From the NCBI GenBank assembly GCA_041653495.1, contig JBAZFF010000003.1, positions 1 through 46,482 of the forward strand: DNA of 46,482 nt, given 5' to 3'. The notes beneath the pieces are model-generated. The model searched no databases, was not told where the DNA came from, and worked only from the letters and a program-made list of their open reading frames with translations. The DNA comes from Minisyncoccota bacterium. GTDB lineage: Bacteria > Patescibacteriota > Minisyncoccia > Minisyncoccales > RBG-13-42-11. How positions within the stretch are numbered: position 1 is the stretch's first letter; each line of letters starts with the position of its first letter. This document shows positions 1-46,482 of the stretch, in pieces. Both the position numbers and the translations under genes were made by a program.

Positions 1-2
1 AG

Positions 3-485
3 TGGGCCAAAGAAAAGTCCTTATTTCAAAAGTATGTGAGTGAAGAACCAAAAAAGAGAAAAGGCAGAGAGGAGGAACCTCTTGAAGACAATCACCCCGA
101 GCAAACAAGACAACTCATGTCCCTTTATCGGAAGCAGGTTCTTGGTGGTGCTGCCATAGAATTTTCCGTGCATGATAAAAATTGTTTCAAGAAAGCAATT
201 CTTGGCATTGTCGAATTCCAGAAAAAGAACAAGAGCAAGATTTCTTCTTTCCATTCAATTCAGTTAAATGAGTGGGTCAATCATCTTTGGGAAGCGACTG
301 TTGAAGCTGTTGATAACGATGTAAAGAAGCTTTCTCCAGGATGGTTCTCTTCTCCTAAGATGCAGAACAGACTTGCGTCTTATCTTTGCTCTCAAGGTAT
401 TATTGATGACGAGCAGGGAACTAATGTCCCACAACAAGGGCGAATGATTCAAGGAGTTCAACCTGACGAACAAATATATTATTAG
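3..485 (+). CDS. hypothetical protein, probably 5'-truncated by the window edge
   Basis: The frame of ORF 36..485 stays open back to nt 3 with no in-frame stop, so the gene likely starts upstream of the window. No recognisable motif. It lies directly upstream of the helicase. Confidence 0.45.
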   Translation, partial: WAKEKSLFQKYVSEEPKKRKGREEEPLEDNHPEQTRQLMSLYRKQVLGGAAIEFSVHDKNCFKKAILGIVEFQKKNKSKISSFHSIQLNEWVNHLWEATVEAVDNDVKKLSPGWFSSPKMQNRLASYLCSQGIIDDEQGTNVPQQGRMIQGVQPDEQIYY

Positions 486-487
486 AA

Positions 488-509
488 TTTGATTAAAGTG
501 ATGTATAAT
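488..509 (+). promoter_or_regulatory. promoter-like motif copy 1 (TTTGATTAAAGTGATG-TATAAT)
   Basis: One of six near-identical motifs ending in a perfect TATAAT. It sits 43 nt upstream of the helicase start in an intergenic gap. Confidence 0.6.
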
Positions 510-551
510 CCGGCAAGTGACGTTCTTACCTAAATTGAGGAATTAAGAATA

Positions 552-2096
552 ATGCTGAATCGTCGTCCTGTTGATAATTCCATAGAAGAAGAAATCCTCA
601 CCGGGTTAATTGTTTCAACAAAATATATCAGAGATGTTTCACAACTGGTCAAAGGTGATTATTTTGTCGTCCCTTATGCGAAGGTAGTTTCCAAGTGGTG
701 CCTCGATCATTACAAAAAATACAAACAGGCTCCTGGAGAATTGATCCAGAATATTTTTAATGTTGAACAAGGCAAGTTGAAAGAAGGAGACGCAAATATC
801 GTTTCCTCTTTTCTTGCCAAGCTTTCCTCCAAGTACGAGACTGCACAAAATTTCAATGCCGAATATCTTTACGACAAATCCATTCGATATTTTCGCAAGA
901 GAGGATTGAAACTTGCTTCTGATAATGTCCAGTCTTTGCTTGAGCTGGATAGGGTAGAAGATGCGGAGATAGAGATGCAAGGGTATCGAAAGGTCGTTCA
1001 AGCTACCAGTGGGTGGCAAGACCTTTTCGATGAGGAGCAGATAAGAACCTTCTTTCTTGAAGAGGAAGATCAATCTCAGAAGCTTTTCAAGCTTCCCGGA
1101 AAACTGGGAGAGATGATTGGTTATTTTGAACGCAACTGGTTGTTCGCTATTATGGGTCCTGCCAAGAAAGGTAAAACCTTTTGGCTTGGTGAAATTGCTG
1201 TTCAAGCATTTCTCGAGAAGTATAAGGTGATTTTCATTTCCTTGGAGATGGATAAGCACAGGATGAGGAAGAGACTCCAGAAAAGAATGACTGCTCTGGG
1301 AGATTACACTGGAGATTATATCTATCCTTGTTTTGATTGTTTTCTTAATCAGAATGGTTCCTGCAAAAAGAAGGAGAGACAGAATACGACGAGGCTCCTT
1401 GATGAAGAAGGAAACAAGCCCGAGATGTATGATCCTGATATTGATTATTCTCCTTGCACTGAATGTCGAGGTAAAAAGAAAAGTGATTATCTCCCGGCCA
1501 CATGGTTTACAACCTACAAAAGGGAGAAGATGAAATTCAGGAATACGAAAGCGGTGATGCGTGGTCTTCAAGAAATGTATGGCCGCAATTTCAAATTCAA
1601 AGCCTACCCAATTCGGTCTGCAAATCTTTCACAGATATTAGGAGATATTTCCGACTTGGAAGAAATGACCGGTTTTGTCCCCGATGTTATTGTGGTTGAT
1701 TATGCCGATATTCTTGCTCCTGAAGACAGCAGAGTTATAGGGAGAGAACGATCGGACGAAACCTGGCAAGCATTGAAAAATTTGTCTGATGTGAGGCATT
1801 GTCTTGTTGTCACTGCTTCACAGACAAATAGGGCAAGTTTCAAGCGTAAGAATGTGACTCAAACTGATGTTTCTGAGGACATAAGAAAGATTGCCCACGT
1901 TGATGGCCTTATTTCTTTAAATCAGACTCCGTCAGAGAAACGAGAAAGTATTATGAGGATTGCCCAGATTGCAGGAAGAGATAGCAATTTTGATCAATTC
2001 AAGACTTGCACGGTTTTACAACAACTTGAGCTTGGTCAAGTTTGTTTGGATTCTGAGTTATTCTTTTCTGAAAAAACTATCAAAGATTTTGATTAA
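552..2096 (+). CDS. dnaB: DnaB-like replicative DNA helicase with a Cys4 insertion
   Basis: RecA-type core with Walker A 'MGPAKKGKT' and Walker B 'VIVVDYADIL'. 'ASQTNR' is a DnaB-like motif. The N-terminal helical domain is typical of DnaB/gp4-like helicases. Confidence 0.8.
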   Translation: MLNRRPVDNSIEEEILTGLIVSTKYIRDVSQLVKGDYFVVPYAKVVSKWCLDHYKKYKQAPGELIQNIFNVEQGKLKEGDANIVSSFLAKLSSKYETAQNFNAEYLYDKSIRYFRKRGLKLASDNVQSLLELDRVEDAEIEMQGYRKVVQATSGWQDLFDEEQIRTFFLEEEDQSQKLFKLPGKLGEMIGYFERNWLFAIMGPAKKGKTFWLGEIAVQAFLEKYKVIFISLEMDKHRMRKRLQKRMTALGDYTGDYIYPCFDCFLNQNGSCKKKERQNTTRLLDEEGNKPEMYDPDIDYSPCTECRGKKKSDYLPATWFTTYKREKMKFRNTKAVMRGLQEMYGRNFKFKAYPIRSANLSQILGDISDLEEMTGFVPDVIVVDYADILAPEDSRVIGRERSDETWQALKNLSDVRHCLVVTASQTNRASFKRKNVTQTDVSEDIRKIAHVDGLISLNQTPSEKRESIMRIAQIAGRDSNFDQFKTCTVLQQLELGQVCLDSELFFSEKTIKDFD

Positions 2097-2109
2097 AGTG
2101 GTGTATAAT
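2088..2109 (+). promoter_or_regulatory. promoter-like motif copy 2 (TTTGATTAAAGTGGTG-TATAAT)
   Basis: Overlaps the last codons and stop of the helicase gene. It sits 21 nt upstream of the queD start. Confidence 0.6.
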
Positions 2110-2129
2110 ACAATTGAAGGAGAAGGAAA

Positions 2130-2510
2130 ATGATAGAATTGACTGTTACGAAGGCTTTTGAATTTGACTCAGCCCATCATCTACCTTATTACGAAGGAAG
2201 GTGCAAAAACCCTCACGGTCATCGTTGGCGGCTTGAGGTCACTGTCTGGGGGATTTTACAGGGTGAAGGTCCCAAACAAGGGATGGTTGTTGATTTTGTT
2301 GATCTCAAGAAGGTAGTGAATGAGAAGGTGATTGATGTTCTCGATCACCAAGATATTAACGGATTGATTCCTAACCCCACTGCCGAAAACATGATCCGGT
2401 GGATTGCTTATCAACTGAACGATTTAGGTTGTTCGCCTATTGTTTCTTGTTGCCAGCTTCGGTTATGGGAGACTCCGGATTCTTGCGTGACGTGGCGGGT
2501 GGTCAAATGA
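2130..2510 (+). CDS. queD: 6-carboxy-5,6,7,8-tetrahydropterin synthase (QueD, T-fold)
   Basis: 'FEFDSAHHL' and 'CKNPHGHRW' (Cys-x3-His-Gly-His) are the QueD/PTPS zinc and catalytic motifs. The 126-aa size fits. RBS GGAGAAGG precedes the start. Confidence 0.9.
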   Translation: MIELTVTKAFEFDSAHHLPYYEGRCKNPHGHRWRLEVTVWGILQGEGPKQGMVVDFVDLKKVVNEKVIDVLDHQDINGLIPNPTAENMIRWIAYQLNDLGCSPIVSCCQLRLWETPDSCVTWRVVK

Positions 2511-3148
2511 AAATCAATTCAATATTTCAAAGCATCAACGGTGAAGTCAATGCTTTCCACCAAGGCAGCCTTTGCACGTTTATCCGTTTTCAAGGTTGCC
2601 CCCTTTCTTGCCGGTATTGCGATACCAAATATGCCCAAGATCCAAAGGGAGGCAAAGACATGACTTCGGAAGAGGTTATTGAAGAGGTCGGGAGATTAGG
2701 CAATCACAATATTACCATTACCGGCGGCGAGCCTCTATATCAGGAGCAGGCTTTGAAGAATGTGACAGCAGGACTTGAAGACAAAGGGTATGCCATTTCC
2801 GTTGAAACAAATGGTGCTCTTTATCTTCCCCCAAATATCAATGTTAGTTGGGTTGCCGATTGGAAAGGTCCTTCCAGTGGTATGAGATTTCAAATGGAGC
2901 TCGACAATTTTTTGCATATCAGTGAGAAAGATTTTGTGAAGTTTGTAATTGAAGACGAGGAAGATTTTTCCGATGCTTTGGAAGTGGTTCGTGCTTTGTC
3001 CCATCGAGGATGCAAATTTGCCTTTTCTCCTTCTTTTGAGAGTTTGGGTCCGGTGGATCTTGTGTCCTGGATGCAGCAGGAAAAGCAGTTGAAAGATTTA
3101 GGGGCAATTCTGAGTTGGCAGATTCATAAACTTATCAATGTCCAGTGA
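2507..3148 (+). CDS. queE: 7-carboxy-7-deazaguanine synthase (QueE, radical SAM)
   Basis: 'FIRFQGCPLSCRYCDTKY' is a CxxxCxxC radical SAM cluster in the QueE context. 'ITITGGEPL' is the SAM-binding GGE motif. The ATG at 2507 overlaps the queD stop (ATGA); the longer 2399 start is an overlap artefact. Confidence 0.85.
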   Translation: MKINSIFQSINGEVNAFHQGSLCTFIRFQGCPLSCRYCDTKYAQDPKGGKDMTSEEVIEEVGRLGNHNITITGGEPLYQEQALKNVTAGLEDKGYAISVETNGALYLPPNINVSWVADWKGPSSGMRFQMELDNFLHISEKDFVKFVIEDEEDFSDALEVVRALSHRGCKFAFSPSFESLGPVDLVSWMQQEKQLKDLGAILSWQIHKLINVQ

Positions 3149-3158
3149 AGGAGGGAAG

Positions 3159-3578
3159 ATGAAAATTATTCTTAATGGCCAGTCTTTTGAGTTCTTTCAG
3201 GAAGTTGACATGTTGCGAGCATTGATCCTTTTCAATTCAAATCAGCTGTCTTATCAGCCGGTAGAAGGTGCCAAAGAGAATGTTCTCGGCATCACAGACA
3301 TGATGTATCAATTTATCAAAAGCAATTCAGACGAGGTTAAGGTTGCCAATAAGGTCAAAAGGCGGGAGCTTCAATCCCTTATGCGTCGCATCTCGATATT
3401 CCAGAGGTTCTTCCGAAAGGTCGAAGACCGAGAAACCCTTATTTCGAGGGTCTTCGATTTTCTCCTCGCTCTTGATGGATTGAGCACCCTGCCTGGTTTT
3501 GGATTTTCTAACAGGTTCAAAGACAGGCTGAAAGGAAACGCTGAAAAAATAAGTTTGAGGAAAGTTCATTCTTTTTAG
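3159..3578 (+). CDS. hypothetical protein
   Basis: ATG at 3159 is preceded by GAAGGAGGGAAG. The ORF is clean but has no recognisable motif. It sits inside the deazaguanine island. Confidence 0.5.
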   Translation: MKIILNGQSFEFFQEVDMLRALILFNSNQLSYQPVEGAKENVLGITDMMYQFIKSNSDEVKVANKVKRRELQSLMRRISIFQRFFRKVEDRETLISRVFDFLLALDGLSTLPGFGFSNRFKDRLKGNAEKISLRKVHSF

Positions 3579-3583
3579 CCAGA

Positions 3584-3605
3584 ATTGGTTAAACCAGTGT
3601 ATAAT
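3584..3605 (+). promoter_or_regulatory. promoter-like motif copy 3 (ATTGGTTAAACCAGTG-TATAAT)
   Basis: More diverged copy of the repeated motif, 55 nt upstream of the ATG at 3660. Confidence 0.5.
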
Positions 3606-3659
3606 AGAATATCAGGGATAGGTTCAATTCCACAAACAAAAGGAAGAAAGGAGAACATC

Positions 3660-4202
3660 ATGGAAAAGGTTACAAAGGAAGAGTTGCTTGCAGCGGCGAA
3701 GGCTTTAAACGAGACGGGATTGTCTACGATCAAAGTGAAAACGGTGGCGATCAAAGAAGAGGATCTCAAAATCCTCTTTATCAAGGCCTGCGAAGCTGTA
3801 CCGGAGGACAAAGAGGATCAGTTGCCTGACGATCCGATTTGCAATGTTTATAACGGGCTGATTGCCGAAGGAGAAGCGGCTGAGGCCGAGAAAAAGAAGG
3901 CTGAGAAATCCAAGGCGAAAGAGAAGCCCGAATCGGGCAAAAAGGACAAGGCCAAAGACGCGGCGCCGGCCTCGGCAAAGAAACCTGCGAAGGAGAAAAA
4001 AGAGAAGGCATCCGTTTCGGAACGGTCGGAAAAGAAATTCGGAAAGTTCAAGGTGGCCGCAGATCTCTTCAAAGAAGGAAAATCAGAAGCCGTCATCGTT
4101 GCCAAGGTTGCCAAAGGGCTGATGGATGATGGCCGGGATGAAGCCGCCGCTTCCTATCGGGCCAAAGAAATTTACAAAATCGTCAAAACCATTCTCGGGT
4201 AA
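3660..4202 (+). CDS. Lys/Ala/Glu-rich (histone H1-like low-complexity) protein
   Basis: ATG at 3660 follows GAAAGGAGAA. The central tract 'AEAEKKKAEKSKAKEKPESGKKDKAKDAAPASAKKPAKEKKEK' is highly basic, so DNA binding is plausible. It has its own promoter motif and a downstream hairpin. Confidence 0.55.
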   Translation: MEKVTKEELLAAAKALNETGLSTIKVKTVAIKEEDLKILFIKACEAVPEDKEDQLPDDPICNVYNGLIAEGEAAEAEKKKAEKSKAKEKPESGKKDKAKDAAPASAKKPAKEKKEKASVSERSEKKFGKFKVAADLFKEGKSEAVIVAKVAKGLMDDGRDEAAASYRAKEIYKIVKTILG

Positions 4203-4223
4203 CAATCACTGGACCGGCGCCAA

Positions 4224-4256
4224 GGATCAGAAGAGGTCATTTTGCTCTTCTGATCC
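4224..4256 (+). terminator. 12-bp perfect hairpin (GGATCAGAAGAG/CTCTTCTGATCC), terminator-like
   Basis: Perfect 12-bp stem with a 9-nt loop, 20 nt after the stop at 4202. No clear U-tract follows (TGTGATAGG), so it could be an intrinsic terminator or a processing/stability hairpin. Confidence 0.5.
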
Positions 4257-4277
4257 TGTGATAGGAAGGATTTATAA

Positions 4278-4862
4278 ATGCAAGATCTGAAATTTCTTGA
4301 AGGAGCAGCAAAGGAGTTCCTTATCGCTATTGGTGAGGATCTCGACAGGGAAGGGCTTCTTGATACCCCAAAGAGAATGGCTAAGATGTGGAAAGAGATG
4401 TTCTATGGTTATGACCCAAAGCAAAAGCCAAAGGTCACTGTCTTTCCTAACGGGAAAGATGGCATCGTCTACGACGAAATGATCACTGATGAGGGATATT
4501 TCTATTCCTTTTGTGAACATCACTCGGTCACTTTTTTTGGAAATTTCTTTTTTGGGTATATCCCTGGGGCCAATGTTATTGGCATCAGCAAGATCTCTCG
4601 AATCGTTGATTATTATGCCGCGAGGCTTCAGGTCCAGGAGCGGCTTGTCCTCGATGTTGTGAACGATCTTGACAATATTCTCAAACCAAAAGGATGCGGG
4701 CTTGTAATGAAAGGCAGACACCTCTGCAAAGAAATGAGAGGTGTGAAGAAGAGGGATACCAGCACGACTACCACGGCGTTGCGAGGCTGTTTCCAGAACG
4801 ATATCGCGACAAGAACAGAATTTCTCGGGAGGGTGCAAAGTGAGAACCTACGTCGTTATTAG
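4278..4862 (+). CDS. folE: GTP cyclohydrolase I (FolE)
   Basis: 'GLLDTPKRMAKMW' and 'SFCEHH' are hallmark FolE type I motifs, and 'LQVQERL' is also present. Size is 194 aa. Confidence 0.9.
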   Translation: MQDLKFLEGAAKEFLIAIGEDLDREGLLDTPKRMAKMWKEMFYGYDPKQKPKVTVFPNGKDGIVYDEMITDEGYFYSFCEHHSVTFFGNFFFGYIPGANVIGISKISRIVDYYAARLQVQERLVLDVVNDLDNILKPKGCGLVMKGRHLCKEMRGVKKRDTSTTTTALRGCFQNDIATRTEFLGRVQSENLRRY

Positions 4863-5166
4863 GACCAGTTTCGAGGCAAATCATTGCTGGCCAGAATGCC
4901 CTTATCCCGAAGTTTCTTTTCTCAAGTTATCCCATCGCCATAAGTTTTTTGTCGAAATGAAATGGGAGACAACGGAGGACAGGCAAAAGGAATTTCTTAT
5001 GATGAAGAAAAAGGTTGATTCATTCTTGGTGAAAGAATGGAATGGCCAAGATTTGTTTTCTTTATCATGCGAAGTAATGGCGGAGCAGCTGGCATTGTAT
5101 TTTGATGCCAGTTTTGTATCTGTTTTCGAAGACAATGAAAATGGAGCGGAATACCATGCGATATGA
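4840..5166 (+). CDS. QueD/PTPS-like T-fold paralogue (divergent)
   Basis: 'SFEANHCWPEC...LSHRHKFFVEMKWE' mirrors the QueD layout (F-x-A-x-H ... H-x-H followed by a beta strand) but lacks the canonical Cys-x3-HGH. GTG start overlaps the folE end. Assignment is tentative. Confidence 0.45.
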   Translation: MRTYVVIRTSFEANHCWPECPYPEVSFLKLSHRHKFFVEMKWETTEDRQKEFLMMKKKVDSFLVKEWNGQDLFSLSCEVMAEQLALYFDASFVSVFEDNENGAEYHAI

Positions 5167-7324
5167 TGTCGTGATTATTGACCCTTCGAGTTTGGAAGTG
5201 GTAAGGAGTAGTTTCTGCTACCTTCCATATCTTCTGTTTTCTTATTTCAAATCAAGGGGCAAGGACGTTCTGCTTCTCGAAGATTATTCATGTGCAGATA
5301 TCGGAGAGCTTCCTGATGCAGAAAAATACCTCGTCGGTTTGTGGTCTTATCCTCAGGTTGATGCTTGTCTTGTTCTTGATAAGATTCTTCCAAAACCTGC
5401 AAAGTTTTTTGGATATGAGCCTTTGGTCGAAAGTTTGAGATTGCCGAAGTTCATTCCTTCCAATGATATGATTTACGAGGGTCTTGAAAATTGTGTTCGT
5501 TATTATGATCAGTTCAAGTACCTTCTTCTGTCCGATTCGGATATGCACATGGCTAAATATAGCGGCCTGGTGTATCCTTTGTTCACATCTTATGGGTGCG
5601 TTAATAAATGTTTGACCGGGGATACAATCATACATACTGTTGACGGAGATTTTCCTATTCAGTCTTTATCAGGGAAGAAAGGAGTCAAGGTTCTTTCGTG
5701 CAATCTTGAGACCTATGAGCTTTTTTATACAGATGTCAGAAATATCAGAAAAACTGCCAATAATTCGGGAATTGTAAGGGTACATTTCGACGACGGCTCC
5801 CATATAGATTGTACCCCCGATCATAAATTTAAGGTTTTCAAGAATACTAATCAGCACACAAAAAATAGTTGTGAGAAAGATGTCGAGGCAAACGACTTGC
5901 TTCCGGGGCAAAGTGTTAGGGCGGTTGGTTATGCTCGGTCCCCAAATGGCAGGACTTATCTTCGAGGTAATAGATATCTTGGAATGGCAAGGTCGGTTCT
6001 TGTTATGGAGTCTATTTTGGGTAGGAAATTAATAACCGACGAAGTGGTGCATCATAAAGATGGTAAGCCCGGGAACGATTTTCCATCTAATTTGATATTG
6101 ACAGATAAAAGGAATCATATTCCTGATTATCATCCAGAAATAGCGGAAAGAATGAAGAGAGATAATCCAGCAAAAAACATGACTCTTGAATGGAGAGAAA
6201 AGATAAGGACGGGTAACACTGGAAAAGTTCGGAGTGAAGAGTCTAAGCTTCGTTATCGACAATCAAGATTAGGAGACAAAAATCCAAATTGGAAGGGAGG
6301 GAAGTATGCAGAAAATCATAGAGTTTCGAAGATAGAACATCTTCCTCACAAGGAAGATGTTTATTGTATGGAAGTTCCAACTACGGAATGGTTTTATGCC
6401 AATAAAGTTTTGGTTCATAATTGCAAGTTCTGTCCTGTTGCTGTGAATTGTAAGGGAGATAGGGTAGTTCTCCCTGTCGAAAGGGTATGCGAGATACTCG
6501 ATTACTGCGAAGCCGAAGGAATGAAGAACATCCATTTCGCGGACGAGGATTTTTTCTTCGATACCAAACGGGCAGAGGAAATTCTTAATCATACCCGAGG
6601 CAAGGGCTTCCAGTATATCGCCTTGGGAACAGCAGGCATGGTTCTCAAATTTGTCGAGGATGTCGGTGCAGATTTTCTTCAAGAGACAGGAATGAAGGTA
6701 ATCGAGATAGGTCTTGAATCTGCCGATCTTTCTTTGAACAAGAAAATGGGGAAAGTCGGGAAGGGCGGTTCAAACCGGTATGAGGTATTGGCAGAAGCTG
6801 TTAAAGGCAAGGTCGATATCTTTTGGCTGACGATGACCTTTTTTCCCGGCGAGACAATAACCTCTCAAAGAGCCACCGGGTTATTCCTCGAAAAATACGG
6901 AGCGAAGTTTGGAGAAATGTACCCAAGGATTCAGACCAACTCTTCTGTTGGCGGACTTGGTCAGTTCTTTCAAGCCTATGCAGGGACTTGGGATAAAGAA
7001 GATCTTGAAGAAGAAGGTATGGTTTTGTCTGATCGGCCAATGAGACTGATGCCAAGTTTTGTTCCAAATTCGTTTCTTAACAGCCCGATAAACAAAATTC
7101 GCCCTATTCGAGAAGATGAGAAAGTTTGGTATCGGTTATACAAAATAAGTGACGATCTCATTGATACTTTTTTTGATGAGATAGGTCCTGTATCTATTGG
7201 TGCCGACTCAGGTCCGATATATTGTGATGTCGGAGATATTTTCGATATGTTGACCTTAGATTTCCCGGATCAGGATGTCTGTTTCTTTTTCGCTTTATCA
7301 GCAAGGCTGGGGGTGATCGGATGA
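5156..7324 (+). CDS. B12-binding-domain-type (class B-like) radical SAM enzyme, interrupted by an HNH intein
   Basis: The N-terminus 'VVIIDPS...LPYLLFSYFKSRGKDVLLLED...YLVGLWSY' resembles the Rossmann-like B12-binding domain. After conceptual splicing, the exteins restore 'SYGCVNK|CKFCPV', a CxxxCxxC motif. 'IEIGLESADLSLNKKMGK' is typical of the radical SAM core. The ATG at 5156 overlaps the previous stop. Confidence 0.85.
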   Translation: MRYDVVIIDPSSLEVVRSSFCYLPYLLFSYFKSRGKDVLLLEDYSCADIGELPDAEKYLVGLWSYPQVDACLVLDKILPKPAKFFGYEPLVESLRLPKFIPSNDMIYEGLENCVRYYDQFKYLLLSDSDMHMAKYSGLVYPLFTSYGCVNKCLTGDTIIHTVDGDFPIQSLSGKKGVKVLSCNLETYELFYTDVRNIRKTANNSGIVRVHFDDGSHIDCTPDHKFKVFKNTNQHTKNSCEKDVEANDLLPGQSVRAVGYARSPNGRTYLRGNRYLGMARSVLVMESILGRKLITDEVVHHKDGKPGNDFPSNLILTDKRNHIPDYHPEIAERMKRDNPAKNMTLEWREKIRTGNTGKVRSEESKLRYRQSRLGDKNPNWKGGKYAENHRVSKIEHLPHKEDVYCMEVPTTEWFYANKVLVHNCKFCPVAVNCKGDRVVLPVERVCEILDYCEAEGMKNIHFADEDFFFDTKRAEEILNHTRGKGFQYIALGTAGMVLKFVEDVGADFLQETGMKVIEIGLESADLSLNKKMGKVGKGGSNRYEVLAEAVKGKVDIFWLTMTFFPGETITSQRATGLFLEKYGAKFGEMYPRIQTNSSVGGLGQFFQAYAGTWDKEDLEEEGMVLSDRPMRLMPSFVPNSFLNSPINKIRPIREDEKVWYRLYKISDDLIDTFFDEIGPVSIGADSGPIYCDVGDIFDMLTLDFPDQDVCFFFALSARLGVIG
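5609..6421 (+). mobile_element. intein (271 aa) with HNH homing-endonuclease module
   Basis: Starts 'CLTGDTIIH' (block A), has 'TPDHKF' (block B), 'VVHHKDGKPGNDFPSNLILTDKRNH' (HNH) and NUMOD-like repeats 'NPAKNM..NPNWKGG'. It ends 'VYCMEV...VLVHN' followed by Cys+1. It is in frame and sits inside the Fe-S motif. Confidence 0.88.
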
Positions 7325-8337
7325 TTATCAATGTCCCGATCGAGAGCCTGGAGGAAAGGTACAGTAAGCAATGGAACGAATGGTTTCCAAGGGTGTTCGA
7401 AGAATTGGACGAGCTATATTTCTGCGTTTACCCAAAGCCTCTTTCCGATAAGATCAGGGACGGTTCTTTTCTCGATGTTTGTGCGACCAATTATTTTAAG
7501 GCGAATCAGCTTGCTGGTTTGTGTCAAGCTCTTTATAACGGCAGAATCCATTCGGGAGACGTGATTTTTTTTCACGACCTTTGGTTCCCAGGGTTAGAGA
7601 TGCTTGCCTATATCCGCGATGGGCTTGGTATTGATTTTAAGATTTGTGGGATCCTTCATGCAGGGACATACGATCCTTTTGATTTCGTTTCAAAGAAAGG
7701 GATGGGTCGTTGGGGTAAGAATCTTGAGGAAAGCTGGTTCTCGTTTGTTGACGAAATTTTCGTTGCCACTCGTTATCACCGAGACCTTATTTATCAGAGT
7801 AGGAGGTGCAGGGCTCTAATTACTGTGACCGGGCTTCCAATCTATTATCAAGATATTCGAGGAAACAAATATTACGAGAAAGAGAATATCGTTGTATTCC
7901 CCCATCGGTTGGACTCAGAAAAACAGCCTGCCCTTTTTGACCAACTTGCCAATATTCTCCAAAAGAAATATCATGATTGGCAGTTTATTAAGACGAAAGA
8001 AGTTTGTGAAACTAAGCAACAATATTATGATCTCCTTGGCCGATCAAAGGTCGCTGTCTCCTTTGCTTTTCAAGAGACCTGGGGTATCGCTCAGCAGGAG
8101 GCATTGATATTTGGTTGCATCCCGATTGTCCCGAATCGTCTTTCCTATAGGGAGATGTACCCTGAAAGCTTGAAGTATGAGGATATGGATCAGTGCATCG
8201 AGCTTGTAGAAAGGGCGATGAAAGGAGACGAATTGCTTCAATTAGATTCTGATATCTTGTTTTGTAATTTGAAGGCAGCCGGAGAAGAGGCAATTCCCAA
8301 CATGGTGGAAAGGATGAGAAGATGGCAAAAGGCTTAA
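7321..8337 (+). CDS. GT-B fold glycosyltransferase (GT1/GT4-like)
   Basis: C-terminal domain 'VAVSFAFQETWGIAQQEALIFGCIPIVPN' contains the E-x7-E motif of retaining GT-B enzymes. Two-domain size of 338 aa. The start overlaps the radical SAM stop (ATGA). Confidence 0.6.
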   Translation: MIINVPIESLEERYSKQWNEWFPRVFEELDELYFCVYPKPLSDKIRDGSFLDVCATNYFKANQLAGLCQALYNGRIHSGDVIFFHDLWFPGLEMLAYIRDGLGIDFKICGILHAGTYDPFDFVSKKGMGRWGKNLEESWFSFVDEIFVATRYHRDLIYQSRRCRALITVTGLPIYYQDIRGNKYYEKENIVVFPHRLDSEKQPALFDQLANILQKKYHDWQFIKTKEVCETKQQYYDLLGRSKVAVSFAFQETWGIAQQEALIFGCIPIVPNRLSYREMYPESLKYEDMDQCIELVERAMKGDELLQLDSDILFCNLKAAGEEAIPNMVERMRRWQKA

Positions 8338-9296
8338 AGGCTAAAATGAGTCTATTCCTCGATTCGGGTGCCCCGTCTCTGTATAACGAATTAAGTAGGG
8401 GAGGCGGAACCAAAGGGAAGGCTGTCATGGGTTCGTTCTACGAGGATAGGAAGTTTGACGATTTTTCTTTCCTTGAATCCCAGCAGTACAAAGATCATAA
8501 AAAGAGGTATGTCGAATTTGTCAAAGCAAATGAGAAGTACCTTGATGTCTATGTTAACCTTGATATCATCCATAATGCAGAAGAGACTTGGAAGAACCAG
8601 TTGGAGCTCGAAGCTGCCGGTATTCATCCTCTTCCTGTATTTCATCTTGGTTCTGATTTGAAATGGCTTCGGATGCTACTTGATAAAGGGTATAAGTACA
8701 TCGCAATGGGCGGGCTTATCCCGGACCCTCCGTCTGTAATCTGTCCTGCCCTTGATAAGATATGGGGAGAAATCCTTACAGACAAAAAAGGTTTTCCGAA
8801 GGTCAAAGTTCATGGATTCGGGATTACATCCCCAAAGGTTCTTGTCAGGTATCCCTGGTTCAGTGTTGACAGTTCCTCTTGGTTGAAGATTGGGGTATAT
8901 GGATCGATATTGCTCCCCAAAAAATCCTTTGGGAAATTTGTTTATGATTCCTCACCTTCCCAAGTTTTTGTTTCTTCCCGTTCAGGGTGCAGGAACGAAG
9001 ATAGCGGCAGGCATTATGATAGTTTGTCTAAATTTGAACAGGAAACAGTAAAGGATTATATCCTTTCTCTCGGCGTCCCTTTTGGAAAAAGCTATTTCAA
9101 AGAGGTAAAGGAAGGGTATGTTCTGAAAGAAGGAGAGAGGGAAGCATCAAAAGGACAGGTCGAGGTTATAGAAGAGAATGGTGTTTGCACGGATTTTCAT
9201 AAGAGGAACAAAGTGAATTTGTACTACTATCTCCAGTTAGGTGCTTCTGTCCCAGAATGGCCGTGGTCTTTTAAGAGAAGAGGATTTGGATTATGA
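8322..9296 (+). CDS. dpdA: DpdA-like DNA guanine transglycosylase (TGT superfamily)
   Basis: 'FLDSGAPS' parallels the TGT catalytic 'DSGGFQ', 'YIAMGGLIP' parallels 'AIGGLSVGE', and 'VHGFGITSP' parallels 'LMGVGTP'. 'SVDSSSW' is also present. The tRNA-TGT zinc motif is absent. Context with folE/queD/queE supports the call. The ATG at 8346 is an alternative start. Confidence 0.7.
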   Translation: MAKGLKAKMSLFLDSGAPSLYNELSRGGGTKGKAVMGSFYEDRKFDDFSFLESQQYKDHKKRYVEFVKANEKYLDVYVNLDIIHNAEETWKNQLELEAAGIHPLPVFHLGSDLKWLRMLLDKGYKYIAMGGLIPDPPSVICPALDKIWGEILTDKKGFPKVKVHGFGITSPKVLVRYPWFSVDSSSWLKIGVYGSILLPKKSFGKFVYDSSPSQVFVSSRSGCRNEDSGRHYDSLSKFEQETVKDYILSLGVPFGKSYFKEVKEGYVLKEGEREASKGQVEVIEENGVCTDFHKRNKVNLYYYLQLGASVPEWPWSFKRRGFGL

Positions 9297-9499
9297 AATT
9301 ATATATCGCTGGCCATAATGATGGTCTTGGCAGTGAGGAAGGCGGAGTTGCAGGAAGGGAGGTTTCGCCAGAAGTTGAAGCTTTGACCTACGCAAACGGA
9401 CTTGGGTTGGAATACTGCCGATTGATTTCTTTCTATTATCCAAGAATGGTTGAAGAAAACATATCTTTGAAAAAGGAGATTATGAATGGCAAAAAATAG
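9293..9499 (+). CDS. hypothetical small protein
   Basis: 68-aa ORF translationally coupled to both neighbours. No motif. Confidence 0.35.
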   Translation: MKLYIAGHNDGLGSEEGGVAGREVSPEVEALTYANGLGLEYCRLISFYYPRMVEENISLKKEIMNGKK

Positions 9500-10529
9500 T
9501 GTGGAGATCAAAAAGGACAGTTTCCTTCCTATCGTTAATGTGATTAAGTCTGGTCTCTCAGAAAGGGGTCTTGTCGAACAGTTTTCACATTTCACATTTA
9601 CGGGCACTCATATCGTTTCGTTCAACGATAAAGTGTCTCTTTTATACCCTTTTGAAATACCTTTTTCTTTTTCCATCAAGGGTGATATTTTCATCTCTGT
9701 TCTGAACAAGATAAAAGGCGATGTCAGTATGGAACTCAAAGGGAATCAAGTTTTCCTTGTCAGCGAAAGCAAAGAGGCCAAGGAGAAGAGCGAATCTGGA
9801 TTGAATATTACAAAAGATATATCGTCCATTACAGATAGGGTTGAAATACCCAATAGCAAAAAATGGAAAGCATTGCCCGAAGGCTTTTTTGAGGGCGTCA
9901 AGCTATGCAGCTTCAATGTTTCGGCCGATGTGACTCATCCTTATCTTAACTGCCTTTGTATCGGGGGAGGAGAAATCAGGTCTTCCGATAATATCAGAAT
10001 CAGTCGATATTCTCTTCCTGAAGACATCAAGCCAATGATGATTCAAAGATCGTCTTTGTCCACGTTGGTGGGTCTTGGTCTTGATCTGGTCTCTTATCAG
10101 ATATCGGGGGCATGGTATCACTTTCTTTCCAAAGACGGTATTGTTTTTTCATGCAAAGGAATCGACGAGAAGTTTCCCGATGTCTCGCCCTATTTTGAGT
10201 TTGAAGGTTCTTTGTTTGATGTCCCAGAAGAACTCAAAGAAATTATCGAAGATGTTTCGATTTTGTGCGAGGGAGATTTTGAAATAGATAGAGTGGTCGA
10301 TGTTCAGATTCTCAAAAAGGAAATCATTTGCTCTGGAAAAGGCAGCCAAGGTTTTTTCACAAAGACCATCCCTTACCAAGCCCAAAAGTTTTGGAAGGAC
10401 CTTAAATTTTCTGTCAGCGCGAAATTCTTTTCCCAGGTTCTTTTGCATAAAGTAAAAATGGGCGTGGATGAAAACAAGTTAATCTTCAATGCCGACCAAT
10501 TTTCTCATGTCATGAGTCTTCAAGCATAG
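9486..10529 (+). CDS. sliding clamp-like protein (DNA polymerase III beta-like), tentative
   Basis: Size is 347 aa and it sits immediately upstream of dnaE and the clamp loader. The N-terminal pattern 'L..I...LSERGLVEQFSHFTFTGTHIVSFNDKVS' resembles beta-clamp domain I. There is no strict motif, so the call rests mostly on context. Confidence 0.45.
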   Translation: MAKNSVEIKKDSFLPIVNVIKSGLSERGLVEQFSHFTFTGTHIVSFNDKVSLLYPFEIPFSFSIKGDIFISVLNKIKGDVSMELKGNQVFLVSESKEAKEKSESGLNITKDISSITDRVEIPNSKKWKALPEGFFEGVKLCSFNVSADVTHPYLNCLCIGGGEIRSSDNIRISRYSLPEDIKPMMIQRSSLSTLVGLGLDLVSYQISGAWYHFLSKDGIVFSCKGIDEKFPDVSPYFEFEGSLFDVPEELKEIIEDVSILCEGDFEIDRVVDVQILKKEIICSGKGSQGFFTKTIPYQAQKFWKDLKFSVSAKFFSQVLLHKVKMGVDENKLIFNADQFSHVMSLQA

Positions 10530-10537
10530 GAGTTCAA

Positions 10538-13500
10538 ATGTTTTGTCACCTTCATGTTCATACAGAACATTCTCTGCTGGACGGGTATGGTTCTGCGAAA
10601 AAATATGTGGATAAAGCAAAGCAGTTAGGGTTTGAGTATCTCGGCATCTCTGATCACAGCAATGTAGACGGAGTGATTCAATTCCAAAAGGAATGCAAGA
10701 AGGCCGGTATCAAATCAATTATTGGCTGCGAATTATATTATGTCCCCGATATGGAGATTAAGGAAAAAAGGGAGAAGAGGTATCACCTTACTGTTCTTGT
10801 GAAAAACGAAACAGGGTTTCAGAATCTTTGCAAGATTCTCACCTTGGCAAATTTGAAGGGTTTCTATTACAAGCCAAGGGCAGATTTCAATTCAATTATA
10901 GAGATGAGTAACGGTCTTGTTTTCCTCTCCGGTTGTTCTGCAAGCGCATTGCGGGATCAAAAGGGCGAAGAGTTTTTGATGAATCTCTCAGATAAAACCA
11001 AAGAGGTCTATCTTGAAGTCATGCCCCATGCGATAGAGCCGCAATACGAGGTTAATAATATCTGTCTTGACATTGCCAAAGATACAGGTCTCAAATTGGT
11101 TGCTACCAACGACGCGCACTATATAGAGCAAAGGGACAATGTAATTCAAGAGATTCTGCTCGCAATCCAGACCAAAGCCTTATGGTCTGATCAAAGCAGA
11201 TTTCGTTTTTCAATGGACACCTTGTACCTTAAAACAGAAGGTGAGATGCGTAGGGCTTTCAAGGAGCAAAACTTGTTGTCCACTCCTGAGTATCTCGAAG
11301 CAATCAACAACACAATTGAAGTGGCTGAAAAATGTAGCGGATTTGAAATTAAAAAGAAGGACATTTGGTTGCCAGAAGTGGATACCTCTTCTACGAATGG
11401 AGAAAAACTTAGCGAAGAAGATTACATCAGGTCATTATGTTGCGAAGGTTATTATGATCTATTCGGCAAAGAATTGTCCGGTCATTATCAGCAGCGGTTT
11501 GAAGAAGAACTTAATTTGATTAAATCCAAGAAATTCATCCGGTATTTTTTAGTGGTGCATGAGCTTGTCTGTTGGTGTAAAGAAAACGACATCTTCACAG
11601 GTCCGGGACGAGGATCTGTTGGAGGGTGCCTTATTGCCTATCTTCTCGGTATTACCAAAATAGATCCGATTAAGCATGGTCTGCTTTTTTCTCGGTTCAT
11701 AAATGAAGACAGAATTGATTATCCTGATATTGATATTGATTTCGAGGACACAAAAAGGGACCTTATCCGGCGGCATTTGGAAGATCGGTACGGATCGAAT
11801 AATATTTCGTCTGTTTCCACTTTTCAGAAAATGAAAGGAAGAATGACGATCAAAGATGTCGGCAGGGTTTTTGATATTCCTTATAAGGAGCTTGATGAAT
11901 TTTCCAAGACGATTATTGACGAGGATAACAATGGCGATTCCTCTATTATCACGGCTGCGAAGGGTCACCCGTTTGCAGAAAAATATCCCGAGATAATAGA
12001 TTATGCTTCGAGGCTCGAAGGTACTTTAAGGGGTACGGGACAGCATGCCGCAGCATTGATTGTTTCTGCCGAGGATCTTACCCAAGGGACAAGAGGTAAT
12101 TTGTCCATGAGAAAAGATCATGAAGCGATAAATTGGGATAAGGATGATGCAGAATTTTTAGGCTTGATGAAGCTGGATGTCCTTGCACTCAAGACTTTGT
12201 CTATTTTAAGTGAAGCGAGAAAGCAAGTCCAAAAAGCCAAAGGTGTTGATATCATATATGAAGATTTGCCTTTGAATGACAAGAGGGTTTTTGAAATGCT
12301 TTCGAAGGGAGAGACTGTGGGTATCTTTCAGTTCAATATGTGGGCGACTACAGATATCTGCAAGAAGATGGGAATTGAAGATTTCAATATGATGGTTGCT
12401 GCTCTTGCTCTTGTCCGGCCTGGTGTTTCTGATTCAGGGATGAAAGATGAATTCATCAGGAGAAAAAAAGGCAGGCGGTGGAAGCGGAAACATGATTTGT
12501 ACGAAGAGATTACCAAAGACACTTTCGGTATTATCATCTACCAAGAACAGGTGATGAAGGTCATATATCAAATGGCAGGTCTTCCCTACTCGGTAGCAGA
12601 CAAGATTAGGAAGATTATTTCAAAGAAAAGAGATGTTAAGGAGTTTGAGCAGTATAAGCAAATGTTTTTTGATGGTTGCCGTAAGCAAAAGACTATGTCA
12701 AGGCAAGAGGCCCAAGATTTCTGGGAGATGTTAGAAAAACATGCAAGTTACTCATTTAACGAATCCCACTCTTGTGCTTATTCAGTATTGGCCTATCATT
12801 GTGCTTACATGAAATTGAAATATCCAGCGGAGTTTATTTGCGCCAATTTGATTCATGCAGCCGATACTAAGAAGGAAGAATTGATTGAAGAGGCAAAAAG
12901 GCTGGGTTTGCACCTTGTTCTGCCCCGGGTTGGTGTGTCAGATGCCCATCTGTGGGTTGTCAGGGGTGATAAAATCTATGTTCCTTTTATAGAAATTAAA
13001 GGTGTCGGTGAGAAAACGGCTGAGGACTTTGCTAATTATACCGGGTTGATCGTTCCTGTGAAAAATGATCAGGATGTTGTTGAAAAAGAAGAGCCTTTGG
13101 GAAAGGTTGATAAAAGTAGACCCAAGGGATTCTTCTTTCAAGATGAAGAAAAGGAAAAGATTCCAAAGACAAGATTGGGGAAAATAACGAAAAAACAGAA
13201 GGAAACCAAAGTCGGTAAGATTCTGAGAGAGATTGGGGCTCTTGGTAACGAGCCTGAAGGAGATCTGTCGAAGTATTTCTCTTTTGATGTTTCTGCATTT
13301 GGTGGCATATCAAAGAAATATCCAAAGCTTCAGGAATTTATTGGTCAGACGACGAACGATATCTCTGAAGTGGCCAGACTTGAAATTTCATCTTTTGATG
13401 ATTATAGTGCCGTTATCAAATCTGCCAAGTACAGGAATAGAAGAATCTCCGGCTGTGAAGAATGCGAATTGAGAAAACAAGCGAAGCAGCCAGTTCTCTC

Positions 13501-15019
13501 ATCGTGTGGAAAATATAATATTCCTATTATTGGGGAAGCTCCGGGTTGTATTTCTGGCGATTCTATGATTGAGGTTGCCTTTCGAGATAAAACAAAATTT
13601 CCGAAAGGGATACCAATAAAAGATTTGGAAGGAGAGAAAGATTTTTATGTTTATTCTTTTGATATCCATAAACATATGATGGTTATCGATAAAGTGAAAA
13701 GAGTTTGGCAAACAGGGAGAAAGAAAATTTACGAAGTAACTTATGAATGGTGGATGTTTACGAAAGAAGGTAAAAGAGAGAAAAAAGTTGAAAGATTGAG
13801 AGTGACGGCTAATCATATGTTTTTATTGAAAAAACCAACTTCTGGAAAACATGATCCTTTTAAAGGGATAAATAACGAAAGGGAGATTTATTTATCAATT
13901 GATCAGGGATTAAAGGTTGGGCATAGTTTACAGCCTTTTTATCGTATGAATTTGGATTATGGTTATATAAGGACTGCCGATGAACAATATCGGAAAGAAG
14001 CTCAGGTTTTATTGGAATTTAAATTAAAGCGCAAATTGAAAGTAGATGGTCGTGGTAAAGGAGGAAATTGTCATCATAAAAATGAGAATAAATTAGATGA
14101 TACTTGGGATAATTTAGACTTTTTAACAATATCTAAACACAGATCTCTTCATAGTACGGGGGATAAGAATGCCATGAAAAATCCTGAGATAAAGGCAAGG
14201 CATTTAACTATTATGAGATCAGAAGGATACCGTTCTAATATGAGTAAGATAATGAAGAGAGTGTTAAGGAACCCCCAGACCTATCAGAAGAGATTAGAAG
14301 GGATAAAAAAGTCGAACGATTCCAGATCGGCCACAGTTAAAAGGTTATATGATGATCCCTTACATTATTATAGATATTTATTAGGGAAGATGAATTCTAA
14401 AAGTTTTAATGTCAAAGATACATGGGTAGAAGAAAAGTTTAAAAATAGATTTCCTAATGATTTATTTCCGCCTATTGAAAATCATAAGATTATAGATATC
14501 TGTTATATAGGAGAAGATTCTGTTTATGATATGGAAACAGCAAGGTTCCATAACTTTGCTGTTAATGGAGTTTTTGTTCATAATAGTAGTGAAGATGAGA
14601 AGGCCAAAGGATTCATTGGCAAAGCAGGAGATTTGCTTTGGGATTCTCTGGACAAGTATAAATTGGTTCGAGAGTTTTTTCATGTTTGCAATGCCTGTCG
14701 CTGTTTTCCTGGTACGATCAAGACCCCAAAGCCAGAACATATTGCAGCTTGTTCTCACTGGCTTGATGATGAACTTAAGAATCTCGATGCAAAGATTTGT
14801 CTTGTTCTTGGTAACGTAGCTCTTAGGTACATCAAAGGAGTTGATGGTGGTATCACTTCTCTTTGTGGGACAACAGAATGGTCGGAGGAAAAGAATCTTT
14901 GGGTATGCTATGGATTGCATCCTTCGGCGGTCTTGAGAGATCCAAGTAAGCGAGAAAAATTCAATGAAGGAATTAAGAATTTTTCCGATAAGATAAAATT
15001 ATTGGGAGGCTTGAAATGA
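10538..15019 (+). CDS. dnaE: DNA polymerase III alpha (DnaE) fused to a C-terminal family-4 UDG-like domain, interrupted by an HNH intein
   Basis: PHP domain 'HLHVHTEHSLLDG', palm 'GPGRGSVGGCLIAYLLGITKIDPIKHGLLFSRFINEDRIDYPDIDIDFE' and HhH 'IKGVGEKTAEDF'. The C-terminus has 'CEECELRKQ...IIGEAPG|SSEDEKAKGFIGKAGDLL' and 'GLHPSAVLR', which are UDG family 4 motifs A and B. Confidence 0.9.
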   Translation: MFCHLHVHTEHSLLDGYGSAKKYVDKAKQLGFEYLGISDHSNVDGVIQFQKECKKAGIKSIIGCELYYVPDMEIKEKREKRYHLTVLVKNETGFQNLCKILTLANLKGFYYKPRADFNSIIEMSNGLVFLSGCSASALRDQKGEEFLMNLSDKTKEVYLEVMPHAIEPQYEVNNICLDIAKDTGLKLVATNDAHYIEQRDNVIQEILLAIQTKALWSDQSRFRFSMDTLYLKTEGEMRRAFKEQNLLSTPEYLEAINNTIEVAEKCSGFEIKKKDIWLPEVDTSSTNGEKLSEEDYIRSLCCEGYYDLFGKELSGHYQQRFEEELNLIKSKKFIRYFLVVHELVCWCKENDIFTGPGRGSVGGCLIAYLLGITKIDPIKHGLLFSRFINEDRIDYPDIDIDFEDTKRDLIRRHLEDRYGSNNISSVSTFQKMKGRMTIKDVGRVFDIPYKELDEFSKTIIDEDNNGDSSIITAAKGHPFAEKYPEIIDYASRLEGTLRGTGQHAAALIVSAEDLTQGTRGNLSMRKDHEAINWDKDDAEFLGLMKLDVLALKTLSILSEARKQVQKAKGVDIIYEDLPLNDKRVFEMLSKGETVGIFQFNMWATTDICKKMGIEDFNMMVAALALVRPGVSDSGMKDEFIRRKKGRRWKRKHDLYEEITKDTFGIIIYQEQVMKVIYQMAGLPYSVADKIRKIISKKRDVKEFEQYKQMFFDGCRKQKTMSRQEAQDFWEMLEKHASYSFNESHSCAYSVLAYHCAYMKLKYPAEFICANLIHAADTKKEELIEEAKRLGLHLVLPRVGVSDAHLWVVRGDKIYVPFIEIKGVGEKTAEDFANYTGLIVPVKNDQDVVEKEEPLGKVDKSRPKGFFFQDEEKEKIPKTRLGKITKKQKETKVGKILREIGALGNEPEGDLSKYFSFDVSAFGGISKKYPKLQEFIGQTTNDISEVARLEISSFDDYSAVIKSAKYRNRRISGCEECELRKQAKQPVLSSCGKYNIPIIGEAPGCISGDSMIEVAFRDKTKFPKGIPIKDLEGEKDFYVYSFDIHKHMMVIDKVKRVWQTGRKKIYEVTYEWWMFTKEGKREKKVERLRVTANHMFLLKKPTSGKHDPFKGINNEREIYLSIDQGLKVGHSLQPFYRMNLDYGYIRTADEQYRKEAQVLLEFKLKRKLKVDGRGKGGNCHHKNENKLDDTWDNLDFLTISKHRSLHSTGDKNAMKNPEIKARHLTIMRSEGYRSNMSKIMKRVLRNPQTYQKRLEGIKKSNDSRSATVKRLYDDPLHYYRYLLGKMNSKSFNVKDTWVEEKFKNRFPNDLFPPIENHKIIDICYIGEDSVYDMETARFHNFAVNGVFVHNSSEDEKAKGFIGKAGDLLWDSLDKYKLVREFFHVCNACRCFPGTIKTPKPEHIAACSHWLDDELKNLDAKICLVLGNVALRYIKGVDGGITSLCGTTEWSEEKNLWVCYGLHPSAVLRDPSKREKFNEGIKNFSDKIKLLGGLK
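13547..14584 (+). mobile_element. intein (346 aa) with HNH homing-endonuclease module
   Basis: Starts 'CISGDSMIEV', has 'TANHMF' (block B), 'CHHKNENKLDDTWDNLDFLTISKHRSLH' (HNH) and NUMOD-like repeats. It ends 'VYDMET...VFVHN' followed by Ser+1. It is inserted right after the GEAPG motif, and the segment is visibly more AT-rich than the host gene. Confidence 0.88.
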
Positions 15020-15951
15020 GCAGAGATGAATCTTTGAACTTGTATTTGAAATATCGCCCTGATTGTTTTGATGAATTTGTGGGTAATGAAGCGACGGTTC
15101 AATCTTTGAAGAGTGTCGTTGTTCGCGACAAAGGAGAAGTCAGGGCTTTCTTATTTACTGGTCCATCAGGTTGCGGTAAAACAACTCTGGCGAGAATTAC
15201 TGCAAAAGAAATGGGTTGTCATGAAACCTGTTTTTATGAATACAACATCGCCAATCTTCGAGGGATAGACACGATTCGAGAAATGGCGAGTTCACTGACT
15301 TATCTACCGATGGTAGGTAAGGTCAAAGTGTATCTTTTGGACGAAACTCAAAAAATGACAGGGGATGCACAATCGGCTTTATTGAAAATTCTTGAGGATA
15401 CCCCAAAGCATGTTCGGTTTCTTCTTTGTACGACTGACCCTGATAAGCTGCTCAAAACAATCAGAACCAGGTGTACCACGTTCCATGTTTCCTCTTTGCA
15501 GAGATCGAAGATCATGAAGCTTCTTAAATGGGTTTGCGAGCAGGAGAAGGTTGCTATCGGTCTGCCCGTCCTACAGAAGATTGCCGAATACTGTGATGGT
15601 GGCCCCCGGCAGGCTTTGGTGATGCTTGATCAAATCATTGACATTGAAGATGAGAACATTGCATTGCAGGCAGTTCTTGATACGACTGTTGGGGAGGCGA
15701 ATGTTCTTGAGCTTTGCCAGAAATTGCTTTCCCCGGGGTGTCAATGGAAAACCTTATCAGGGATTCTTAAAAATATTGATGACGAGCCAGAGAAAGTCCG
15801 GTATGCTATTTTGAGTTATATGACAAAGGTTTTATTAAATGATAAGCCTTCGGATAGGATTCCTCAGATAATTGATTTGTTTACTGATACATTCATTTAT
15901 TCTGGGAAGGCAGGATTGGTTATGAATTGTTTTCTTTCTACAAAATTATAA
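15016..15951 (+). CDS. AAA+ clamp loader subunit (DnaX gamma/tau-like)
   Basis: 'YRPDCFDEFVGNE', Walker A 'GPSGCGKTT', Walker B 'YLLDETQKM' and sensor-1/SRC-like 'TIRTRCTTF'. Size is 311 aa. Confidence 0.85.
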   Translation: MSRDESLNLYLKYRPDCFDEFVGNEATVQSLKSVVVRDKGEVRAFLFTGPSGCGKTTLARITAKEMGCHETCFYEYNIANLRGIDTIREMASSLTYLPMVGKVKVYLLDETQKMTGDAQSALLKILEDTPKHVRFLLCTTDPDKLLKTIRTRCTTFHVSSLQRSKIMKLLKWVCEQEKVAIGLPVLQKIAEYCDGGPRQALVMLDQIIDIEDENIALQAVLDTTVGEANVLELCQKLLSPGCQWKTLSGILKNIDDEPEKVRYAILSYMTKVLLNDKPSDRIPQIIDLFTDTFIYSGKAGLVMNCFLSTKL

Positions 15952-15967
15952 AGATATTTTGTAAAGA

Positions 15968-15989
15968 TTTGCTTAAAGCAGTTTATAAT
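15968..15989 (+). promoter_or_regulatory. promoter-like motif copy 4 (TTTGCTTAAAGCAGTT-TATAAT)
   Basis: Intergenic, 26 nt upstream of the ATG at 16015 (RBS AAAGGAGG). Confidence 0.6.
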
Positions 15990-16014
15990 ATATATAATTA
16001 AAAGGAGGACAAGA

Positions 16015-16518
16015 ATGAGCTACAAAGATGATTTAGAAATCGATCGGTTTGCCTTGGATACAGAATGGATGAAACAACCTGTCCTTTTTGCCAAATGGGG
16101 AGAGGCAGAGGCCGAGGCGGAAGACAAACGTGATAAGCTGAAGGACCAAATGTCTGTGATAGAATCTGATCTTGCGAAGAAGGTCAGGGAAGATCCTACC
16201 AAATATGGGTTAAAAGAAAAGCCTACTGAATCAGCGATAAATGATGTGGTCAATCTTCATCCTGATTACCGGAAGGTTGTTTCAGATTACATGGAGGCGG
16301 TTAAAACAGCAAAGATCATGACTATTGCCACGAGAGCGTTCGAGCACAGAAAACGGGCTCTTGAAAAGGAAAGCGAACTTTGGATTGCTGGTTATTATTC
16401 TGATCCGAAGATTAAGTCTGAGAGGAGAGAAGATATTTCCGGTGATAATGTTGCCAAGCACAGGGAGGTTCTTGCTCAGAGCCCCCGAGGGTTAAGGAGG
16501 AGAGAAAGAACGTCATGA
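16015..16518 (+). CDS. hypothetical protein (coiled-coil rich)
   Basis: Strong RBS AAAGGAGG and a clean 167-aa ORF. No motif recognised. It lies between the clamp loader and the SSB. Confidence 0.6.
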   Translation: MSYKDDLEIDRFALDTEWMKQPVLFAKWGEAEAEAEDKRDKLKDQMSVIESDLAKKVREDPTKYGLKEKPTESAINDVVNLHPDYRKVVSDYMEAVKTAKIMTIATRAFEHRKRALEKESELWIAGYYSDPKIKSERREDISGDNVAKHREVLAQSPRGLRRRERTS

Positions 16519-16679
16519 CTTTGACCCTAAAAATTATTTTAGGCCTTTGTTGTCTTCCTATTGGATATGTTCTCATTAGGCTCATTTCAAAGGCTATTTT
16601 CCAAAGTTTTTTTGAAGTGAAGAAGAAATTCAAAGACGAGAGAAAGGGAGAAGGAGATTATGGGAAGGGACAGGAGTAA
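16515..16679 (+). CDS. possible small membrane protein (54 aa)
   Basis: The ATG overlaps the previous stop (ATGA). It encodes 'MTLTLKIILGLCCLPIGYVLIRLISKAIF...' with one hydrophobic helix. It is below the ORF-track size cutoff and overlaps the SSB start by 20 nt. Confidence 0.3.
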   Translation: MTLTLKIILGLCCLPIGYVLIRLISKAIFQSFFEVKKKFKDERKGEGDYGKGQE

Positions 16680-17838
16680 GGCGAGAGAGGAGCTTCTGAA
16701 GAGGACTCAGGAGAGCAATGACAGGAAAGACGGAGATGTCTTTTACGGCTATTTCAAGACCGATCAGGATTTACCTTTGTGGAAGGCATCTGTGACAAAG
16801 AAGGATGATGAACCACATTTGATTGACATCATTCCTTTTTATGCCGGGAAAAATTTCCCTCAGGTTGATCCGAGGCATCCAGTCAAGGAAGATGATCTTG
16901 TGTATCTTCTTGAAACGTATGTTCATCAGAACATCGGTCCGGGGAAAGAGTCGATTATCTGCCCTGCAAGAAATTACAAGAAACCCTGTCCGATCTGCGA
17001 AGAGATCGAATATCTTACCTCCAAAGAGGGCGGAAGTAAGGAATACGAGGATTATGCGGATATCGCTCTCAAGAGGCGGTGTGCTTATAACATCGTCTGT
17101 TACGATTCACCCAAAGAAGAAGGTAAGGGTGTCCAAATCTGGGAGGTCTCCTATAAGTATGGGGAGAAAAAAATCCAGCTGGCAGCTAAAAATCCTCGGG
17201 GCGGTGGTGTTGTTCCTTTTGCTGATTATGATGTTGGCAAATTAATTTCCTTCGAAGTTGCCGCCGACGAATACCGGACAATTGATGGTCACAAACTTGT
17301 TGATAGGGACTATGTGATCTCGGAAGAAATTGAGGATTCTGTCTGGCCTCTGGATGAGTTGGTTAAGATCTGGGAGTATAACGAAATCTACGAAAAGTTC
17401 TATGGTGAACTCCCTGCAGGGGTGGCTGCCAAAGAAGAAAATCAGGAAGAATCAGTTTCCCGTTCGTCTCGGGGTAGAGGAGGAGTCACTGAGCAAGAAG
17501 TCCCTCCGCCTTCCGATCCTGCTCCTTTGCAGAGGAGGAGCCGTGCAATGGAAGAACCCGTGCGAAAAGACAAGGGAGAAGGTCAATGTCCGTGCGGTGG
17601 AGAATACGGGATCGATATTGATCAGCTTACGAATTGTGACGATTGCAAAGCCTATGATGCCTGCGCTTTGAAAGCCAAGGAGATCGAGGATGCAGCTAAG
17701 GTGTCCAAGGAGACGGCACCTGCTCCTGATGCTGGTACAAGGAGAGCAAACCGCAGATCAAGGGCAGATGTGGTTGAAGAGAAACCGGCAGATCCTCCAG
17801 CGAGAACAGGTGGTTTGAGAAGGAGAACCAGGGCGTAA
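16660..17838 (+). CDS. T4 gp32-like ssDNA-binding protein with extended C-terminal tail
   Basis: 'VHQNIGPGKESIICPARNYKKPCPICEE' reproduces the gp32 His-x11-Cys-x8-Cys-x2-Cys zinc site (T4 gp32: His-x12-Cys-x9-Cys-x2-Cys). 'KRRCAYNIVCYDSPKEEGKGVQIWEVSYKYGEKKI' parallels gp32 'KRKTSYWANILVVKDP..NEGKVFKYRFGKKI'. Confidence 0.7.
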   Translation: MGRDRSKAREELLKRTQESNDRKDGDVFYGYFKTDQDLPLWKASVTKKDDEPHLIDIIPFYAGKNFPQVDPRHPVKEDDLVYLLETYVHQNIGPGKESIICPARNYKKPCPICEEIEYLTSKEGGSKEYEDYADIALKRRCAYNIVCYDSPKEEGKGVQIWEVSYKYGEKKIQLAAKNPRGGGVVPFADYDVGKLISFEVAADEYRTIDGHKLVDRDYVISEEIEDSVWPLDELVKIWEYNEIYEKFYGELPAGVAAKEENQEESVSRSSRGRGGVTEQEVPPPSDPAPLQRRSRAMEEPVRKDKGEGQCPCGGEYGIDIDQLTNCDDCKAYDACALKAKEIEDAAKVSKETAPAPDAGTRRANRRSRADVVEEKPADPPARTGGLRRRTRA

Positions 17839-17850
17839 GATTTCTGTTTA

Positions 17851-17917
17851 GAGAAAAGGACACGGTAGAAGTCCGTGATAAAGACGATTTTGATTGATGA
17901 TCTCCTTTCTCTTTTTT
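17851..17917 (+). terminator. possible intrinsic terminator (bulged long stem plus T6)
   Basis: GAGAAAAGGA (17851-60) pairs with TCCTTTCTC (17903-11) with one bulge. The stem encloses a CACGG/CCGTG hairpin and is followed by TTTTTT. The large interior loop makes this uncertain. Confidence 0.3.
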
Positions 17918-17940
17918 ATTATTGAGGATAGAAAAAGAAT

Positions 17941-19059
17941 ATGCTGAAAAGACGGGAAGGGAAAGAGCAGGAGGATCGTGCCCAAGAGGTCCTTAAAGAA
18001 ATTGATTCACCTGTTGAGGAAAGAAAAAAAGATTATCGTTTTGAAAAGGTTTTGTCAACAGGATCGACAGTTCTTGATCTTTGTATTTCGGGAGGTCGTT
18101 GTCTCGAAGGGGGAATACCTGGTGGAGTATTGATGGATATCTTTGGTCCTTCAGCATCAGGAAAGACATCTCTTTTATCGGAAATTCTTGCTTCTGCTCA
18201 ATCGCAAGGGGGAGAGACTCAGGTGCAAGACCCAGAAGCTCGTCTTGACGAGGAATATGCGAGAATTTATGGTGTGGAGATTGACCGAAAGAATTATTAT
18301 CGGCCAGATACCGTCACAGAATGTTTCGAGAGAATTCAGAAATGGAACCCGAAGAATTTCAATGTCATCAATGCTGCTGGGGTTGATTCTTTGGCAGCTC
18401 TTTCTACTGATCTTGAAATGGGCCCCAAGGGAGATAAAATGGGAATGAGGCGGGCCAAAGAATTCTCTCAAGAACTTCGTAAAACCGCTCGAATTATTGC
18501 CAATAACAATTGGGTTATTTGTTGCACCAATCAGGTTCGAGATAGTGATTATGGAGAGGTTACTCCTGGGGGCAAAGGGATTCCTTATTATGCCTCTCTT
18601 CGCCTTCGAGTTGGCCAAATCAGCACTATCGAGAGGAAGTACAAAATTATTGGTCAGGAAGAACCAGAAGAAATTGGAAGGAGTCGGGCAGCAAGAAGGG
18701 CGGAACGAGATCGAGAAAAAGAGAAAGGAGAATCAAAAGAGCTAAAAAAAGCGGTTGGTATTGTCAGCAAGGTGTTTATAAAGAAATCTACTGTTGACGA
18801 TCCTTATCGAGAATGCGAAATCTATATTATCTTCAATTACGGGATTGATGATGTTCGAGGAAATCTCCAATATTGCAAAGATATGACAGGAGCGAGTAGG
18901 TATGCCTGTCCTGATGGTAAGGACTATCAAGCGATAGAAAAAGCCATCGCGTGGGTAGAACAGAATGAGCTTGAGAAACGGCTCAAAGGGAACACCATTG
19001 ATTTGTGGAATGAGATCGAGAAGAAGTTTAAAATATCTCGCAAGCCGAAGGTTCGCTGA
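17941..19059 (+). CDS. RecA/UvsX-family recombinase
   Basis: 'GGIPGGVLMDIFGPSASGKTSLL' matches the RecA '[21 protein letters not shown]' Walker A context. Walker B-like 'INAAGVDSLAAL' and 'VICCTNQVRD' are present. Size is 372 aa. Confidence 0.8.
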   Translation: MLKRREGKEQEDRAQEVLKEIDSPVEERKKDYRFEKVLSTGSTVLDLCISGGRCLEGGIPGGVLMDIFGPSASGKTSLLSEILASAQSQGGETQVQDPEARLDEEYARIYGVEIDRKNYYRPDTVTECFERIQKWNPKNFNVINAAGVDSLAALSTDLEMGPKGDKMGMRRAKEFSQELRKTARIIANNNWVICCTNQVRDSDYGEVTPGGKGIPYYASLRLRVGQISTIERKYKIIGQEEPEEIGRSRAARRAERDREKEKGESKELKKAVGIVSKVFIKKSTVDDPYRECEIYIIFNYGIDDVRGNLQYCKDMTGASRYACPDGKDYQAIEKAIAWVEQNELEKRLKGNTIDLWNEIEKKFKISRKPKVR

Positions 19060-19916
19060 TGCCTGATCTAATTATGGATAGTAACTACATCTGCCATTGG
19101 CATCGGTTTGCCTTGTCCCAGGGCCTTTCCTATCGAGGCAAACCCACAGAAATCATTTTTGGTTTTCTCAAAACGGTTTTTGAATTGTCTGAACGGTTTC
19201 AATCAAGACGATTTCTTTTTTGTTGGGATTCAAGAGAGTCTTTGCGGAAGAAAATATATCCAGACTATAAATCCAATCGTCATAAAGAAATGACTGAAGA
19301 AGAAAAAGAAACCAGTTCGGTTGCGTTTCGGCAATTTGACGAAATCCGTCAAATTGTTCTTCCTGATCTTGGATTCAAAAATATTTTTCTTAAAGACGGT
19401 TATGAATCAGATGATTTGATTGCTGTTCTGGTTAAGATGAAATCAACAGACACCAAGGTCGTTGTTTCAAGTGATGCAGATCTTTATCAGCTTTTGCAAT
19501 ATTGCAATATCTATCAACCTGCTAAGAAGCAGCTTATGACCGAAGAATTATTCCAAAAGGAGTATTCTATTGCCTCGAGATATTGGCCCTCGGTTAAATG
19601 TCTTTCAGGATGTTCTACAGATAATGTCGCTGGGATTGTTGGGGTAGGAGAAAAGACTGCGATTAAATATTTCAATGGCGAGCTTGTCAAAGGGAAGGCT
19701 TTTGATTCCATCAAGTCGAAAGAAGGGGTTAAAATTTTCCATAGAAATGCTCTTCTTGTTTCTCTTCCTTTTGATGGAATTGATGTCCTTCCTGTCAAAA
19801 AACAAGAGATCTTTTCCAAAGACAAATTTATTCAGATATTTGAACAATATGGGTTCCAGTCTTTTCTAACAGCTAAGGCTATTTCAAGGTGGACATCTCT
19901 CTTTAATTTGGAGTGA
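19059..19916 (+). CDS. 5'-3' exonuclease / flap endonuclease (Pol I N-terminal, T5 D15-like)
   Basis: 'FCWDSRESLRKKIYPDYKSNR', 'GYESDDLIAVL', 'VVSSDADLYQL' and the H3TH motif 'DNVAGIVGVGEKTAIKY'. Confidence 0.85.
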   Translation: MPDLIMDSNYICHWHRFALSQGLSYRGKPTEIIFGFLKTVFELSERFQSRRFLFCWDSRESLRKKIYPDYKSNRHKEMTEEEKETSSVAFRQFDEIRQIVLPDLGFKNIFLKDGYESDDLIAVLVKMKSTDTKVVVSSDADLYQLLQYCNIYQPAKKQLMTEELFQKEYSIASRYWPSVKCLSGCSTDNVAGIVGVGEKTAIKYFNGELVKGKAFDSIKSKEGVKIFHRNALLVSLPFDGIDVLPVKKQEIFSKDKFIQIFEQYGFQSFLTAKAISRWTSLFNLE

Positions 19917-19918
19917 AA

Positions 19919-20533
19919 ATGGCAAAGATTATTTTTTTTGATTGTGAGACCACAGGAGTAAAAGACGACTGTGGTGTTTGGCAGATCGCAGGAGTTATTG
20001 AAGCTCTCGGCAAACAGGAACAGTTCAATTTCTTTTGCGACATATTTGCAGAGGACGAGATTGACCCTGTTGCTTTTGAGACAAACGGAATGACTGATGC
20101 CAAGCTTTCTACCTTTCCAGATCCTAAGGATGTTCACAAGCAATTCACCAAGTTGCTTGGTAGGTACGTTGACAAATTTGACAAAACGGATAAATTTATT
20201 GCAGTTGCTTATGGTGCCGATTTTGATCAAAGATTTCTTCGGAAGTTCTTTTTCAATTGTGGCGATAAATATTTTGGTTCGTGGTTCTGGCATCCGTGGA
20301 TCTGCATGATGTCCACGTCAGCTCTTTATCTCAGGGAGAGAAGGCATGAACTTGAAAATTTTAAGTTGATCACGGTGGCTAAGCATCTGGGCCTTTGCAG
20401 CGAAGGTGACGCAGATAGATTTCACGATGCTCTTTGGGATGCGAAAATTTGCCAGGCTATGTATCATAGAATGGCAAATGGTTCTAAAGAAGACTTTAGC
20501 AGAATTGGTTTTGATGACGATATTCCTTTTTAG
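19919..20533 (+). CDS. DEDDh 3'-5' exonuclease (DnaQ-like)
   Basis: Exo I 'IIFFDCETTG', Exo II 'AYGADFDQRFL' and Exo III 'HDALWDA'. The ATG at 19919 follows GGAG; the GTG at 19913 is an alternative start. Confidence 0.8.
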   Translation: MAKIIFFDCETTGVKDDCGVWQIAGVIEALGKQEQFNFFCDIFAEDEIDPVAFETNGMTDAKLSTFPDPKDVHKQFTKLLGRYVDKFDKTDKFIAVAYGADFDQRFLRKFFFNCGDKYFGSWFWHPWICMMSTSALYLRERRHELENFKLITVAKHLGLCSEGDADRFHDALWDAKICQAMYHRMANGSKEDFSRIGFDDDIPF

Positions 20534-20546
20534 AAAGGGAAAGCAA

Positions 20547-21182
20547 ATGGGAAAAGGCGGAGGATTTGAATGGGAAGTCGCAAAGAAGCTTTCTCTATGG
20601 TGGAGCGAAGGCAAGCGTGATGATATTTTTTGTCGCTCCCAAGCTTCAGGGGCAAGATTTACCGTGAGAAAGAAAGTGGGGAAAGATACTGCAAATCAGT
20701 CTGGTGATATCACGTTTTCCGACGCTATTGGAGAACCTCTTATTAAGCTTTGGTCGATAGAATGCAAAACAGGGTATGGCAAGAAAAAGAAAATTCGAGA
20801 CGAAGATAATAAGATTGTTGCCAAGGAAGACGTTCGTTGGGATTTGCTCGATTTTCTTGATTCTTCTCAGAAAGTCACGGTGCTTTCCTCGATGTGGGAA
20901 CAATGCAAACGTGATGCGAAAAAATCAAGGAAGATTCCTATTCTTGTTTTCCGACGGAACAGGAGAAAAAAATGCGTAATGTTGGATGATAGGGTTTACC
21001 AAAGTTTGTGTGGCTACGTTGGCCCTTCTGAATGCAAAACGATATTTTTAAATATTCCTTCCGTGCTCCAGGATGGTTTTTTCAAAATCATGCTTTTTGA
21101 CGATTTTCTTTTTTGGCTTCGGTTTTTACCGAACGCTTTGATTCCTCGGGAAAAAGGAGGGCGGGAGCGGAAATCGAAATGA
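20547..21182 (+). CDS. PD-(D/E)xK nuclease, Holliday-junction-resolvase-like (Hjc-type)
   Basis: 'GGGFEWEVAKKL' resembles the Hjc G..FE..V...L signature. '...SGDITFSD...LWSIECKTG' fits a D...E-x-K core. The ATG at 20547 follows AAAGGGAAAG; the longer 20406 start overlaps the exonuclease gene. Confidence 0.55.
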   Translation: MGKGGGFEWEVAKKLSLWWSEGKRDDIFCRSQASGARFTVRKKVGKDTANQSGDITFSDAIGEPLIKLWSIECKTGYGKKKKIRDEDNKIVAKEDVRWDLLDFLDSSQKVTVLSSMWEQCKRDAKKSRKIPILVFRRNRRKKCVMLDDRVYQSLCGYVGPSECKTIFLNIPSVLQDGFFKIMLFDDFLFWLRFLPNALIPREKGGRERKSK

Positions 21183-22417
21183 TTAAGTCTCTTAGGGTCA
21201 AGAATTTCAAATCACATAAAGATACCACTCTTGTTTTTGACAAAGGCGTCAATGTCATTCAAGGACTAAGCACGACCGGGAAGAGTGCAATACTCAATGC
21301 CTTGCGGTTGTTGTTCAACAACAGGCCTCAGGGCGGGCATTACTTTTCAAATTTTGCCGGGGATAAAGGCGCGACCGAGATTGAACTTGAATTGATGGAC
21401 GGTCAAAAGGTTTCTCTCACAAAAGGAATCAGGGTTGATAAGGACGGCGAAAAGAAGGTCATTGGTGGCGTCTACACCATTGGCGAGAATGAGTTTACTT
21501 GCCCTAAAGAAGGAATCCCTGACCAAGTTGCAGAAGCCCTCAACATCGGCGAATTGAACATCCAGCGGCAACATTCGGCGCCTTTTCTTATAATGTCGTC
21601 TCCCGGCGAAAACGCCAGGATGGTGAATAGAATCACCAAGCTGGAAAAGACAGACGAATGGGTTTCTGATCTCGCCAGCAAGATCAACGAAGGGAATAGG
21701 ACTATTCTTTCTACCCAAGAAGAGATTAAGCAGGCGGAGATCAATCTTAAAAAATATTCTGATATTGACGAAACAAAGAAAATTGTCGATGCTCTTGTTG
21801 CCGTTGACAGAGAAATACCCCATCTTGAAGAGGATAGGGATTTTCTATCCAACCAATTAGGCCGGCACAAATCTTATTCAGAAGGGGTAGAAGAATTGAA
21901 GGCTTGCTTGGCCGTGGAAAGTGTTCTTTCTCTGGCCGACAAGTTATCTCAAGAGATTGAAGATTATTATGCTCTCGTAGATCTATTCAATCGTTATGTA
22001 GATGACGAAGAAAAAAAGGAAGTGTTGTTCGAAGACATCGCGATCATTGAATCTCTTCTTTTGAAGATTGATCAGTGCGATTATTCGAAGGAGCAAAGAA
22101 AGCGGGACAGCCTCGTATCGTATCAACAGACGTATTTCTCGGCTCAGGGAAGGCTCAGGGTCCTGGCAACGGCTCTTGAGGAGCAAGTCAGGGTTAAAGC
22201 GATAGAAGATTTACGCGAGGAAATCATCGATTATGAGGATTTGATGTCTTTTGTCGAAGGATACAGACAGAACCTTGAGCAGCTGGCAGGAATTGGGGTC
22301 AGGCTGTCCGGAGCCAAAGAAGAATATGTGTCTGAACTGAAAAGGATAGGGAAGTGCCCTACTTGCTATTCCAGCATTGATGCCGCTTTGGCGAAGAGGA
22401 TTAAGGGCCAGTTATGA
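21179..22417 (+). CDS. sbcC: SbcC/Rad50 N-terminal half (Walker A lobe, coiled coil, zinc hook)
   Basis: 'LRVKNFKSHKDTTLVFDKGVNVIQGLSTTGKSAILNAL' is the Rad50/SbcC N-lobe with Walker A. About 250 aa of heptad-rich sequence follow, and the protein ends in 'GKCPTCYSS' (CxxC hook) 18 aa before the stop. Confidence 0.75.
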   Translation: MIKSLRVKNFKSHKDTTLVFDKGVNVIQGLSTTGKSAILNALRLLFNNRPQGGHYFSNFAGDKGATEIELELMDGQKVSLTKGIRVDKDGEKKVIGGVYTIGENEFTCPKEGIPDQVAEALNIGELNIQRQHSAPFLIMSSPGENARMVNRITKLEKTDEWVSDLASKINEGNRTILSTQEEIKQAEINLKKYSDIDETKKIVDALVAVDREIPHLEEDRDFLSNQLGRHKSYSEGVEELKACLAVESVLSLADKLSQEIEDYYALVDLFNRYVDDEEKKEVLFEDIAIIESLLLKIDQCDYSKEQRKRDSLVSYQQTYFSAQGRLRVLATALEEQVRVKAIEDLREEIIDYEDLMSFVEGYRQNLEQLAGIGVRLSGAKEEYVSELKRIGKCPTCYSSIDAALAKRIKGQL

Positions 22418-23340
22418 AATTCATTCTTGTTTCTGATGTTCATTTGTTGCGGCAAAATCCTGTTGCGAGGAAAGACAATCTCGTAGAAAATCAATTCAAG
22501 AAGTTTGAATTCATCTTGCAGCAGGCAAGGATTCAAAAGGCCGACATTTTATGCGCGGCCGATTTCTGCGATATTCCTCGAAGCTGGGTTCTTTTGCCGA
22601 GGATCATTTCGCTTCTAAAGGATTATGAAGATGTAAGGTTGCACACCGTGTTTGGCCAGCATGATACATATCTCTACAGCGAAGAGACAAGGGACAGGAC
22701 AACCCTTGGCGTTCTTGAAAAGGCAGGCCTGGTGACGGTTCTTGATTCCTCCCCTTTGCAAATCACAGGAGAGGACCGTTGCGTGACCTTATACGGTTGT
22801 TCCTTTGGGGCGGATGTTCCGGTTCCTGTTGTTTCTTCGAGATCGACGATGTTTAATGTTCTGGTTATCCATGCTTCAATTTCAGACCGGTCTTTGTACC
22901 CTGGCCAAGAGCCGACAATGGCGAAGAAATTCCTTGAGAGCAACAAGAATTTCGACCTGATTGTTTGTGGGGACATTCATCGGAGTTTTATGGTTAAGGC
23001 CGGCAAGAGATTTCTTTTCGATGTTGGTCCTATGTTGCGGAGAGAAGCAACCCAATATAATTTTTCTCATGTTCCCCATGTTGTTTTTTTTGATACAGAG
23101 AAATTAACCTACGAAGAAATTGAAATACCTCATAAGCCTGCCGATGAAGTTCTTGATCGGTCTCATATTGACCGGGTTGTGGAGAGCAAAGATATCCTTG
23201 AAGGGTTTGTTTCTGAAATTGAATCGGAAGACACCGAGAAGGTTTCTTTTGAGGAAATTTTGTGGTCGTTGGTCAAGGCGAATAAAGGGAGCAAGTCGGT
23301 CGAAAAGGTTTTGTCGGAAACAATGGAGGAAAGATCATGA
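22414..23340 (+). CDS. sbcD: SbcD/Mre11-family nuclease (calcineurin-like phosphoesterase)
   Basis: Motif I 'ILVSDVHL', motif II 'LCAADFCD', 'GQHD', 'LVIHAS' and 'VCGDIH'. It sits between the two SbcC halves. Confidence 0.8.
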   Translation: MKFILVSDVHLLRQNPVARKDNLVENQFKKFEFILQQARIQKADILCAADFCDIPRSWVLLPRIISLLKDYEDVRLHTVFGQHDTYLYSEETRDRTTLGVLEKAGLVTVLDSSPLQITGEDRCVTLYGCSFGADVPVPVVSSRSTMFNVLVIHASISDRSLYPGQEPTMAKKFLESNKNFDLIVCGDIHRSFMVKAGKRFLFDVGPMLRREATQYNFSHVPHVVFFDTEKLTYEEIEIPHKPADEVLDRSHIDRVVESKDILEGFVSEIESEDTEKVSFEEILWSLVKANKGSKSVEKVLSETMEERS

Positions 23341-23579
23341 ATGAGGAGAAAGTTCTCAAGGCATTAAAAGATAAACTTGAAGCAATCAAAACAGAGTACG
23401 CCCAGAAAGAAGGGGCAATGGCTTCTACTCTTGAATTGATCAAAAAGGAATTTGGGATTCAGACCATCGAAGAAGCTGAAGATAAGCTGAAAGAACTTGA
23501 ATCCCAGATCGAGGAAAAGAAAAAGCAACGAACCAAGTATCTCGAACAGGCGCAAAAGAAGTTGGAGGCTTATCAGTGA
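23337..23579 (+). CDS. 80-aa all-coiled-coil protein
   Basis: 'KLEAIKTEYAQKEGAM...KLKELESQIEEKKKQRTKYLEQAQKKLEAY' is heptad-like and charged. Overlapping start/stop codons couple it to both neighbours. Confidence 0.55.
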   Translation: MNEEKVLKALKDKLEAIKTEYAQKEGAMASTLELIKKEFGIQTIEEAEDKLKELESQIEEKKKQRTKYLEQAQKKLEAYQ

Positions 23580-24283
23580 TGACTGTTCAAGAAATAGCTG
23601 ATCAATTTGCAGAAGTCTCGGCGAATCAAAAGATATTGCGCCAGCAGCTTGAAGTGAAGAGCAACCAGGTTTCAGAAATGAAGCAAGTTGTGGAAGATCA
23701 AATTCAGGCGAGGTTCTTTATTTCAGAAGCCGCCAGACTTACCCAAAGCCGGTTCAAGGAAAAAATAGAATCTCTCGTCACGATGGCCGTCCAGTCCGTT
23801 TTCGATCGCCCCTTTAAATTTCAGCTGGTCTTTGAGCGCAAACGGAATAAGATGGAGTGCCTTCCTATTATAACCGAAATGATCAATGGCAAGGAAAGCG
23901 TTTACAGCGATATGGAAGAGGATGTCGGTGGAGGCCTTATTGATATTGTTGCTTTCGCTTCAAGGATTGTTTTGTGGTCTTTGGAGAAACCAAGAAGCAG
24001 GAACACGATTATTCTTGATGAGCCGATGAAAAATATGGGGGAATTGATTTCCCTTGGCGGACAGATTCTTCGCGAAATTAGTCACAAGCTGAATTTTCAA
24101 ATAATTTTGGTTACCCATGAGGATCCTCTTATCGAGGTCTCTGACAGGGCCTATCGAGTTACTCACGATGGCGTCATGTCCAATGTTGAACTTGTCAAAG
24201 GAGCGCAAGTCAATGTCGAAGAAAAAACTGAATCGAAGGGAATCCCTGTCCGTAAGCTTAACCGACGTCAGGGAGGAAATTAA
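23576..24283 (+). CDS. sbcC: SbcC/Rad50 C-terminal half (coiled coil, signature motif, Walker B, H-loop)
   Basis: N-terminal coiled coil, then 'DVGGGLIDIVAFASRI' (a degenerate LSGG signature), 'TIILDEPMKNMG' (Walker B/D-loop) and 'IILVTHED' (H-loop). Confidence 0.7.
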   Translation: MMTVQEIADQFAEVSANQKILRQQLEVKSNQVSEMKQVVEDQIQARFFISEAARLTQSRFKEKIESLVTMAVQSVFDRPFKFQLVFERKRNKMECLPIITEMINGKESVYSDMEEDVGGGLIDIVAFASRIVLWSLEKPRSRNTIILDEPMKNMGELISLGGQILREISHKLNFQIILVTHEDPLIEVSDRAYRVTHDGVMSNVELVKGAQVNVEEKTESKGIPVRKLNRRQGGN

Positions 24284-24686
24284 ACTCTTGGTTCTCCAAG
24301 AGGGAATATCTGATTTAGAAATTGCTCAACGCCTCGACAAACCCATAAAAGAAGTCTATCGAATTAGAACAAGAGAACTGAAAATTTCATATTACGGCAA
24401 GAAGAAAATTTGCGATACTTGCCATGAGCTTAAGTCTTTAACCGTTTTCCTTAAAGGCGGAAACACCTGTATAAAATGCCGACGGGTTCTTGGAGCGCAA
24501 GCTCCTTACAAAATGGTTAATCCAAGAAAACAGGTCGTTGTCCAGGATAAAATATCAGTTGAATGTATAAGATGTCGCAAAGATTTCGATTCTGAAACCT
24601 GGGAAAAGGAAGGGAGAATGCAACATTATTACGCTTGCTCTTCTTGTAGAAGAAAAATGAATGTTATGGATTCGGTAGGAATTTGA
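24213..24686 (+). CDS. HTH plus zinc-ribbon protein (possible transcription regulator)
   Basis: 'GISDLEIAQRLDKPIKEVYRIRTR' resembles a sigma region 4/LuxR-type HTH. It is followed by CDTC...CIKC and CIRC...CSSC pairs. The start is uncertain because it overlaps the upstream gene by 71 nt. Confidence 0.4.
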   Translation: MSKKKLNRRESLSVSLTDVREEIKLLVLQEGISDLEIAQRLDKPIKEVYRIRTRELKISYYGKKKICDTCHELKSLTVFLKGGNTCIKCRRVLGAQAPYKMVNPRKQVVVQDKISVECIRCRKDFDSETWEKEGRMQHYYACSSCRRKMNVMDSVGI

Positions 24687-24687
24687 T

Positions 24688-25104
24688 ATGGGTAAATTAA
24701 ACCGTAGAGAGAATTTTGTGCCACCGGAAATAGACGAAGAACAGGCAATTGATTCGTCAAGCTCAGTCATTACTAATCTTATCTTTCCGACGAGGGCAGG
24801 GGAAAAGGAAGGAAGGGTGAATTGGTGCAAGAATCTTGCAGGGGGATATCTTTTTTGCGGAGTAACCTATATCAAAGATAAAGGTTGTTCAGAGTGGATT
24901 TTGGAAACTTCAGGCGGAAAATTCGTTCCTGTCCTTGAATGGGGGAGGTGGACAGAAGCAGAGATAGTGGATATTATTGATTTAATAAAAGGGAAAAGAG
25001 GCCCATTTAAGTTGCAAGAAAAAACACCAGATTTGATTAAAGCGGTGTATAATAACAATAGAGAGAAGGAAAGAGTCGGGTTCTTTTTCAAGAGGCGCAA
25101 GTAA
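24688..25104 (+). CDS. hypothetical protein
   Basis: Clean 138-aa ORF with no motif. Its 3' end contains promoter motif copy 5. Confidence 0.5.
   Translation: MGKLNRRENFVPPEIDEEQAIDSSSSVITNLIFPTRAGEKEGRVNWCKNLAGGYLFCGVTYIKDKGCSEWILETSGGKFVPVLEWGRWTEAEIVDIIDLIKGKRGPFKLQEKTPDLIKAVYNNNREKERVGFFFKRRK
25032..25053 (+). promoter_or_regulatory. promoter-like motif copy 5 (TTTGATTAAAGCGGTG-TATAAT)
   Basis: Lies inside the last 25 codons of CDS 24688..25104 and points into the gene-poor 25105..26055 interval. Confidence 0.55.
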
Positions 25105-25174
25105 AAAAGTAGATTAAGAAGCTTGCGGAAATTTAAAATTGCCCTTTGGCGCCAAATTGAAAGGAGGCGATTGT

Positions 25175-25222
25175 ATGAAACCGATTCACGGCGTGTCCGA
25201 ATTTGACTACTTTGTGATGTAA
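25175..25222 (+). CDS. 15-codon mini-ORF (MKPIHGVSEFDYFVM) with perfect RBS
   Basis: AAAGGAGG lies 7 nt upstream of the ATG. The ORF sits between promoter copy 5 and the terminator at 25265..25300, so it may be a leader peptide or micropeptide. Too short to validate from sequence. Confidence 0.25.
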   Translation: MKPIHGVSEFDYFVM

Positions 25223-25264
25223 CACTTGCCGGCGACCGGCCATCAAACAAGAAACATTGTTTGA

Positions 25265-25300
25265 GTCCCCGAATCAGTAATCGGGGTTCGGGGACTTTTT
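25265..25300 (+). terminator. rho-independent terminator
   Basis: GTCCCCGAA (25265-73) pairs perfectly with TTCGGGGAC (25287-95) and is followed by TTTTT (25296-300). Confidence 0.7.
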
Positions 25301-26045
25301 AGAGTGATTCTTTAAAATGCTGGTGTGGCGGAAGAGTATAGACGCTAATCAGAAGGAGGAGAACTTGCCCGGTGTAGCGATACGATGCGGGCAAGACCGC
25401 CCAGATGAGTATGGTAAGGCGGCGGGCAAGACGTAAAACGAGGCGTCATCACAACACGCCTATCCCCTTCACTCCAGGTATCAAATCCTGGCACCAGCAC
25501 CAAACAAAGGTAACGATGTATTATCCATCTCAAGCAATAATAGAAGCAGCGGCAAAAGAGGCCTACGGAACCTGCAATTACTTTTCCGCAGGGAACATAG
25601 AGGATGATAATCCGCTGAGCGCGGACGATAACTGGCCCTGGGTAAGGTACCCAACAGGGTTTGTTTAGCTTCAGTGTTGGCAGACCACGCAAAAACTGCC
25701 AGCCGCTGAATATGTGAAAGAGCGGTTAGAATATGAATCCAGTATACTAACCGCTCCATTGACAAGTTCAGTATCAGAAACAAGAAACTCCGCCATTGAT
25801 AACGGGCGAGGCAGCTTCATCCAACCTGTCTAATTGACAACGTACTTGGCGGCGTCTTTGAATTATCGGGGAATAGCTCAGATGGAAGCGAGTAGGCCGA
25901 GACAATTTCGAGGAACTGAAAGCGAAGAGCGACCGCAATAAAGCGGTGGGCCGAAGCATAGGGTAGCGGATAGACACTGATTTGTACCCGGTGGAACGAC
26001 CGTGAAATCCCGTCACCAAACTTCTTTCCCGGCCAAAAAAAATAA
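25301..26045 (+). ncRNA. candidate large structured non-coding RNA(s); class unknown
   Basis: About 745 nt with no RBS-preceded ORF of 60 aa or more, and higher GC than the flanks. It is packed with perfect helices, for example GAGCGGTTAG/CTAACCGCTC 25720-29/25747-56 and CTTGCCCG/CGGGCAAG 25364-71/25388-95. Strand is inferred from context only. A 50-aa ORF at 25516..25668 is an alternative explanation for part of it. Confidence 0.35.
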
Positions 26046-26055
26046 AAGGAGACAA

Positions 26056-26256
26056 ATGAGAAAAATTACCAGCCAGAGAAAGAAATTCAGAGAAGAAAAA
26101 GGCGCGCCGTTGTCTATTACTTGTCCTGAGTGCGATCATACCGATGTCGAAGAAGGATCCATAGCTTTCAATTCCAAGATTATGGATTCTCATATCTGTT
26201 CTCATTGTCTAACCGAATTCAAGCTTTCGGAAAGAAAGGAGAGAAAAGGGATATGA
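26056..26256 (+). CDS. small zinc-ribbon protein
   Basis: ATG follows AAAAGGAGA. CPEC...CSHC pairs are present. 66 aa. Confidence 0.5.
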   Translation: MRKITSQRKKFREEKGAPLSITCPECDHTDVEEGSIAFNSKIMDSHICSHCLTEFKLSERKERKGI

Positions 26257-26981
26257 AAATAGGTACGAAGAGTCTTCTTTTCGGCGCCCATCAATTTTTT
26301 ATTCACCCTTTACTTGTTGCTCTTGCCTGGTGGAAGCTTTACGGCTTCCCTTGGGATCCTCGCCTTTGGTTTGCCTTCTTCTTACACGATATTGGCTATT
26401 GGGGGAAGGCGGATATGGATGGGAAAGAAGGAAGTGAACATATGATTTTAGGCGCGAAAATTATGAGTCGTCTTTTCGATCATAGTAATGAATTTAAGGA
26501 TATCTATGGAGACGATAATCATGCAGATAAGAAGTATGAATATTTGAGAGAAAACGGATGGAACTTTGTCAATATTGGGTTTTATAAGAAGGAAAGAATT
26601 ATCACAATGTATCGAAAATCTCGTAAGTGGTATCATTTCTGCCTCTATCATAGTCGTTTTTTTTCTTGTCTTCATGGCGTCAACCCTTCTCGTTTAGGTA
26701 TTGCAGACAAGTTTTCTCTTTGTTTAGAACCGGCTTGGTTGTATCTGTATAGGATTCGTTTGTCCGGGGAAATCAAGGAATATATGCCGTTGTCGGAGGA
26801 TCGATGGGCTAAAGGCGAGCCCAGATTTGTTTCGAAGAAGAAAGGAACAAACGCAGAAGAGCAATGGTTCTATAACGTACAGGAATTTTGTTCAAGATGG
26901 GCCGAAATGATTCTGATTTCTGACGGTATCGATAAATGGACCAATGCAACCAATGCAAAGGAGAGAAGATATGAAGCTTAA
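26253..26981 (+). CDS. HD-domain phosphohydrolase-like protein
   Basis: 'AFFLHDIGYWGK' provides the HD dyad, preceded by 'HQFFIHP' and followed by 'GSEHMILGAKI', 'CLYHSRF' and 'LGIADK' (H...HD...H...H...D layout). The N-terminus is hydrophobic. Confidence 0.5.
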   Translation: MKIGTKSLLFGAHQFFIHPLLVALAWWKLYGFPWDPRLWFAFFLHDIGYWGKADMDGKEGSEHMILGAKIMSRLFDHSNEFKDIYGDDNHADKKYEYLRENGWNFVNIGFYKKERIITMYRKSRKWYHFCLYHSRFFSCLHGVNPSRLGIADKFSLCLEPAWLYLYRIRLSGEIKEYMPLSEDRWAKGEPRFVSKKKGTNAEEQWFYNVQEFCSRWAEMILISDGIDKWTNATNAKERRYEA

Positions 26982-27219
26982 ATATGTCATGATTGACAAT
27001 TGTATTCCTATTATTTTCCCCGATTTGATTGTCCATAAGCATTTTGATTTTCTTTGTCATTTATATTCGCAAATCACATCTGCTGGATTTTTTCATGTAG
27101 ATAAAGATTCGTCCGGCAACTTGAAGGCCGTTGTTTATGGATTTTCTCAGTCTTTGAATTTAAAGCCTGCCACTGCCGACAGCGATATCTTGACCAAAGT
27201 TCTTAATAGTGGCGAATAG
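26971..27219 (+). CDS. hypothetical protein
   Basis: ATG at 26971 follows AAAGGAGAG. 82 aa, no motif. Confidence 0.45.
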   Translation: MKLKYVMIDNCIPIIFPDLIVHKHFDFLCHLYSQITSAGFFHVDKDSSGNLKAVVYGFSQSLNLKPATADSDILTKVLNSGE

Positions 27220-27301
27220 ACAATGGAATTCACTGTCTTCGGAGTTTTGATTTTATGGTTGGGTTTGTTGGCTATAATAACTATTAAGGGAGGATGAAGA
27301 A

Positions 27302-27856
27302 ATGAAGAAAAGATTGTCTTTAAAGATTTTGGAAGTTGTAAGAATGTATGCGGCGCTCGACACTCTTATCAACATGTCAGGCATCTCGTACAAAAAACTT
27401 TATTGGCTTGACAGAAACCGGAAGGTCTTGCTTCCTGTTTTTAAACGATGGCAGAAGGTAGCGGCAGAGATTACGGATAAATATTATGTCTCTGCTCCTG
27501 AATTTGCTTTCGTGTCGGCAGAGAATTATCCTGCATTCAAGGAAGAATTGCTCCGTTACGAGCAAGCCGAAAGTTCTATTCTTCCTATTTGCGAAAAGTA
27601 TGAAATAAAGCTTCCCCAAGGAAGAGGGATTCCTCCGGAGAAAAGTCGGGAAGTGAATTATGAAGTCGCAGAGGCAGCGGAGAAATTTCCTTTGTCGGAG
27701 ATTGATATCTATATGATTGTTGTCGATGAGCCTTTTGAATTCGTTCTGAAGAATTTGCCGGGAGATATGCAACTCGACCTTGCGCCGATGCTTGTGGTTA
27801 ATCATACGGGGCTTGTTATGACAGAGGATCAAATTATTGCAAACAACAAGGATTGA
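27302..27856 (+). CDS. hypothetical protein
   Basis: Preceded by a TATAAT at 27273-78 and RBS AAGGGAGGA. 184 aa, no motif. Confidence 0.55.
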   Translation: MKKRLSLKILEVVRMYAALDTLINMSGISYKKLYWLDRNRKVLLPVFKRWQKVAAEITDKYYVSAPEFAFVSAENYPAFKEELLRYEQAESSILPICEKYEIKLPQGRGIPPEKSREVNYEVAEAAEKFPLSEIDIYMIVVDEPFEFVLKNLPGDMQLDLAPMLVVNHTGLVMTEDQIIANNKD

Positions 27857-27859
27857 AAA

Positions 27860-28408
27860 ATGAGAACATTAAGAAGAAGGGCGGGAGAAGAAATGGAATG
27901 TCTGCAAGCGACGAGTAAGACTTATTCTCATGTTAATTCTATTCTCTTCTGTCCGCAATGCGAAACGATTTTTCATCCGACCATATTTATGCGGGATTGT
28001 CCGTGTTGCGCTAATAGATCAACGGTTTCTTTCTTCCGCAGAAATATTGTCCGGAAGGAGGCTCATGATGAAAGTGCTATTGATAGGAATCGTCGTCTGT
28101 TGTATCGCTTTTCAGTTGGTCATGTTGATGGAGAAGATTGCGCCTGTGCAGTCTGTGAGTCACGACGAAATAAAATTCTCATCGACAACAATACCGAAGC
28201 CCAGCCAGAAAATCTTATCGTCGGTGAATATGGCGTCTTCTCTGACTGGACTATCAAATCGGTTTTTGGTGGCTTTGATGTTTTCCGAAAGCTCTTTCAA
28301 CCAACGGGCGGTTTCTTCAAAGTCTTATCATGGCCTGATGCAGATTCGTTGGCCGATATACGATCCAGATGTAAACGTGCTTTCCGGCGCCAAGACGTTC
28401 GTGGATAA
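27860..28408 (+). CDS. zinc-ribbon protein; 3' extent doubtful
   Basis: The N-terminal 70 aa carry CPQC...CPCC. The last 344 nt overlap the SLT gene out of frame, and the SLT gene has clear motifs, so the distal part of this ORF may not be meaningful coding sequence. Confidence 0.3.
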   Translation: MRTLRRRAGEEMECLQATSKTYSHVNSILFCPQCETIFHPTIFMRDCPCCANRSTVSFFRRNIVRKEAHDESAIDRNRRLLYRFSVGHVDGEDCACAVCESRRNKILIDNNTEAQPENLIVGEYGVFSDWTIKSVFGGFDVFRKLFQPTGGFFKVLSWPDADSLADIRSRCKRAFRRQDVRG

Positions 28409-28535
28409 GCTCAAGCAAACAGATGGTGATTATCTCAAGGCAATATGTCTTTACAAGGGATGGCCGGAAAGCAGCAGGGAAGGTCAACAGCAGGCAAGAA
28501 AAGTAATGATTCTGGCAAGAACAATTCAGATGTAG
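28065..28535 (+). CDS. lytic transglycosylase (SLT domain) with N-terminal transmembrane/signal-anchor helix; endolysin candidate
   Basis: 'MMKVLLIGIVVCCIAFQLVML' is hydrophobic. 'ALMFSESSFNQRAVSSKSYHGLMQI' matches the SLT catalytic motif (ES-x-F-N...A-x-S...G-L-M-Q). RBS GGAAGGAGG precedes the ATG at 28065. Confidence 0.8.
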   Translation: MMKVLLIGIVVCCIAFQLVMLMEKIAPVQSVSHDEIKFSSTTIPKPSQKILSSVNMASSLTGLSNRFLVALMFSESSFNQRAVSSKSYHGLMQIRWPIYDPDVNVLSGAKTFVDKLKQTDGDYLKAICLYKGWPESSREGQQQARKVMILARTIQM

Positions 28536-28616
28536 CCCTCGCGAGGGCGTAGGAATGGGAGGAACCGTGCGGCTCACCCGAAAGGGCGTCGAAAGTTCTT
28601 ACCGGCCTCCCGTTCC
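28535..28616 (+). other. structured intergenic RNA element (two stem-loops)
   Basis: A GCCCT/AGGGC palindromic hairpin at 28535-48 is followed by an 11-bp stem, GGAATGGGAGG (28552-62) with CCTCCCGTTCC (28606-16, one G-U pair). That stem encloses a CCC-GAAA-GGG tetraloop hairpin. There is no U-tract. Confidence 0.4.
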
Positions 28617-28649
28617 ACCTAAAATTCAAGCCGAGAAGGAGTGGAGAAA

Positions 28650-28895
28650 ATGAGTAGGGCGTGGTGCAAAGAATGTGGAAGATGGTTGAAGCCGACGAGA
28701 GGGATTGGTTTTAGCGGGGGCCTGGCAATATTTGTTTTGGCTTGGCTTACTTGTGGTCTTGCGTTTCTCGCTTTGCTTTTGATGCCAAAGAGATGTTCGT
28801 ACTGCGGATCACGCAAACTTTCGTATAACTTCAAGCCGAAAATTTCTCCTATTCACTCATATCCTGAATTGACAAGAAAGAGAGGTAAAAAATGA
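28650..28895 (+). CDS. membrane zinc-ribbon protein (holin-like candidate)
   Basis: 'CKEC...' then the transmembrane segment 'GGLAIFVLAWLTCGLAFLALLL', then 'CSYC'. RBS AAGGAG. It is immediately downstream of the SLT gene. The GTG at 28641 is an alternative start. Confidence 0.5.
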   Translation: MSRAWCKECGRWLKPTRGIGFSGGLAIFVLAWLTCGLAFLALLLMPKRCSYCGSRKLSYNFKPKISPIHSYPELTRKRGKK

Positions 28896-29179
28896 AAGAT
28901 GACATAGCAGCAGAGCAGGAAACAGTGACGGAGAATCTCAAAGGCAAGATGAGGATCAGTCGTCTCGTTCGTTTCGGTTGCTGGCTCAAGCAGGAATGGC
29001 AGGATCTTCACATAAGTTTTCACAAGTGGAGCTTTCGGATGCTGGTCATGTTTCTTTGCGGGATTGCAGCGGGTCTTTATATCTCAATGAAGATATGGGA
29101 CTGGCGCATGGATCAAGCGGTGAGACTCAAGGGCGTCGTTATTTCGCAGGTCGTTTACGATCTCAAGGAAAGACCGTGA
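28892..29179 (+). CDS. single-pass membrane protein (lysis-accessory candidate)
   Basis: Transmembrane segment 'MLVMFLCGIAAGLYISMKIW'. Translationally coupled (ATGA) to the previous gene. Confidence 0.45.
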   Translation: MKDDIAAEQETVTENLKGKMRISRLVRFGCWLKQEWQDLHISFHKWSFRMLVMFLCGIAAGLYISMKIWDWRMDQAVRLKGVVISQVVYDLKERP

Positions 29180-29239
29180 AGATTAAAAGGCCAAAAGGCA
29201 ATGGGTCTTTGAGGAAAGTAAAATTGAACAGGAGATAAA

Positions 29240-30394
29240 ATGAAGAAAGTAATTGTTACCGAAAGAATCCCTATAAAAATGTGGCTGGGTGATATTGAAC
29301 AAGGAGCATTAAACCAAGGTTTGAATCTTGCCAATCTACCTTTTGCCTTCAAGCACATTGCCATCATGCCGGATGCCCATCAGGGCTATGGAATGCCCAT
29401 TGGAGGTGTTCTGGCGACTCGCAGGGCGGTTATCCCAAACGCCGTGGGCGTTGACATTGGCTGTGGTATGTGCGCGGTAAGGACTGACTTAACAGACATC
29501 AGCCAGGAAACACTCAAGAAAATAATGGAGAGAATCCGCGAAGCTGTCCCGGTCGGTTTTAAACACCATGCAGAACCACAAGAAAACGACTTTTACCTTC
29601 CCGGTCAGTTCGGCCCGATTATCGCCCAGGAAGAAGGGAACATTGACTACCAGATAGGAACTCTTGGTGGTGGAAACCATTTCATTGAAATTCAGAAAGG
29701 TTCTGATGGGAATTTTTGGATTATGATTCATTCCGGAAGCCGCAACCTTGGCAAGAAGGTGGCTGATTTCTACAACAAGATAGCTGTTAAGCTGAACGAA
29801 CAGTGGCATTCTTCAGTTCCTAAGCAATGGGAGCTTGCCTTTCTGCCGATGGATACGCCGGAATACAAGGGATACCTTCAGGATATGCAGATATGTGTGG
29901 ACTTTGCCCTTGCAAACCGGAAACTCATGATGGACAGAATAACGGCGATATTTTATACTGAAACACTTTGCGATTTCGAGTCGATGATTAATATTGCTCA
30001 CAACTATGCAAAGATGGAAAATCATTTTGGAGAGAATGTGCTCGTACACAGGAAGGGTGCTACATCAGCAAAGGTCGGGCAGATAGGAATCATACCAGGA
30101 TCACAGGGGACAAAGAGCTACGTCGTAGAAGGCATGGGAAATCCAGAAAGTTTTCAAAGCTGTTCGCATGGAGCCGGAAGGTGCATGGGAAGAAAAGATG
30201 CCACCAGAAGGCTTGATCTTAAGACAGAAATCAAGAGACTTGACGATCAGGGCATTATTCATGGCATCAGAAATATAGACGATCTCGACGAGGCGGCGGG
30301 GGCATATAAGGATATTGCCGTTGTCATGGAAAATCAGAAGGATCTCGTTAAGATTCTTGTTGAACTTAAACCGGTGGCTGTTATTAAAGGATAA
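29240..30394 (+). CDS. rtcB: RtcB RNA ligase (3'-phosphate/5'-hydroxyl)
   Basis: 'MPDAHQGYGMPIGGV', 'VGVDIGCGM', 'GGGNHFIEIQ', 'HSGSRNLG', 'HRKGAT', 'IPGSQGTKSY' and 'SCSHGAGR' form the complete set of RtcB metal- and GMP-His motifs. Confidence 0.92.
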   Translation: MKKVIVTERIPIKMWLGDIEQGALNQGLNLANLPFAFKHIAIMPDAHQGYGMPIGGVLATRRAVIPNAVGVDIGCGMCAVRTDLTDISQETLKKIMERIREAVPVGFKHHAEPQENDFYLPGQFGPIIAQEEGNIDYQIGTLGGGNHFIEIQKGSDGNFWIMIHSGSRNLGKKVADFYNKIAVKLNEQWHSSVPKQWELAFLPMDTPEYKGYLQDMQICVDFALANRKLMMDRITAIFYTETLCDFESMINIAHNYAKMENHFGENVLVHRKGATSAKVGQIGIIPGSQGTKSYVVEGMGNPESFQSCSHGAGRCMGRKDATRRLDLKTEIKRLDDQGIIHGIRNIDDLDEAAGAYKDIAVVMENQKDLVKILVELKPVAVIKG

Positions 30395-30409
30395 TAAAAG
30401 GTGATATAA

Positions 30410-30814
30410 ATGGATCATGAATCCACCAGAAAGAGATTCGAGGAAATTATTTTCGCGGACTATTTCATTAGAGGTATAAACTTTAATGGCGGCGGGCAGT
30501 TCGCTGAGGTCAAACACAAATTGCATAAAGATGAGTTGTGTGAACGTGAAGGAGAGTCTTATAAGAGAGAAGAAGTCTCCGCCATGTGGCACGGCTGGAA
30601 GCTTGCAATGAAAGTAAAAGGTGAAGGCAGGAATGGCTGGGTTGTAGAAAATGGTCAATCGGGTTCAGATTTGCGATACAGAAGCATGAAGTTCGGCCAA
30701 GTTTTCTGGACGGATAAAATCAAAGAAGCTCTTCGATTCTTTCGTAGAGAAGATGCTGAAATGTTTTCTGAAGAAGATGAGGATGCCTGGAGAATTGTGG
30801 AGGTGAAGGAATGA
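30410..30814 (+). CDS. hypothetical protein
   Basis: Clean 134-aa ORF, no motif. Confidence 0.5.
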   Translation: MDHESTRKRFEEIIFADYFIRGINFNGGGQFAEVKHKLHKDELCEREGESYKREEVSAMWHGWKLAMKVKGEGRNGWVVENGQSGSDLRYRSMKFGQVFWTDKIKEALRFFRREDAEMFSEEDEDAWRIVEVKE

Positions 30815-31011
30815 AAAAGCAACGTAAGTATTTTCTTGTCGCAGTTGACCTCCCGGAAGATATGACTATTCCAGAAATGGCCGATTACATCAGAGAGGCG
30901 GTTGAGACATGGGGAGGACAGTATTCGCCTGATGATGTTCGTTCCGATGAAAAGAATACGACCGTGAGGCCGACACAGACTCCCTCGACTATAGTAAGGC
31001 AATCACGATGA
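30811..31011 (+). CDS. hypothetical protein
   Basis: 66 aa, coupled starts/stops, no motif. Confidence 0.4.
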   Translation: MKKQRKYFLVAVDLPEDMTIPEMADYIREAVETWGGQYSPDDVRSDEKNTTVRPTQTPSTIVRQSR

Positions 31012-31313
31012 CAGCCCTCGCAAAGCTCAAGGAGCTAATTGTCATGCTTCAGTCTGCCGCAGAGCAGCATGAAGACGACCTTATCAGCGGCAAGGAGATG
31101 CAGCAGAAAGCCCAAAAGTATGTTCGGGACTATCTCGCCGACAAAGAGGTTGGCAATACAATTCGAATTCTGCCGTTTGGTTTGCACAGAGGAAAGAAGA
31201 TTACTGAAATCGAAACTGATTATCTCAAGTGGTTGATGGATCAGGAATGGTTCGAAGAGAAGCAAAAGGATATCTATAACGATGTCAAAGAAGAACTTGA
31301 AGGGAGAGAATAG
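31008..31313 (+). CDS. DUF3820-like protein
   Basis: 'LPFGLHRGKKITEIETDYLKWLMDQEW' matches the 'FGKHKGK...I...YL.WL' signature I associate with DUF3820. Confidence 0.45.
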   Translation: MTALAKLKELIVMLQSAAEQHEDDLISGKEMQQKAQKYVRDYLADKEVGNTIRILPFGLHRGKKITEIETDYLKWLMDQEWFEEKQKDIYNDVKEELEGRE

Positions 31314-31664
31314 ATGAACGGTTGGATTGGTGTTGATTTGGACGGGACTCTTGCTCTGTATGATCATTGGCGTGGAGCGGATAATATCGGCGAGGCAATT
31401 CCCGCAATGCTGGTCAGAGTGAAGGACTGGATTGCAGAAGGCCGAACTGTGAAAATATTCACGGCGAGAGCTTGTGAGCCGGAACAAATTCCTTACGTCG
31501 AAAAATGGCTTGAAGAGAACGGCATCGGCGGTCTTGAAGTGACTTGTTCAAAAGACTTCGGGATGTTTGAATTATGGGACGACAGAAGCGTTCGCGTTAT
31601 TGCGAATACAGGTTGTCCTTGTTGCTCAGATCATCAGGTAAGATCGACTTCTGATAACGGATAG
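31314..31664 (+). CDS. HAD-superfamily phosphatase-like protein
   Basis: Motif I 'IGVDLDGTLA' (DxDxT) and motif II 'KIFTARA'. 116 aa. Confidence 0.55.
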   Translation: MNGWIGVDLDGTLALYDHWRGADNIGEAIPAMLVRVKDWIAEGRTVKIFTARACEPEQIPYVEKWLEENGIGGLEVTCSKDFGMFELWDDRSVRVIANTGCPCCSDHQVRSTSDNG

Positions 31665-31678
31665 GAAGGGACGGTAAA

Positions 31679-32008
31679 ATGTCGGATCAGGAAAAAGAAT
31701 TCGATAAGTCCAAGGGCGCAAAGTTTGACGTCGGAAAGCAAGGCTGGTATCCGATGCCTTTGGTCATTCTCGAGCCTCTTGCAGATGTATTTTTGGCTGG
31801 AGAAAAGAAGTATGAGTGCTTCAATTGCTTGAAGCCGTTTGAAGATTCAGACCGAAGATTTTGGGATGCAACAATGCGGCACCTTGCGGCGTGTCAGATA
31901 GATCCTTTATCGAAAGATACAGAGACAGGATGTTATCATGCGGCGCAGGTAGCGTTCAATATCCTTTTGCGGCTTCATAGTGCTTTAAGGATAAAGGAGG
32001 AAAAATGA
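31679..32008 (+). CDS. DUF5664-like protein (dATP/dGTP diphosphohydrolase N-terminal-like domain), tentative
   Basis: 'KFDVGKQGWYPMPLVILEPLADVFLAGEKKY' resembles the 'K.D.GK..w.L.P...l..va.v..fGa.KY' signature. The call is from memory of the family only. Confidence 0.4.
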   Translation: MSDQEKEFDKSKGAKFDVGKQGWYPMPLVILEPLADVFLAGEKKYECFNCLKPFEDSDRRFWDATMRHLAACQIDPLSKDTETGCYHAAQVAFNILLRLHSALRIKEEK

Positions 32009-32373
32009 ACCAACTTAACCAACTTAACTATGCAAGCCTTGAAGCAAGCAAGAGGCTGTTTGATGCAGGTATTGCACTGGAGACGGAGGCGATACATAGA
32101 GTATATGCAAATGGCAGCTCTCGACTTATGATGAAAGATATATCGGCCTGCTCCTGGGAGGGAGACATTCCCGCCCCTTCAATGGCCGAAGTGTGGAGGG
32201 AGTTGCCGGAGTGTTACTATACAACTGCATCACAGTCAGAACTACATTTTAACATGACAAAAACTCATTGTGGATACACTGGCGAAAAGGGTGATGGATT
32301 TATGATTCCATATACCAACCACACTGACGCCCTTATCGACCTTCTCATCTGGATAAGAAAGGAGAAGCCATGA
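32005..32373 (+). CDS. hypothetical protein
   Basis: 122 aa, coupled to neighbours, no motif. Confidence 0.5.
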   Translation: MNQLNQLNYASLEASKRLFDAGIALETEAIHRVYANGSSRLMMKDISACSWEGDIPAPSMAEVWRELPECYYTTASQSELHFNMTKTHCGYTGEKGDGFMIPYTNHTDALIDLLIWIRKEKP

Positions 32374-32747
32374 CAACCTACACCATGACCGAAGACCAAA
32401 AGAAGATGCTCACTGAGAAGTTGTTGGGTGAGTGCTGGCATGAATACTCAGACCAATTTGGAAGTGATAATATACTATGTAGAAAGTGTGGGATATTTGC
32501 AATTAGGCACACCTTCACTACCGTGCAGGATGCCCACGATGTAATGAAGGTGTTGGTGGAAAAGGGGGAGTGGGATAGTTTTAGCCTATTTGCTCTTACT
32601 GAATGGTGGAATGAAGATGGCGGGAATGACTGGCCGACTCCTTCTCCTAAAGAAATGCGGAAGGATTTTATTCCGTGGCTCTTCATCAACCCCGCCCGCT
32701 TCTGCTGGCTGGCAGCGAAATACTTGGAGGAAAGCAATGCCGTTTGA
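32370..32747 (+). CDS. hypothetical protein
   Basis: 125 aa, no motif. Confidence 0.5.
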   Translation: MTTYTMTEDQKKMLTEKLLGECWHEYSDQFGSDNILCRKCGIFAIRHTFTTVQDAHDVMKVLVEKGEWDSFSLFALTEWWNEDGGNDWPTPSPKEMRKDFIPWLFINPARFCWLAAKYLEESNAV

Positions 32748-32904
32748 TGCTTATGACTATTACGGGCTAACAATCGAAGCCATCGCCTCCTGTGCCCTTG
32801 AAGGCAACTCGGAAGCGATCAGGATACTGAAGTTGCAGAAAACCGATCACGATCAGTTCCTTATTGAAGTCAAGAAGATTATGAAAAGAACGAAAGGAGA
32901 ATAG
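32737..32904 (+). CDS. hypothetical small protein
   Basis: The ATG at 32737 overlaps the previous gene's end. 55 aa. Confidence 0.4.
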   Translation: MPFDAYDYYGLTIEAIASCALEGNSEAIRILKLQKTDHDQFLIEVKKIMKRTKGE

Positions 32905-32905
32905 A

Positions 32906-33157
32906 ATGCTTTATTTTTCATATGATCCAAACGGATTAGGTCTTTCCTATCACGATTCGGCAGACGAGGCAAAGGCAGCCGCCGAAAATGCGATTGAACA
33001 GGAAAGGGAAAATTGTGACGATGATCCAGGATGGTCAGAAAATGTAAATGAAATTTGCTGGGGAATAGTTCAGGAAGTAGCAACAGAGGGTGAGCGCAAG
33101 CCTGACGAAACAGGAAAACATGATTATATCGTTGATTACACTTTGAAGGAAGCGTGA
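32906..33157 (+). CDS. hypothetical acidic protein
   Basis: 83 aa, no motif. Confidence 0.45.
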   Translation: MLYFSYDPNGLGLSYHDSADEAKAAAENAIEQERENCDDDPGWSENVNEICWGIVQEVATEGERKPDETGKHDYIVDYTLKEA

Positions 33158-33164
33158 TAATTTG

Positions 33165-33241
33165 CGGGGTGTGGCGGAGTCTGGTACCGCACTGGCTTTG
33201 GGAGCCGGCTATCGCAGGTTCAAATCCCACCATCCCGACCA
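33165..33241 (+). tRNA. tRNA-Pro (anticodon UGG)-like, CCA encoded
   Basis: Manual cloverleaf: acceptor CGGGGTG/CATCCCG (7 bp, one G-U), D-stem GCGG/CCGC with loop AGTCTGGTA, anticodon stem CTGGC/GCCGG, and loop TT-TGG-GA. T-loop is TTCAAAT, discriminator A, then CCA. The T-stem GCAGG/CCCAC has two A-C/C-A mismatches. Confidence 0.6.
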
Positions 33242-33261
33242 TAAAAAAGAGGTTTAAAGAA

Positions 33262-33450
33262 ATGAGCAATGAAATTTGTCCGACTTGCGGAAGATCATTA
33301 AACAACAATGTTCCAAAGAGAATATGTTTTCTTTGCGGAAAGCAAATAACAAGACATCATAAATGGCAGATAGTAGACAGTAAAATTCAACATCGTTGTT
33401 GTGATAATCCAGGTAATTACCCAAAAGGAGAAATGAAATGCGACTTGTAA
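33262..33450 (+). CDS. small zinc-ribbon protein
   Basis: CPTC...CFLC pairs. The ATG at 33262 follows the tRNA; the longer ORF-track start at 33154 runs through the tRNA. Confidence 0.45.
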   Translation: MSNEICPTCGRSLNNNVPKRICFLCGKQITRHHKWQIVDSKIQHRCCDNPGNYPKGEMKCDL

Positions 33451-34328
33451 AAGCAAGTTATCAGATTATGGCGATGTCGGGCTTCCCGGAGCTTCCTTAC
33501 AGCTATGCAGATTCGGACAGGCTCATTGAAGCGGCAGGCAGAACTTGTTACAAATCCGAAGACAAGATTACGGAAACATCTGCAAAGCCTTTTGTCGAAA
33601 TGCTTGAGAAGCGAACGCACTTCGCCATGATTGAACATTCATGGGAAGTGCGGTTATATTTTGGGGCTGAATTGCCAAAATATCCTTCTCCGTTCTTGAG
33701 ATCATTTTCTTTTTACGGCGATTCTATCGTCGTTGGAAATAGAACGGCTTTTACCGAGGTTGAGCAGAGAGAAGACTTGCCCAAAGGGAATTATTGGCTT
33801 TGGTCCGAATCGGCAATTCGTGCTTTTTCGGAACATTACAGCCATCATTTGATTTTGGCCATGACAGTGAAATTCATCACGGATCGTGGTGTTTCTCACG
33901 AACTTGTCCGGCATCGTCCTTGCTCCTTCGCCCAGGAAAGTACCCGATATTGTAATTATAAGGACGGTGTTGCTTTCATCATTCCTCCATGGTTGGATTT
34001 GCCTGAAGGTGAATTCAATAATCAGGATTTGATTGAGTTCAAGGCGCAAAGGCATCTTAACGATATTGAACGGCGATGGCTTGCAAATCGTTTTCGAGAC
34101 GAAGAGAATTATGTCGATATGTTGAAATTCGGCTGGAAGTCAGAGCAAGCAAGAGGCGAGCTTCCAACCTGCTTAAAAACAGAGATATGGGTAACTGCAC
34201 CTGTCTCTCAATGGCGCTATATGTTCTATCGCAGAGACGACAAAGCGGTCCATGAGCAGATGCGAGAATTGATGAATCCTCTTCATGAGGAAGTCAAAGA
34301 GAAGTATCCTGTTTACTTTGGAGGATAG
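33438..34328 (+). CDS. thyX: FAD-dependent thymidylate synthase ThyX
   Basis: 'ELVRHRPCSFAQESTRYC' is the ThyX signature RHRxxSxxxxSxRY. 296 aa. Confidence 0.9.
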   Translation: MRLVKASYQIMAMSGFPELPYSYADSDRLIEAAGRTCYKSEDKITETSAKPFVEMLEKRTHFAMIEHSWEVRLYFGAELPKYPSPFLRSFSFYGDSIVVGNRTAFTEVEQREDLPKGNYWLWSESAIRAFSEHYSHHLILAMTVKFITDRGVSHELVRHRPCSFAQESTRYCNYKDGVAFIIPPWLDLPEGEFNNQDLIEFKAQRHLNDIERRWLANRFRDEENYVDMLKFGWKSEQARGELPTCLKTEIWVTAPVSQWRYMFYRRDDKAVHEQMRELMNPLHEEVKEKYPVYFGG

Positions 34329-34329
34329 A

Positions 34330-34836
34330 ATGAAACGGCTTCGTTTTATTTATGGGTGGTTATTTGTTCGTCCTCGCCGCTGGTTATTCTGGAAGATGCT
34401 TGCAAAGGGATCATTTGGTTTGAGATTGCTTCCGCATAAAGAGGAATATTTCGGATGGAAGTGGCCAAATCTTCACTGGTGGGTTCTCTATAAAACCATA
34501 TTCAGATTTTGCACGTGGCTCCATTATGATTCATGGAGACTATTCTGCGATTGGACAGGCGGATATCGGTGTTCATTCCCCTTGATTGCAAGGATGATTA
34601 AAAAAATAGGAACAACAACTGCGGGATTCGCAATCAGTGGTGGAGAGTGTTTTCATTGCGGAAGTGAGGCAGGAAATCCGGTTAATCTTGCTGACGATGA
34701 AACAACAGGAACAACCTTTATTCTGGAAAGAGTATGGACAATAGATACACCCGACGGAACCGATCATAGATTTTGCGGAACGACAATTTGCCCGAAGTGT
34801 GGATACAAAGATTACTACGAGGATGGTTCATTATGA
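34330..34836 (+). CDS. hypothetical protein with Trp-rich N-terminus and zinc-ribbon C-terminus
   Basis: ATG at 34330 follows GGAGGA. CFHC...CPKC pairs are present. Confidence 0.5.
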   Translation: MKRLRFIYGWLFVRPRRWLFWKMLAKGSFGLRLLPHKEEYFGWKWPNLHWWVLYKTIFRFCTWLHYDSWRLFCDWTGGYRCSFPLIARMIKKIGTTTAGFAISGGECFHCGSEAGNPVNLADDETTGTTFILERVWTIDTPDGTDHRFCGTTICPKCGYKDYYEDGSL

Positions 34837-35267
34837 AATCTATAGACGAAAAAAGAGGGGTTGCTAAAAAAACCGAGCAATATTTCAAGGAATTGCGATT
34901 TGATGAGAAACATCATCTTGGCCTTGGCGATATAAGGCTTACTGTTGCTCAACAAGAAGAGATTGTGAAATTGGCAGAAGAAAAAATTTGCCAAGGCATT
35001 TTCTTCCGGGGTTCCGTCTCCAAGTATTATAGCGGCCTCAAGATTGCTTATCATCAAGAACTGAAATTGCTCAAGAGAAAGAGTTGCTCCGGTTGTCCTG
35101 AATGCGCTTGGATTTGGGATGACCTTGCGATGTCAATGGATAATTTTATCTGGCCGAAAGTGATAAAGCACGGCGCTTTATATTCTATAAGGATTACGAA
35201 TAAACATCGTGATTGGGAATCAGGAATAGTTGACGACTATGATATTGAGATTTTGGAAGTTAAATGA
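34833..35267 (+). CDS. hypothetical protein
   Basis: ATGA coupling at 34833. 144 aa, with a CSGCPEC motif. Confidence 0.5.
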   Translation: MKSIDEKRGVAKKTEQYFKELRFDEKHHLGLGDIRLTVAQQEEIVKLAEEKICQGIFFRGSVSKYYSGLKIAYHQELKLLKRKSCSGCPECAWIWDDLAMSMDNFIWPKVIKHGALYSIRITNKHRDWESGIVDDYDIEILEVK

Positions 35268-35557
35268 GAAGCTCGGAAGAAGATAAGATGAAGAGAGAAA
35301 TAGAACGCCTGAAAAAGAAACACTCTGTCATGATTGATTTTATGAATCAATCCAACGGTTTTATCGGTTTTGTGGAGTTGTCACTTGCAGATTTTCCTCG
35401 ATTAAGGATTGATTTGGCTTTGGAAGATCGAGTGATATATCAGTGTTTTGGAGATAATAAATATCATCTTCATCCAGAATTTGAAAAGACGACAACATCA
35501 GAAATCAAAAAGGTTGTTGAGGTCAAAGAAGATTTTAAAAGAAGCATCGAGTTCTGA
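35264..35557 (+). CDS. hypothetical protein
   Basis: 97 aa, coupled start, no motif. Confidence 0.5.
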   Translation: MRSSEEDKMKREIERLKKKHSVMIDFMNQSNGFIGFVELSLADFPRLRIDLALEDRVIYQCFGDNKYHLHPEFEKTTTSEIKKVVEVKEDFKRSIEF

Positions 35558-35758
35558 TAAGAAATTTGTTTTTGTTAAGATAACAATATTATAAAGTAAT
35601 CTCGTAAAAGAGAAGGTCTTGGATAGAGAAAACATTATGGCTATTTTGATTAGCATGAACAACAGGGAAAGAATCGAACAGGAAAGACTTGCTTCAAGAC
35701 GCCGACAAATTTTAATGTGGGTGTTTATCGATCTTTGGTACTCAGAAGGAGTATTGAA

Positions 35759-35878
35759 TTGAAAACTGCGATTGTTATTGCTGCTATCAGTCTTGGTCTC
35801 TCCTTGTTTGTTTTGATAGCCCTGGTGTTTTCTATTATGAGGATTGATCTTATCATCAAGAAAGGACCAAAGAATTGA
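35759..35878 (+). CDS. possible 39-aa hydrophobic peptide
   Basis: The TTG at 35759 lies 8 nt after GAAGGAG. It encodes '(M)KTAIVIAAISLGLSLFVLIALVFSIMRIDLIIKKGPKN', one transmembrane helix. Below the ORF-track cutoff and uses a non-ATG start. Confidence 0.3.
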   Translation: MKTAIVIAAISLGLSLFVLIALVFSIMRIDLIIKKGPKN

Positions 35879-36207
35879 AGACATCCTATTTTGGTAAATC
35901 TGGTCAACATCCAAACGCTGTTTCCATTGCAGCGATCACCCCTTCTTGGTTCCGTAAAAGAATCTATAAGAAATTTGCTCCGCCATGGAATCTGGTAAAG
36001 AGATATAAGGACGGGCAAGTAACCGAAGAGCAGTACAAAAGAACCTATCAGAAAGAGATTCTCAGCAAGCTTGATCCGAAGCAGGTTGCAGAAGAACTTG
36101 GCCAAGAGGCAATATTGCTTTGCTATGAGAAGAGCGGCCAGTTCTGTCATAGACATCTGGTTGCGGACTGGTTCCAAAGGGCAGGGATAAAGGTAGAGGA
36201 GATTTAA
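35875..36207 (+). CDS. DUF488-family protein
   Basis: '...SIAAITPSWF...FAPPWNLVKRYKDGQVTEEQYKRTY...ILLCYEKSGQFCHRHLVADWF' fits the DUF488 pattern, including the conserved C-x-E...CHR. TTG start. Confidence 0.55.
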   Translation: MKTSYFGKSGQHPNAVSIAAITPSWFRKRIYKKFAPPWNLVKRYKDGQVTEEQYKRTYQKEILSKLDPKQVAEELGQEAILLCYEKSGQFCHRHLVADWFQRAGIKVEEI

Positions 36208-36208
36208 A

Positions 36209-36682
36209 ATGAAAACACTCCAAGAAAGATTCGACAAAATCTCTCCGGACAAAAGAGGCCTGATCTGGGGAATAGAATTCAATGCAAATGACAAGGATGC
36301 AGAAAACGCGGCTTTTCTGAAGCTGATTATGGATTGCAGTATAAAGCCGCCTTATCTCGAAGAACTGGTATCAGCAATAAAAGATGAATGCGTTTGGGCT
36401 ATCGAACCATGCAAAGAAGGCAAAATGATTCTCTGGGCAATCATGAAATATACACCAGAACTGAACGCCTTGCTCCAAGAAGTATATGAAAGAAATCTTC
36501 TGAAAAAAGCAAAGAATATTATGTATGAATTCAATCAAACAATCCCATCGCTGAAAGCCCTGCAAGAAGATATCAAATTGCTTATCCAGATAAAGGACGG
36601 CACTTTCTGGAACAGAGAGAATGCAATTGATTTCGAAGTTCTCAAACACGAAGTGCAACAAGGAAGAACCCCAATTTACTAA
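36209..36682 (+). CDS. hypothetical protein
   Basis: 157 aa, no motif. Confidence 0.5.
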   Translation: MKTLQERFDKISPDKRGLIWGIEFNANDKDAENAAFLKLIMDCSIKPPYLEELVSAIKDECVWAIEPCKEGKMILWAIMKYTPELNALLQEVYERNLLKKAKNIMYEFNQTIPSLKALQEDIKLLIQIKDGTFWNRENAIDFEVLKHEVQQGRTPIY

Positions 36683-36706
36683 CATATTCCTCAGAGGGCA
36701 AATAAA

Positions 36707-37024
36707 ATGTCCATCAAAATAAACATAAAGCAGTTGAAAAGACCCTGGGCTGATTGTATCACCTGTCGAGATATCTATTACAAGGCACAAAGGCAGAGAA
36801 AGACTGGCAAACAGATCAAGAAGGCCGAATTCCATATGGAGTTCATCAGAGAAAAACACAAGATAATGGTGCTCCATTTCTGTAAAGAGCACTTAAAGGA
36901 TTTCGAAGAAGAAGTCAAAAAGGCATTAATGGGATTTATCGATCTGGTGGAAGTGATGCCAGAAGACGATAATGATGAATTTCAGAAAGAGATAGAGAAA
37001 GTTTTCACAGTAAAGAATCCATAA
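36707..37024 (+). CDS. hypothetical protein
   Basis: 105 aa, no motif. Confidence 0.5.
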   Translation: MSIKINIKQLKRPWADCITCRDIYYKAQRQRKTGKQIKKAEFHMEFIREKHKIMVLHFCKEHLKDFEEEVKKALMGFIDLVEVMPEDDNDEFQKEIEKVFTVKNP

Positions 37025-37037
37025 AAGAGGCAGCAAA

Positions 37038-37580
37038 ATGGTCAAGCTAAACAGAAGAACAGAAACAAAGAAGGAGAAAAGGTCTTATCCAAAAGGGGTA
37101 AAGAGACCTACAAAACTCCCCAGTAAAGCAGGCAAGAGAGGGAATAAGAATGGAAGACCAAGAGCCTATTCAGAAGCTCTGGCCAAGAAGATATGCGATA
37201 AGATGGCAGGAGGTAAAACTCTCAGCAAAATCTGTAAGTTAGCAAAGATGCCTGCATATCAGACAGTAATAGACTGGACAAATCAATATCCAGAGTTTAA
37301 ATTATTGTATCAAGAGGCCAAAGATAAACAGATGGATGCCTGGGCCGAACAGATAGTGGATCTGTCTGATGATTCTATTATGCATCCGGCAGCAACAGGT
37401 AAGGCGAAACTCCAAGTAGACACCAGGAAGTGGTTAATGAGTAAGTTGAAGTCAAAGAGATATGGTGACAAGACAATTCTGACAGGAGAAGATGGCGGTC
37501 CAGTCAAGTTCATTGTGGAGTATGAGGATAAACCACAAGTGGACGAATCCGACCTGACGCCTGACGGAGAGAAGGAATAG
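37038..37580 (+). CDS. terS: terminase small subunit
   Basis: 'GRPRAYSEALAKKICDKMAGGKTLSKICKLAKMPAYQTVIDWTNQYPEF..YQEAKDKQMDAWAEQIVDLSDD...KLQVDTRKWLMSKLKSKRYGDK' is the common HTH-type TerS pattern. It lies directly upstream of TerL. Confidence 0.7.
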   Translation: MVKLNRRTETKKEKRSYPKGVKRPTKLPSKAGKRGNKNGRPRAYSEALAKKICDKMAGGKTLSKICKLAKMPAYQTVIDWTNQYPEFKLLYQEAKDKQMDAWAEQIVDLSDDSIMHPAATGKAKLQVDTRKWLMSKLKSKRYGDKTILTGEDGGPVKFIVEYEDKPQVDESDLTPDGEKE

Positions 37581-37585
37581 AGATA

Positions 37586-38830
37586 ATGTCGGAAGAATAT
37601 CGAATTCGTCTGCCGCGTCCGACAGAGAAACAAAAGCAGTTTATCAATAGTAAGGCAAAGCGCAAAATGGTAAAGGCCGGTCGTCGGGGAGGGAAGACGG
37701 TCGGTGTTGGTATCTTTGGAACAGAGGAGTTCCTCGCAGGAAAAAGGGTTCTCTATGCGGCACCAACGTCAGAACAGATTGGAAGATTCTGGGCCGTAGT
37801 CACCAGAGCATTGTATGAGCCAGTTAAAGCGAAGAAGCTTTACAAGAATGAATCAGAGCATTACATCGAAGTTCCTGGTACAGAAAATCGCATAAAAGCA
37901 AAGACAGCATGGAACGCGGATAGTCTTCGAGGAGATTACGCCGATGTTATTATCTTCGATGAATTCCAGCTTATGAATGAAGACGCTTGGAATCTTGTTG
38001 GCGCTCCTATGATGTTGGATACCAATGGTGATGCAATATTCATTTACACCCCTCCAAGCTTACGGACGAGATCGGTCAGCAAGGCAAATGATCTGCAACA
38101 TGCTGCAAAGATGTTCGCCAAGATGAAAGAACAGCAGAAGACAAATCCAAAAAGATATGAAACCTTCCATTTTACTTCAATGGATAATCCCCATTTAAGC
38201 AGAGGGGCATTGAAAGAGATAACAGGCGATATGTCCAGTATTGCTTATCGAATGGAGATCCTTGCGGAAGATGTGAATGAAGTCCCTGGTGCGTTATGGA
38301 AAAGGGATGTTATCCAAGCAACAAGGGTTTATACTTTGCCTGATAAGTTGGAGAAGATTGTTGTTGCTGTCGATCCTTCAGCAAGTTCAACTGGGGATGA
38401 GTGCGGTGTGATTACAACTGGTCGATTGCAGAAGCATGGATATGTTCTGCGGGACGATAGCGTGCAAGGGCCCCCTTTGAAATGGGCACAAGCAGCTATT
38501 GCAGCGTTCTATCAGGCGGGAGCGATGTATATAGTGGCAGAGAAGAACAACGGGGGAGAAATGATTTTGAATGTTATTGCCCAGGTTGACAATCAGGTAA
38601 AGGTCAAGTTGGTGCATGCTTCTAAATCAAAAAGGACAAGGGCGGAACCTGTCTCTGTTATTTACGAACAAGGACGGATTCATCATCTGGGAGAGTTCCC
38701 CCGATTGGAAGATGAAATGTGCTTATGGACTCCAGGAGATCCTTCCCCAAATAGAATGGATGCTTTGGTCTGGGGTTTTACTGAGCTTGATCTTGCCGGG
38801 TCGATTGATTGGACAAAGGTGGTTGGATAA
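37586..38830 (+). CDS. terL: terminase large subunit
   Basis: Walker A-like 'KAGRRGGKT' and Walker B 'VIIFDEFQ'. The C-terminal RNase H-like nuclease has 'VAVDPSASSTGDECG' and '...MDALVWG'. 414 aa. Confidence 0.9.
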   Translation: MSEEYRIRLPRPTEKQKQFINSKAKRKMVKAGRRGGKTVGVGIFGTEEFLAGKRVLYAAPTSEQIGRFWAVVTRALYEPVKAKKLYKNESEHYIEVPGTENRIKAKTAWNADSLRGDYADVIIFDEFQLMNEDAWNLVGAPMMLDTNGDAIFIYTPPSLRTRSVSKANDLQHAAKMFAKMKEQQKTNPKRYETFHFTSMDNPHLSRGALKEITGDMSSIAYRMEILAEDVNEVPGALWKRDVIQATRVYTLPDKLEKIVVAVDPSASSTGDECGVITTGRLQKHGYVLRDDSVQGPPLKWAQAAIAAFYQAGAMYIVAEKNNGGEMILNVIAQVDNQVKVKLVHASKSKRTRAEPVSVIYEQGRIHHLGEFPRLEDEMCLWTPGDPSPNRMDALVWGFTELDLAGSIDWTKVVG

Positions 38831-38841
38831 TAATTCCTGGA

Positions 38842-38871
38842 TTCCTTTAAAGCAGTGTATAAGTGTATAAT
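38842..38871 (+). promoter_or_regulatory. promoter-like motif copy 6 (TTCCTTTAAAGCAGTG-TATAAG-TG-TATAAT, -10 duplicated)
   Basis: Intergenic after terL, 21 nt upstream of the ATG at 38892 (RBS AAGGAGGA). Confidence 0.55.
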
Positions 38872-38891
38872 AGAAGTAAGGAGGAAGACAA

Positions 38892-39095
38892 ATGGCATTA
38901 TGTAGCTTGTGTGGCGGTGAGGGATGTAATAAATATGATGGCTTGGATTTTTCTGCGATGGTTGTGAGTTGCCGCGCGAAGAAACGGAATCTGGATTCTG
39001 CAAAGAGTGCGAAGCAGATGCAGCAGAGGTCAAAGAACAGATGTAATCAGGAAAGGAGGCATCATGTTGTTGCAAATGCACCATCAGTTTATTGA
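38892..39095 (+). CDS. small Cys-rich basic protein
   Basis: Good promoter motif and RBS. Contains 'CSLCGGEGC' (CxxCxGxG-like). Its 3' end overlaps the next gene by 32 nt. Confidence 0.4.
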   Translation: MALCSLCGGEGCNKYDGLDFSAMVVSCRAKKRNLDSAKSAKQMQQRSKNRCNQERRHHVVANAPSVY

Positions 39096-39435
39096 CGGAT
39101 CAACGAGGATGATGGAGCAAAAGGAATTTAATGTAGTCTTTCCTCCAACAGAATCTTTTCCCGGAAGCGTCAAAGACTGGATAAGGACAACCAAAGAGCA
39201 ACATGAGACTTTTCAAGATTGTCTTAGAAAATGGGTTAAGGAAGTCAAAGAGAAATATCCGTTGCCTGAGAAAACAATCTGGTTGATGAAAGAAGTAGAG
39301 CCATGCGATAGCTGCTTAGGCTCTGGTGAGATTGTCTACGGCAGTGATACAGAGGCAGGCCGAGAAGTTGTCAAGTGCGATTGTTCTCAAGGATATAAAG
39401 CTTTTGCAAAGACATTCTATCCGAAAGGAGAATGA
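39064..39435 (+). CDS. hypothetical protein with DnaJ-type CxxCxGxG zinc motif
   Basis: ATG at 39064 follows GGAAAGGAGG. Contains 'CDSCLGSGEIVYG...VKCDC'. Confidence 0.5.
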   Translation: MLLQMHHQFIDGSTRMMEQKEFNVVFPPTESFPGSVKDWIRTTKEQHETFQDCLRKWVKEVKEKYPLPEKTIWLMKEVEPCDSCLGSGEIVYGSDTEAGREVVKCDCSQGYKAFAKTFYPKGE

Positions 39436-39438
39436 GCC

Positions 39439-39783
39439 ATGGTCGAAAACAATATTGGTCCAAACAAAAAGAAGCTTATCTTCCAAAAAATGGCATTGGA
39501 TGCAATTCCTCCGAGGGATTGCAATGTAACATTCTTGGCATCTTTCAAAGCAGGAATGGAATTCCTTTCAGATAAGAACAAGATTTCTGAAAGCTTCCGA
39601 GAAGCTTTGAAATGGTTCGATGAAAGAATTGCTTTACTGAGGAGTTGCCCACAACCAAATCCATGGTCAAATTCAACCGATGAAGAAATTGCTGGTGAGA
39701 TCTTGCGGAGGGTTGAAGCCAATGTCAGGGAAAAGAAAGCAGAAGCCAAAGAACAGACAATGCAGCGGAAAGATAAAGTATAG
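39439..39783 (+). CDS. hypothetical protein
   Basis: 114 aa, no motif. Confidence 0.5.
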   Translation: MVENNIGPNKKKLIFQKMALDAIPPRDCNVTFLASFKAGMEFLSDKNKISESFREALKWFDERIALLRSCPQPNPWSNSTDEEIAGEILRRVEANVREKKAEAKEQTMQRKDKV

Positions 39784-39940
39784 TTCCAAAGCAATGGCGA
39801 AAGCGGCAGCGATAAGACATATGCTGGCATTCAAAGAAATCATGAACGCTTATTATTGTTCTCTTTGTGGCAAGTATCATATTGGTCATGCCGCACATAG
39901 AAGTAGGCGCCAGAGCTTTGCAATAGGAGATTCAAGATGA
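39722..39940 (+). CDS. small basic protein with 'YYCSLCGKYHIGH' motif
   Basis: 'KIKYSSKAMAKAAA....YYCSLCGKYHIGH' is a motif recurrent in small phage proteins. The start is uncertain and the ORF overlaps the upstream gene. Confidence 0.4.
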   Translation: MSGKRKQKPKNRQCSGKIKYSSKAMAKAAAIRHMLAFKEIMNAYYCSLCGKYHIGHAAHRSRRQSFAIGDSR

Positions 39941-40026
39941 AGATCCTTACAATTTTTCTTTTCGTTCTTATTGTTTTTGCGTTAGTCTGGACATCGAAGT
40001 TTTCTTTTGTCCCGGCGATTCCGTAA
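39937..40026 (+). CDS. possible 29-aa hydrophobic peptide
   Basis: AGGAG lies 7 nt upstream. Encodes 'MKILTIFLFVLIVFALVWTSKFSFVPAIP'. Below the ORF-track cutoff. Confidence 0.3.
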   Translation: MKILTIFLFVLIVFALVWTSKFSFVPAIP

Positions 40027-40051
40027 TCGACTTATTGAAAGGATAGAAGCA

Positions 40052-40450
40052 ATGGGCGTAGGCATGCCAGCAGCTTTATGGCTTGATGAGTTTGGATCAC
40101 AAGTGTGGAACGCATTTGGCCAGCCCTGTTATCTGGTGGGGTCGGCGTTAACACATAAAACTTATCGTGATGTTGACGTCCGACTTCTCCTTGATGACGG
40201 AGAATGGGAAAAGCAAGGATTTGGAGATCCGAGAAGAATTCATAGTAATGGTAAGTGGGTTTCTCTTTGTCTTGCTTATTCGGCGTTGGGAAAGCAGATG
40301 ACTGGCCTGAATATTGATTTTCAGATTCAGAAGGCGAGCGACGCTAATAAAGTCTATGCCGATACAAAATTATTTCCGAGATCATGCTTGGGAATGGTTT
40401 CTTTGAGAATGCCAAGGTGTTGTCATAGCAATGCAGGCGAGGAGGAATAG
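40052..40450 (+). CDS. minimal nucleotidyltransferase (Pol beta superfamily)
   Basis: 'CYLVGSALTHKTYRDVDVRLLL' matches the G-S-x9-D-x-D NTase signature. 132 aa from the ATG at 40052. Confidence 0.6.
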   Translation: MGVGMPAALWLDEFGSQVWNAFGQPCYLVGSALTHKTYRDVDVRLLLDDGEWEKQGFGDPRRIHSNGKWVSLCLAYSALGKQMTGLNIDFQIQKASDANKVYADTKLFPRSCLGMVSLRMPRCCHSNAGEEE

Positions 40451-40452
40451 AA

Positions 40453-40932
40453 ATGTTGCTCAGAGATAAAGTGAAAGCAATGCCAGGAAGTAAGTATATG
40501 CAAACAAAAGACGCTGGAGAGTTAGAGAAGATCGACTTCCAGCATATCCCTATCATAATCGAGCAACCAGTCGGTAGCATCAGAGAAGGAACAAAGCCAG
40601 ACGGAACGCATTGGCAGACGAAGTTCCTTTATCCTTATGGCTATATTGAAGGAACGCAAGGAGCCGACAGCGACGGGATAGACGTGTTCATTGGCCCGAA
40701 TGCAGAAGCGGATAAAGTCTTCACGATAAAGCAGGTGCAAGGCAATCGATTTGACGAAGACAAAGTCATGCTCGGCTTTGATACGGAAGAAGCGGCGAGA
40801 GATGCTTATCTCGCTCATTACAACACCCAGGAGCATCTTGGCATAATCATAATCGAGCCTGTCGAGGAGTTCCGAGAGAAGATGAATTATTATGTCTTTC
40901 TTGGGGAGAATCAGAAAGAAAGGCCGTCGTAA
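40453..40932 (+). CDS. inorganic-pyrophosphatase-fold-like protein, tentative
   Basis: 'IPIIIEQPVGS...FLYPYGYIEGTQGADSDGIDVFIG' parallels family I PPase 'VVIEIP.....FYPCNYGYI..T...DGDPVDVLV', including the D-x-D-x-x-D cluster. Confidence 0.4.
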   Translation: MLLRDKVKAMPGSKYMQTKDAGELEKIDFQHIPIIIEQPVGSIREGTKPDGTHWQTKFLYPYGYIEGTQGADSDGIDVFIGPNAEADKVFTIKQVQGNRFDEDKVMLGFDTEEAARDAYLAHYNTQEHLGIIIIEPVEEFREKMNYYVFLGENQKERPS

Positions 40933-41093
40933 TGGAAGAAAATATGATAGCTCTTGACTGGGTCGATTGGCTAACGATTGTTTTATCCATATTGTCCATT
41001 TTGCATGTCATCAGCCTGCATCTTTTCAAGAATTATAAAAAGATAGAGATGCAAAGGCCTCCAAGAATATTAAAATATATGTTTTTAGATTGA
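40932..41093 (+). CDS. possible 53-aa membrane protein
   Basis: The ATG overlaps the previous stop. Transmembrane segment 'WLTIVLSILSILHVISLHLF'. Below the ORF-track cutoff. Confidence 0.3.
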   Translation: MEENMIALDWVDWLTIVLSILSILHVISLHLFKNYKKIEMQRPPRILKYMFLD

Positions 41094-41158
41094 CGATTCC
41101 CCGTTATTATTGTCAATAAGAATAACTCCTGACACTAAAAAATAATGGGGATTTGTCA

Positions 41159-44100
41159 ATGGCGAATCATAGAAAGAAAAAAGCGGCAGTAATCAAACCT
41201 ACCGGCAAGAACATCGTAACGGCTCAAGCGACCTCAGATAGTTTCGTCAATCTCGTTGCAAAACTCGGCATCCAGGCAGACAATCAAAGTTCCAATTCCT
41301 ATTACGCGCTCGGACCTTTCCTTAGCAGAGACAGATTGCAGCTTGAAGCAGCCTACAGGAGCAGTTGGCTTGTTGGTGCGGCTGTTGATAGTATTGCTGA
41401 GGACATGACGCGAGCGGGTGTGACCTTTCACACTCAGATGGATCCTGGCAGTGTCCAAAAGATGAATGTTGCTTTGAGCACATTTGGAATTTGGAGCAAC
41501 ATATGCAGTGGAATCAAGTGGGCAAGACTTTACGGCGGAGCGGTTGCAATTATCCTGGTTGATGGCGCCGATTATACAAAGCCTTTGAACATTGAAGCAA
41601 TTGGAAAAGATAAGTTCAAAGGCTTGGTCGTGATGGACAGATGGATGGTCCAGCCAAGCTTTGGCGAGCTTATTACCGATATTTGTCAAGATATCGGCAA
41701 GCCAAAGTTCTACGAAGTCCTTCCTGGCGTTTCCACTTTTCCTGCAATGAAAATTCACTACACGAGGGTTATGAGATTTGACGGGATTGAATTGCCGTAC
41801 TATCAGAAGCTGTTCGAGAATCTCTGGGGCTTGTCTGTGGTAGAAAGAATCTATGACAGGCTTCTTGCGTTTGATAGCTCTACCACTGGTGCGGCGCAGT
41901 TGTTATATAGAGCCCATTTGAGAGTCGTGCAGATAGACGGTCTGAGAGAAGCTCTTGCCGCAGGAGGCAAAACAGAAGCGGCAGTGTTGAAGATGTTCCA
42001 GTATATTCGTCAACTCCAGTCAATGGAAGGAATCACCTTATTGGATGGGAAAGATCAGTTCACTACTCACCAATACACCTTTGGCGGGGTCAGTGATATT
42101 CTCATCCAGTTTGGCCAGCAGATATCTGGAGCAACAGGAATCCCGTTGGTGAGATTGTTCGGACAAAGTCCCGCAGGATTATCTTCAACAGGGGAAAGCG
42201 ACCTTAGGAACTATTACGACAATATCAATCGACTCCAGGAGAATCAATTAAGGCCAGAGCTTGATAAGCTCTTTGCTATTATTGCTCGCTCCAAAGGTTT
42301 GAAAATGCCTTCGGACTTAGAGTTCCTATTCAATCCTCTCTGGCAGTTGAGCGATACAGAAAAATCAACCATTGCAGCAAACGATTCAGGTACAATATCG
42401 GGAGCGGAGTCGACGGGTCTTATCAAGAAGTCAACAGCCCTGAAAGAATTACGACAACTCAGTCGCGTTACCGGAAGGTTTACAAACATCACTGACGAAG
42501 ATATCGAAGACGCAGAGAATGAGCCGCCTCCTGCTATGCCTGGAATGGAAGGACAACAACCTCCTTCCCCGCCCAATAAACCAGAAGAAGGGGATCCAAA
42601 TGCGAGTCTTGGCGCGGATGATCCTAAATTGACAGAAAGCAAAGAGCAAGCGAAGGTAGAGAAAAATCCTGAAGGCAAATCTATTGACAAGCGAAGTAGG
42701 GTCCGCGATGTTTTCAAGAAGTTTCTTGATATTCGCAGAAGGGTCTGGGATGCCTTCAAAGAAGAGGAACATCCAAGAGAAGAGACAGGGAAATTTACAT
42801 CCAAGGGTGGTGGGGTTGGAAAGAAACAAGAAGAATCCGAATCGAAACCAAAAGGTTCCAAACAGCCACAGACAGATGACGAAAAGAATCTTTATTCCCA
42901 TATAAAGCAGGTTTCAGATTTTTATCAAAAGAATACAGGAGGAGCCGGAGGCAAAAGAGTTTACGACAATACATATGATCTTGTATCAAAAGAAGGCAAG
43001 TTCTTTAAGCCTGCCCCGCTTCCGAAAGATGTTAAGAAGGGCAAGATGAAGGGGTGCTACCGGAATGCGGCACTGCTTGCGATGGAAAATGATAACTATA
43101 CCTATTGCGAAGGCATTGCTTATTCCAAGGCCATTAACGGCTTTCCTTTTAATCACGCCTTTTGCATTGATAAAGAGGGCAATGTGGTCGATCCGACATG
43201 GAAAGACGGAACCGCTTATTTTGGTGTTCCTTTTAGCACGGATTTCCTGAGAAAGACCATTGTTGAAACAGGAATATGGGGCTTGATTCCCGACTATCCT
43301 TCGGAGAAATATAATCCTTTTGAAGCTGGTTTTCCAAAAGGAGCGATTGTTGATGAGGATGAGGAAGACGATGAAGGGACAAAAGATAGTAATTCGTTGA
43401 GCAAAGAAGAGCTTGAGAAGATAAAAGATCCAGAATTCGACGAAGAACATTATCATCATGTGACTGATGATTTTAAGGAATCCGAGCATCCTCGCGGTCA
43501 GCCTGAGAATGCTGGTCAGTTCACAAGTAAGGGTGGCGGAACGATTTCAAGCAAGAAAGAATCAAAGCCAGCCAAAGGTATGACTCCTCTGAAAGAAGGA
43601 AAAGCTCCAGTGCATATTGCAAAGCTCAAGATCCCGCCAGCCTGGACAGACATAACTTATAATCCTGATCCTAAAGCTGAACTGCTTGTAAAGGGCAAAG
43701 ACGCTGCCGGCAGAACACAATATGTCTACAGCGAAAAGCATTGGGCAAAAGCAGCATCAAAGAAGTTTGGTCGCATAGAAGAGTTAAACAAGAAGTTCGA
43801 CTCGATCATGAAAGAGAACGACAAAGCCTTGAAGCAAAAGAAGGAAGAGGCATTGGTTCTCAGTCTCATTATGCAGACCGGCATTCGTCCAGGTAGCTCC
43901 GATGAAATCAAAGGCAAAGTAAAAGCTTACGGGGCGACAACGCTTGAAGGTCAGCATGTAGAAGCAACGGCAGAAGAGGTCTTTTTGCACTTTATCGGCA
44001 AGAAGGGTGTTGAAAACAAGATCCCGATAGAGGATAAGACGACAGCGAAGATTCTTGTTGAACGGGCAAAGAAGGCAGGTAAGAATGGAAAGCTTTTTGA

Positions 44101-44365
44101 TACCGACGGAGGTTCACTGTTGAAATACACCGCGTCTCTTGATGGCGGCAAGTTTAAGACAAAAGATTTCAGAACATTGCTTGGAACAAAAACAGCCAAG
44201 CAGCTTATTGACGGAATGGAAGCGCCAAAGAATGAAAAGGAATACAAAAAACAGGTGAAGAGCGTAGCCAAGCAAGTTGCCGAAAGATTGGGGAACACCC
44301 CGTCAGTCGCACTTAAATCCTATATCTCGCCTGTTGTGTTTTCTGCATGGAGGATTAGCGAATGA
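41159..44365 (+). CDS. portal protein (DUF1073/HI1409-like) fused to a transglutaminase-like Cys-His-Asp domain and a type IB DNA topoisomerase domain
   Basis: The N-terminal ~470 aa, 'SDSFVNLVAKLG...AAYRSSWLVGAAVDSIAEDMTR...', fit the HI1409-type portal, and the gene lies between TerL and MuF. The middle and C-terminal domains are listed as separate features. It is one uninterrupted 1068-aa frame from the ATG at 41159. Confidence 0.85.
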   Translation: MANHRKKKAAVIKPTGKNIVTAQATSDSFVNLVAKLGIQADNQSSNSYYALGPFLSRDRLQLEAAYRSSWLVGAAVDSIAEDMTRAGVTFHTQMDPGSVQKMNVALSTFGIWSNICSGIKWARLYGGAVAIILVDGADYTKPLNIEAIGKDKFKGLVVMDRWMVQPSFGELITDICQDIGKPKFYEVLPGVSTFPAMKIHYTRVMRFDGIELPYYQKLFENLWGLSVVERIYDRLLAFDSSTTGAAQLLYRAHLRVVQIDGLREALAAGGKTEAAVLKMFQYIRQLQSMEGITLLDGKDQFTTHQYTFGGVSDILIQFGQQISGATGIPLVRLFGQSPAGLSSTGESDLRNYYDNINRLQENQLRPELDKLFAIIARSKGLKMPSDLEFLFNPLWQLSDTEKSTIAANDSGTISGAESTGLIKKSTALKELRQLSRVTGRFTNITDEDIEDAENEPPPAMPGMEGQQPPSPPNKPEEGDPNASLGADDPKLTESKEQAKVEKNPEGKSIDKRSRVRDVFKKFLDIRRRVWDAFKEEEHPREETGKFTSKGGGVGKKQEESESKPKGSKQPQTDDEKNLYSHIKQVSDFYQKNTGGAGGKRVYDNTYDLVSKEGKFFKPAPLPKDVKKGKMKGCYRNAALLAMENDNYTYCEGIAYSKAINGFPFNHAFCIDKEGNVVDPTWKDGTAYFGVPFSTDFLRKTIVETGIWGLIPDYPSEKYNPFEAGFPKGAIVDEDEEDDEGTKDSNSLSKEELEKIKDPEFDEEHYHHVTDDFKESEHPRGQPENAGQFTSKGGGTISSKKESKPAKGMTPLKEGKAPVHIAKLKIPPAWTDITYNPDPKAELLVKGKDAAGRTQYVYSEKHWAKAASKKFGRIEELNKKFDSIMKENDKALKQKKEEALVLSLIMQTGIRPGSSDEIKGKVKAYGATTLEGQHVEATAEEVFLHFIGKKGVENKIPIEDKTTAKILVERAKKAGKNGKLFDTDGGSLLKYTASLDGGKFKTKDFRTLLGTKTAKQLIDGMEAPKNEKEYKKQVKSVAKQVAERLGNTPSVALKSYISPVVFSAWRISE
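42950..43300 (+). other. transglutaminase-like / papain-fold cysteine protease-like domain inside the portal ORF
   Basis: 'KGCYRNAALLA' supplies Cys635 (codon 43055-57). 'FNHAFCIDKEGNVVDPTW' supplies His668 and Asp680. Together they match the transglutaminase-core pattern C...HAW.E....DPT. Confidence 0.55.
43600..44365 (+). other. type IB topoisomerase catalytic domain at the portal C-terminus
   Basis: 'IPPAWTDI', 'GKDAAGRTQYVYSEKHW' (vaccinia 'GSDSKGRRQYFYGKMH'), 'TGIRPGS' (Arg), 'GATTL', 'FIGKKGVENK' (Lys), 'FKTKDFRT' (Arg), 'LGNTPSV' (Asn, as in bacterial TopIB) and 'KSYIS' (Tyr1057, codon 44321-23). The full catalytic pentad is in the correct order. Confidence 0.85.
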
Positions 44366-44556
44366 GTGATTACATAGAAGATCTGCCACAAGCAAACTTT
44401 GGCGAAGTGTCAGGAGAGCCGATAGACTGGCGCACAGATTCGGTCGAAGAGGACGACACAGACGAGGACCTTCCCGCAAGCGAGGAGATTATTACAATGC
44501 TCGGTTTCGATCCCGATAAAGAAGACTGGGATGAAGAGGAAGGAGGTTCAGAATGA
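44362..44556 (+). CDS. small highly acidic protein
   Basis: 64 aa, Asp/Glu-rich ('EEDDTDEDLP...EDWDEEEGG'), ATGA-coupled to the portal. Possibly scaffold- or decoy-like. Confidence 0.5.
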   Translation: MSDYIEDLPQANFGEVSGEPIDWRTDSVEEDDTDEDLPASEEIITMLGFDPDKEDWDEEEGGSE

Positions 44557-44921
44557 AGAAAATACTATTCGTGTTTTTGTTTGTCTTGCTGTTCTGCTCT
44601 TTTTGCTATGGGGCAGAGTCTTATAACAATTATAACCCTACTGCCGACAAGATTCTACAGCCTGATGGGAGTATAGTAAGCATTATCAGTGGAACAACTG
44701 TTGCCCCTGCGAATGCAACAAGAGCAAATCAATATTTGACCATGCCTTTGAGTGCTGCAAAGTATCTCATGCCTGACGGTTCCATTGTGAATGGAGTTCC
44801 GATAACAACGACAATCACAGGGACAGCAACAGAGAACTATTGTGTAAAGGTCAATGCTTCGGGCGGTCTTGTTTATGGCAGTTGTGTTGCCACCCCGCCT
44901 CCGAAACCGTCGCTGGCGTGA
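44553..44921 (+). CDS. secreted or lipid-anchored protein with signal peptide and internal repeat
   Basis: 'MKKILFVFLFVLLFCSFCYG' is signal-peptide-like. 'LQPDGSIVSIISGTTV' and 'LMPDGSIVNGVPITTT' form an internal repeat. Confidence 0.55.
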   Translation: MKKILFVFLFVLLFCSFCYGAESYNNYNPTADKILQPDGSIVSIISGTTVAPANATRANQYLTMPLSAAKYLMPDGSIVNGVPITTTITGTATENYCVKVNASGGLVYGSCVATPPPKPSLA

Positions 44922-45244
44922 CTGAATACTGCACTGATGCTGAAGCCGTTGCCGGAACAGCGACTAATTGCGCTATGACTCCCGCGAATACGGCAGCGGC
45001 GGAAGCGCCAGTGGTTTCGATCTCTACAGGGCAAGTGATTCTCTATTTTGCAGGGGGTACGATTACGATTCTCTTTATGGTTGTCGGGTTCTTTTTTACC
45101 CGTACACTGAGACAGATAGACGGCAACCAGGGAAGAACTACACAGATACAGGATCGGCTCTTCGAAAAACTCGATACGCTATGTGAGGACTTTTACACTC
45201 TGAAGGGCGAACATAAGGCCCGGATTGATAATTATAAGTGCTGA
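44918..45244 (+). CDS. membrane protein (one TM helix plus C-terminal coiled segment)
   Basis: The GTG at 44918 overlaps the previous stop (GTGA). Transmembrane segment 'ILYFAGGTITILFMVVGFFF'. The start is uncertain. Confidence 0.4.
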   Translation: MTEYCTDAEAVAGTATNCAMTPANTAAAEAPVVSISTGQVILYFAGGTITILFMVVGFFFTRTLRQIDGNQGRTTQIQDRLFEKLDTLCEDFYTLKGEHKARIDNYKC

Positions 45245-45411
45245 TGCAGTGGATTTACGTATGGCCCTGGTGCCTGCTCCGTGACTTGCCTTGCGATGGG
45301 TGCCGGGAGGGTGAATGTTGGGAGAGGTTGGAACGGGAAGGTGTAAAAAATGAAGAACGAGAAATGTCAGGAATTAATACAACTGAAAAAACGCGAGAGC
45401 GTAGAAAATAG
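45244..45411 (+). CDS. possible 55-aa Cys/Trp-rich protein
   Basis: TGATG coupling. Encodes 'MQWIYVWPWCLLRDLPCDGCREGECWERLEREG...'. Below the ORF-track cutoff. Confidence 0.3.
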   Translation: MQWIYVWPWCLLRDLPCDGCREGECWERLEREGVKNEEREMSGINTTEKTRERRK

Positions 45412-45440
45412 GCAGGCAGGCCAGAAAGAGAGGCAGAGAG

Positions 45441-45704
45441 ATGATATTAGGAATCAAGACGGATGACGGAAACGTAATGATCGATGGGTTCAACAGGTTG
45501 GAGCGGCGTGCAGGGACAGGTAAGCAAAGTTTTATGGCTGGTGGATGGCTGGATTACAGGCCAAAACAGAAGGCCGATCCGCAGGCATCAGAAAACGGAA
45601 TCGAGATAGAACTTTTCAGGGACGATGTTTTTGTGATGGGGATATTCAGTTATCAGCCGGTGTTCGTCATGAACGACCGAGGGGAAACGGTAGAACGCAT
45701 TTAA
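45441..45704 (+). CDS. hypothetical protein
   Basis: 87-aa ORF, no motif. Confidence 0.45.
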   Translation: MILGIKTDDGNVMIDGFNRLERRAGTGKQSFMAGGWLDYRPKQKADPQASENGIEIELFRDDVFVMGIFSYQPVFVMNDRGETVERI

Positions 45705-45844
45705 CTTGGAAGAGGATAAAGAAGATTAAACACGGATTTGCTAAAGACTTCTTCGGGCGCTTTGGTAACGCAGTATGTATTTGCGGCAAGTCATTTATGC
45801 TTCACAGTCAATTACAAAAACATATTATAGAAGAGGAGGAGAAA

Positions 45845-45943
45845 ATGTCTTACGAACTTAAAATGGATTGCCCAAGTTGTACTAAAAAGGGGGCGGAAAT
45901 ACTGGTTGGCAATTTGCCCTTAACAACTTTCTTAGAAAGCTGA
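45845..45943 (+). CDS. possible 32-aa protein
   Basis: Strong RBS GAGGAGGAG lies 5 nt upstream of the ATG. Encodes 'MSYELKMDCPSCTKKGAEILVGNLPLTTFLES'. Confidence 0.35.
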   Translation: MSYELKMDCPSCTKKGAEILVGNLPLTTFLES

Positions 45944-45969
45944 GAGGATTAGGATAAGGTGGAGATTAG

Positions 45970-46482
45970 ATGTATACGTTAACCTCAACTATAGACGCGA
46001 AGTCAAAAGCGCCTTTGATAATCAAACGAAGCAAGCCGGATTCTCCATTTCAAAAGAGCAAGAGAATCCAGCTTGACTACGAACGAGCATTAAGAAGCCT
46101 TTCAAGAGAAGTCAACAAGCTGATAAGAGGCTATGACCCCAAAGATGTTATCTCAGCAGAAGCTCTTAAAAGGGCGCTTAACAAATATAGTGAGATTATA
46201 AGCCCATGGGCATTGACTGTTGTGAACAAAGTTCTAAGAGAAGTCGACAAACAGGATATCAATGCCTGGAAGACCCATAGTCAGCGAATGAGCATCGCTA
46301 TGAGAAGGGAAATTCTGAATGCCCCAACTGGCGAAGCTTTCCAAAAACTTATGAAAGAGAACGTAGATTTAATCACGTCTATCCCAAGAGAGGCCGCAGA
46401 GCGAGTGCATAATCTTGTCATTGAAAATCTCGCCACAAGCAAAAGAGCGACAGAGATAACAGAAGAGATTCTCAAGACGAAT
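45970..46482 (+). CDS. MuF / SPP1 gp7-like minor head (head morphogenesis) protein, 3'-truncated by the window edge
   Basis: Open frame from the ATG at 45970 (RBS AAGGTGGAG) to the end of the window; it is missing from the ORF track because it has no stop. 'YERALRSLSREVNKLI...LNKYSEIISPWA...LMKENVDLITSIPREAAERVHNLVIEN' fits the MuF N-terminal region, and the position after the portal is typical. Confidence 0.65.
   Translation, partial: MYTLTSTIDAKSKAPLIIKRSKPDSPFQKSKRIQLDYERALRSLSREVNKLIRGYDPKDVISAEALKRALNKYSEIISPWALTVVNKVLREVDKQDINAWKTHSQRMSIAMRREILNAPTGEAFQKLMKENVDLITSIPREAAERVHNLVIENLATSKRATEITEEILKTN

Follow-up and report, generated by a model that had tools for sequence, protein, structure and literature searches.

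The window considered here, a contig of 46,482 nucleotides (46 kb), harbors on its plus strand an operon at positions 2130-9296 that is flanked by a gene for a replicative helicase on one side and by clamp and polymerase genes on the other. Stop and start codons of neighboring genes overlap or nearly abut. The following features were recognized at the locus:

2130..2510, + strand: QueD, 6-carboxytetrahydropterin (CPH4) synthase; motif CKNPHGH; PF01242, 5.4e-32
2504..3148, + strand: QueE, 7-carboxy-7-deazaguanine (CDG) synthase; radical SAM motif CPLSCRYC; phrog_2076, 6e-35
3159..3578, + strand: conserved protein of 139 aa without assigned function; homologue in the related contig L011
3660..4202, + strand: protein of 180 aa with a K/A/E-rich central stretch; N-terminal region conserved in L011
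4278..4862, + strand: FolE, GTP cyclohydrolase I; motif CEHH; PF01227, 3.7e-56
4840..5166, + strand: DpdL, paralogous to QueD and proposed to decarboxylate CDG; LKLSHRHKF agrees with the signature LxxxHRHxF
5156..5608, + strand: N-extein of a radical SAM enzyme; covers a Rossmann-like domain at the N-terminus and, in …SYGCVNK, the first Cys of CxxxCxxC
5609..6421, + strand: intein of 271 aa with HNH homing-endonuclease domain; PF14890, 64.3 bits (cutoff 35.8)
6422..7324, + strand: C-extein of the radical SAM enzyme, second and third Cys (CKFCPV), TIM-barrel core and C-terminal domain
7321..8337, + strand: GT4-like GT-B glycosyltransferase; invariant EX7E (E252…E260); R196/E200/K201 motif
8322..9296, + strand: DpdA-type DNA-guanine transglycosylase, TGT superfamily; phrog_887, 5.6e-37; pI 9.0
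9293..9499, + strand: small ORF of 68 aa (MKLYIAGHNDG…) with a by-eye likeness to a fused DpdA C-terminal extension

A QueC-less deazaguanine operon with DpdL

QueD surpasses the cutoff of TIGR03367 (92.5 bits vs. 89.25) and FolE that of TIGR00063 (193.3 bits vs. 181.6), while the top NCBIfam matches of QueE are all QueE models, each scoring under its cutoff. Family searches gave no match for the protein encoded at 3159-3578, which is 26% identical (E 5e-12) to an ORF located between QueD and QueE in contig L011, and no credible match for the protein encoded at 3660-4202, the N-terminal region of which shares 33% identity with the same contig (E 3e-6).

The DpdA protein carries the motifs FLDSGA, AMGGL, HGFG and SVDSS and is 33-38% identical in tblastn to annotated phage DpdAs (Nonagvirus, Pseudomonas phages). 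An alignment of ten DpdAs revealed D81, H164, S181 and D183 as invariant. Assignment to the DpdA3 subfamily (phiST, CP220), which is associated with full replacement of G, was rejected, as BLASTP against phiST CGPG_00065 yielded nothing significant (best E 14), and the same applies to the bacterial DpdA family NF041059 (17.6 bits vs. a curated cutoff of 200). In the DpdAs of the related contigs L009 and L013 (411-414 aa), a C-terminal stretch …WRLYIAGENPHG… resembles, by eye, the product of the ORF at 9293-9499, which suggests that the tail of DpdA, part of the enzyme itself in related phages, is split off here as this ORF.

On sequence criteria, the second T-fold protein of the window is DpdL. 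It exhibits the signature LxxxHRHxF that replaces the QueD motif CxxxHGH, as defined by Cui, Hutinet et al. (NAR 2023, PMC10516641), is 37% identical over 108 aa to DpdL from Cellulophaga phage phiST (CGPG_00067, BLASTP, E 5e-20) and is matched by a local DpdL HMM with 1.3e-44, alongside a weak PTPS match (0.0058) and one to phrog_17812 (1e-16). In the alignment, its HRH motif is common to phiST, ACP17, PA5oct and further phage as well as metagenomic DpdLs, and in every relative examined DpdL is conserved and co-translated.

Pfam searches of plus strand ORFs of at least 45 aa detected neither QueC, QueF nor ArcS in the 46-kb window, nor any PF06508-type or related match among its plus strand ORFs, and a six-frame tblastn search of the window with phage Gat-QueC returned only E values above 3. 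FolE, QueD, QueE, DpdL and DpdA therefore occur together here without QueC or Gat-QueC, which, whether or not joined by QueF, ArcS, DpdM or DpdN, mark preQ0-dependent pathways (dPreQ0, dADG, dG+, dPreQ1 and their derivatives). This absence refers to the 46 kb only because the genome is incomplete: the contig lacks a terminal repeat and breaks off within a gene shortly behind the portal gene.

These results agree with an earlier note on this DNA with regard to the genes and their coordinates, which family profiles, PHROG matches and tblastn bear out, the absence of QueC, QueF, ArcS and Gat-QueC from the 46 kb and the presence of a QueC-less DNA-modification island that branches from CDG. On the other hand, the note had listed the T-fold paralogue as an unassigned tailoring enzyme and had proposed that the pathway may stop at CDG. 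The paralogue is identified above as DpdL, a proposed CDG decarboxylase, so that a pathway ending at CDG is unlikely, and a QueC-less island with this protein is not new, having been published for phiST in 2023 (PMC10516641).

An intein-bearing radical SAM enzyme and a GT4-like glycosyltransferase

The radical SAM ORF (5156-7324, plus strand) encodes 722 aa and is interrupted by a 271-aa intein with HNH domain that resides inside the CxxxCxxC motif, a feature missed when the ORF was noted simply as a radical SAM enzyme. The insertion starts with Cys1 (CLTGDT), contains a block B TPDH and ends with VHN (VLVHN|C), followed by a +1 Cys. In addition to PF14890, it matches TIGR01445, TIGR01443 and HNH PHROGs. 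The N-extein aligns without gaps with homologues up to K151, and six intein-free homologues are empty at all 271 alignment columns, i.e., the insertion is exact. By all features tested, it is a class 1 intein with an HNH homing endonuclease. Solely its removal restores the cluster motif (GCVNK|CKFC).

The spliced protein of 451 aa matches PF04055 (3.2e-14). Of its 177 homologues, those that align best over the full length are of similar size and 40-60% identical; all have intein-free length except the window's own protein. In a Foldseek search with the modeled structure of a homologue of 60% identity as a proxy for the fold, ranks 1-16 were all occupied by enzymes combining a cobalamin-type domain with a radical SAM core (TM 0.47-0.57), namely AprD4, TsrM, CysS, MgmA, TokK and OxsB. 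A Pfam B12-binding domain was not matched by the spliced protein. The predicted fold is class-B-like and is silent on cobalamin binding. Among solved structures, AprD4 comes closest; it is a diol dehydratase and not a methylase or methyltransferase, and is not known to use cobalamin.

For the glycosyltransferase, the AlphaFold model (pLDDT 94.8) features two Rossmann domains in a GT-B arrangement. Foldseek placed BshA on top in the PDB (E 1e-11, TM 0.75), with PglA, MshA and glycogen synthase also present, and among viral models retrieved the ACP17 glycosyltransferase with a TM of 0.91. T4-type DNA glucosyltransferases (alpha-GT, beta-GT) were absent from the best 50 matches in both the PDB and viral libraries. 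The family comprises 934 homologues. The EX7E residues E252 and E260 as well as R196 are invariant in 41 homologues, while E200 and K201 are nearly invariant in this set and invariant in an alignment of 11 sequences; the Arg and Lys are the residues looked for as diphosphate-binding in GT4-type retaining enzymes. The score against Pfam Glycos_transf_1 (24.5 bits) is just below the gathering score of 26.4, and a precomputed PF00534 match is present for many close homologues. Taken together, sequence and model point to a GT4-like enzyme that probably depends on a nucleotide sugar. Like DpdL and the radical SAM enzyme, it is acidic, whereas DpdA is basic.

Conserved gene order and a possible decoration of deazaguanine

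The order DpdL, radical SAM enzyme, glycosyltransferase and DpdA is kept across uncultured phages with DnaE-type as well as PolA-type polymerases, and the two middle genes occupy this position in eight distinct metagenomic contexts examined. In two other phages, L018 and L019, the radical SAM enzyme encoded between DpdL and the glycosyltransferase is instead an unrelated one of the SPASM or twitch type, its gene being located immediately upstream of the glycosyltransferase gene in L018 and farther upstream, beyond two small ORFs, in L019. Among cultured phages, the glycosyltransferase family resides inside DpdL clusters in six of seven lineages (ACP17, PA5oct, Phosso, BUDD, BCSR5 and BUCT-ZZ01). 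Given the order conserved in the eight contexts and the presence of the glycosyltransferase family in DpdL clusters of the cultured lineages, it is very likely that both enzymes belong to the deazaguanine pathway, in line with the earlier assignment of both to the island. In the literature searched, no paper ties either of them to deazaguanine DNA. The conserved order in uncultured phages, the unrelated SPASM enzyme at the equivalent place in other phages and the GT4-like glycosyltransferase inside DpdL clusters of cultured phages are new.

We propose, with a probability of about 60%, that the locus is a DpdL-type, QueC-independent operon of an uncultured tailed phage in which the radical SAM enzyme and the glycosyltransferase decorate the deazaguanine. 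Assignment of the core pathway (FolE, QueD, QueE, DpdL and DpdA) is well supported by sequence. FolE, QueD and QueE would convert GTP to CDG, DpdL as the published candidate would decarboxylate CDG to 7-deazaguanine, and the basic DpdA would put the deazaguanine base in the place of guanine in the genome. Decoration and the chemistry behind it are inferred. The two genes in question appear to be translationally coupled between DpdL and DpdA. The radical SAM enzyme would become active only once the 271-aa HNH intein has left its Fe-S cluster motif and could then alkylate a carbon of the pyrrole ring by radical chemistry or tailor the sugar, which the glycosyltransferase may take from a nucleotide sugar of the host and attach to the deazaguanine. 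Most likely, decoration would take place on the free base, ahead of insertion by DpdA. A glycosylated or alkylated deazaguanine is a plausible product and, if this is true, virion DNA would contain a deazaguanine derivative outside the eight known.

Other readings have to be weighed against this proposal. It is conceivable, albeit rather unlikely, that the DNA contains plain 2'-deoxy-7-deazaguanine (dDG) only, as in phiST, and that the radical SAM enzyme and glycosyltransferase are helpers that leave nothing on the final DNA, e.g., by aiding decarboxylation or via a transient glycosylated intermediate. The presence of DpdL, proposed to decarboxylate CDG toward dDG, and the 100% dDG of phiST agree with this reading, as does the finding that ACP17 DpdL and DpdA alone did not lead to dDG in Escherichia coli, for which the authors suggested a possible need of other enzymes (PMC10516641), an outcome that fits decoration as well; acidic tailoring enzymes would also fit small-molecule substrates. 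However, dDG fully replaces G in phiST, which is without this glycosyltransferase family and has no second radical SAM gene annotated in the vicinity of its cluster, i.e., the extra enzymes are not needed for dDG formation. Furthermore, at least 7,997 DpdL clusters face only 934 glycosyltransferase and 177 radical SAM homologues, such that most clusters lack both, and it would be odd for a decarboxylation to be helped by a glycosyltransferase that uses nucleotide sugars and whose catalytic residues are invariant.

That the two enzymes are mere bystanders in a nucleotide-metabolism module, acting on another DNA base, a protein, the host envelope or a metabolite, appears improbable. Their family matches are indeed generic (Radical_SAM; GT4 near BshA, PglA and MshA), and in Xanthomonas phage PhiXhv-15 a distant glycosyltransferase homologue has GlmS and a deacetylase resembling BshB as neighbors and lacks deazaguanine genes in its vicinity, a context that also counts against decoration. 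Against such a role stand the position between DpdL and DpdA, with stops that overlap the following starts, which is kept despite differing polymerase type and gene content, the location of the glycosyltransferase inside the deazaguanine cluster in the cultured lineages listed above and the absence from the window, which encodes only ThyX, of a hydroxymethylase that could supply a pyrimidine acceptor. Also improbable is a pathway that ends at CDG, with DpdA inserting this base and the other enzymes decorating dCDG in DNA, e.g., as a glycosyl ester. QueC is absent from the window, DNA of Sulfolobus virus STSV-2 contains dCDG at a low level and the carboxylate is a possible handle for a sugar, but DpdL as candidate CDG consumer is retained in all relatives examined, no CDG was found in phiST DNA, and the glycosyltransferase and the radical SAM enzyme, both acidic, do not resemble DNA-binding enzymes. 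Both dCDG and dDG have already been described in viral DNA.

Comparison with known systems

The dDG pathway of phiST, consisting of FolE, QueD, QueE, DpdL and DpdA3 (PMC10516641), resembles that of the window in being encoded by a QueC-less operon adjoining replication genes, with the same FolE, QueD and QueE core and an orthologous DpdL. In contrast, the window's DpdA is without similarity to DpdA3 and resembles siphophage DpdA1-type enzymes. phiST is without this glycosyltransferase family and, around its cluster, without an annotated gene for a second radical SAM enzyme; the cluster contains a gene resembling MazG and two small ORFs unique to it instead.

ACP17, PA5oct and the other cultured phages share the glycosyltransferase family, the ACP17 protein being 38% identical to that of the window with superposable predicted structures. 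In this group, DpdL and a TGT-like DpdA are the immediate neighbors of the gene, and QueE and FolE accompany it. On the other hand, gene order differs from that of the window, the clusters showed no second radical SAM enzyme, the DpdAs are larger (424-540 aa) and only ~17-20% identical to the window's enzyme, and PA5oct has two additions, a phosphoribosyltransferase and a fragment resembling an epimerase. The DNA of PA5oct contains a restriction-resistant modified G (PMC12191111), in keeping with the decoration proposed above.

Among pathways that do not lead to DNA, that for tubercidin likewise departs from CDG in the absence of QueC and eliminates the carboxyl group at C7; unlike the pathway proposed here, it employs a phosphoribosyltransferase together with a decarboxylase of the UbiD family acting on nucleotides and has neither a T-fold DpdL nor DpdA nor a DNA target. 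A GT-B enzyme that places a sugar on a modified base as the final layer is exemplified by glucosyl-hmC of phage T4, the glucosyltransferases of which are not among the top structural matches of the window's enzyme, and eukaryotic tRNAs contain mannosyl- and galactosyl-queuosine, in which a GT-B enzyme attaches the sugar to a base derived from 7-deazaguanine. In both cases the acceptors are hydroxyls (hydroxymethyl group and cyclopentenediol, respectively), whereas the window's pathway is without an evident hydroxyl-bearing precursor; 7-deazaguanine itself has no obvious hydroxyl to accept a sugar, which counts against decoration.

Huimycin and dapiramicin, 7-deazapurine natural products of actinomycetes, are also built from a 7-deazaguanine base provided by FolE, QueD and QueE (PMC7439116). 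Differences from the window consist in the involvement of QueC (preQ0 core) and an O-methyltransferase, in a product that is a free metabolite rather than DNA and in the lack of DpdA, DpdL and an additional radical SAM enzyme. HuiG from the huimycin pathway, a PF13439 glycosyltransferase likened to the window's enzyme by its described role, has been proposed to glycosylate the 2-amino group (N2) of the 7-deazaguanine base with UDP-GlcNAc (PMC7439116) and would, by analogy, provide a precedent for a sugar on a deazaguanine base.

Gene content of the island

With regard to its overall organization, the window resembles phage DNA, every credible gene lying on the + strand and the GC skew being positive over the whole length. 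The interval from a DnaB-like helicase (552-2096) to a DnaE-type polymerase (10538-15019) holds a run of ten ORFs, adjacent members of which share 4-23 nt or leave gaps of 10-81 nt. Profile searches bore out the gene set proposed in an earlier note on this DNA, and all sequence motifs quoted there were found in the window. The assigned genes are:

2130-2510, +, QueD (TIGR03367 above cutoff)
2504-3148, +, QueE (phrog_2076 at 6e-35)
4278-4862, +, FolE (TIGR00063 above cutoff)
4840-5166, +, assigned as DpdL (weak PTPS-like match)
5156-7324, +, radical SAM protein (profile search)
7321-8337, +, glycosyltransferase (weak Glycos_transf_1 match)
8322-9296, +, DpdA, TGT superfamily (phrog_887 at 5.6e-37)

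The reported absence of QueC, QueF and Gat-QueC is upheld within the 46 kb: a Pfam scan of all remaining + strand ORFs with a length of 45 aa or more, run on the concatenated sequences, returned no QueC, QueF or ArcS family, and Gat-QueC of phage FritzHoffmann gave no match in a six-frame tblastn search of the window (E > 3). The contig, which carries no terminal repeat and breaks off within a gene about 2 kb past the portal gene, represents an incomplete genome, so that the lack of QueC applies solely to these 46 kb. A blastn comparison of the island with 50,697 phage records yielded a 134-nt fragment of QueD as the sole match, and scanning the island for promoters and terminators gave no excess over shuffled expectation.

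Phages that encode FolE, QueD, QueE and DpdA but lack QueC have been described (Cui, Hutinet et al., NAR 2023; PMC10516641); their QueD paralogue, DpdL, carries LxxxHRHxF instead of the QueD motif CxxxHGH (PMC10516641). The second T-fold protein of the window reads LKLSHRHKF at this position, is 37% identical to the phiST DpdL CGPG_00067 (E 5e-20) and can be aligned with DpdLs from ACP17, PA5oct and further phages. Judged by signature and similarity, this protein, previously regarded as an unassigned extra, is thus assigned to DpdL, and an island that lacks QueC but holds a second T-fold gene represents an already known configuration. Given that DpdL has been published as a candidate decarboxylase of CDG (7-carboxy-7-deazaguanine), a pathway halting at CDG, as considered earlier, is unlikely; both dCDG and dDG (2'-deoxy-7-deazaguanine) have already been described in viral DNA. 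In ACP17, gp122 was ruled out as DpdL, which is gp125, and in Phosso ORF 225 was ruled out by poor alignment, DpdL being the ORF directly upstream of the glycosyltransferase. The DpdL domain forms the C-terminal part of larger proteins in Chryseobacterium phage MA9V-3 (L001 7461-8342, 293 aa) and Vibrio phage Bakedbeans (L003 7221-8372, 383 aa).

DpdA of the window shows no similarity to phiST DpdA3 and scores far under the bacterial DpdA cutoff. Its closest relatives are of the siphophage DpdA1 type, with 33-38% identity to DpdAs of Nonagvirus and Pseudomonas siphophages (tblastn). A 68-aa ORF (9293-9499) resembles, by eye, the C-terminal extension fused to DpdA (411-414 aa) in the metagenomic contigs L009 and L013; if it is that extension, DpdA appears to be split into two genes in the window.

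Several features outside the island were also recorded. In the polymerase, a Pol III alpha of the DnaE type (PHP, NTPase and finger domains) is joined at its C-terminus to a family-4-like uracil-DNA glycosylase (UDG), the motif of which is split between GEAPG and SSEDE by a second intein (about 13547-14584, 346 aa, reading C…VHN) with an HNH-like stretch. The same fusion occurs with this intein in L013 and L014 and without it in L009 and L010, while PolA-UDG fusions are present in other contigs. The portal protein (41153-44365; Phage_portal_3, 5e-107) ends in a fused topoisomerase domain of type IB (Topoisom_I at 6e-20 plus Top1B_N_bact). RtcB RNA ligase is encoded in full length (29240-30394; PF01139, 2e-110), which suggests repair of tRNA cut by host anticodon nucleases. 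The ORF called mechanically at 33154-33450 is probably not a gene, as it overlaps a tRNA-Pro (33165-33241, anticodon TGG). Further nucleotide-metabolism genes (31679-32008, 33438-34328, 35875-36207 and 40453-40932) comprise a dATP/dGTP diphosphohydrolase N-terminal-like protein (PF18909), ThyX, an 'active DUF488-N3' protein and a protein resembling inorganic pyrophosphatases. An enzyme that hydrolyses dGTP could bear on guanine replacement, and a MazG-like gene is present in the phiST cluster.

The radical SAM enzyme, its intein and the glycosyltransferase

The middle of the 722-aa radical SAM ORF matches Pfam Intein_splicing (64.3 bits) as well as the NCBIfam models for both intein termini (N and C) and several PHROGs of HNH endonucleases. 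The intein (5609-6421, 271 aa) starts with CLTGDT, contains a TPDH block B and ends with VLVHN followed by Cys; once it is excised, …SYGCVNK adjoins CKFCPV… and a CxxxCxxC motif is restored. For the spliced protein of 451 aa, 177 homologues were recovered, of which the best full-length ones are 40-60% identical to it. Apart from the protein of the window itself, the listed homologues measure 358-525 aa, so that none is long enough for the intein. When six of these homologues are aligned with the protein, they have no residues in the 271 intein columns, which positions the intein within the loop that binds the Fe-S cluster. On this sequence evidence, the enzyme is predicted to work solely after splicing, its activity thus being made dependent on a protein-splicing event. 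The two inteins of the window are only marginally similar to each other (22% identity, E 4e-4).

A structure model of a 60%-identical homologue (pLDDT 95.5) was compared with known structures by Foldseek, and its 16 best matches, among them AprD4, TsrM, CysS, MgmA, TokK and OxsB, all combine an N-terminal cobalamin-type Rossmann domain with a radical SAM core. A sequence-profile search against the PDB concurs (AprD4 2e-11, CysS 7e-7). The earlier designation as class-B-like consequently stands as a statement on architecture, not on cobalamin binding. The best structural match, AprD4, is a sugar diol dehydratase; the other matches are C-methylases. In a tblastn search of the 50,697 phage records the spliced protein found nothing, and the enzyme has so far been found in metagenomes only. 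ACP17 gp123 was ruled out as its counterpart, as it is a TGT-like DpdA.

For the glycosyltransferase, a sequence-profile search against the PDB returned weak GT4 matches only, so that structure prediction was needed. The predicted structure has a GT-B fold (pLDDT 94.8) and is nearest to retaining GT4 enzymes, i.e., BshA (TM 0.75), PglA, MshA and glycogen synthase; T4 DNA glucosyltransferases are absent from its top structural matches. E252 and E260, the EX7E pair, and R196 are invariant in 41 homologues, and E200 and K201 are nearly so; by these residues, the enzyme looks catalytically competent.

Conserved gene neighbourhoods

The main new finding of the analysis is the context that DpdL, the radical SAM enzyme, the glycosyltransferase and DpdA share across phages. 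The surroundings of six radical SAM homologues were inspected, and around all of them the order (FolE)–DpdL–radical SAM–glycosyltransferase–DpdA is found beside a polymerase, with no QueC in the fetched stretches. The polymerase is a DnaE-UDG fusion in the metagenomic contigs L009-L014 and a PolA-UDG fusion in L015-L017. Two other long contigs, L018 and L019, feature DpdL, a non-homologous radical SAM enzyme of the SPASM/twitch type, the glycosyltransferase and a TGT-like gene, in this order, with small ORFs interspersed in L019. The SPASM/twitch gene lies directly upstream of the glycosyltransferase in L018 (7124-8011) and two small ORFs upstream of it in L019 (6490-7236). Two unrelated radical SAM families therefore occupy the slot between DpdL and the glycosyltransferase, and the SPASM/twitch enzyme looks like a non-orthologous replacement.

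Among cultured phages, six lineages (ACP17; the PA5oct group; Phosso; BUDD and X1; BCSR5; BUCT-ZZ01) have a member of the glycosyltransferase family next to DpdL within their deazaguanine cluster, and the ACP17 protein is 38% identical to that of the window (TM 0.91). The sole cultured exception is the distant group of Xanthomonas phage PhiXhv-15, where deazaguanine genes are absent nearby and the homologue adjoins GlmS and a BshB-like GlcNAc-malate deacetylase (L022 4621-7855), which hints at a hexosamine donor for the wider glycosyltransferase group or, alternatively, at a different glycosylation system. Cluster counts amount to at least 7,997 for DpdL, 934 protein clusters for the glycosyltransferase and 177 for the radical SAM enzyme, suggesting nested distributions.

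Selfish elements are recurrent in this module. QueE of L015 (4978-6195, 405 aa) has a faint HINT match and possibly contains an intein, the radical SAM gene of L016 is separated from the glycosyltransferase by two inserted ORFs for GIY-YIG endonucleases (3771-4656), and inteins are also present in the PolB genes of L018 and the PolA gene of L019.

QueC and the PAPS-reductase family belong to the same wider ATPase superfamily, and a 164-aa PAPS-reductase-family protein in the glycosyltransferase and DpdL cluster of Xanthomonas phage BUDD (L008 6365-6859) might be a truncated QueC-like enzyme. Phosphoribosyltransferase genes occur near the DpdL clusters of PA5oct (L006 9794-10758, together with an NAD-epimerase/dehydratase fragment), BUCT-ZZ01 (L021 2069-2530) and phiST (L004 28218-28646), unlike in the window; phages of this kind may follow a nucleotide-level or sugar-nucleotide branch.

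A proposed sugar-bearing 7-deazaguanine

By homology, FolE, QueD and QueE convert GTP to CDG, DpdL is the candidate for its decarboxylation and DpdA exchanges the base. The glycosyltransferase and the radical SAM enzyme may decorate the deazaguanine, the latter either by C-methylating the electron-rich pyrrole ring in a TsrM-like manner or by tailoring the sugar as AprD4 does. Eukaryotic TGT inserts queuine with its bulky C7 substituent, which makes a pre-decorated base conceivable as a substrate of DpdA. The calculated isoelectric points, basic for DpdA (9.0) and acidic for the glycosyltransferase, the radical SAM enzyme and DpdL (about 5.2-5.4), may weakly hint at tailoring before insertion. 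We consider it possible, with a probability of roughly 45%, that phages with DpdL–(radical SAM)–glycosyltransferase–DpdA, ACP17 and PA5oct included, replace guanine by an undescribed, pre-assembled 7-deazaguanine bearing a sugar, possibly C-alkylated or with a radically tailored sugar. Of the earlier interpretation, a branch from CDG with genuine accessory enzymes is retained, while the 2023 description of DpdL and dDG has superseded it in part.

The QueC-less DpdL island is already known; the literature points to its recurrent glycosyltransferase/radical SAM extension being unreported, a glycosyltransferase finding no mention in Cui 2023 or Hutinet 2019 and no paper among those searched tying these enzymes to deazaguanine DNA. 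As the extension is present in cultured phages too, it is directly testable by mass spectrometry. It may explain the chemically uncharacterized modified G of the jumbo phage PA5oct, the DNA of which is refractory to enzymes whose sites have G followed by A or G (GA or GG; PMC12191111), and the failure of ACP17 DpdL plus DpdA to produce dDG in E. coli (PMC10516641). The island thus constitutes a concrete lead to a possibly new DNA base, with one enzyme gated by an intein.

Hypermodifications govern whether phage DNA withstands restriction enzymes, CRISPR and modification-dependent nucleases, and biotechnology has obtained enzymes from them. Of the eight 7-deazaguanine derivatives known in DNA, none to our knowledge bears a sugar, and we know of no glycosylated purine in natural DNA. 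If true, the base proposed here would be the first, and it would be assembled before insertion by DpdA. The putative decoration step is supported by huimycin biosynthesis, where a PF13439 glycosyltransferase has been proposed to modify a 7-deazaguanine base by transferring GlcNAc to its 2-amino group (PMC7439116).

Follow-up and report, generated by a model that had tools for sequence, protein, structure and literature searches.

A tRNA-like RNA with an exchangeable arm, predicted to act as a natural tRNA scaffold in uncultivated phages

What is encoded in the interval 25105-26055 of the window (the whole stretch of DNA analysed here, 46,482 nt)? It is indeed the longest stretch of the window lacking a credible protein gene, as had been claimed, and its ORFs gave no match in Pfam or PHROGs. 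The claimed GC enrichment is also borne out (0.49-0.50 in the interval compared with ~0.42 across most of the window), and every sequence feature listed in the original prediction was recovered, either exactly or with an offset of at most 1-2 nt. That prediction favored a single GOLLD/ROOL-like RNA of ~745 nt, with a cluster of sRNAs as fallback. Our data show that the interval is a composite of three parts, namely a small transcription unit A (25033-25301), a tRNA-like RNA B (25319-25502) and an orphan sequence C of ~550 nt, rather than a single ornate RNA of ~750 nt.

Folding in comparison with shuffled controls, which had been suggested as a check, revealed structure in excess of chance, but locally and not evenly across the interval. 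In a scan of the whole window, 14 of 618 overlapping 150-nt segments had z < -3; three of these 14 lie within the interval, which yet makes up only ~2% of the window. Structure is found in two zones, 25150-25500 and 25650-25825, and folding of 25450-25650 and 25750-26050 cannot be told apart from that of shuffles. A single ornate RNA of the GOLLD/ROOL type across 25300-26055 would be compatible with the raised GC content and with the strand-specific folding of the 753-nt stretch 25303-26055 (z = -3.6 on the plus strand, -0.7 on the minus strand). However, structure is limited to the two zones, and the centroid retains only a minority of the long-range pairs present in the MFE fold; the proposed long-range pair 25547-53/25702-08 likewise found no support. 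Rfam 15 was empty at gathering score throughout the interval: the search suggested for GOLLD, ROOL, introns, tmRNA and riboswitches yielded a tRNA-Pro as the sole gathering-score match in the whole window, and relaxed filters applied to 24950-26150, 25300-25520 and 25640-26060 returned nothing below E = 1.9. Homologues were found for only 184 nt of the interval (25319-25502), blastn and nhmmer being otherwise negative, and homology ends exactly at the borders of this element. In addition, the genes of nine relatives with SbcCD synteny (L048-L056) are closely packed, leaving no comparable gap downstream of the g138a homologue, or downstream of the ATPase gene where g138a is absent. The 184-nt element shares with GOLLD (RF01998) and ROOL (RF03087) the association with phages and the proximity to tRNAs, but it does not match these models at the thresholds used, is much shorter (184 nt versus 400-800 nt) and has an unrelated architecture. 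We consider the ornate RNA scarcely credible. The fallback of an sRNA cluster fares better in one respect, as the interval contains one comparatively validated structured RNA, 25319-25502, in which covariation analysis detected covarying helices; the rest of the interval has neither homologues nor comparative evidence.

Part A starts with a phage promoter motif (TTGATTAAAGCGGTGTATAATA, 25033-25054, plus strand) comprising a -35 element TTGATT and an extended -10 element TGTATAAT. The motif, of which the original prediction had numbered this copy as the fifth, occurs five times in the window, always on the plus strand, with none expected from 100 shuffles. The other four copies are each located 20-45 nt upstream of a gene, and the copy at 25033-25054 sits within the 3' end of gene 24688-25104. 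The transcript is predicted to start near 25061 and to comprise ~240 nt (25061-25301; folding z = -3.0). Its putative 5' leader contains the 12-nt perfect palindrome TTTGGCGCCAAA noticed before (25145-25156), which, as read from the sequence, may serve as an operator or fold into a small hairpin. The mini-ORF and its ribosome-binding site (RBS) are confirmed as well: AAAGGAGG at 25160-25167 is followed on the plus strand by a 15-codon ORF, MKPIHGVSEFDYFVM, at 25175-25222. It scores 0.27 per codon, a value within the range of coding sequence, although 15 codons are too few to judge by, and no homologue was detected in nucleotide or translated searches of the fetched loci. The unit ends with an intrinsic-terminator-like hairpin (25264-25301, plus strand), whose perfect GC-rich stem turned out to have 10 bp (AGTCCCCGAA/TTCGGGGACT, 25264-73/25287-96), with a 13-nt loop and a UUUUU tract following immediately, a combination that predicts an intrinsic terminator. 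This hairpin was overlooked by a simple hairpin scan because its loop exceeds 8 nt. Thus, promoter, mini-ORF and terminator are present as sequence, while the gating role once assigned to them is unsupported and the unit is without homologues.

Part B is a 184-nt tRNA-like RNA on the plus strand (25319-25502), as revealed by its fold, a covariance model and covariation. It possesses a 7-bp acceptor stem GCUGGUG/CACCAGC (25319-25/25492-98), a discriminator A (25499) followed by an encoded CCA (25500-02), a D arm (UGGCGGAAGAGUAUAGACGCUA, 25326-47) and a T arm CCAGG-UAUCAAAU-CCUGG (25474-91) with an 8-nt T loop, and is preceded by the 5' leader UCUUUAAAAU (25309-25318). U8/A14 and a Levitt pair of the A15-U48 type, i.e. 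an R15-Y48 pair, are present. Unconstrained folding of 25319-25502 produced a cloverleaf of four helices (z = -4.9), whose stability was reached by none of 200 shuffles and whose MFE fold is near its centroid. The covariance model R1, comprising 26 members with the window left out, assigned 70.2 bits to 25319-25499 (E ~3e-16, positions 1-134 of 134), whereas genuine tRNAs score 13-35 bits on this model. Most of the helices originally placed between 25364 and 25460 are contained in this RNA. With a terminator-like hairpin 18 nt ahead of it and no promoter discernible between the two, the tRNA-like RNA would depend on read-through for its transcription. We read 25319-25502, with a probability of roughly 60%, as a separate gene whose product is a stable, tRNA-derived RNA with one arm replaced by an exchangeable module, a reading that draws on sequence comparison and predicted structure.

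Viral and metagenomic contigs yielded 26 further members of this tRNA-body family, all from uncultivated sources, bringing the family to at least 27. A metagenome scan keyed to the T arm alone retrieved five elements that also have the 20-nt D block, which was absent from the search pattern, and a viral-contig scan on the D block found 22 further loci. The 27 delimited members have 18 distinct acceptor sequences; common to them are a D arm of the tRNA-Leu type, an 8-nt T loop and a 7-bp acceptor stem that covaries, and ACCA is often encoded as well. The window carries the family D block UGGCGGAAGAGUnnAGACGC and the T loop UAYCRAAU; the invariance of the D block arises partly by construction, because this block was in the search pattern, and the T loop belonged to the rule delimiting members, while the acceptor stem was not used for selection. 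In the acceptor (7 bp) and T (5 bp) stems, 96% of the cells are paired across the family, versus 36-45% when the partners are slid. Double changes were observed at all 7 acceptor pairs and at 3 of the 5 T pairs, amounting to 77 double-change cells versus 20.8 in shuffles, none of 500 shuffles reaching the observed value. U8, A14, A15 and the U preceding the T stem (U48) are invariant across the family; the discriminator is A in 18 and CCA is encoded in 10 of the 27 members. A leader resembling (G)AUCUUURAAAU precedes ~9 members, with U at -1 in 16/27 and A at each of -2, -3 and -4 in 16-17/27. The tRNA-like RNA of the window combines a tRNA shape with U(-1), an A-rich leader and ACCA, and may therefore be a substrate of RNase P, judged by these traits.

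Neither Rfam 15 nor ARAGORN called any of the 27 members, and this class of elements is overlooked in phage genomes by tRNA finders and Rfam alike. Once a standard anticodon arm was spliced in, 21 of the 27 bodies passed ARAGORN as tRNA. The family is uncatalogued in Rfam 15, and a description of a tRNA body with a variable arm was not found in the literature searched. Unnamed tRNA-like candidates in IMG/VR have been reported (Fremin et al. 2023, PMC10690425).

The body resembles bacterial class II tRNA-Leu. Both have an acceptor stem of 7 bp that stacks on a T stem of 5 bp, U8/A14, a Levitt pair of the A15-U48 type, a discriminator A (18/27) and CCA. Positions 8-15 (UGGCGGAA) and 20a-25 (AGACGC) of E. 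coli leuV are identical in the window, so that within the D block only the center of the D loop differs: in the window element it lacks G18G19 and is one base longer. Further differences to tRNA-Leu are the 8-nt T loop (UAUCAAAU), the failure of ARAGORN and the Rfam tRNA model to detect the element, and the lack of an anticodon arm, i.e. of the 5-bp stem, 7-nt loop and U33 at positions 27-43. As the anticodon arm is absent, the RNA should be unable to decode.

This last point bears on the idea that the element is a tRNA that does decode, its anticodon arm being expanded or carrying a large intron removed by splicing with the aid of the phage's RtcB, or else a small tmRNA. The intact tRNA body, the CCA encoded in 10/27 members and the presence of RtcB, a tRNA-splicing ligase, at 29240-30394 of the window would fit. 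As in tmRNA (SsrA), the acceptor ends of the tRNA-like domain are free and carry CCA, and a larger structured domain takes the place of the anticodon arm. However, ARAGORN called none of the 27 members when introns were allowed and none in tmRNA mode (-m), and relaxed settings gave six calls with inconsistent isotypes. The Rfam tRNA and tmRNA models match 0/27 members, and the tRNA model does not match the window's element even at E ≤ 10 within 221 nt. No anticodon hairpin of 5 bp and 7 nt is found at the junction; such a hairpin occurs anywhere in the arm in 5/27 members versus 1.7 expected, at inconsistent positions, and no anticodon stem remains when the arm is removed. Pair 3:70 is GC, UA, CG or AU and never the G-U pair of tmRNA. 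The family further differs from tmRNA by its full D stem, by the absence of a conserved tag ORF and of a series of pseudoknots, and by inserts as short as 36 nt. A decoding tRNA or tmRNA is accordingly very improbable in our judgement.

In place of the anticodon arm, the family members carry a hypervariable arm of 36-166 nt. The near-identical genomes of L059 and L091 differ by a precise swap of this arm: identity is ~99% up to the end of the D arm and resumes 3 nt upstream of the T stem, and no alignment is possible between the two arms (77 and 90 nt). Conversely, L058 and L091 have an identical arm within different flanks. These alignments show that the arm is exchanged as a cassette whose borders coincide precisely with those of the conserved body. 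The arms fold beyond chance (mean z = -1.33, p = 1.4e-5). They contain no conserved ORF, the 23-codon TTG ORF in the window's arm being frame-shifted in L099. An antisense guide acting on the phage's own transcripts was considered, but the arms showed no excess complementarity to their own loci, and an antisense role against phage transcripts is therefore unsupported.

In the window, the anticodon-arm position is occupied by a module of ~120 nt with four helices (25351-25473, plus strand; folding of the arm alone z = -4.3). The closing helix P0 pairs ~25351-60 with 25463-73. P1, CUUGCCCG/CGGGCAAG at 25364-71/25388-95, has the conserved loop GUGUAGCGAUACGNNG and corresponds to the helix CTTGCCCG/CGGGCAAG of the original prediction, which we confirm together with the second copy of CGGGCAAG at 25423-30. 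P2, CCGCC/GGCGG (25397-401/25418-22), encloses the conserved loop CAGAUGRGUAUGGUAAG and is followed by the conserved linker GUAAAACG. P3, AGGCGU/ACGCCU (25441-46/25456-61), includes the GGCGT/ACGCC helix, recovered at 25442-46/25456-60 as predicted. Homologues of the module were found at L099:5869-5993(-) and L104:5097-5221(-), each with ~88% identity over 111 nt. In a comparison resting on these three known copies (window, L099 and L104), 93.7% of the cells are paired versus 36-48% with slid partners, and nine pairs show double changes versus 3.3 in shuffles (0/500 shuffles reaching this number); in P0, 7 of 10 pairs are compensatory. A perfect Shine-Dalgarno-like stretch, GAAGGAGG (25352-59), which the original prediction had not listed, is one strand of a covarying helix and not a conserved RBS. 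In L099 the module is located within a different cloverleaf, and in L104 it has no tRNA body and lies in the 5' UTR of rtcB, 25 nt upstream of the RtcB start. The comparison of the copies shows that the window's module is an RNA domain that is conserved and covaries in its own right.

These observations also speak to the possibility that the tRNA shape itself is the function, as RNase P/RNase Z 'tRNA punctuation' or as a cis-acting leader, the arm being neutral filler. The genomic setting argues in its favor: the element is tightly flanked by co-oriented genes, the upstream one ending at a distance of 2-40 nt in many members; in 11/27 members, including the window with its 50-aa ORF, an RBS and start codon follow ~9-25 nt past the 3' end. 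The U at -1 and the A residues at -2 to -4 of the element's leader, as well as the position of the L104 module in the RtcB 5' UTR, would fit too. In contrast, arms that are structured beyond chance, and a module maintained by compensatory changes in three different contexts, are not what is expected from filler, and the role could be filled by ordinary phage tRNAs as well. The downstream genes are mutually unrelated, and a gene-specific cis-regulator is therefore disfavored. We regard this explanation as unlikely and continue to prefer a stable RNA with an exchangeable module. A dedicated partner protein was looked for as well, but no protein family recurs beside the element.

The window phage encodes RtcB (29240-30394) and a tRNA-Pro. 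A related phage has the module 25 nt ahead of RtcB, and RtcB is also encoded by the present phage; RNA repair or ligation is therefore our leading guess for the role of the module, judged from gene context in the two genomes on which this link is based. A general linkage to RtcB was rejected: for four other close RtcB relatives (65-73% identity), represented by five contigs, the module is absent from the fetched DNA around RtcB, which covers up to 5 kb per side in L108-L111 and, in L112 (a contig of 1.4 kb), 83 nt upstream.

A related explanation views the element as a tRNA mimic, i.e. a decoy or cofactor in the conflict over tRNAs that may sponge host toxins or defences directed at tRNA acceptor ends or elbows, or a partner of RtcB resembling Y RNA. 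Conservation of the acceptor-CCA end and elbow with a dispensable anticodon would suit a decoy, and RtcB, tRNA-Pro and the module directly upstream of RtcB in L104 provide a fitting context. In the Salmonella rsr-yrlBA-rtcBA locus, YrlA RNAs are encoded beside rtcB, and YrlA resembles the present element in being encoded in RNA-repair neighborhoods. There is precedent in the tRNA-mimicking YrlA RNAs encoded beside Ro60, that of M. smegmatis being cut by RNase P and receiving CCA (Chen et al. 2014, PMC4201824). However, no Ro60/TROVE gene, adjacent or other, was detected among the window ORFs scanned, and the element lacks the GNCGAA motif and matches no Y-RNA model in Rfam. In YrlA a loop closes the 'acceptor' and the RNA termini belong to the stem bound by Ro60, whereas the termini of the window element form the acceptor. 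The module's absence near RtcB in the close relatives also counts against this proposal, and a pure decoy would leave swapping and conservation of the arms unexplained. We judge a mimic of this kind to be decidedly unlikely, and retain the tRNA-derived stable RNA with its exchangeable arm.

Part C follows on the plus strand. A 50-aa ORF (MYYPSQAII..., 25516-25668) starts 13 nt after the CCA and is preceded by a weak RBS, AAAGGU (25505-10). It was called by the gene finder on the contig (P0001), and its score of 0.18 per codon compares with 0.14-0.22 for neighboring real genes and with -0.09 for the 95th percentile off frame. The ORF (87/50 aa) has no homologue among 5.8 billion clusters; an orphan small protein gene is plausible. 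Homology to Cna-B was dismissed, as the sole match in an exhaustive HMMER search was partial and repeat-inflated and the ORF itself is without a Pfam match. Three local hairpins (25636-59, 25678-701 and 25720-56) come next. TGGCAG/CTGCCA was confirmed at 25678-83/25696-701, and so was the hairpin at 25720-56, which with 14-nt arms of 93% complementarity is the strongest of the interval. Segments of 150 nt covering these hairpins have z-scores of -4.0 to -5.8, and 25630-25830 has z = -3.7. They are not terminators because no U-tract follows them. A viral scan by hairpin pattern gave 0 matches for 25636-25756, and blastn and nhmmer were negative. The remainder, 25757-26055, is an orphan spacer on the plus strand without a supported feature and with z near 0. 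The frame of the 50-aa ORF is open onward except for stops at 25666 and 25831, with frame scores of -0.04 and -0.07; as the frame is mostly open and the codon scores are marginal, the spacer may be a decayed gene. Its end is the RBS of the Zn-ribbon gene 26056-26256. Two candidates from this part were discarded: a DUF2815 RNA (RF03084) at 25960-26058, whose alignment contains mispairs and an insertion of 40 nt and reaches 16.9 bits (E = 1.9-5.3), the gathering score being 41.2 bits, and a second tRNA-like fragment at 25869, which is unsupported and has no relatives.

Several other origins of the interval were addressed and rejected. A mobile element lacks convincing terminal inverted repeats or target duplications, and a degenerate tRNA cluster is not indicated, relaxed ARAGORN giving an equal density of junk calls in coding sequence. 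A gene remnant can be dismissed likewise, since the ~190-aa gene following g138a in syntenic relatives maps to 19913-20533 of the window, outside the interval. The interval, tRNA body and module had no match among GenBank phages or PLSDB plasmids. The upstream 138-aa gene is a singleton among 5.8 billion clusters; the downstream 242-aa gene led to 45 loci, none with synteny or nucleotide similarity, and the SbcD-like gene (22414-23340) retrieved no relatives in viral contigs.

In our best reading, the predicted function is that of a naturally occurring tRNA scaffold on which exchangeable RNA modules are displayed. tRNA mimicry is established for non-coding RNAs, including tmRNA, YrlA and viral tRNA-like structures. 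Phage T4 encodes in its tRNA cluster the stable RNAs C and D, which are tRNA-like, processed and non-decoding and whose function is unknown; they are akin to the present RNA, by description, as phage-encoded tRNA-like RNAs, and exchangeable arms are not known in them. In the engineered 'tRNA scaffold' chimeras associated with Ponchon and Dardel (2007), an arbitrary structured RNA reportedly replaces the anticodon arm and experiences tRNA-like processing and stabilisation in bacteria. The architecture is the same, but these chimeras are man-made, while the phage family would be a natural, evolving and cassette-exchanging counterpart. In the proposed mechanism, the tRNA-like RNA would be co-transcribed with early/replication genes. 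RNase P would free the 5' end, as suggested by the RNA shape, the U at -1 and the A-rich leader, and the 3' end could be trimmed to the encoded CCA or receive CCA, as RNA shape and leader composition suggest. By analogy to the engineered chimeras, the L-shaped fold may confer nuclease resistance. The tRNA body would then provide processing and stability and the displayed arm a lineage-specific activity, and the conserved body segments of 22-29 nt could act as homology arms for module swapping by phage recombination. It is a tentative possibility, somewhat unlikely as a whole, that the body is a recombination-ready display scaffold in phages of this group, equivalent at the RNA level to a cassette system, and the window's module a new functional RNA working with the phage RtcB. 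For example, the module might cleave itself or be open to ligation, serve as a sensor, or act as a cofactor in the contest with host defences over tRNA cleavage. If the scaffold model is true, these elements would represent the natural counterpart of the 'tRNA scaffold' engineered for recombinant RNA expression and a ready list of ~20 different phage RNA modules that evolution favors displaying, and they would tie one module, in a testable manner, to the RNA-repair ligase RtcB and to phage-host conflicts over tRNA.

The gene-poor interval at 25105-26055 is bounded by a 138-aa orphan gene (24688-25104) and a 66-aa Zn-ribbon gene (26056-26256), in a phage genome that carries genes on the + strand only. 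None of its ORFs had a match in Pfam or PHROGs. All motifs listed in the original prediction were recovered to within 1-2 nt. The promoter motif TTGATTAAAGCGGTGTATAATA occurs five times on the + strand (here at 25033-25054), against a chance expectation of zero. The GC content of the interval is 0.49-0.50 vs about 0.42 elsewhere, and three of the 14 segments with z < -3, detected among 618 overlapping 150-nt segments of the whole window, fall within this interval, which makes up about 2% of the window. The signal is strand-specific (25303-26055: z = -3.6 on the + strand, -0.7 on the - strand) and local rather than spread: fold energies stood out from shuffles for 25150-25500 and 25650-25825. 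Thus, motifs, GC content and local, strand-specific z-scores establish that the structure and GC signal is real and exceeds chance. The proposal that it reflects a large GOLLD/ROOL-like RNA did not hold. Rfam 15 at gathering score found only the tRNA-Pro in the window, and relaxed scans of the interval and two sub-intervals returned nothing below E = 1.9 and no match to GOLLD, ROOL, introns, riboswitches, tRNA, tmRNA or Y-RNA. As Rfam gave no match in the interval and structure was local, a giant ornate RNA spanning the interval was rejected. What the interval does contain is a phage RNA derived from a tRNA, whose arm is modular, with orphan sequence on either side.

The minimum-energy fold places an acceptor helix between GCUGGUG (25319-25) and CACCAGC (25492-98), directly adjoining the hairpin CCAGG-UAUCAAAU-CCUGG, with ACCA after it. 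In isolation, 25315-25506 adopts a cloverleaf of four helices (z = -4.9) whose MFE structure lies near the centroid; none of 200 shuffles was equally stable. A metagenome scan with the T arm plus NCCA as sole anchor returned 15 loci, five of which share a 20-nt 5' block, UGGCGGAAGAGUnnAGACGC, that was absent from the search pattern. In these five loci the acceptor strands differ in sequence, while complementarity is kept. Scanning viral contigs with the block yielded 22 further loci. The resulting family comprises 27 delimited members, the window's element (25319-25502, + strand) included, each consisting of a 7-nt acceptor strand, a 22-nt D block, an arm of 36-166 nt, a T arm (5 + 8 + 5 nt) and a complementary 7-nt acceptor strand. 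A covariance model built from the other 26 members (R1) scored 25319-25499 at 70.2 bits (E about 3e-16), compared with 13-35 bits for ordinary tRNAs. Neither ARAGORN (with or without introns, and in tmRNA mode) nor Rfam recognized any of the 27 native elements; when a standard anticodon arm was spliced in, ARAGORN accepted 21 of the 27 bodies as tRNAs. The elements are wedged tightly among co-oriented early, replication or recombination genes, with an RBS and start codon about 9-25 nt past the 3' end in 11/27 members, and no protein family recurs among their neighbours. One truncated member (L080:858-885, - strand) keeps the leader, acceptor strand and D block, and a small membrane-protein ORF takes the place of the absent 3' half.

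When the halves of the elements were aligned (A1), 96% of cells were paired vs 36-45% with partners slid. Double changes were found at all seven acceptor pairs and at three T-stem pairs, amounting to 77 double-change cells vs 20.8 in shuffles, and none of 500 shuffles reached the observed score. Since the acceptor stem, which occurs in 18 distinct sequences, had not been used in member selection, this test is unbiased for acceptor covariation. Of the 27 members, 18 have A as discriminator and 10 encode ACCA; in the leader, position -1 is U in 16/27 and positions -2 to -4 are A in 16-17/27. In the full alignment (A3), U8, A14, A15 and the U immediately 5' of the T stem are invariant, which corresponds to the U8-A14 and A15-U48 tertiary pairs of tRNAs. 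Compared with E. coli leuV tRNA-Leu, the D block shows full identity over positions 8-15 and AGACGC, and differs only in the D-loop centre (GAGUAn vs UUGGU), which is one base longer in the family; the T loop, too, is one base longer. Genuine tRNA-Met CAU and tRNA-Gln UUG in tRNA arrays of L060, L061 and L068 carry the family's unusual T arm GCAGG-UAUCAAAU-CCUGC with its 8-nt loop, which indicates that decoding tRNAs of these phages or of their hosts can accommodate this T-loop variant.

Further tRNA-shaped RNAs were noted in these phages. A 106-nt cousin of the family in a syntenic relative of the window's phage (L051:12621-12726; 26.8 bits with R1) has an 8-bp acceptor, GCUGGCAG/CUGCCAGC, a tRNA-Leu-type start, GUGGCGGAAUUGGCA, a canonical T arm, GCAGG-UUCGAAU-CCUGC, and a centre that is not tRNA-like. 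In L077, the family member is directly followed by a second element (about 4085-4190), which combines a long A/U-rich arm with D and T loops of canonical type. The tRNA-like gene L065:2796-2940 has about 80 nt inserted ahead of the T arm, and the 166-nt arm of L094 holds a canonical T-arm-like hairpin, GACAG-UUCGAGU-CUGUC.

Comparison of family members suggests how the arm varies. Through the D arm, loci L059 and L091 are about 99% identical (147 nt), their arms (77 vs 90 nt) cannot be aligned, and identity resumes 3 nt 5' of the T stem for about 50 nt. Conversely, L058 and L091 have 100% identical arms in different flanks. The window's element, L079 and L087 have the acceptor in common and unrelated arms (126, 50 and 36 nt). 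As a set, the arms exceed shuffles in structure (mean z = -1.33, p = 1.4e-5), that of the window being the most extreme (z = -4.3); no excess complementarity of arms to their own loci was detected. The arm behaves as a cassette, and covariation supports a tRNA body in which the anticodon arm has been replaced by a swappable one.

The window's own arm (25351-25473) was found to be a module in its own right. Scanning with its main hairpin identified two homologues, L099 and L104, with about 88% identity over 111 nt. The closing helix P0 shows compensatory changes at 7/10 pairs among the three copies, and encloses hairpin P1, CUUGCCCG/CGGGCAAG, with an invariant 16-nt loop, the covarying 5-bp helix P2 with an invariant 17-nt loop, and a third hairpin, P3. 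Over the three copies, 93.7% of cells are paired vs 36-48% when slid, and nine pairs show double changes vs 3.3 in shuffles (0/500). The 5' strand of P0 corresponds to the window's Shine-Dalgarno-like GAAGGAGG, which reads UAUAGGGG in L099 and AAUGGAG in L104, and the window's 23-codon TTG ORF is frame-shifted in L099; hence, neither feature is conserved. In L099 the module again sits at the anticodon-arm position of a cloverleaf, with a different body (acceptor GCGCGGU/ACCGCGC, a D-like hairpin and a T-like hairpin with a non-tRNA loop), and in L104 it lacks a tRNA body. The conserved module occurs with two different scaffolds and with none.

L104 derives from a relative of the window's phage (clamp loader 43% identical; RecA, exonuclease and Pol III in common). 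Its module lies between UvsY-like and gp32-like genes and stops 25 nt short of the RtcB start codon; this RtcB and the window's are 60% identical. The module was not found beside RtcB in five contigs representing four other close RtcB relatives, searched up to 5 kb on each side in L108-L111 and over 1.4 kb in L112; the module-RtcB link is therefore a possible lead, not a rule. In L111 and L112, tRNA-Pro(UGG) directly follows RtcB, and the surroundings of the RtcB relative in L110 (ENA ERZ26661859 NODE_98) contain a Ro60-vWA fragment, a Thg1-like gene, a methyltransferase and two tRNA-like calls, which together look like an RNA-repair cluster. The module of L099 lies in an ncRNA cluster (5193-5305 and 5758-5830, both - strand) with a tRNA directly next, a GTGATAGCG repeat ahead of both cloverleaf and tRNA, and a DUF3800-III RNA (75.8 bits) about 450 nt beyond. 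A Logan assembly of the window's phage (SRR18595300) is broken within the module, with contig ends at 25399 and 25434 and the 34-nt gap flanked by an 11-nt direct repeat, GCGGGCAAGAC (25387 and 25422). This could reflect population heterogeneity, e.g. slippage at the repeat, or reduced coverage where the GC-rich hairpin lies; the contig ends are not matched exactly by a model of a simple 35-nt deletion.

Upstream of the element, the unit at 25033-25301 (promoter, palindrome, RBS and 15-codon ORF, two small hairpins, terminator; fold z = -3.0) had no detectable homologue and may encode either a micro-protein or an sRNA of about 240 nt. Downstream, the 50-aa ORF at 25516-25668 resembles neighbouring genes in codon usage and had no credible homologue; its frame is open to 25941 except for two stops, with marginal codon scores, and is possibly a decayed gene. 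The strong hairpins at 25636-25756 are orphans with no homologue found, and 25757-26055 contains no supported feature.

The phage encodes DnaB, a Pol III-type replisome, RecA, exonucleases and, at 2399-9296, a full 7-deazaguanine DNA-modification set (QueE-like, FolE and DpdA/TGT-like proteins) with a weak glycosyltransferase match at 7321-8337. In L075, the family element lies 20 nt upstream of a FolE homologue. Around residues 1175-1218, a segment of the 1493-aa Pol III alpha-like protein (10538-15019) resembles HNH endonucleases and is perhaps an intein or inserted homing endonuclease, and a separate 740-aa ORF (5102-7324) also has an HNH domain. SbcC is split (21113-24283): between its N-terminal ATPase half (21113-22417) and its C-terminal one (23576-24283) come SbcD (22414-23340) and then an 80-aa gene, an order kept in nine IMG/VR relatives and L086; in L109, RtcB is placed between the SbcD side and the C-terminal half. 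On the 3' side of the interval lie a weak HD-like protein, the RtcB RNA ligase (29240-30394), tRNA-Pro (33165-33241), thymidylate synthase, terminase and portal. Two more + strand structure hot spots, 33520-33760 and 40040-40290, fall within ORFs (150-nt z down to -5.2 and -4.8; 240-250-nt folds z = -2.95 and -3.26), the former in the N-terminal 140 residues of ORF 33438-34328, outside the thymidylate-synthase homology. The interval is lineage-specific, since GenBank phages contain no similar DNA and the nine syntenic IMG/VR contigs, which have the SbcC-N/SbcD/g80/ATPase block in common and in six cases also g138a, show tightly packed genes downstream with no equivalent gap. The interval ORFs and the upstream 138-aa gene were singletons among 5.8 billion protein clusters.

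Taken together, the data support well that the element is a tRNA-derived phage RNA with a modular arm, i.e. a new tRNA-mimic ncRNA. It would be subject to RNase P and 3' processing and to CCA maturation, the tRNA fold would stabilise it, recombination may proceed via the conserved body segments, and the arm may act in trans. Because a terminator-like hairpin precedes the window's copy by 18 nt, with no visible promoter in between, expression of this copy would need read-through. The nearest functional analogue is the engineered tRNA scaffold. Tests for membership of the element in either tmRNA or YrlA (PMC4201824) failed; these two are its nearest natural analogues. The interest of the family lies in the cassette behaviour of its arm, in the independently conserved module and in a possible connection to RtcB.
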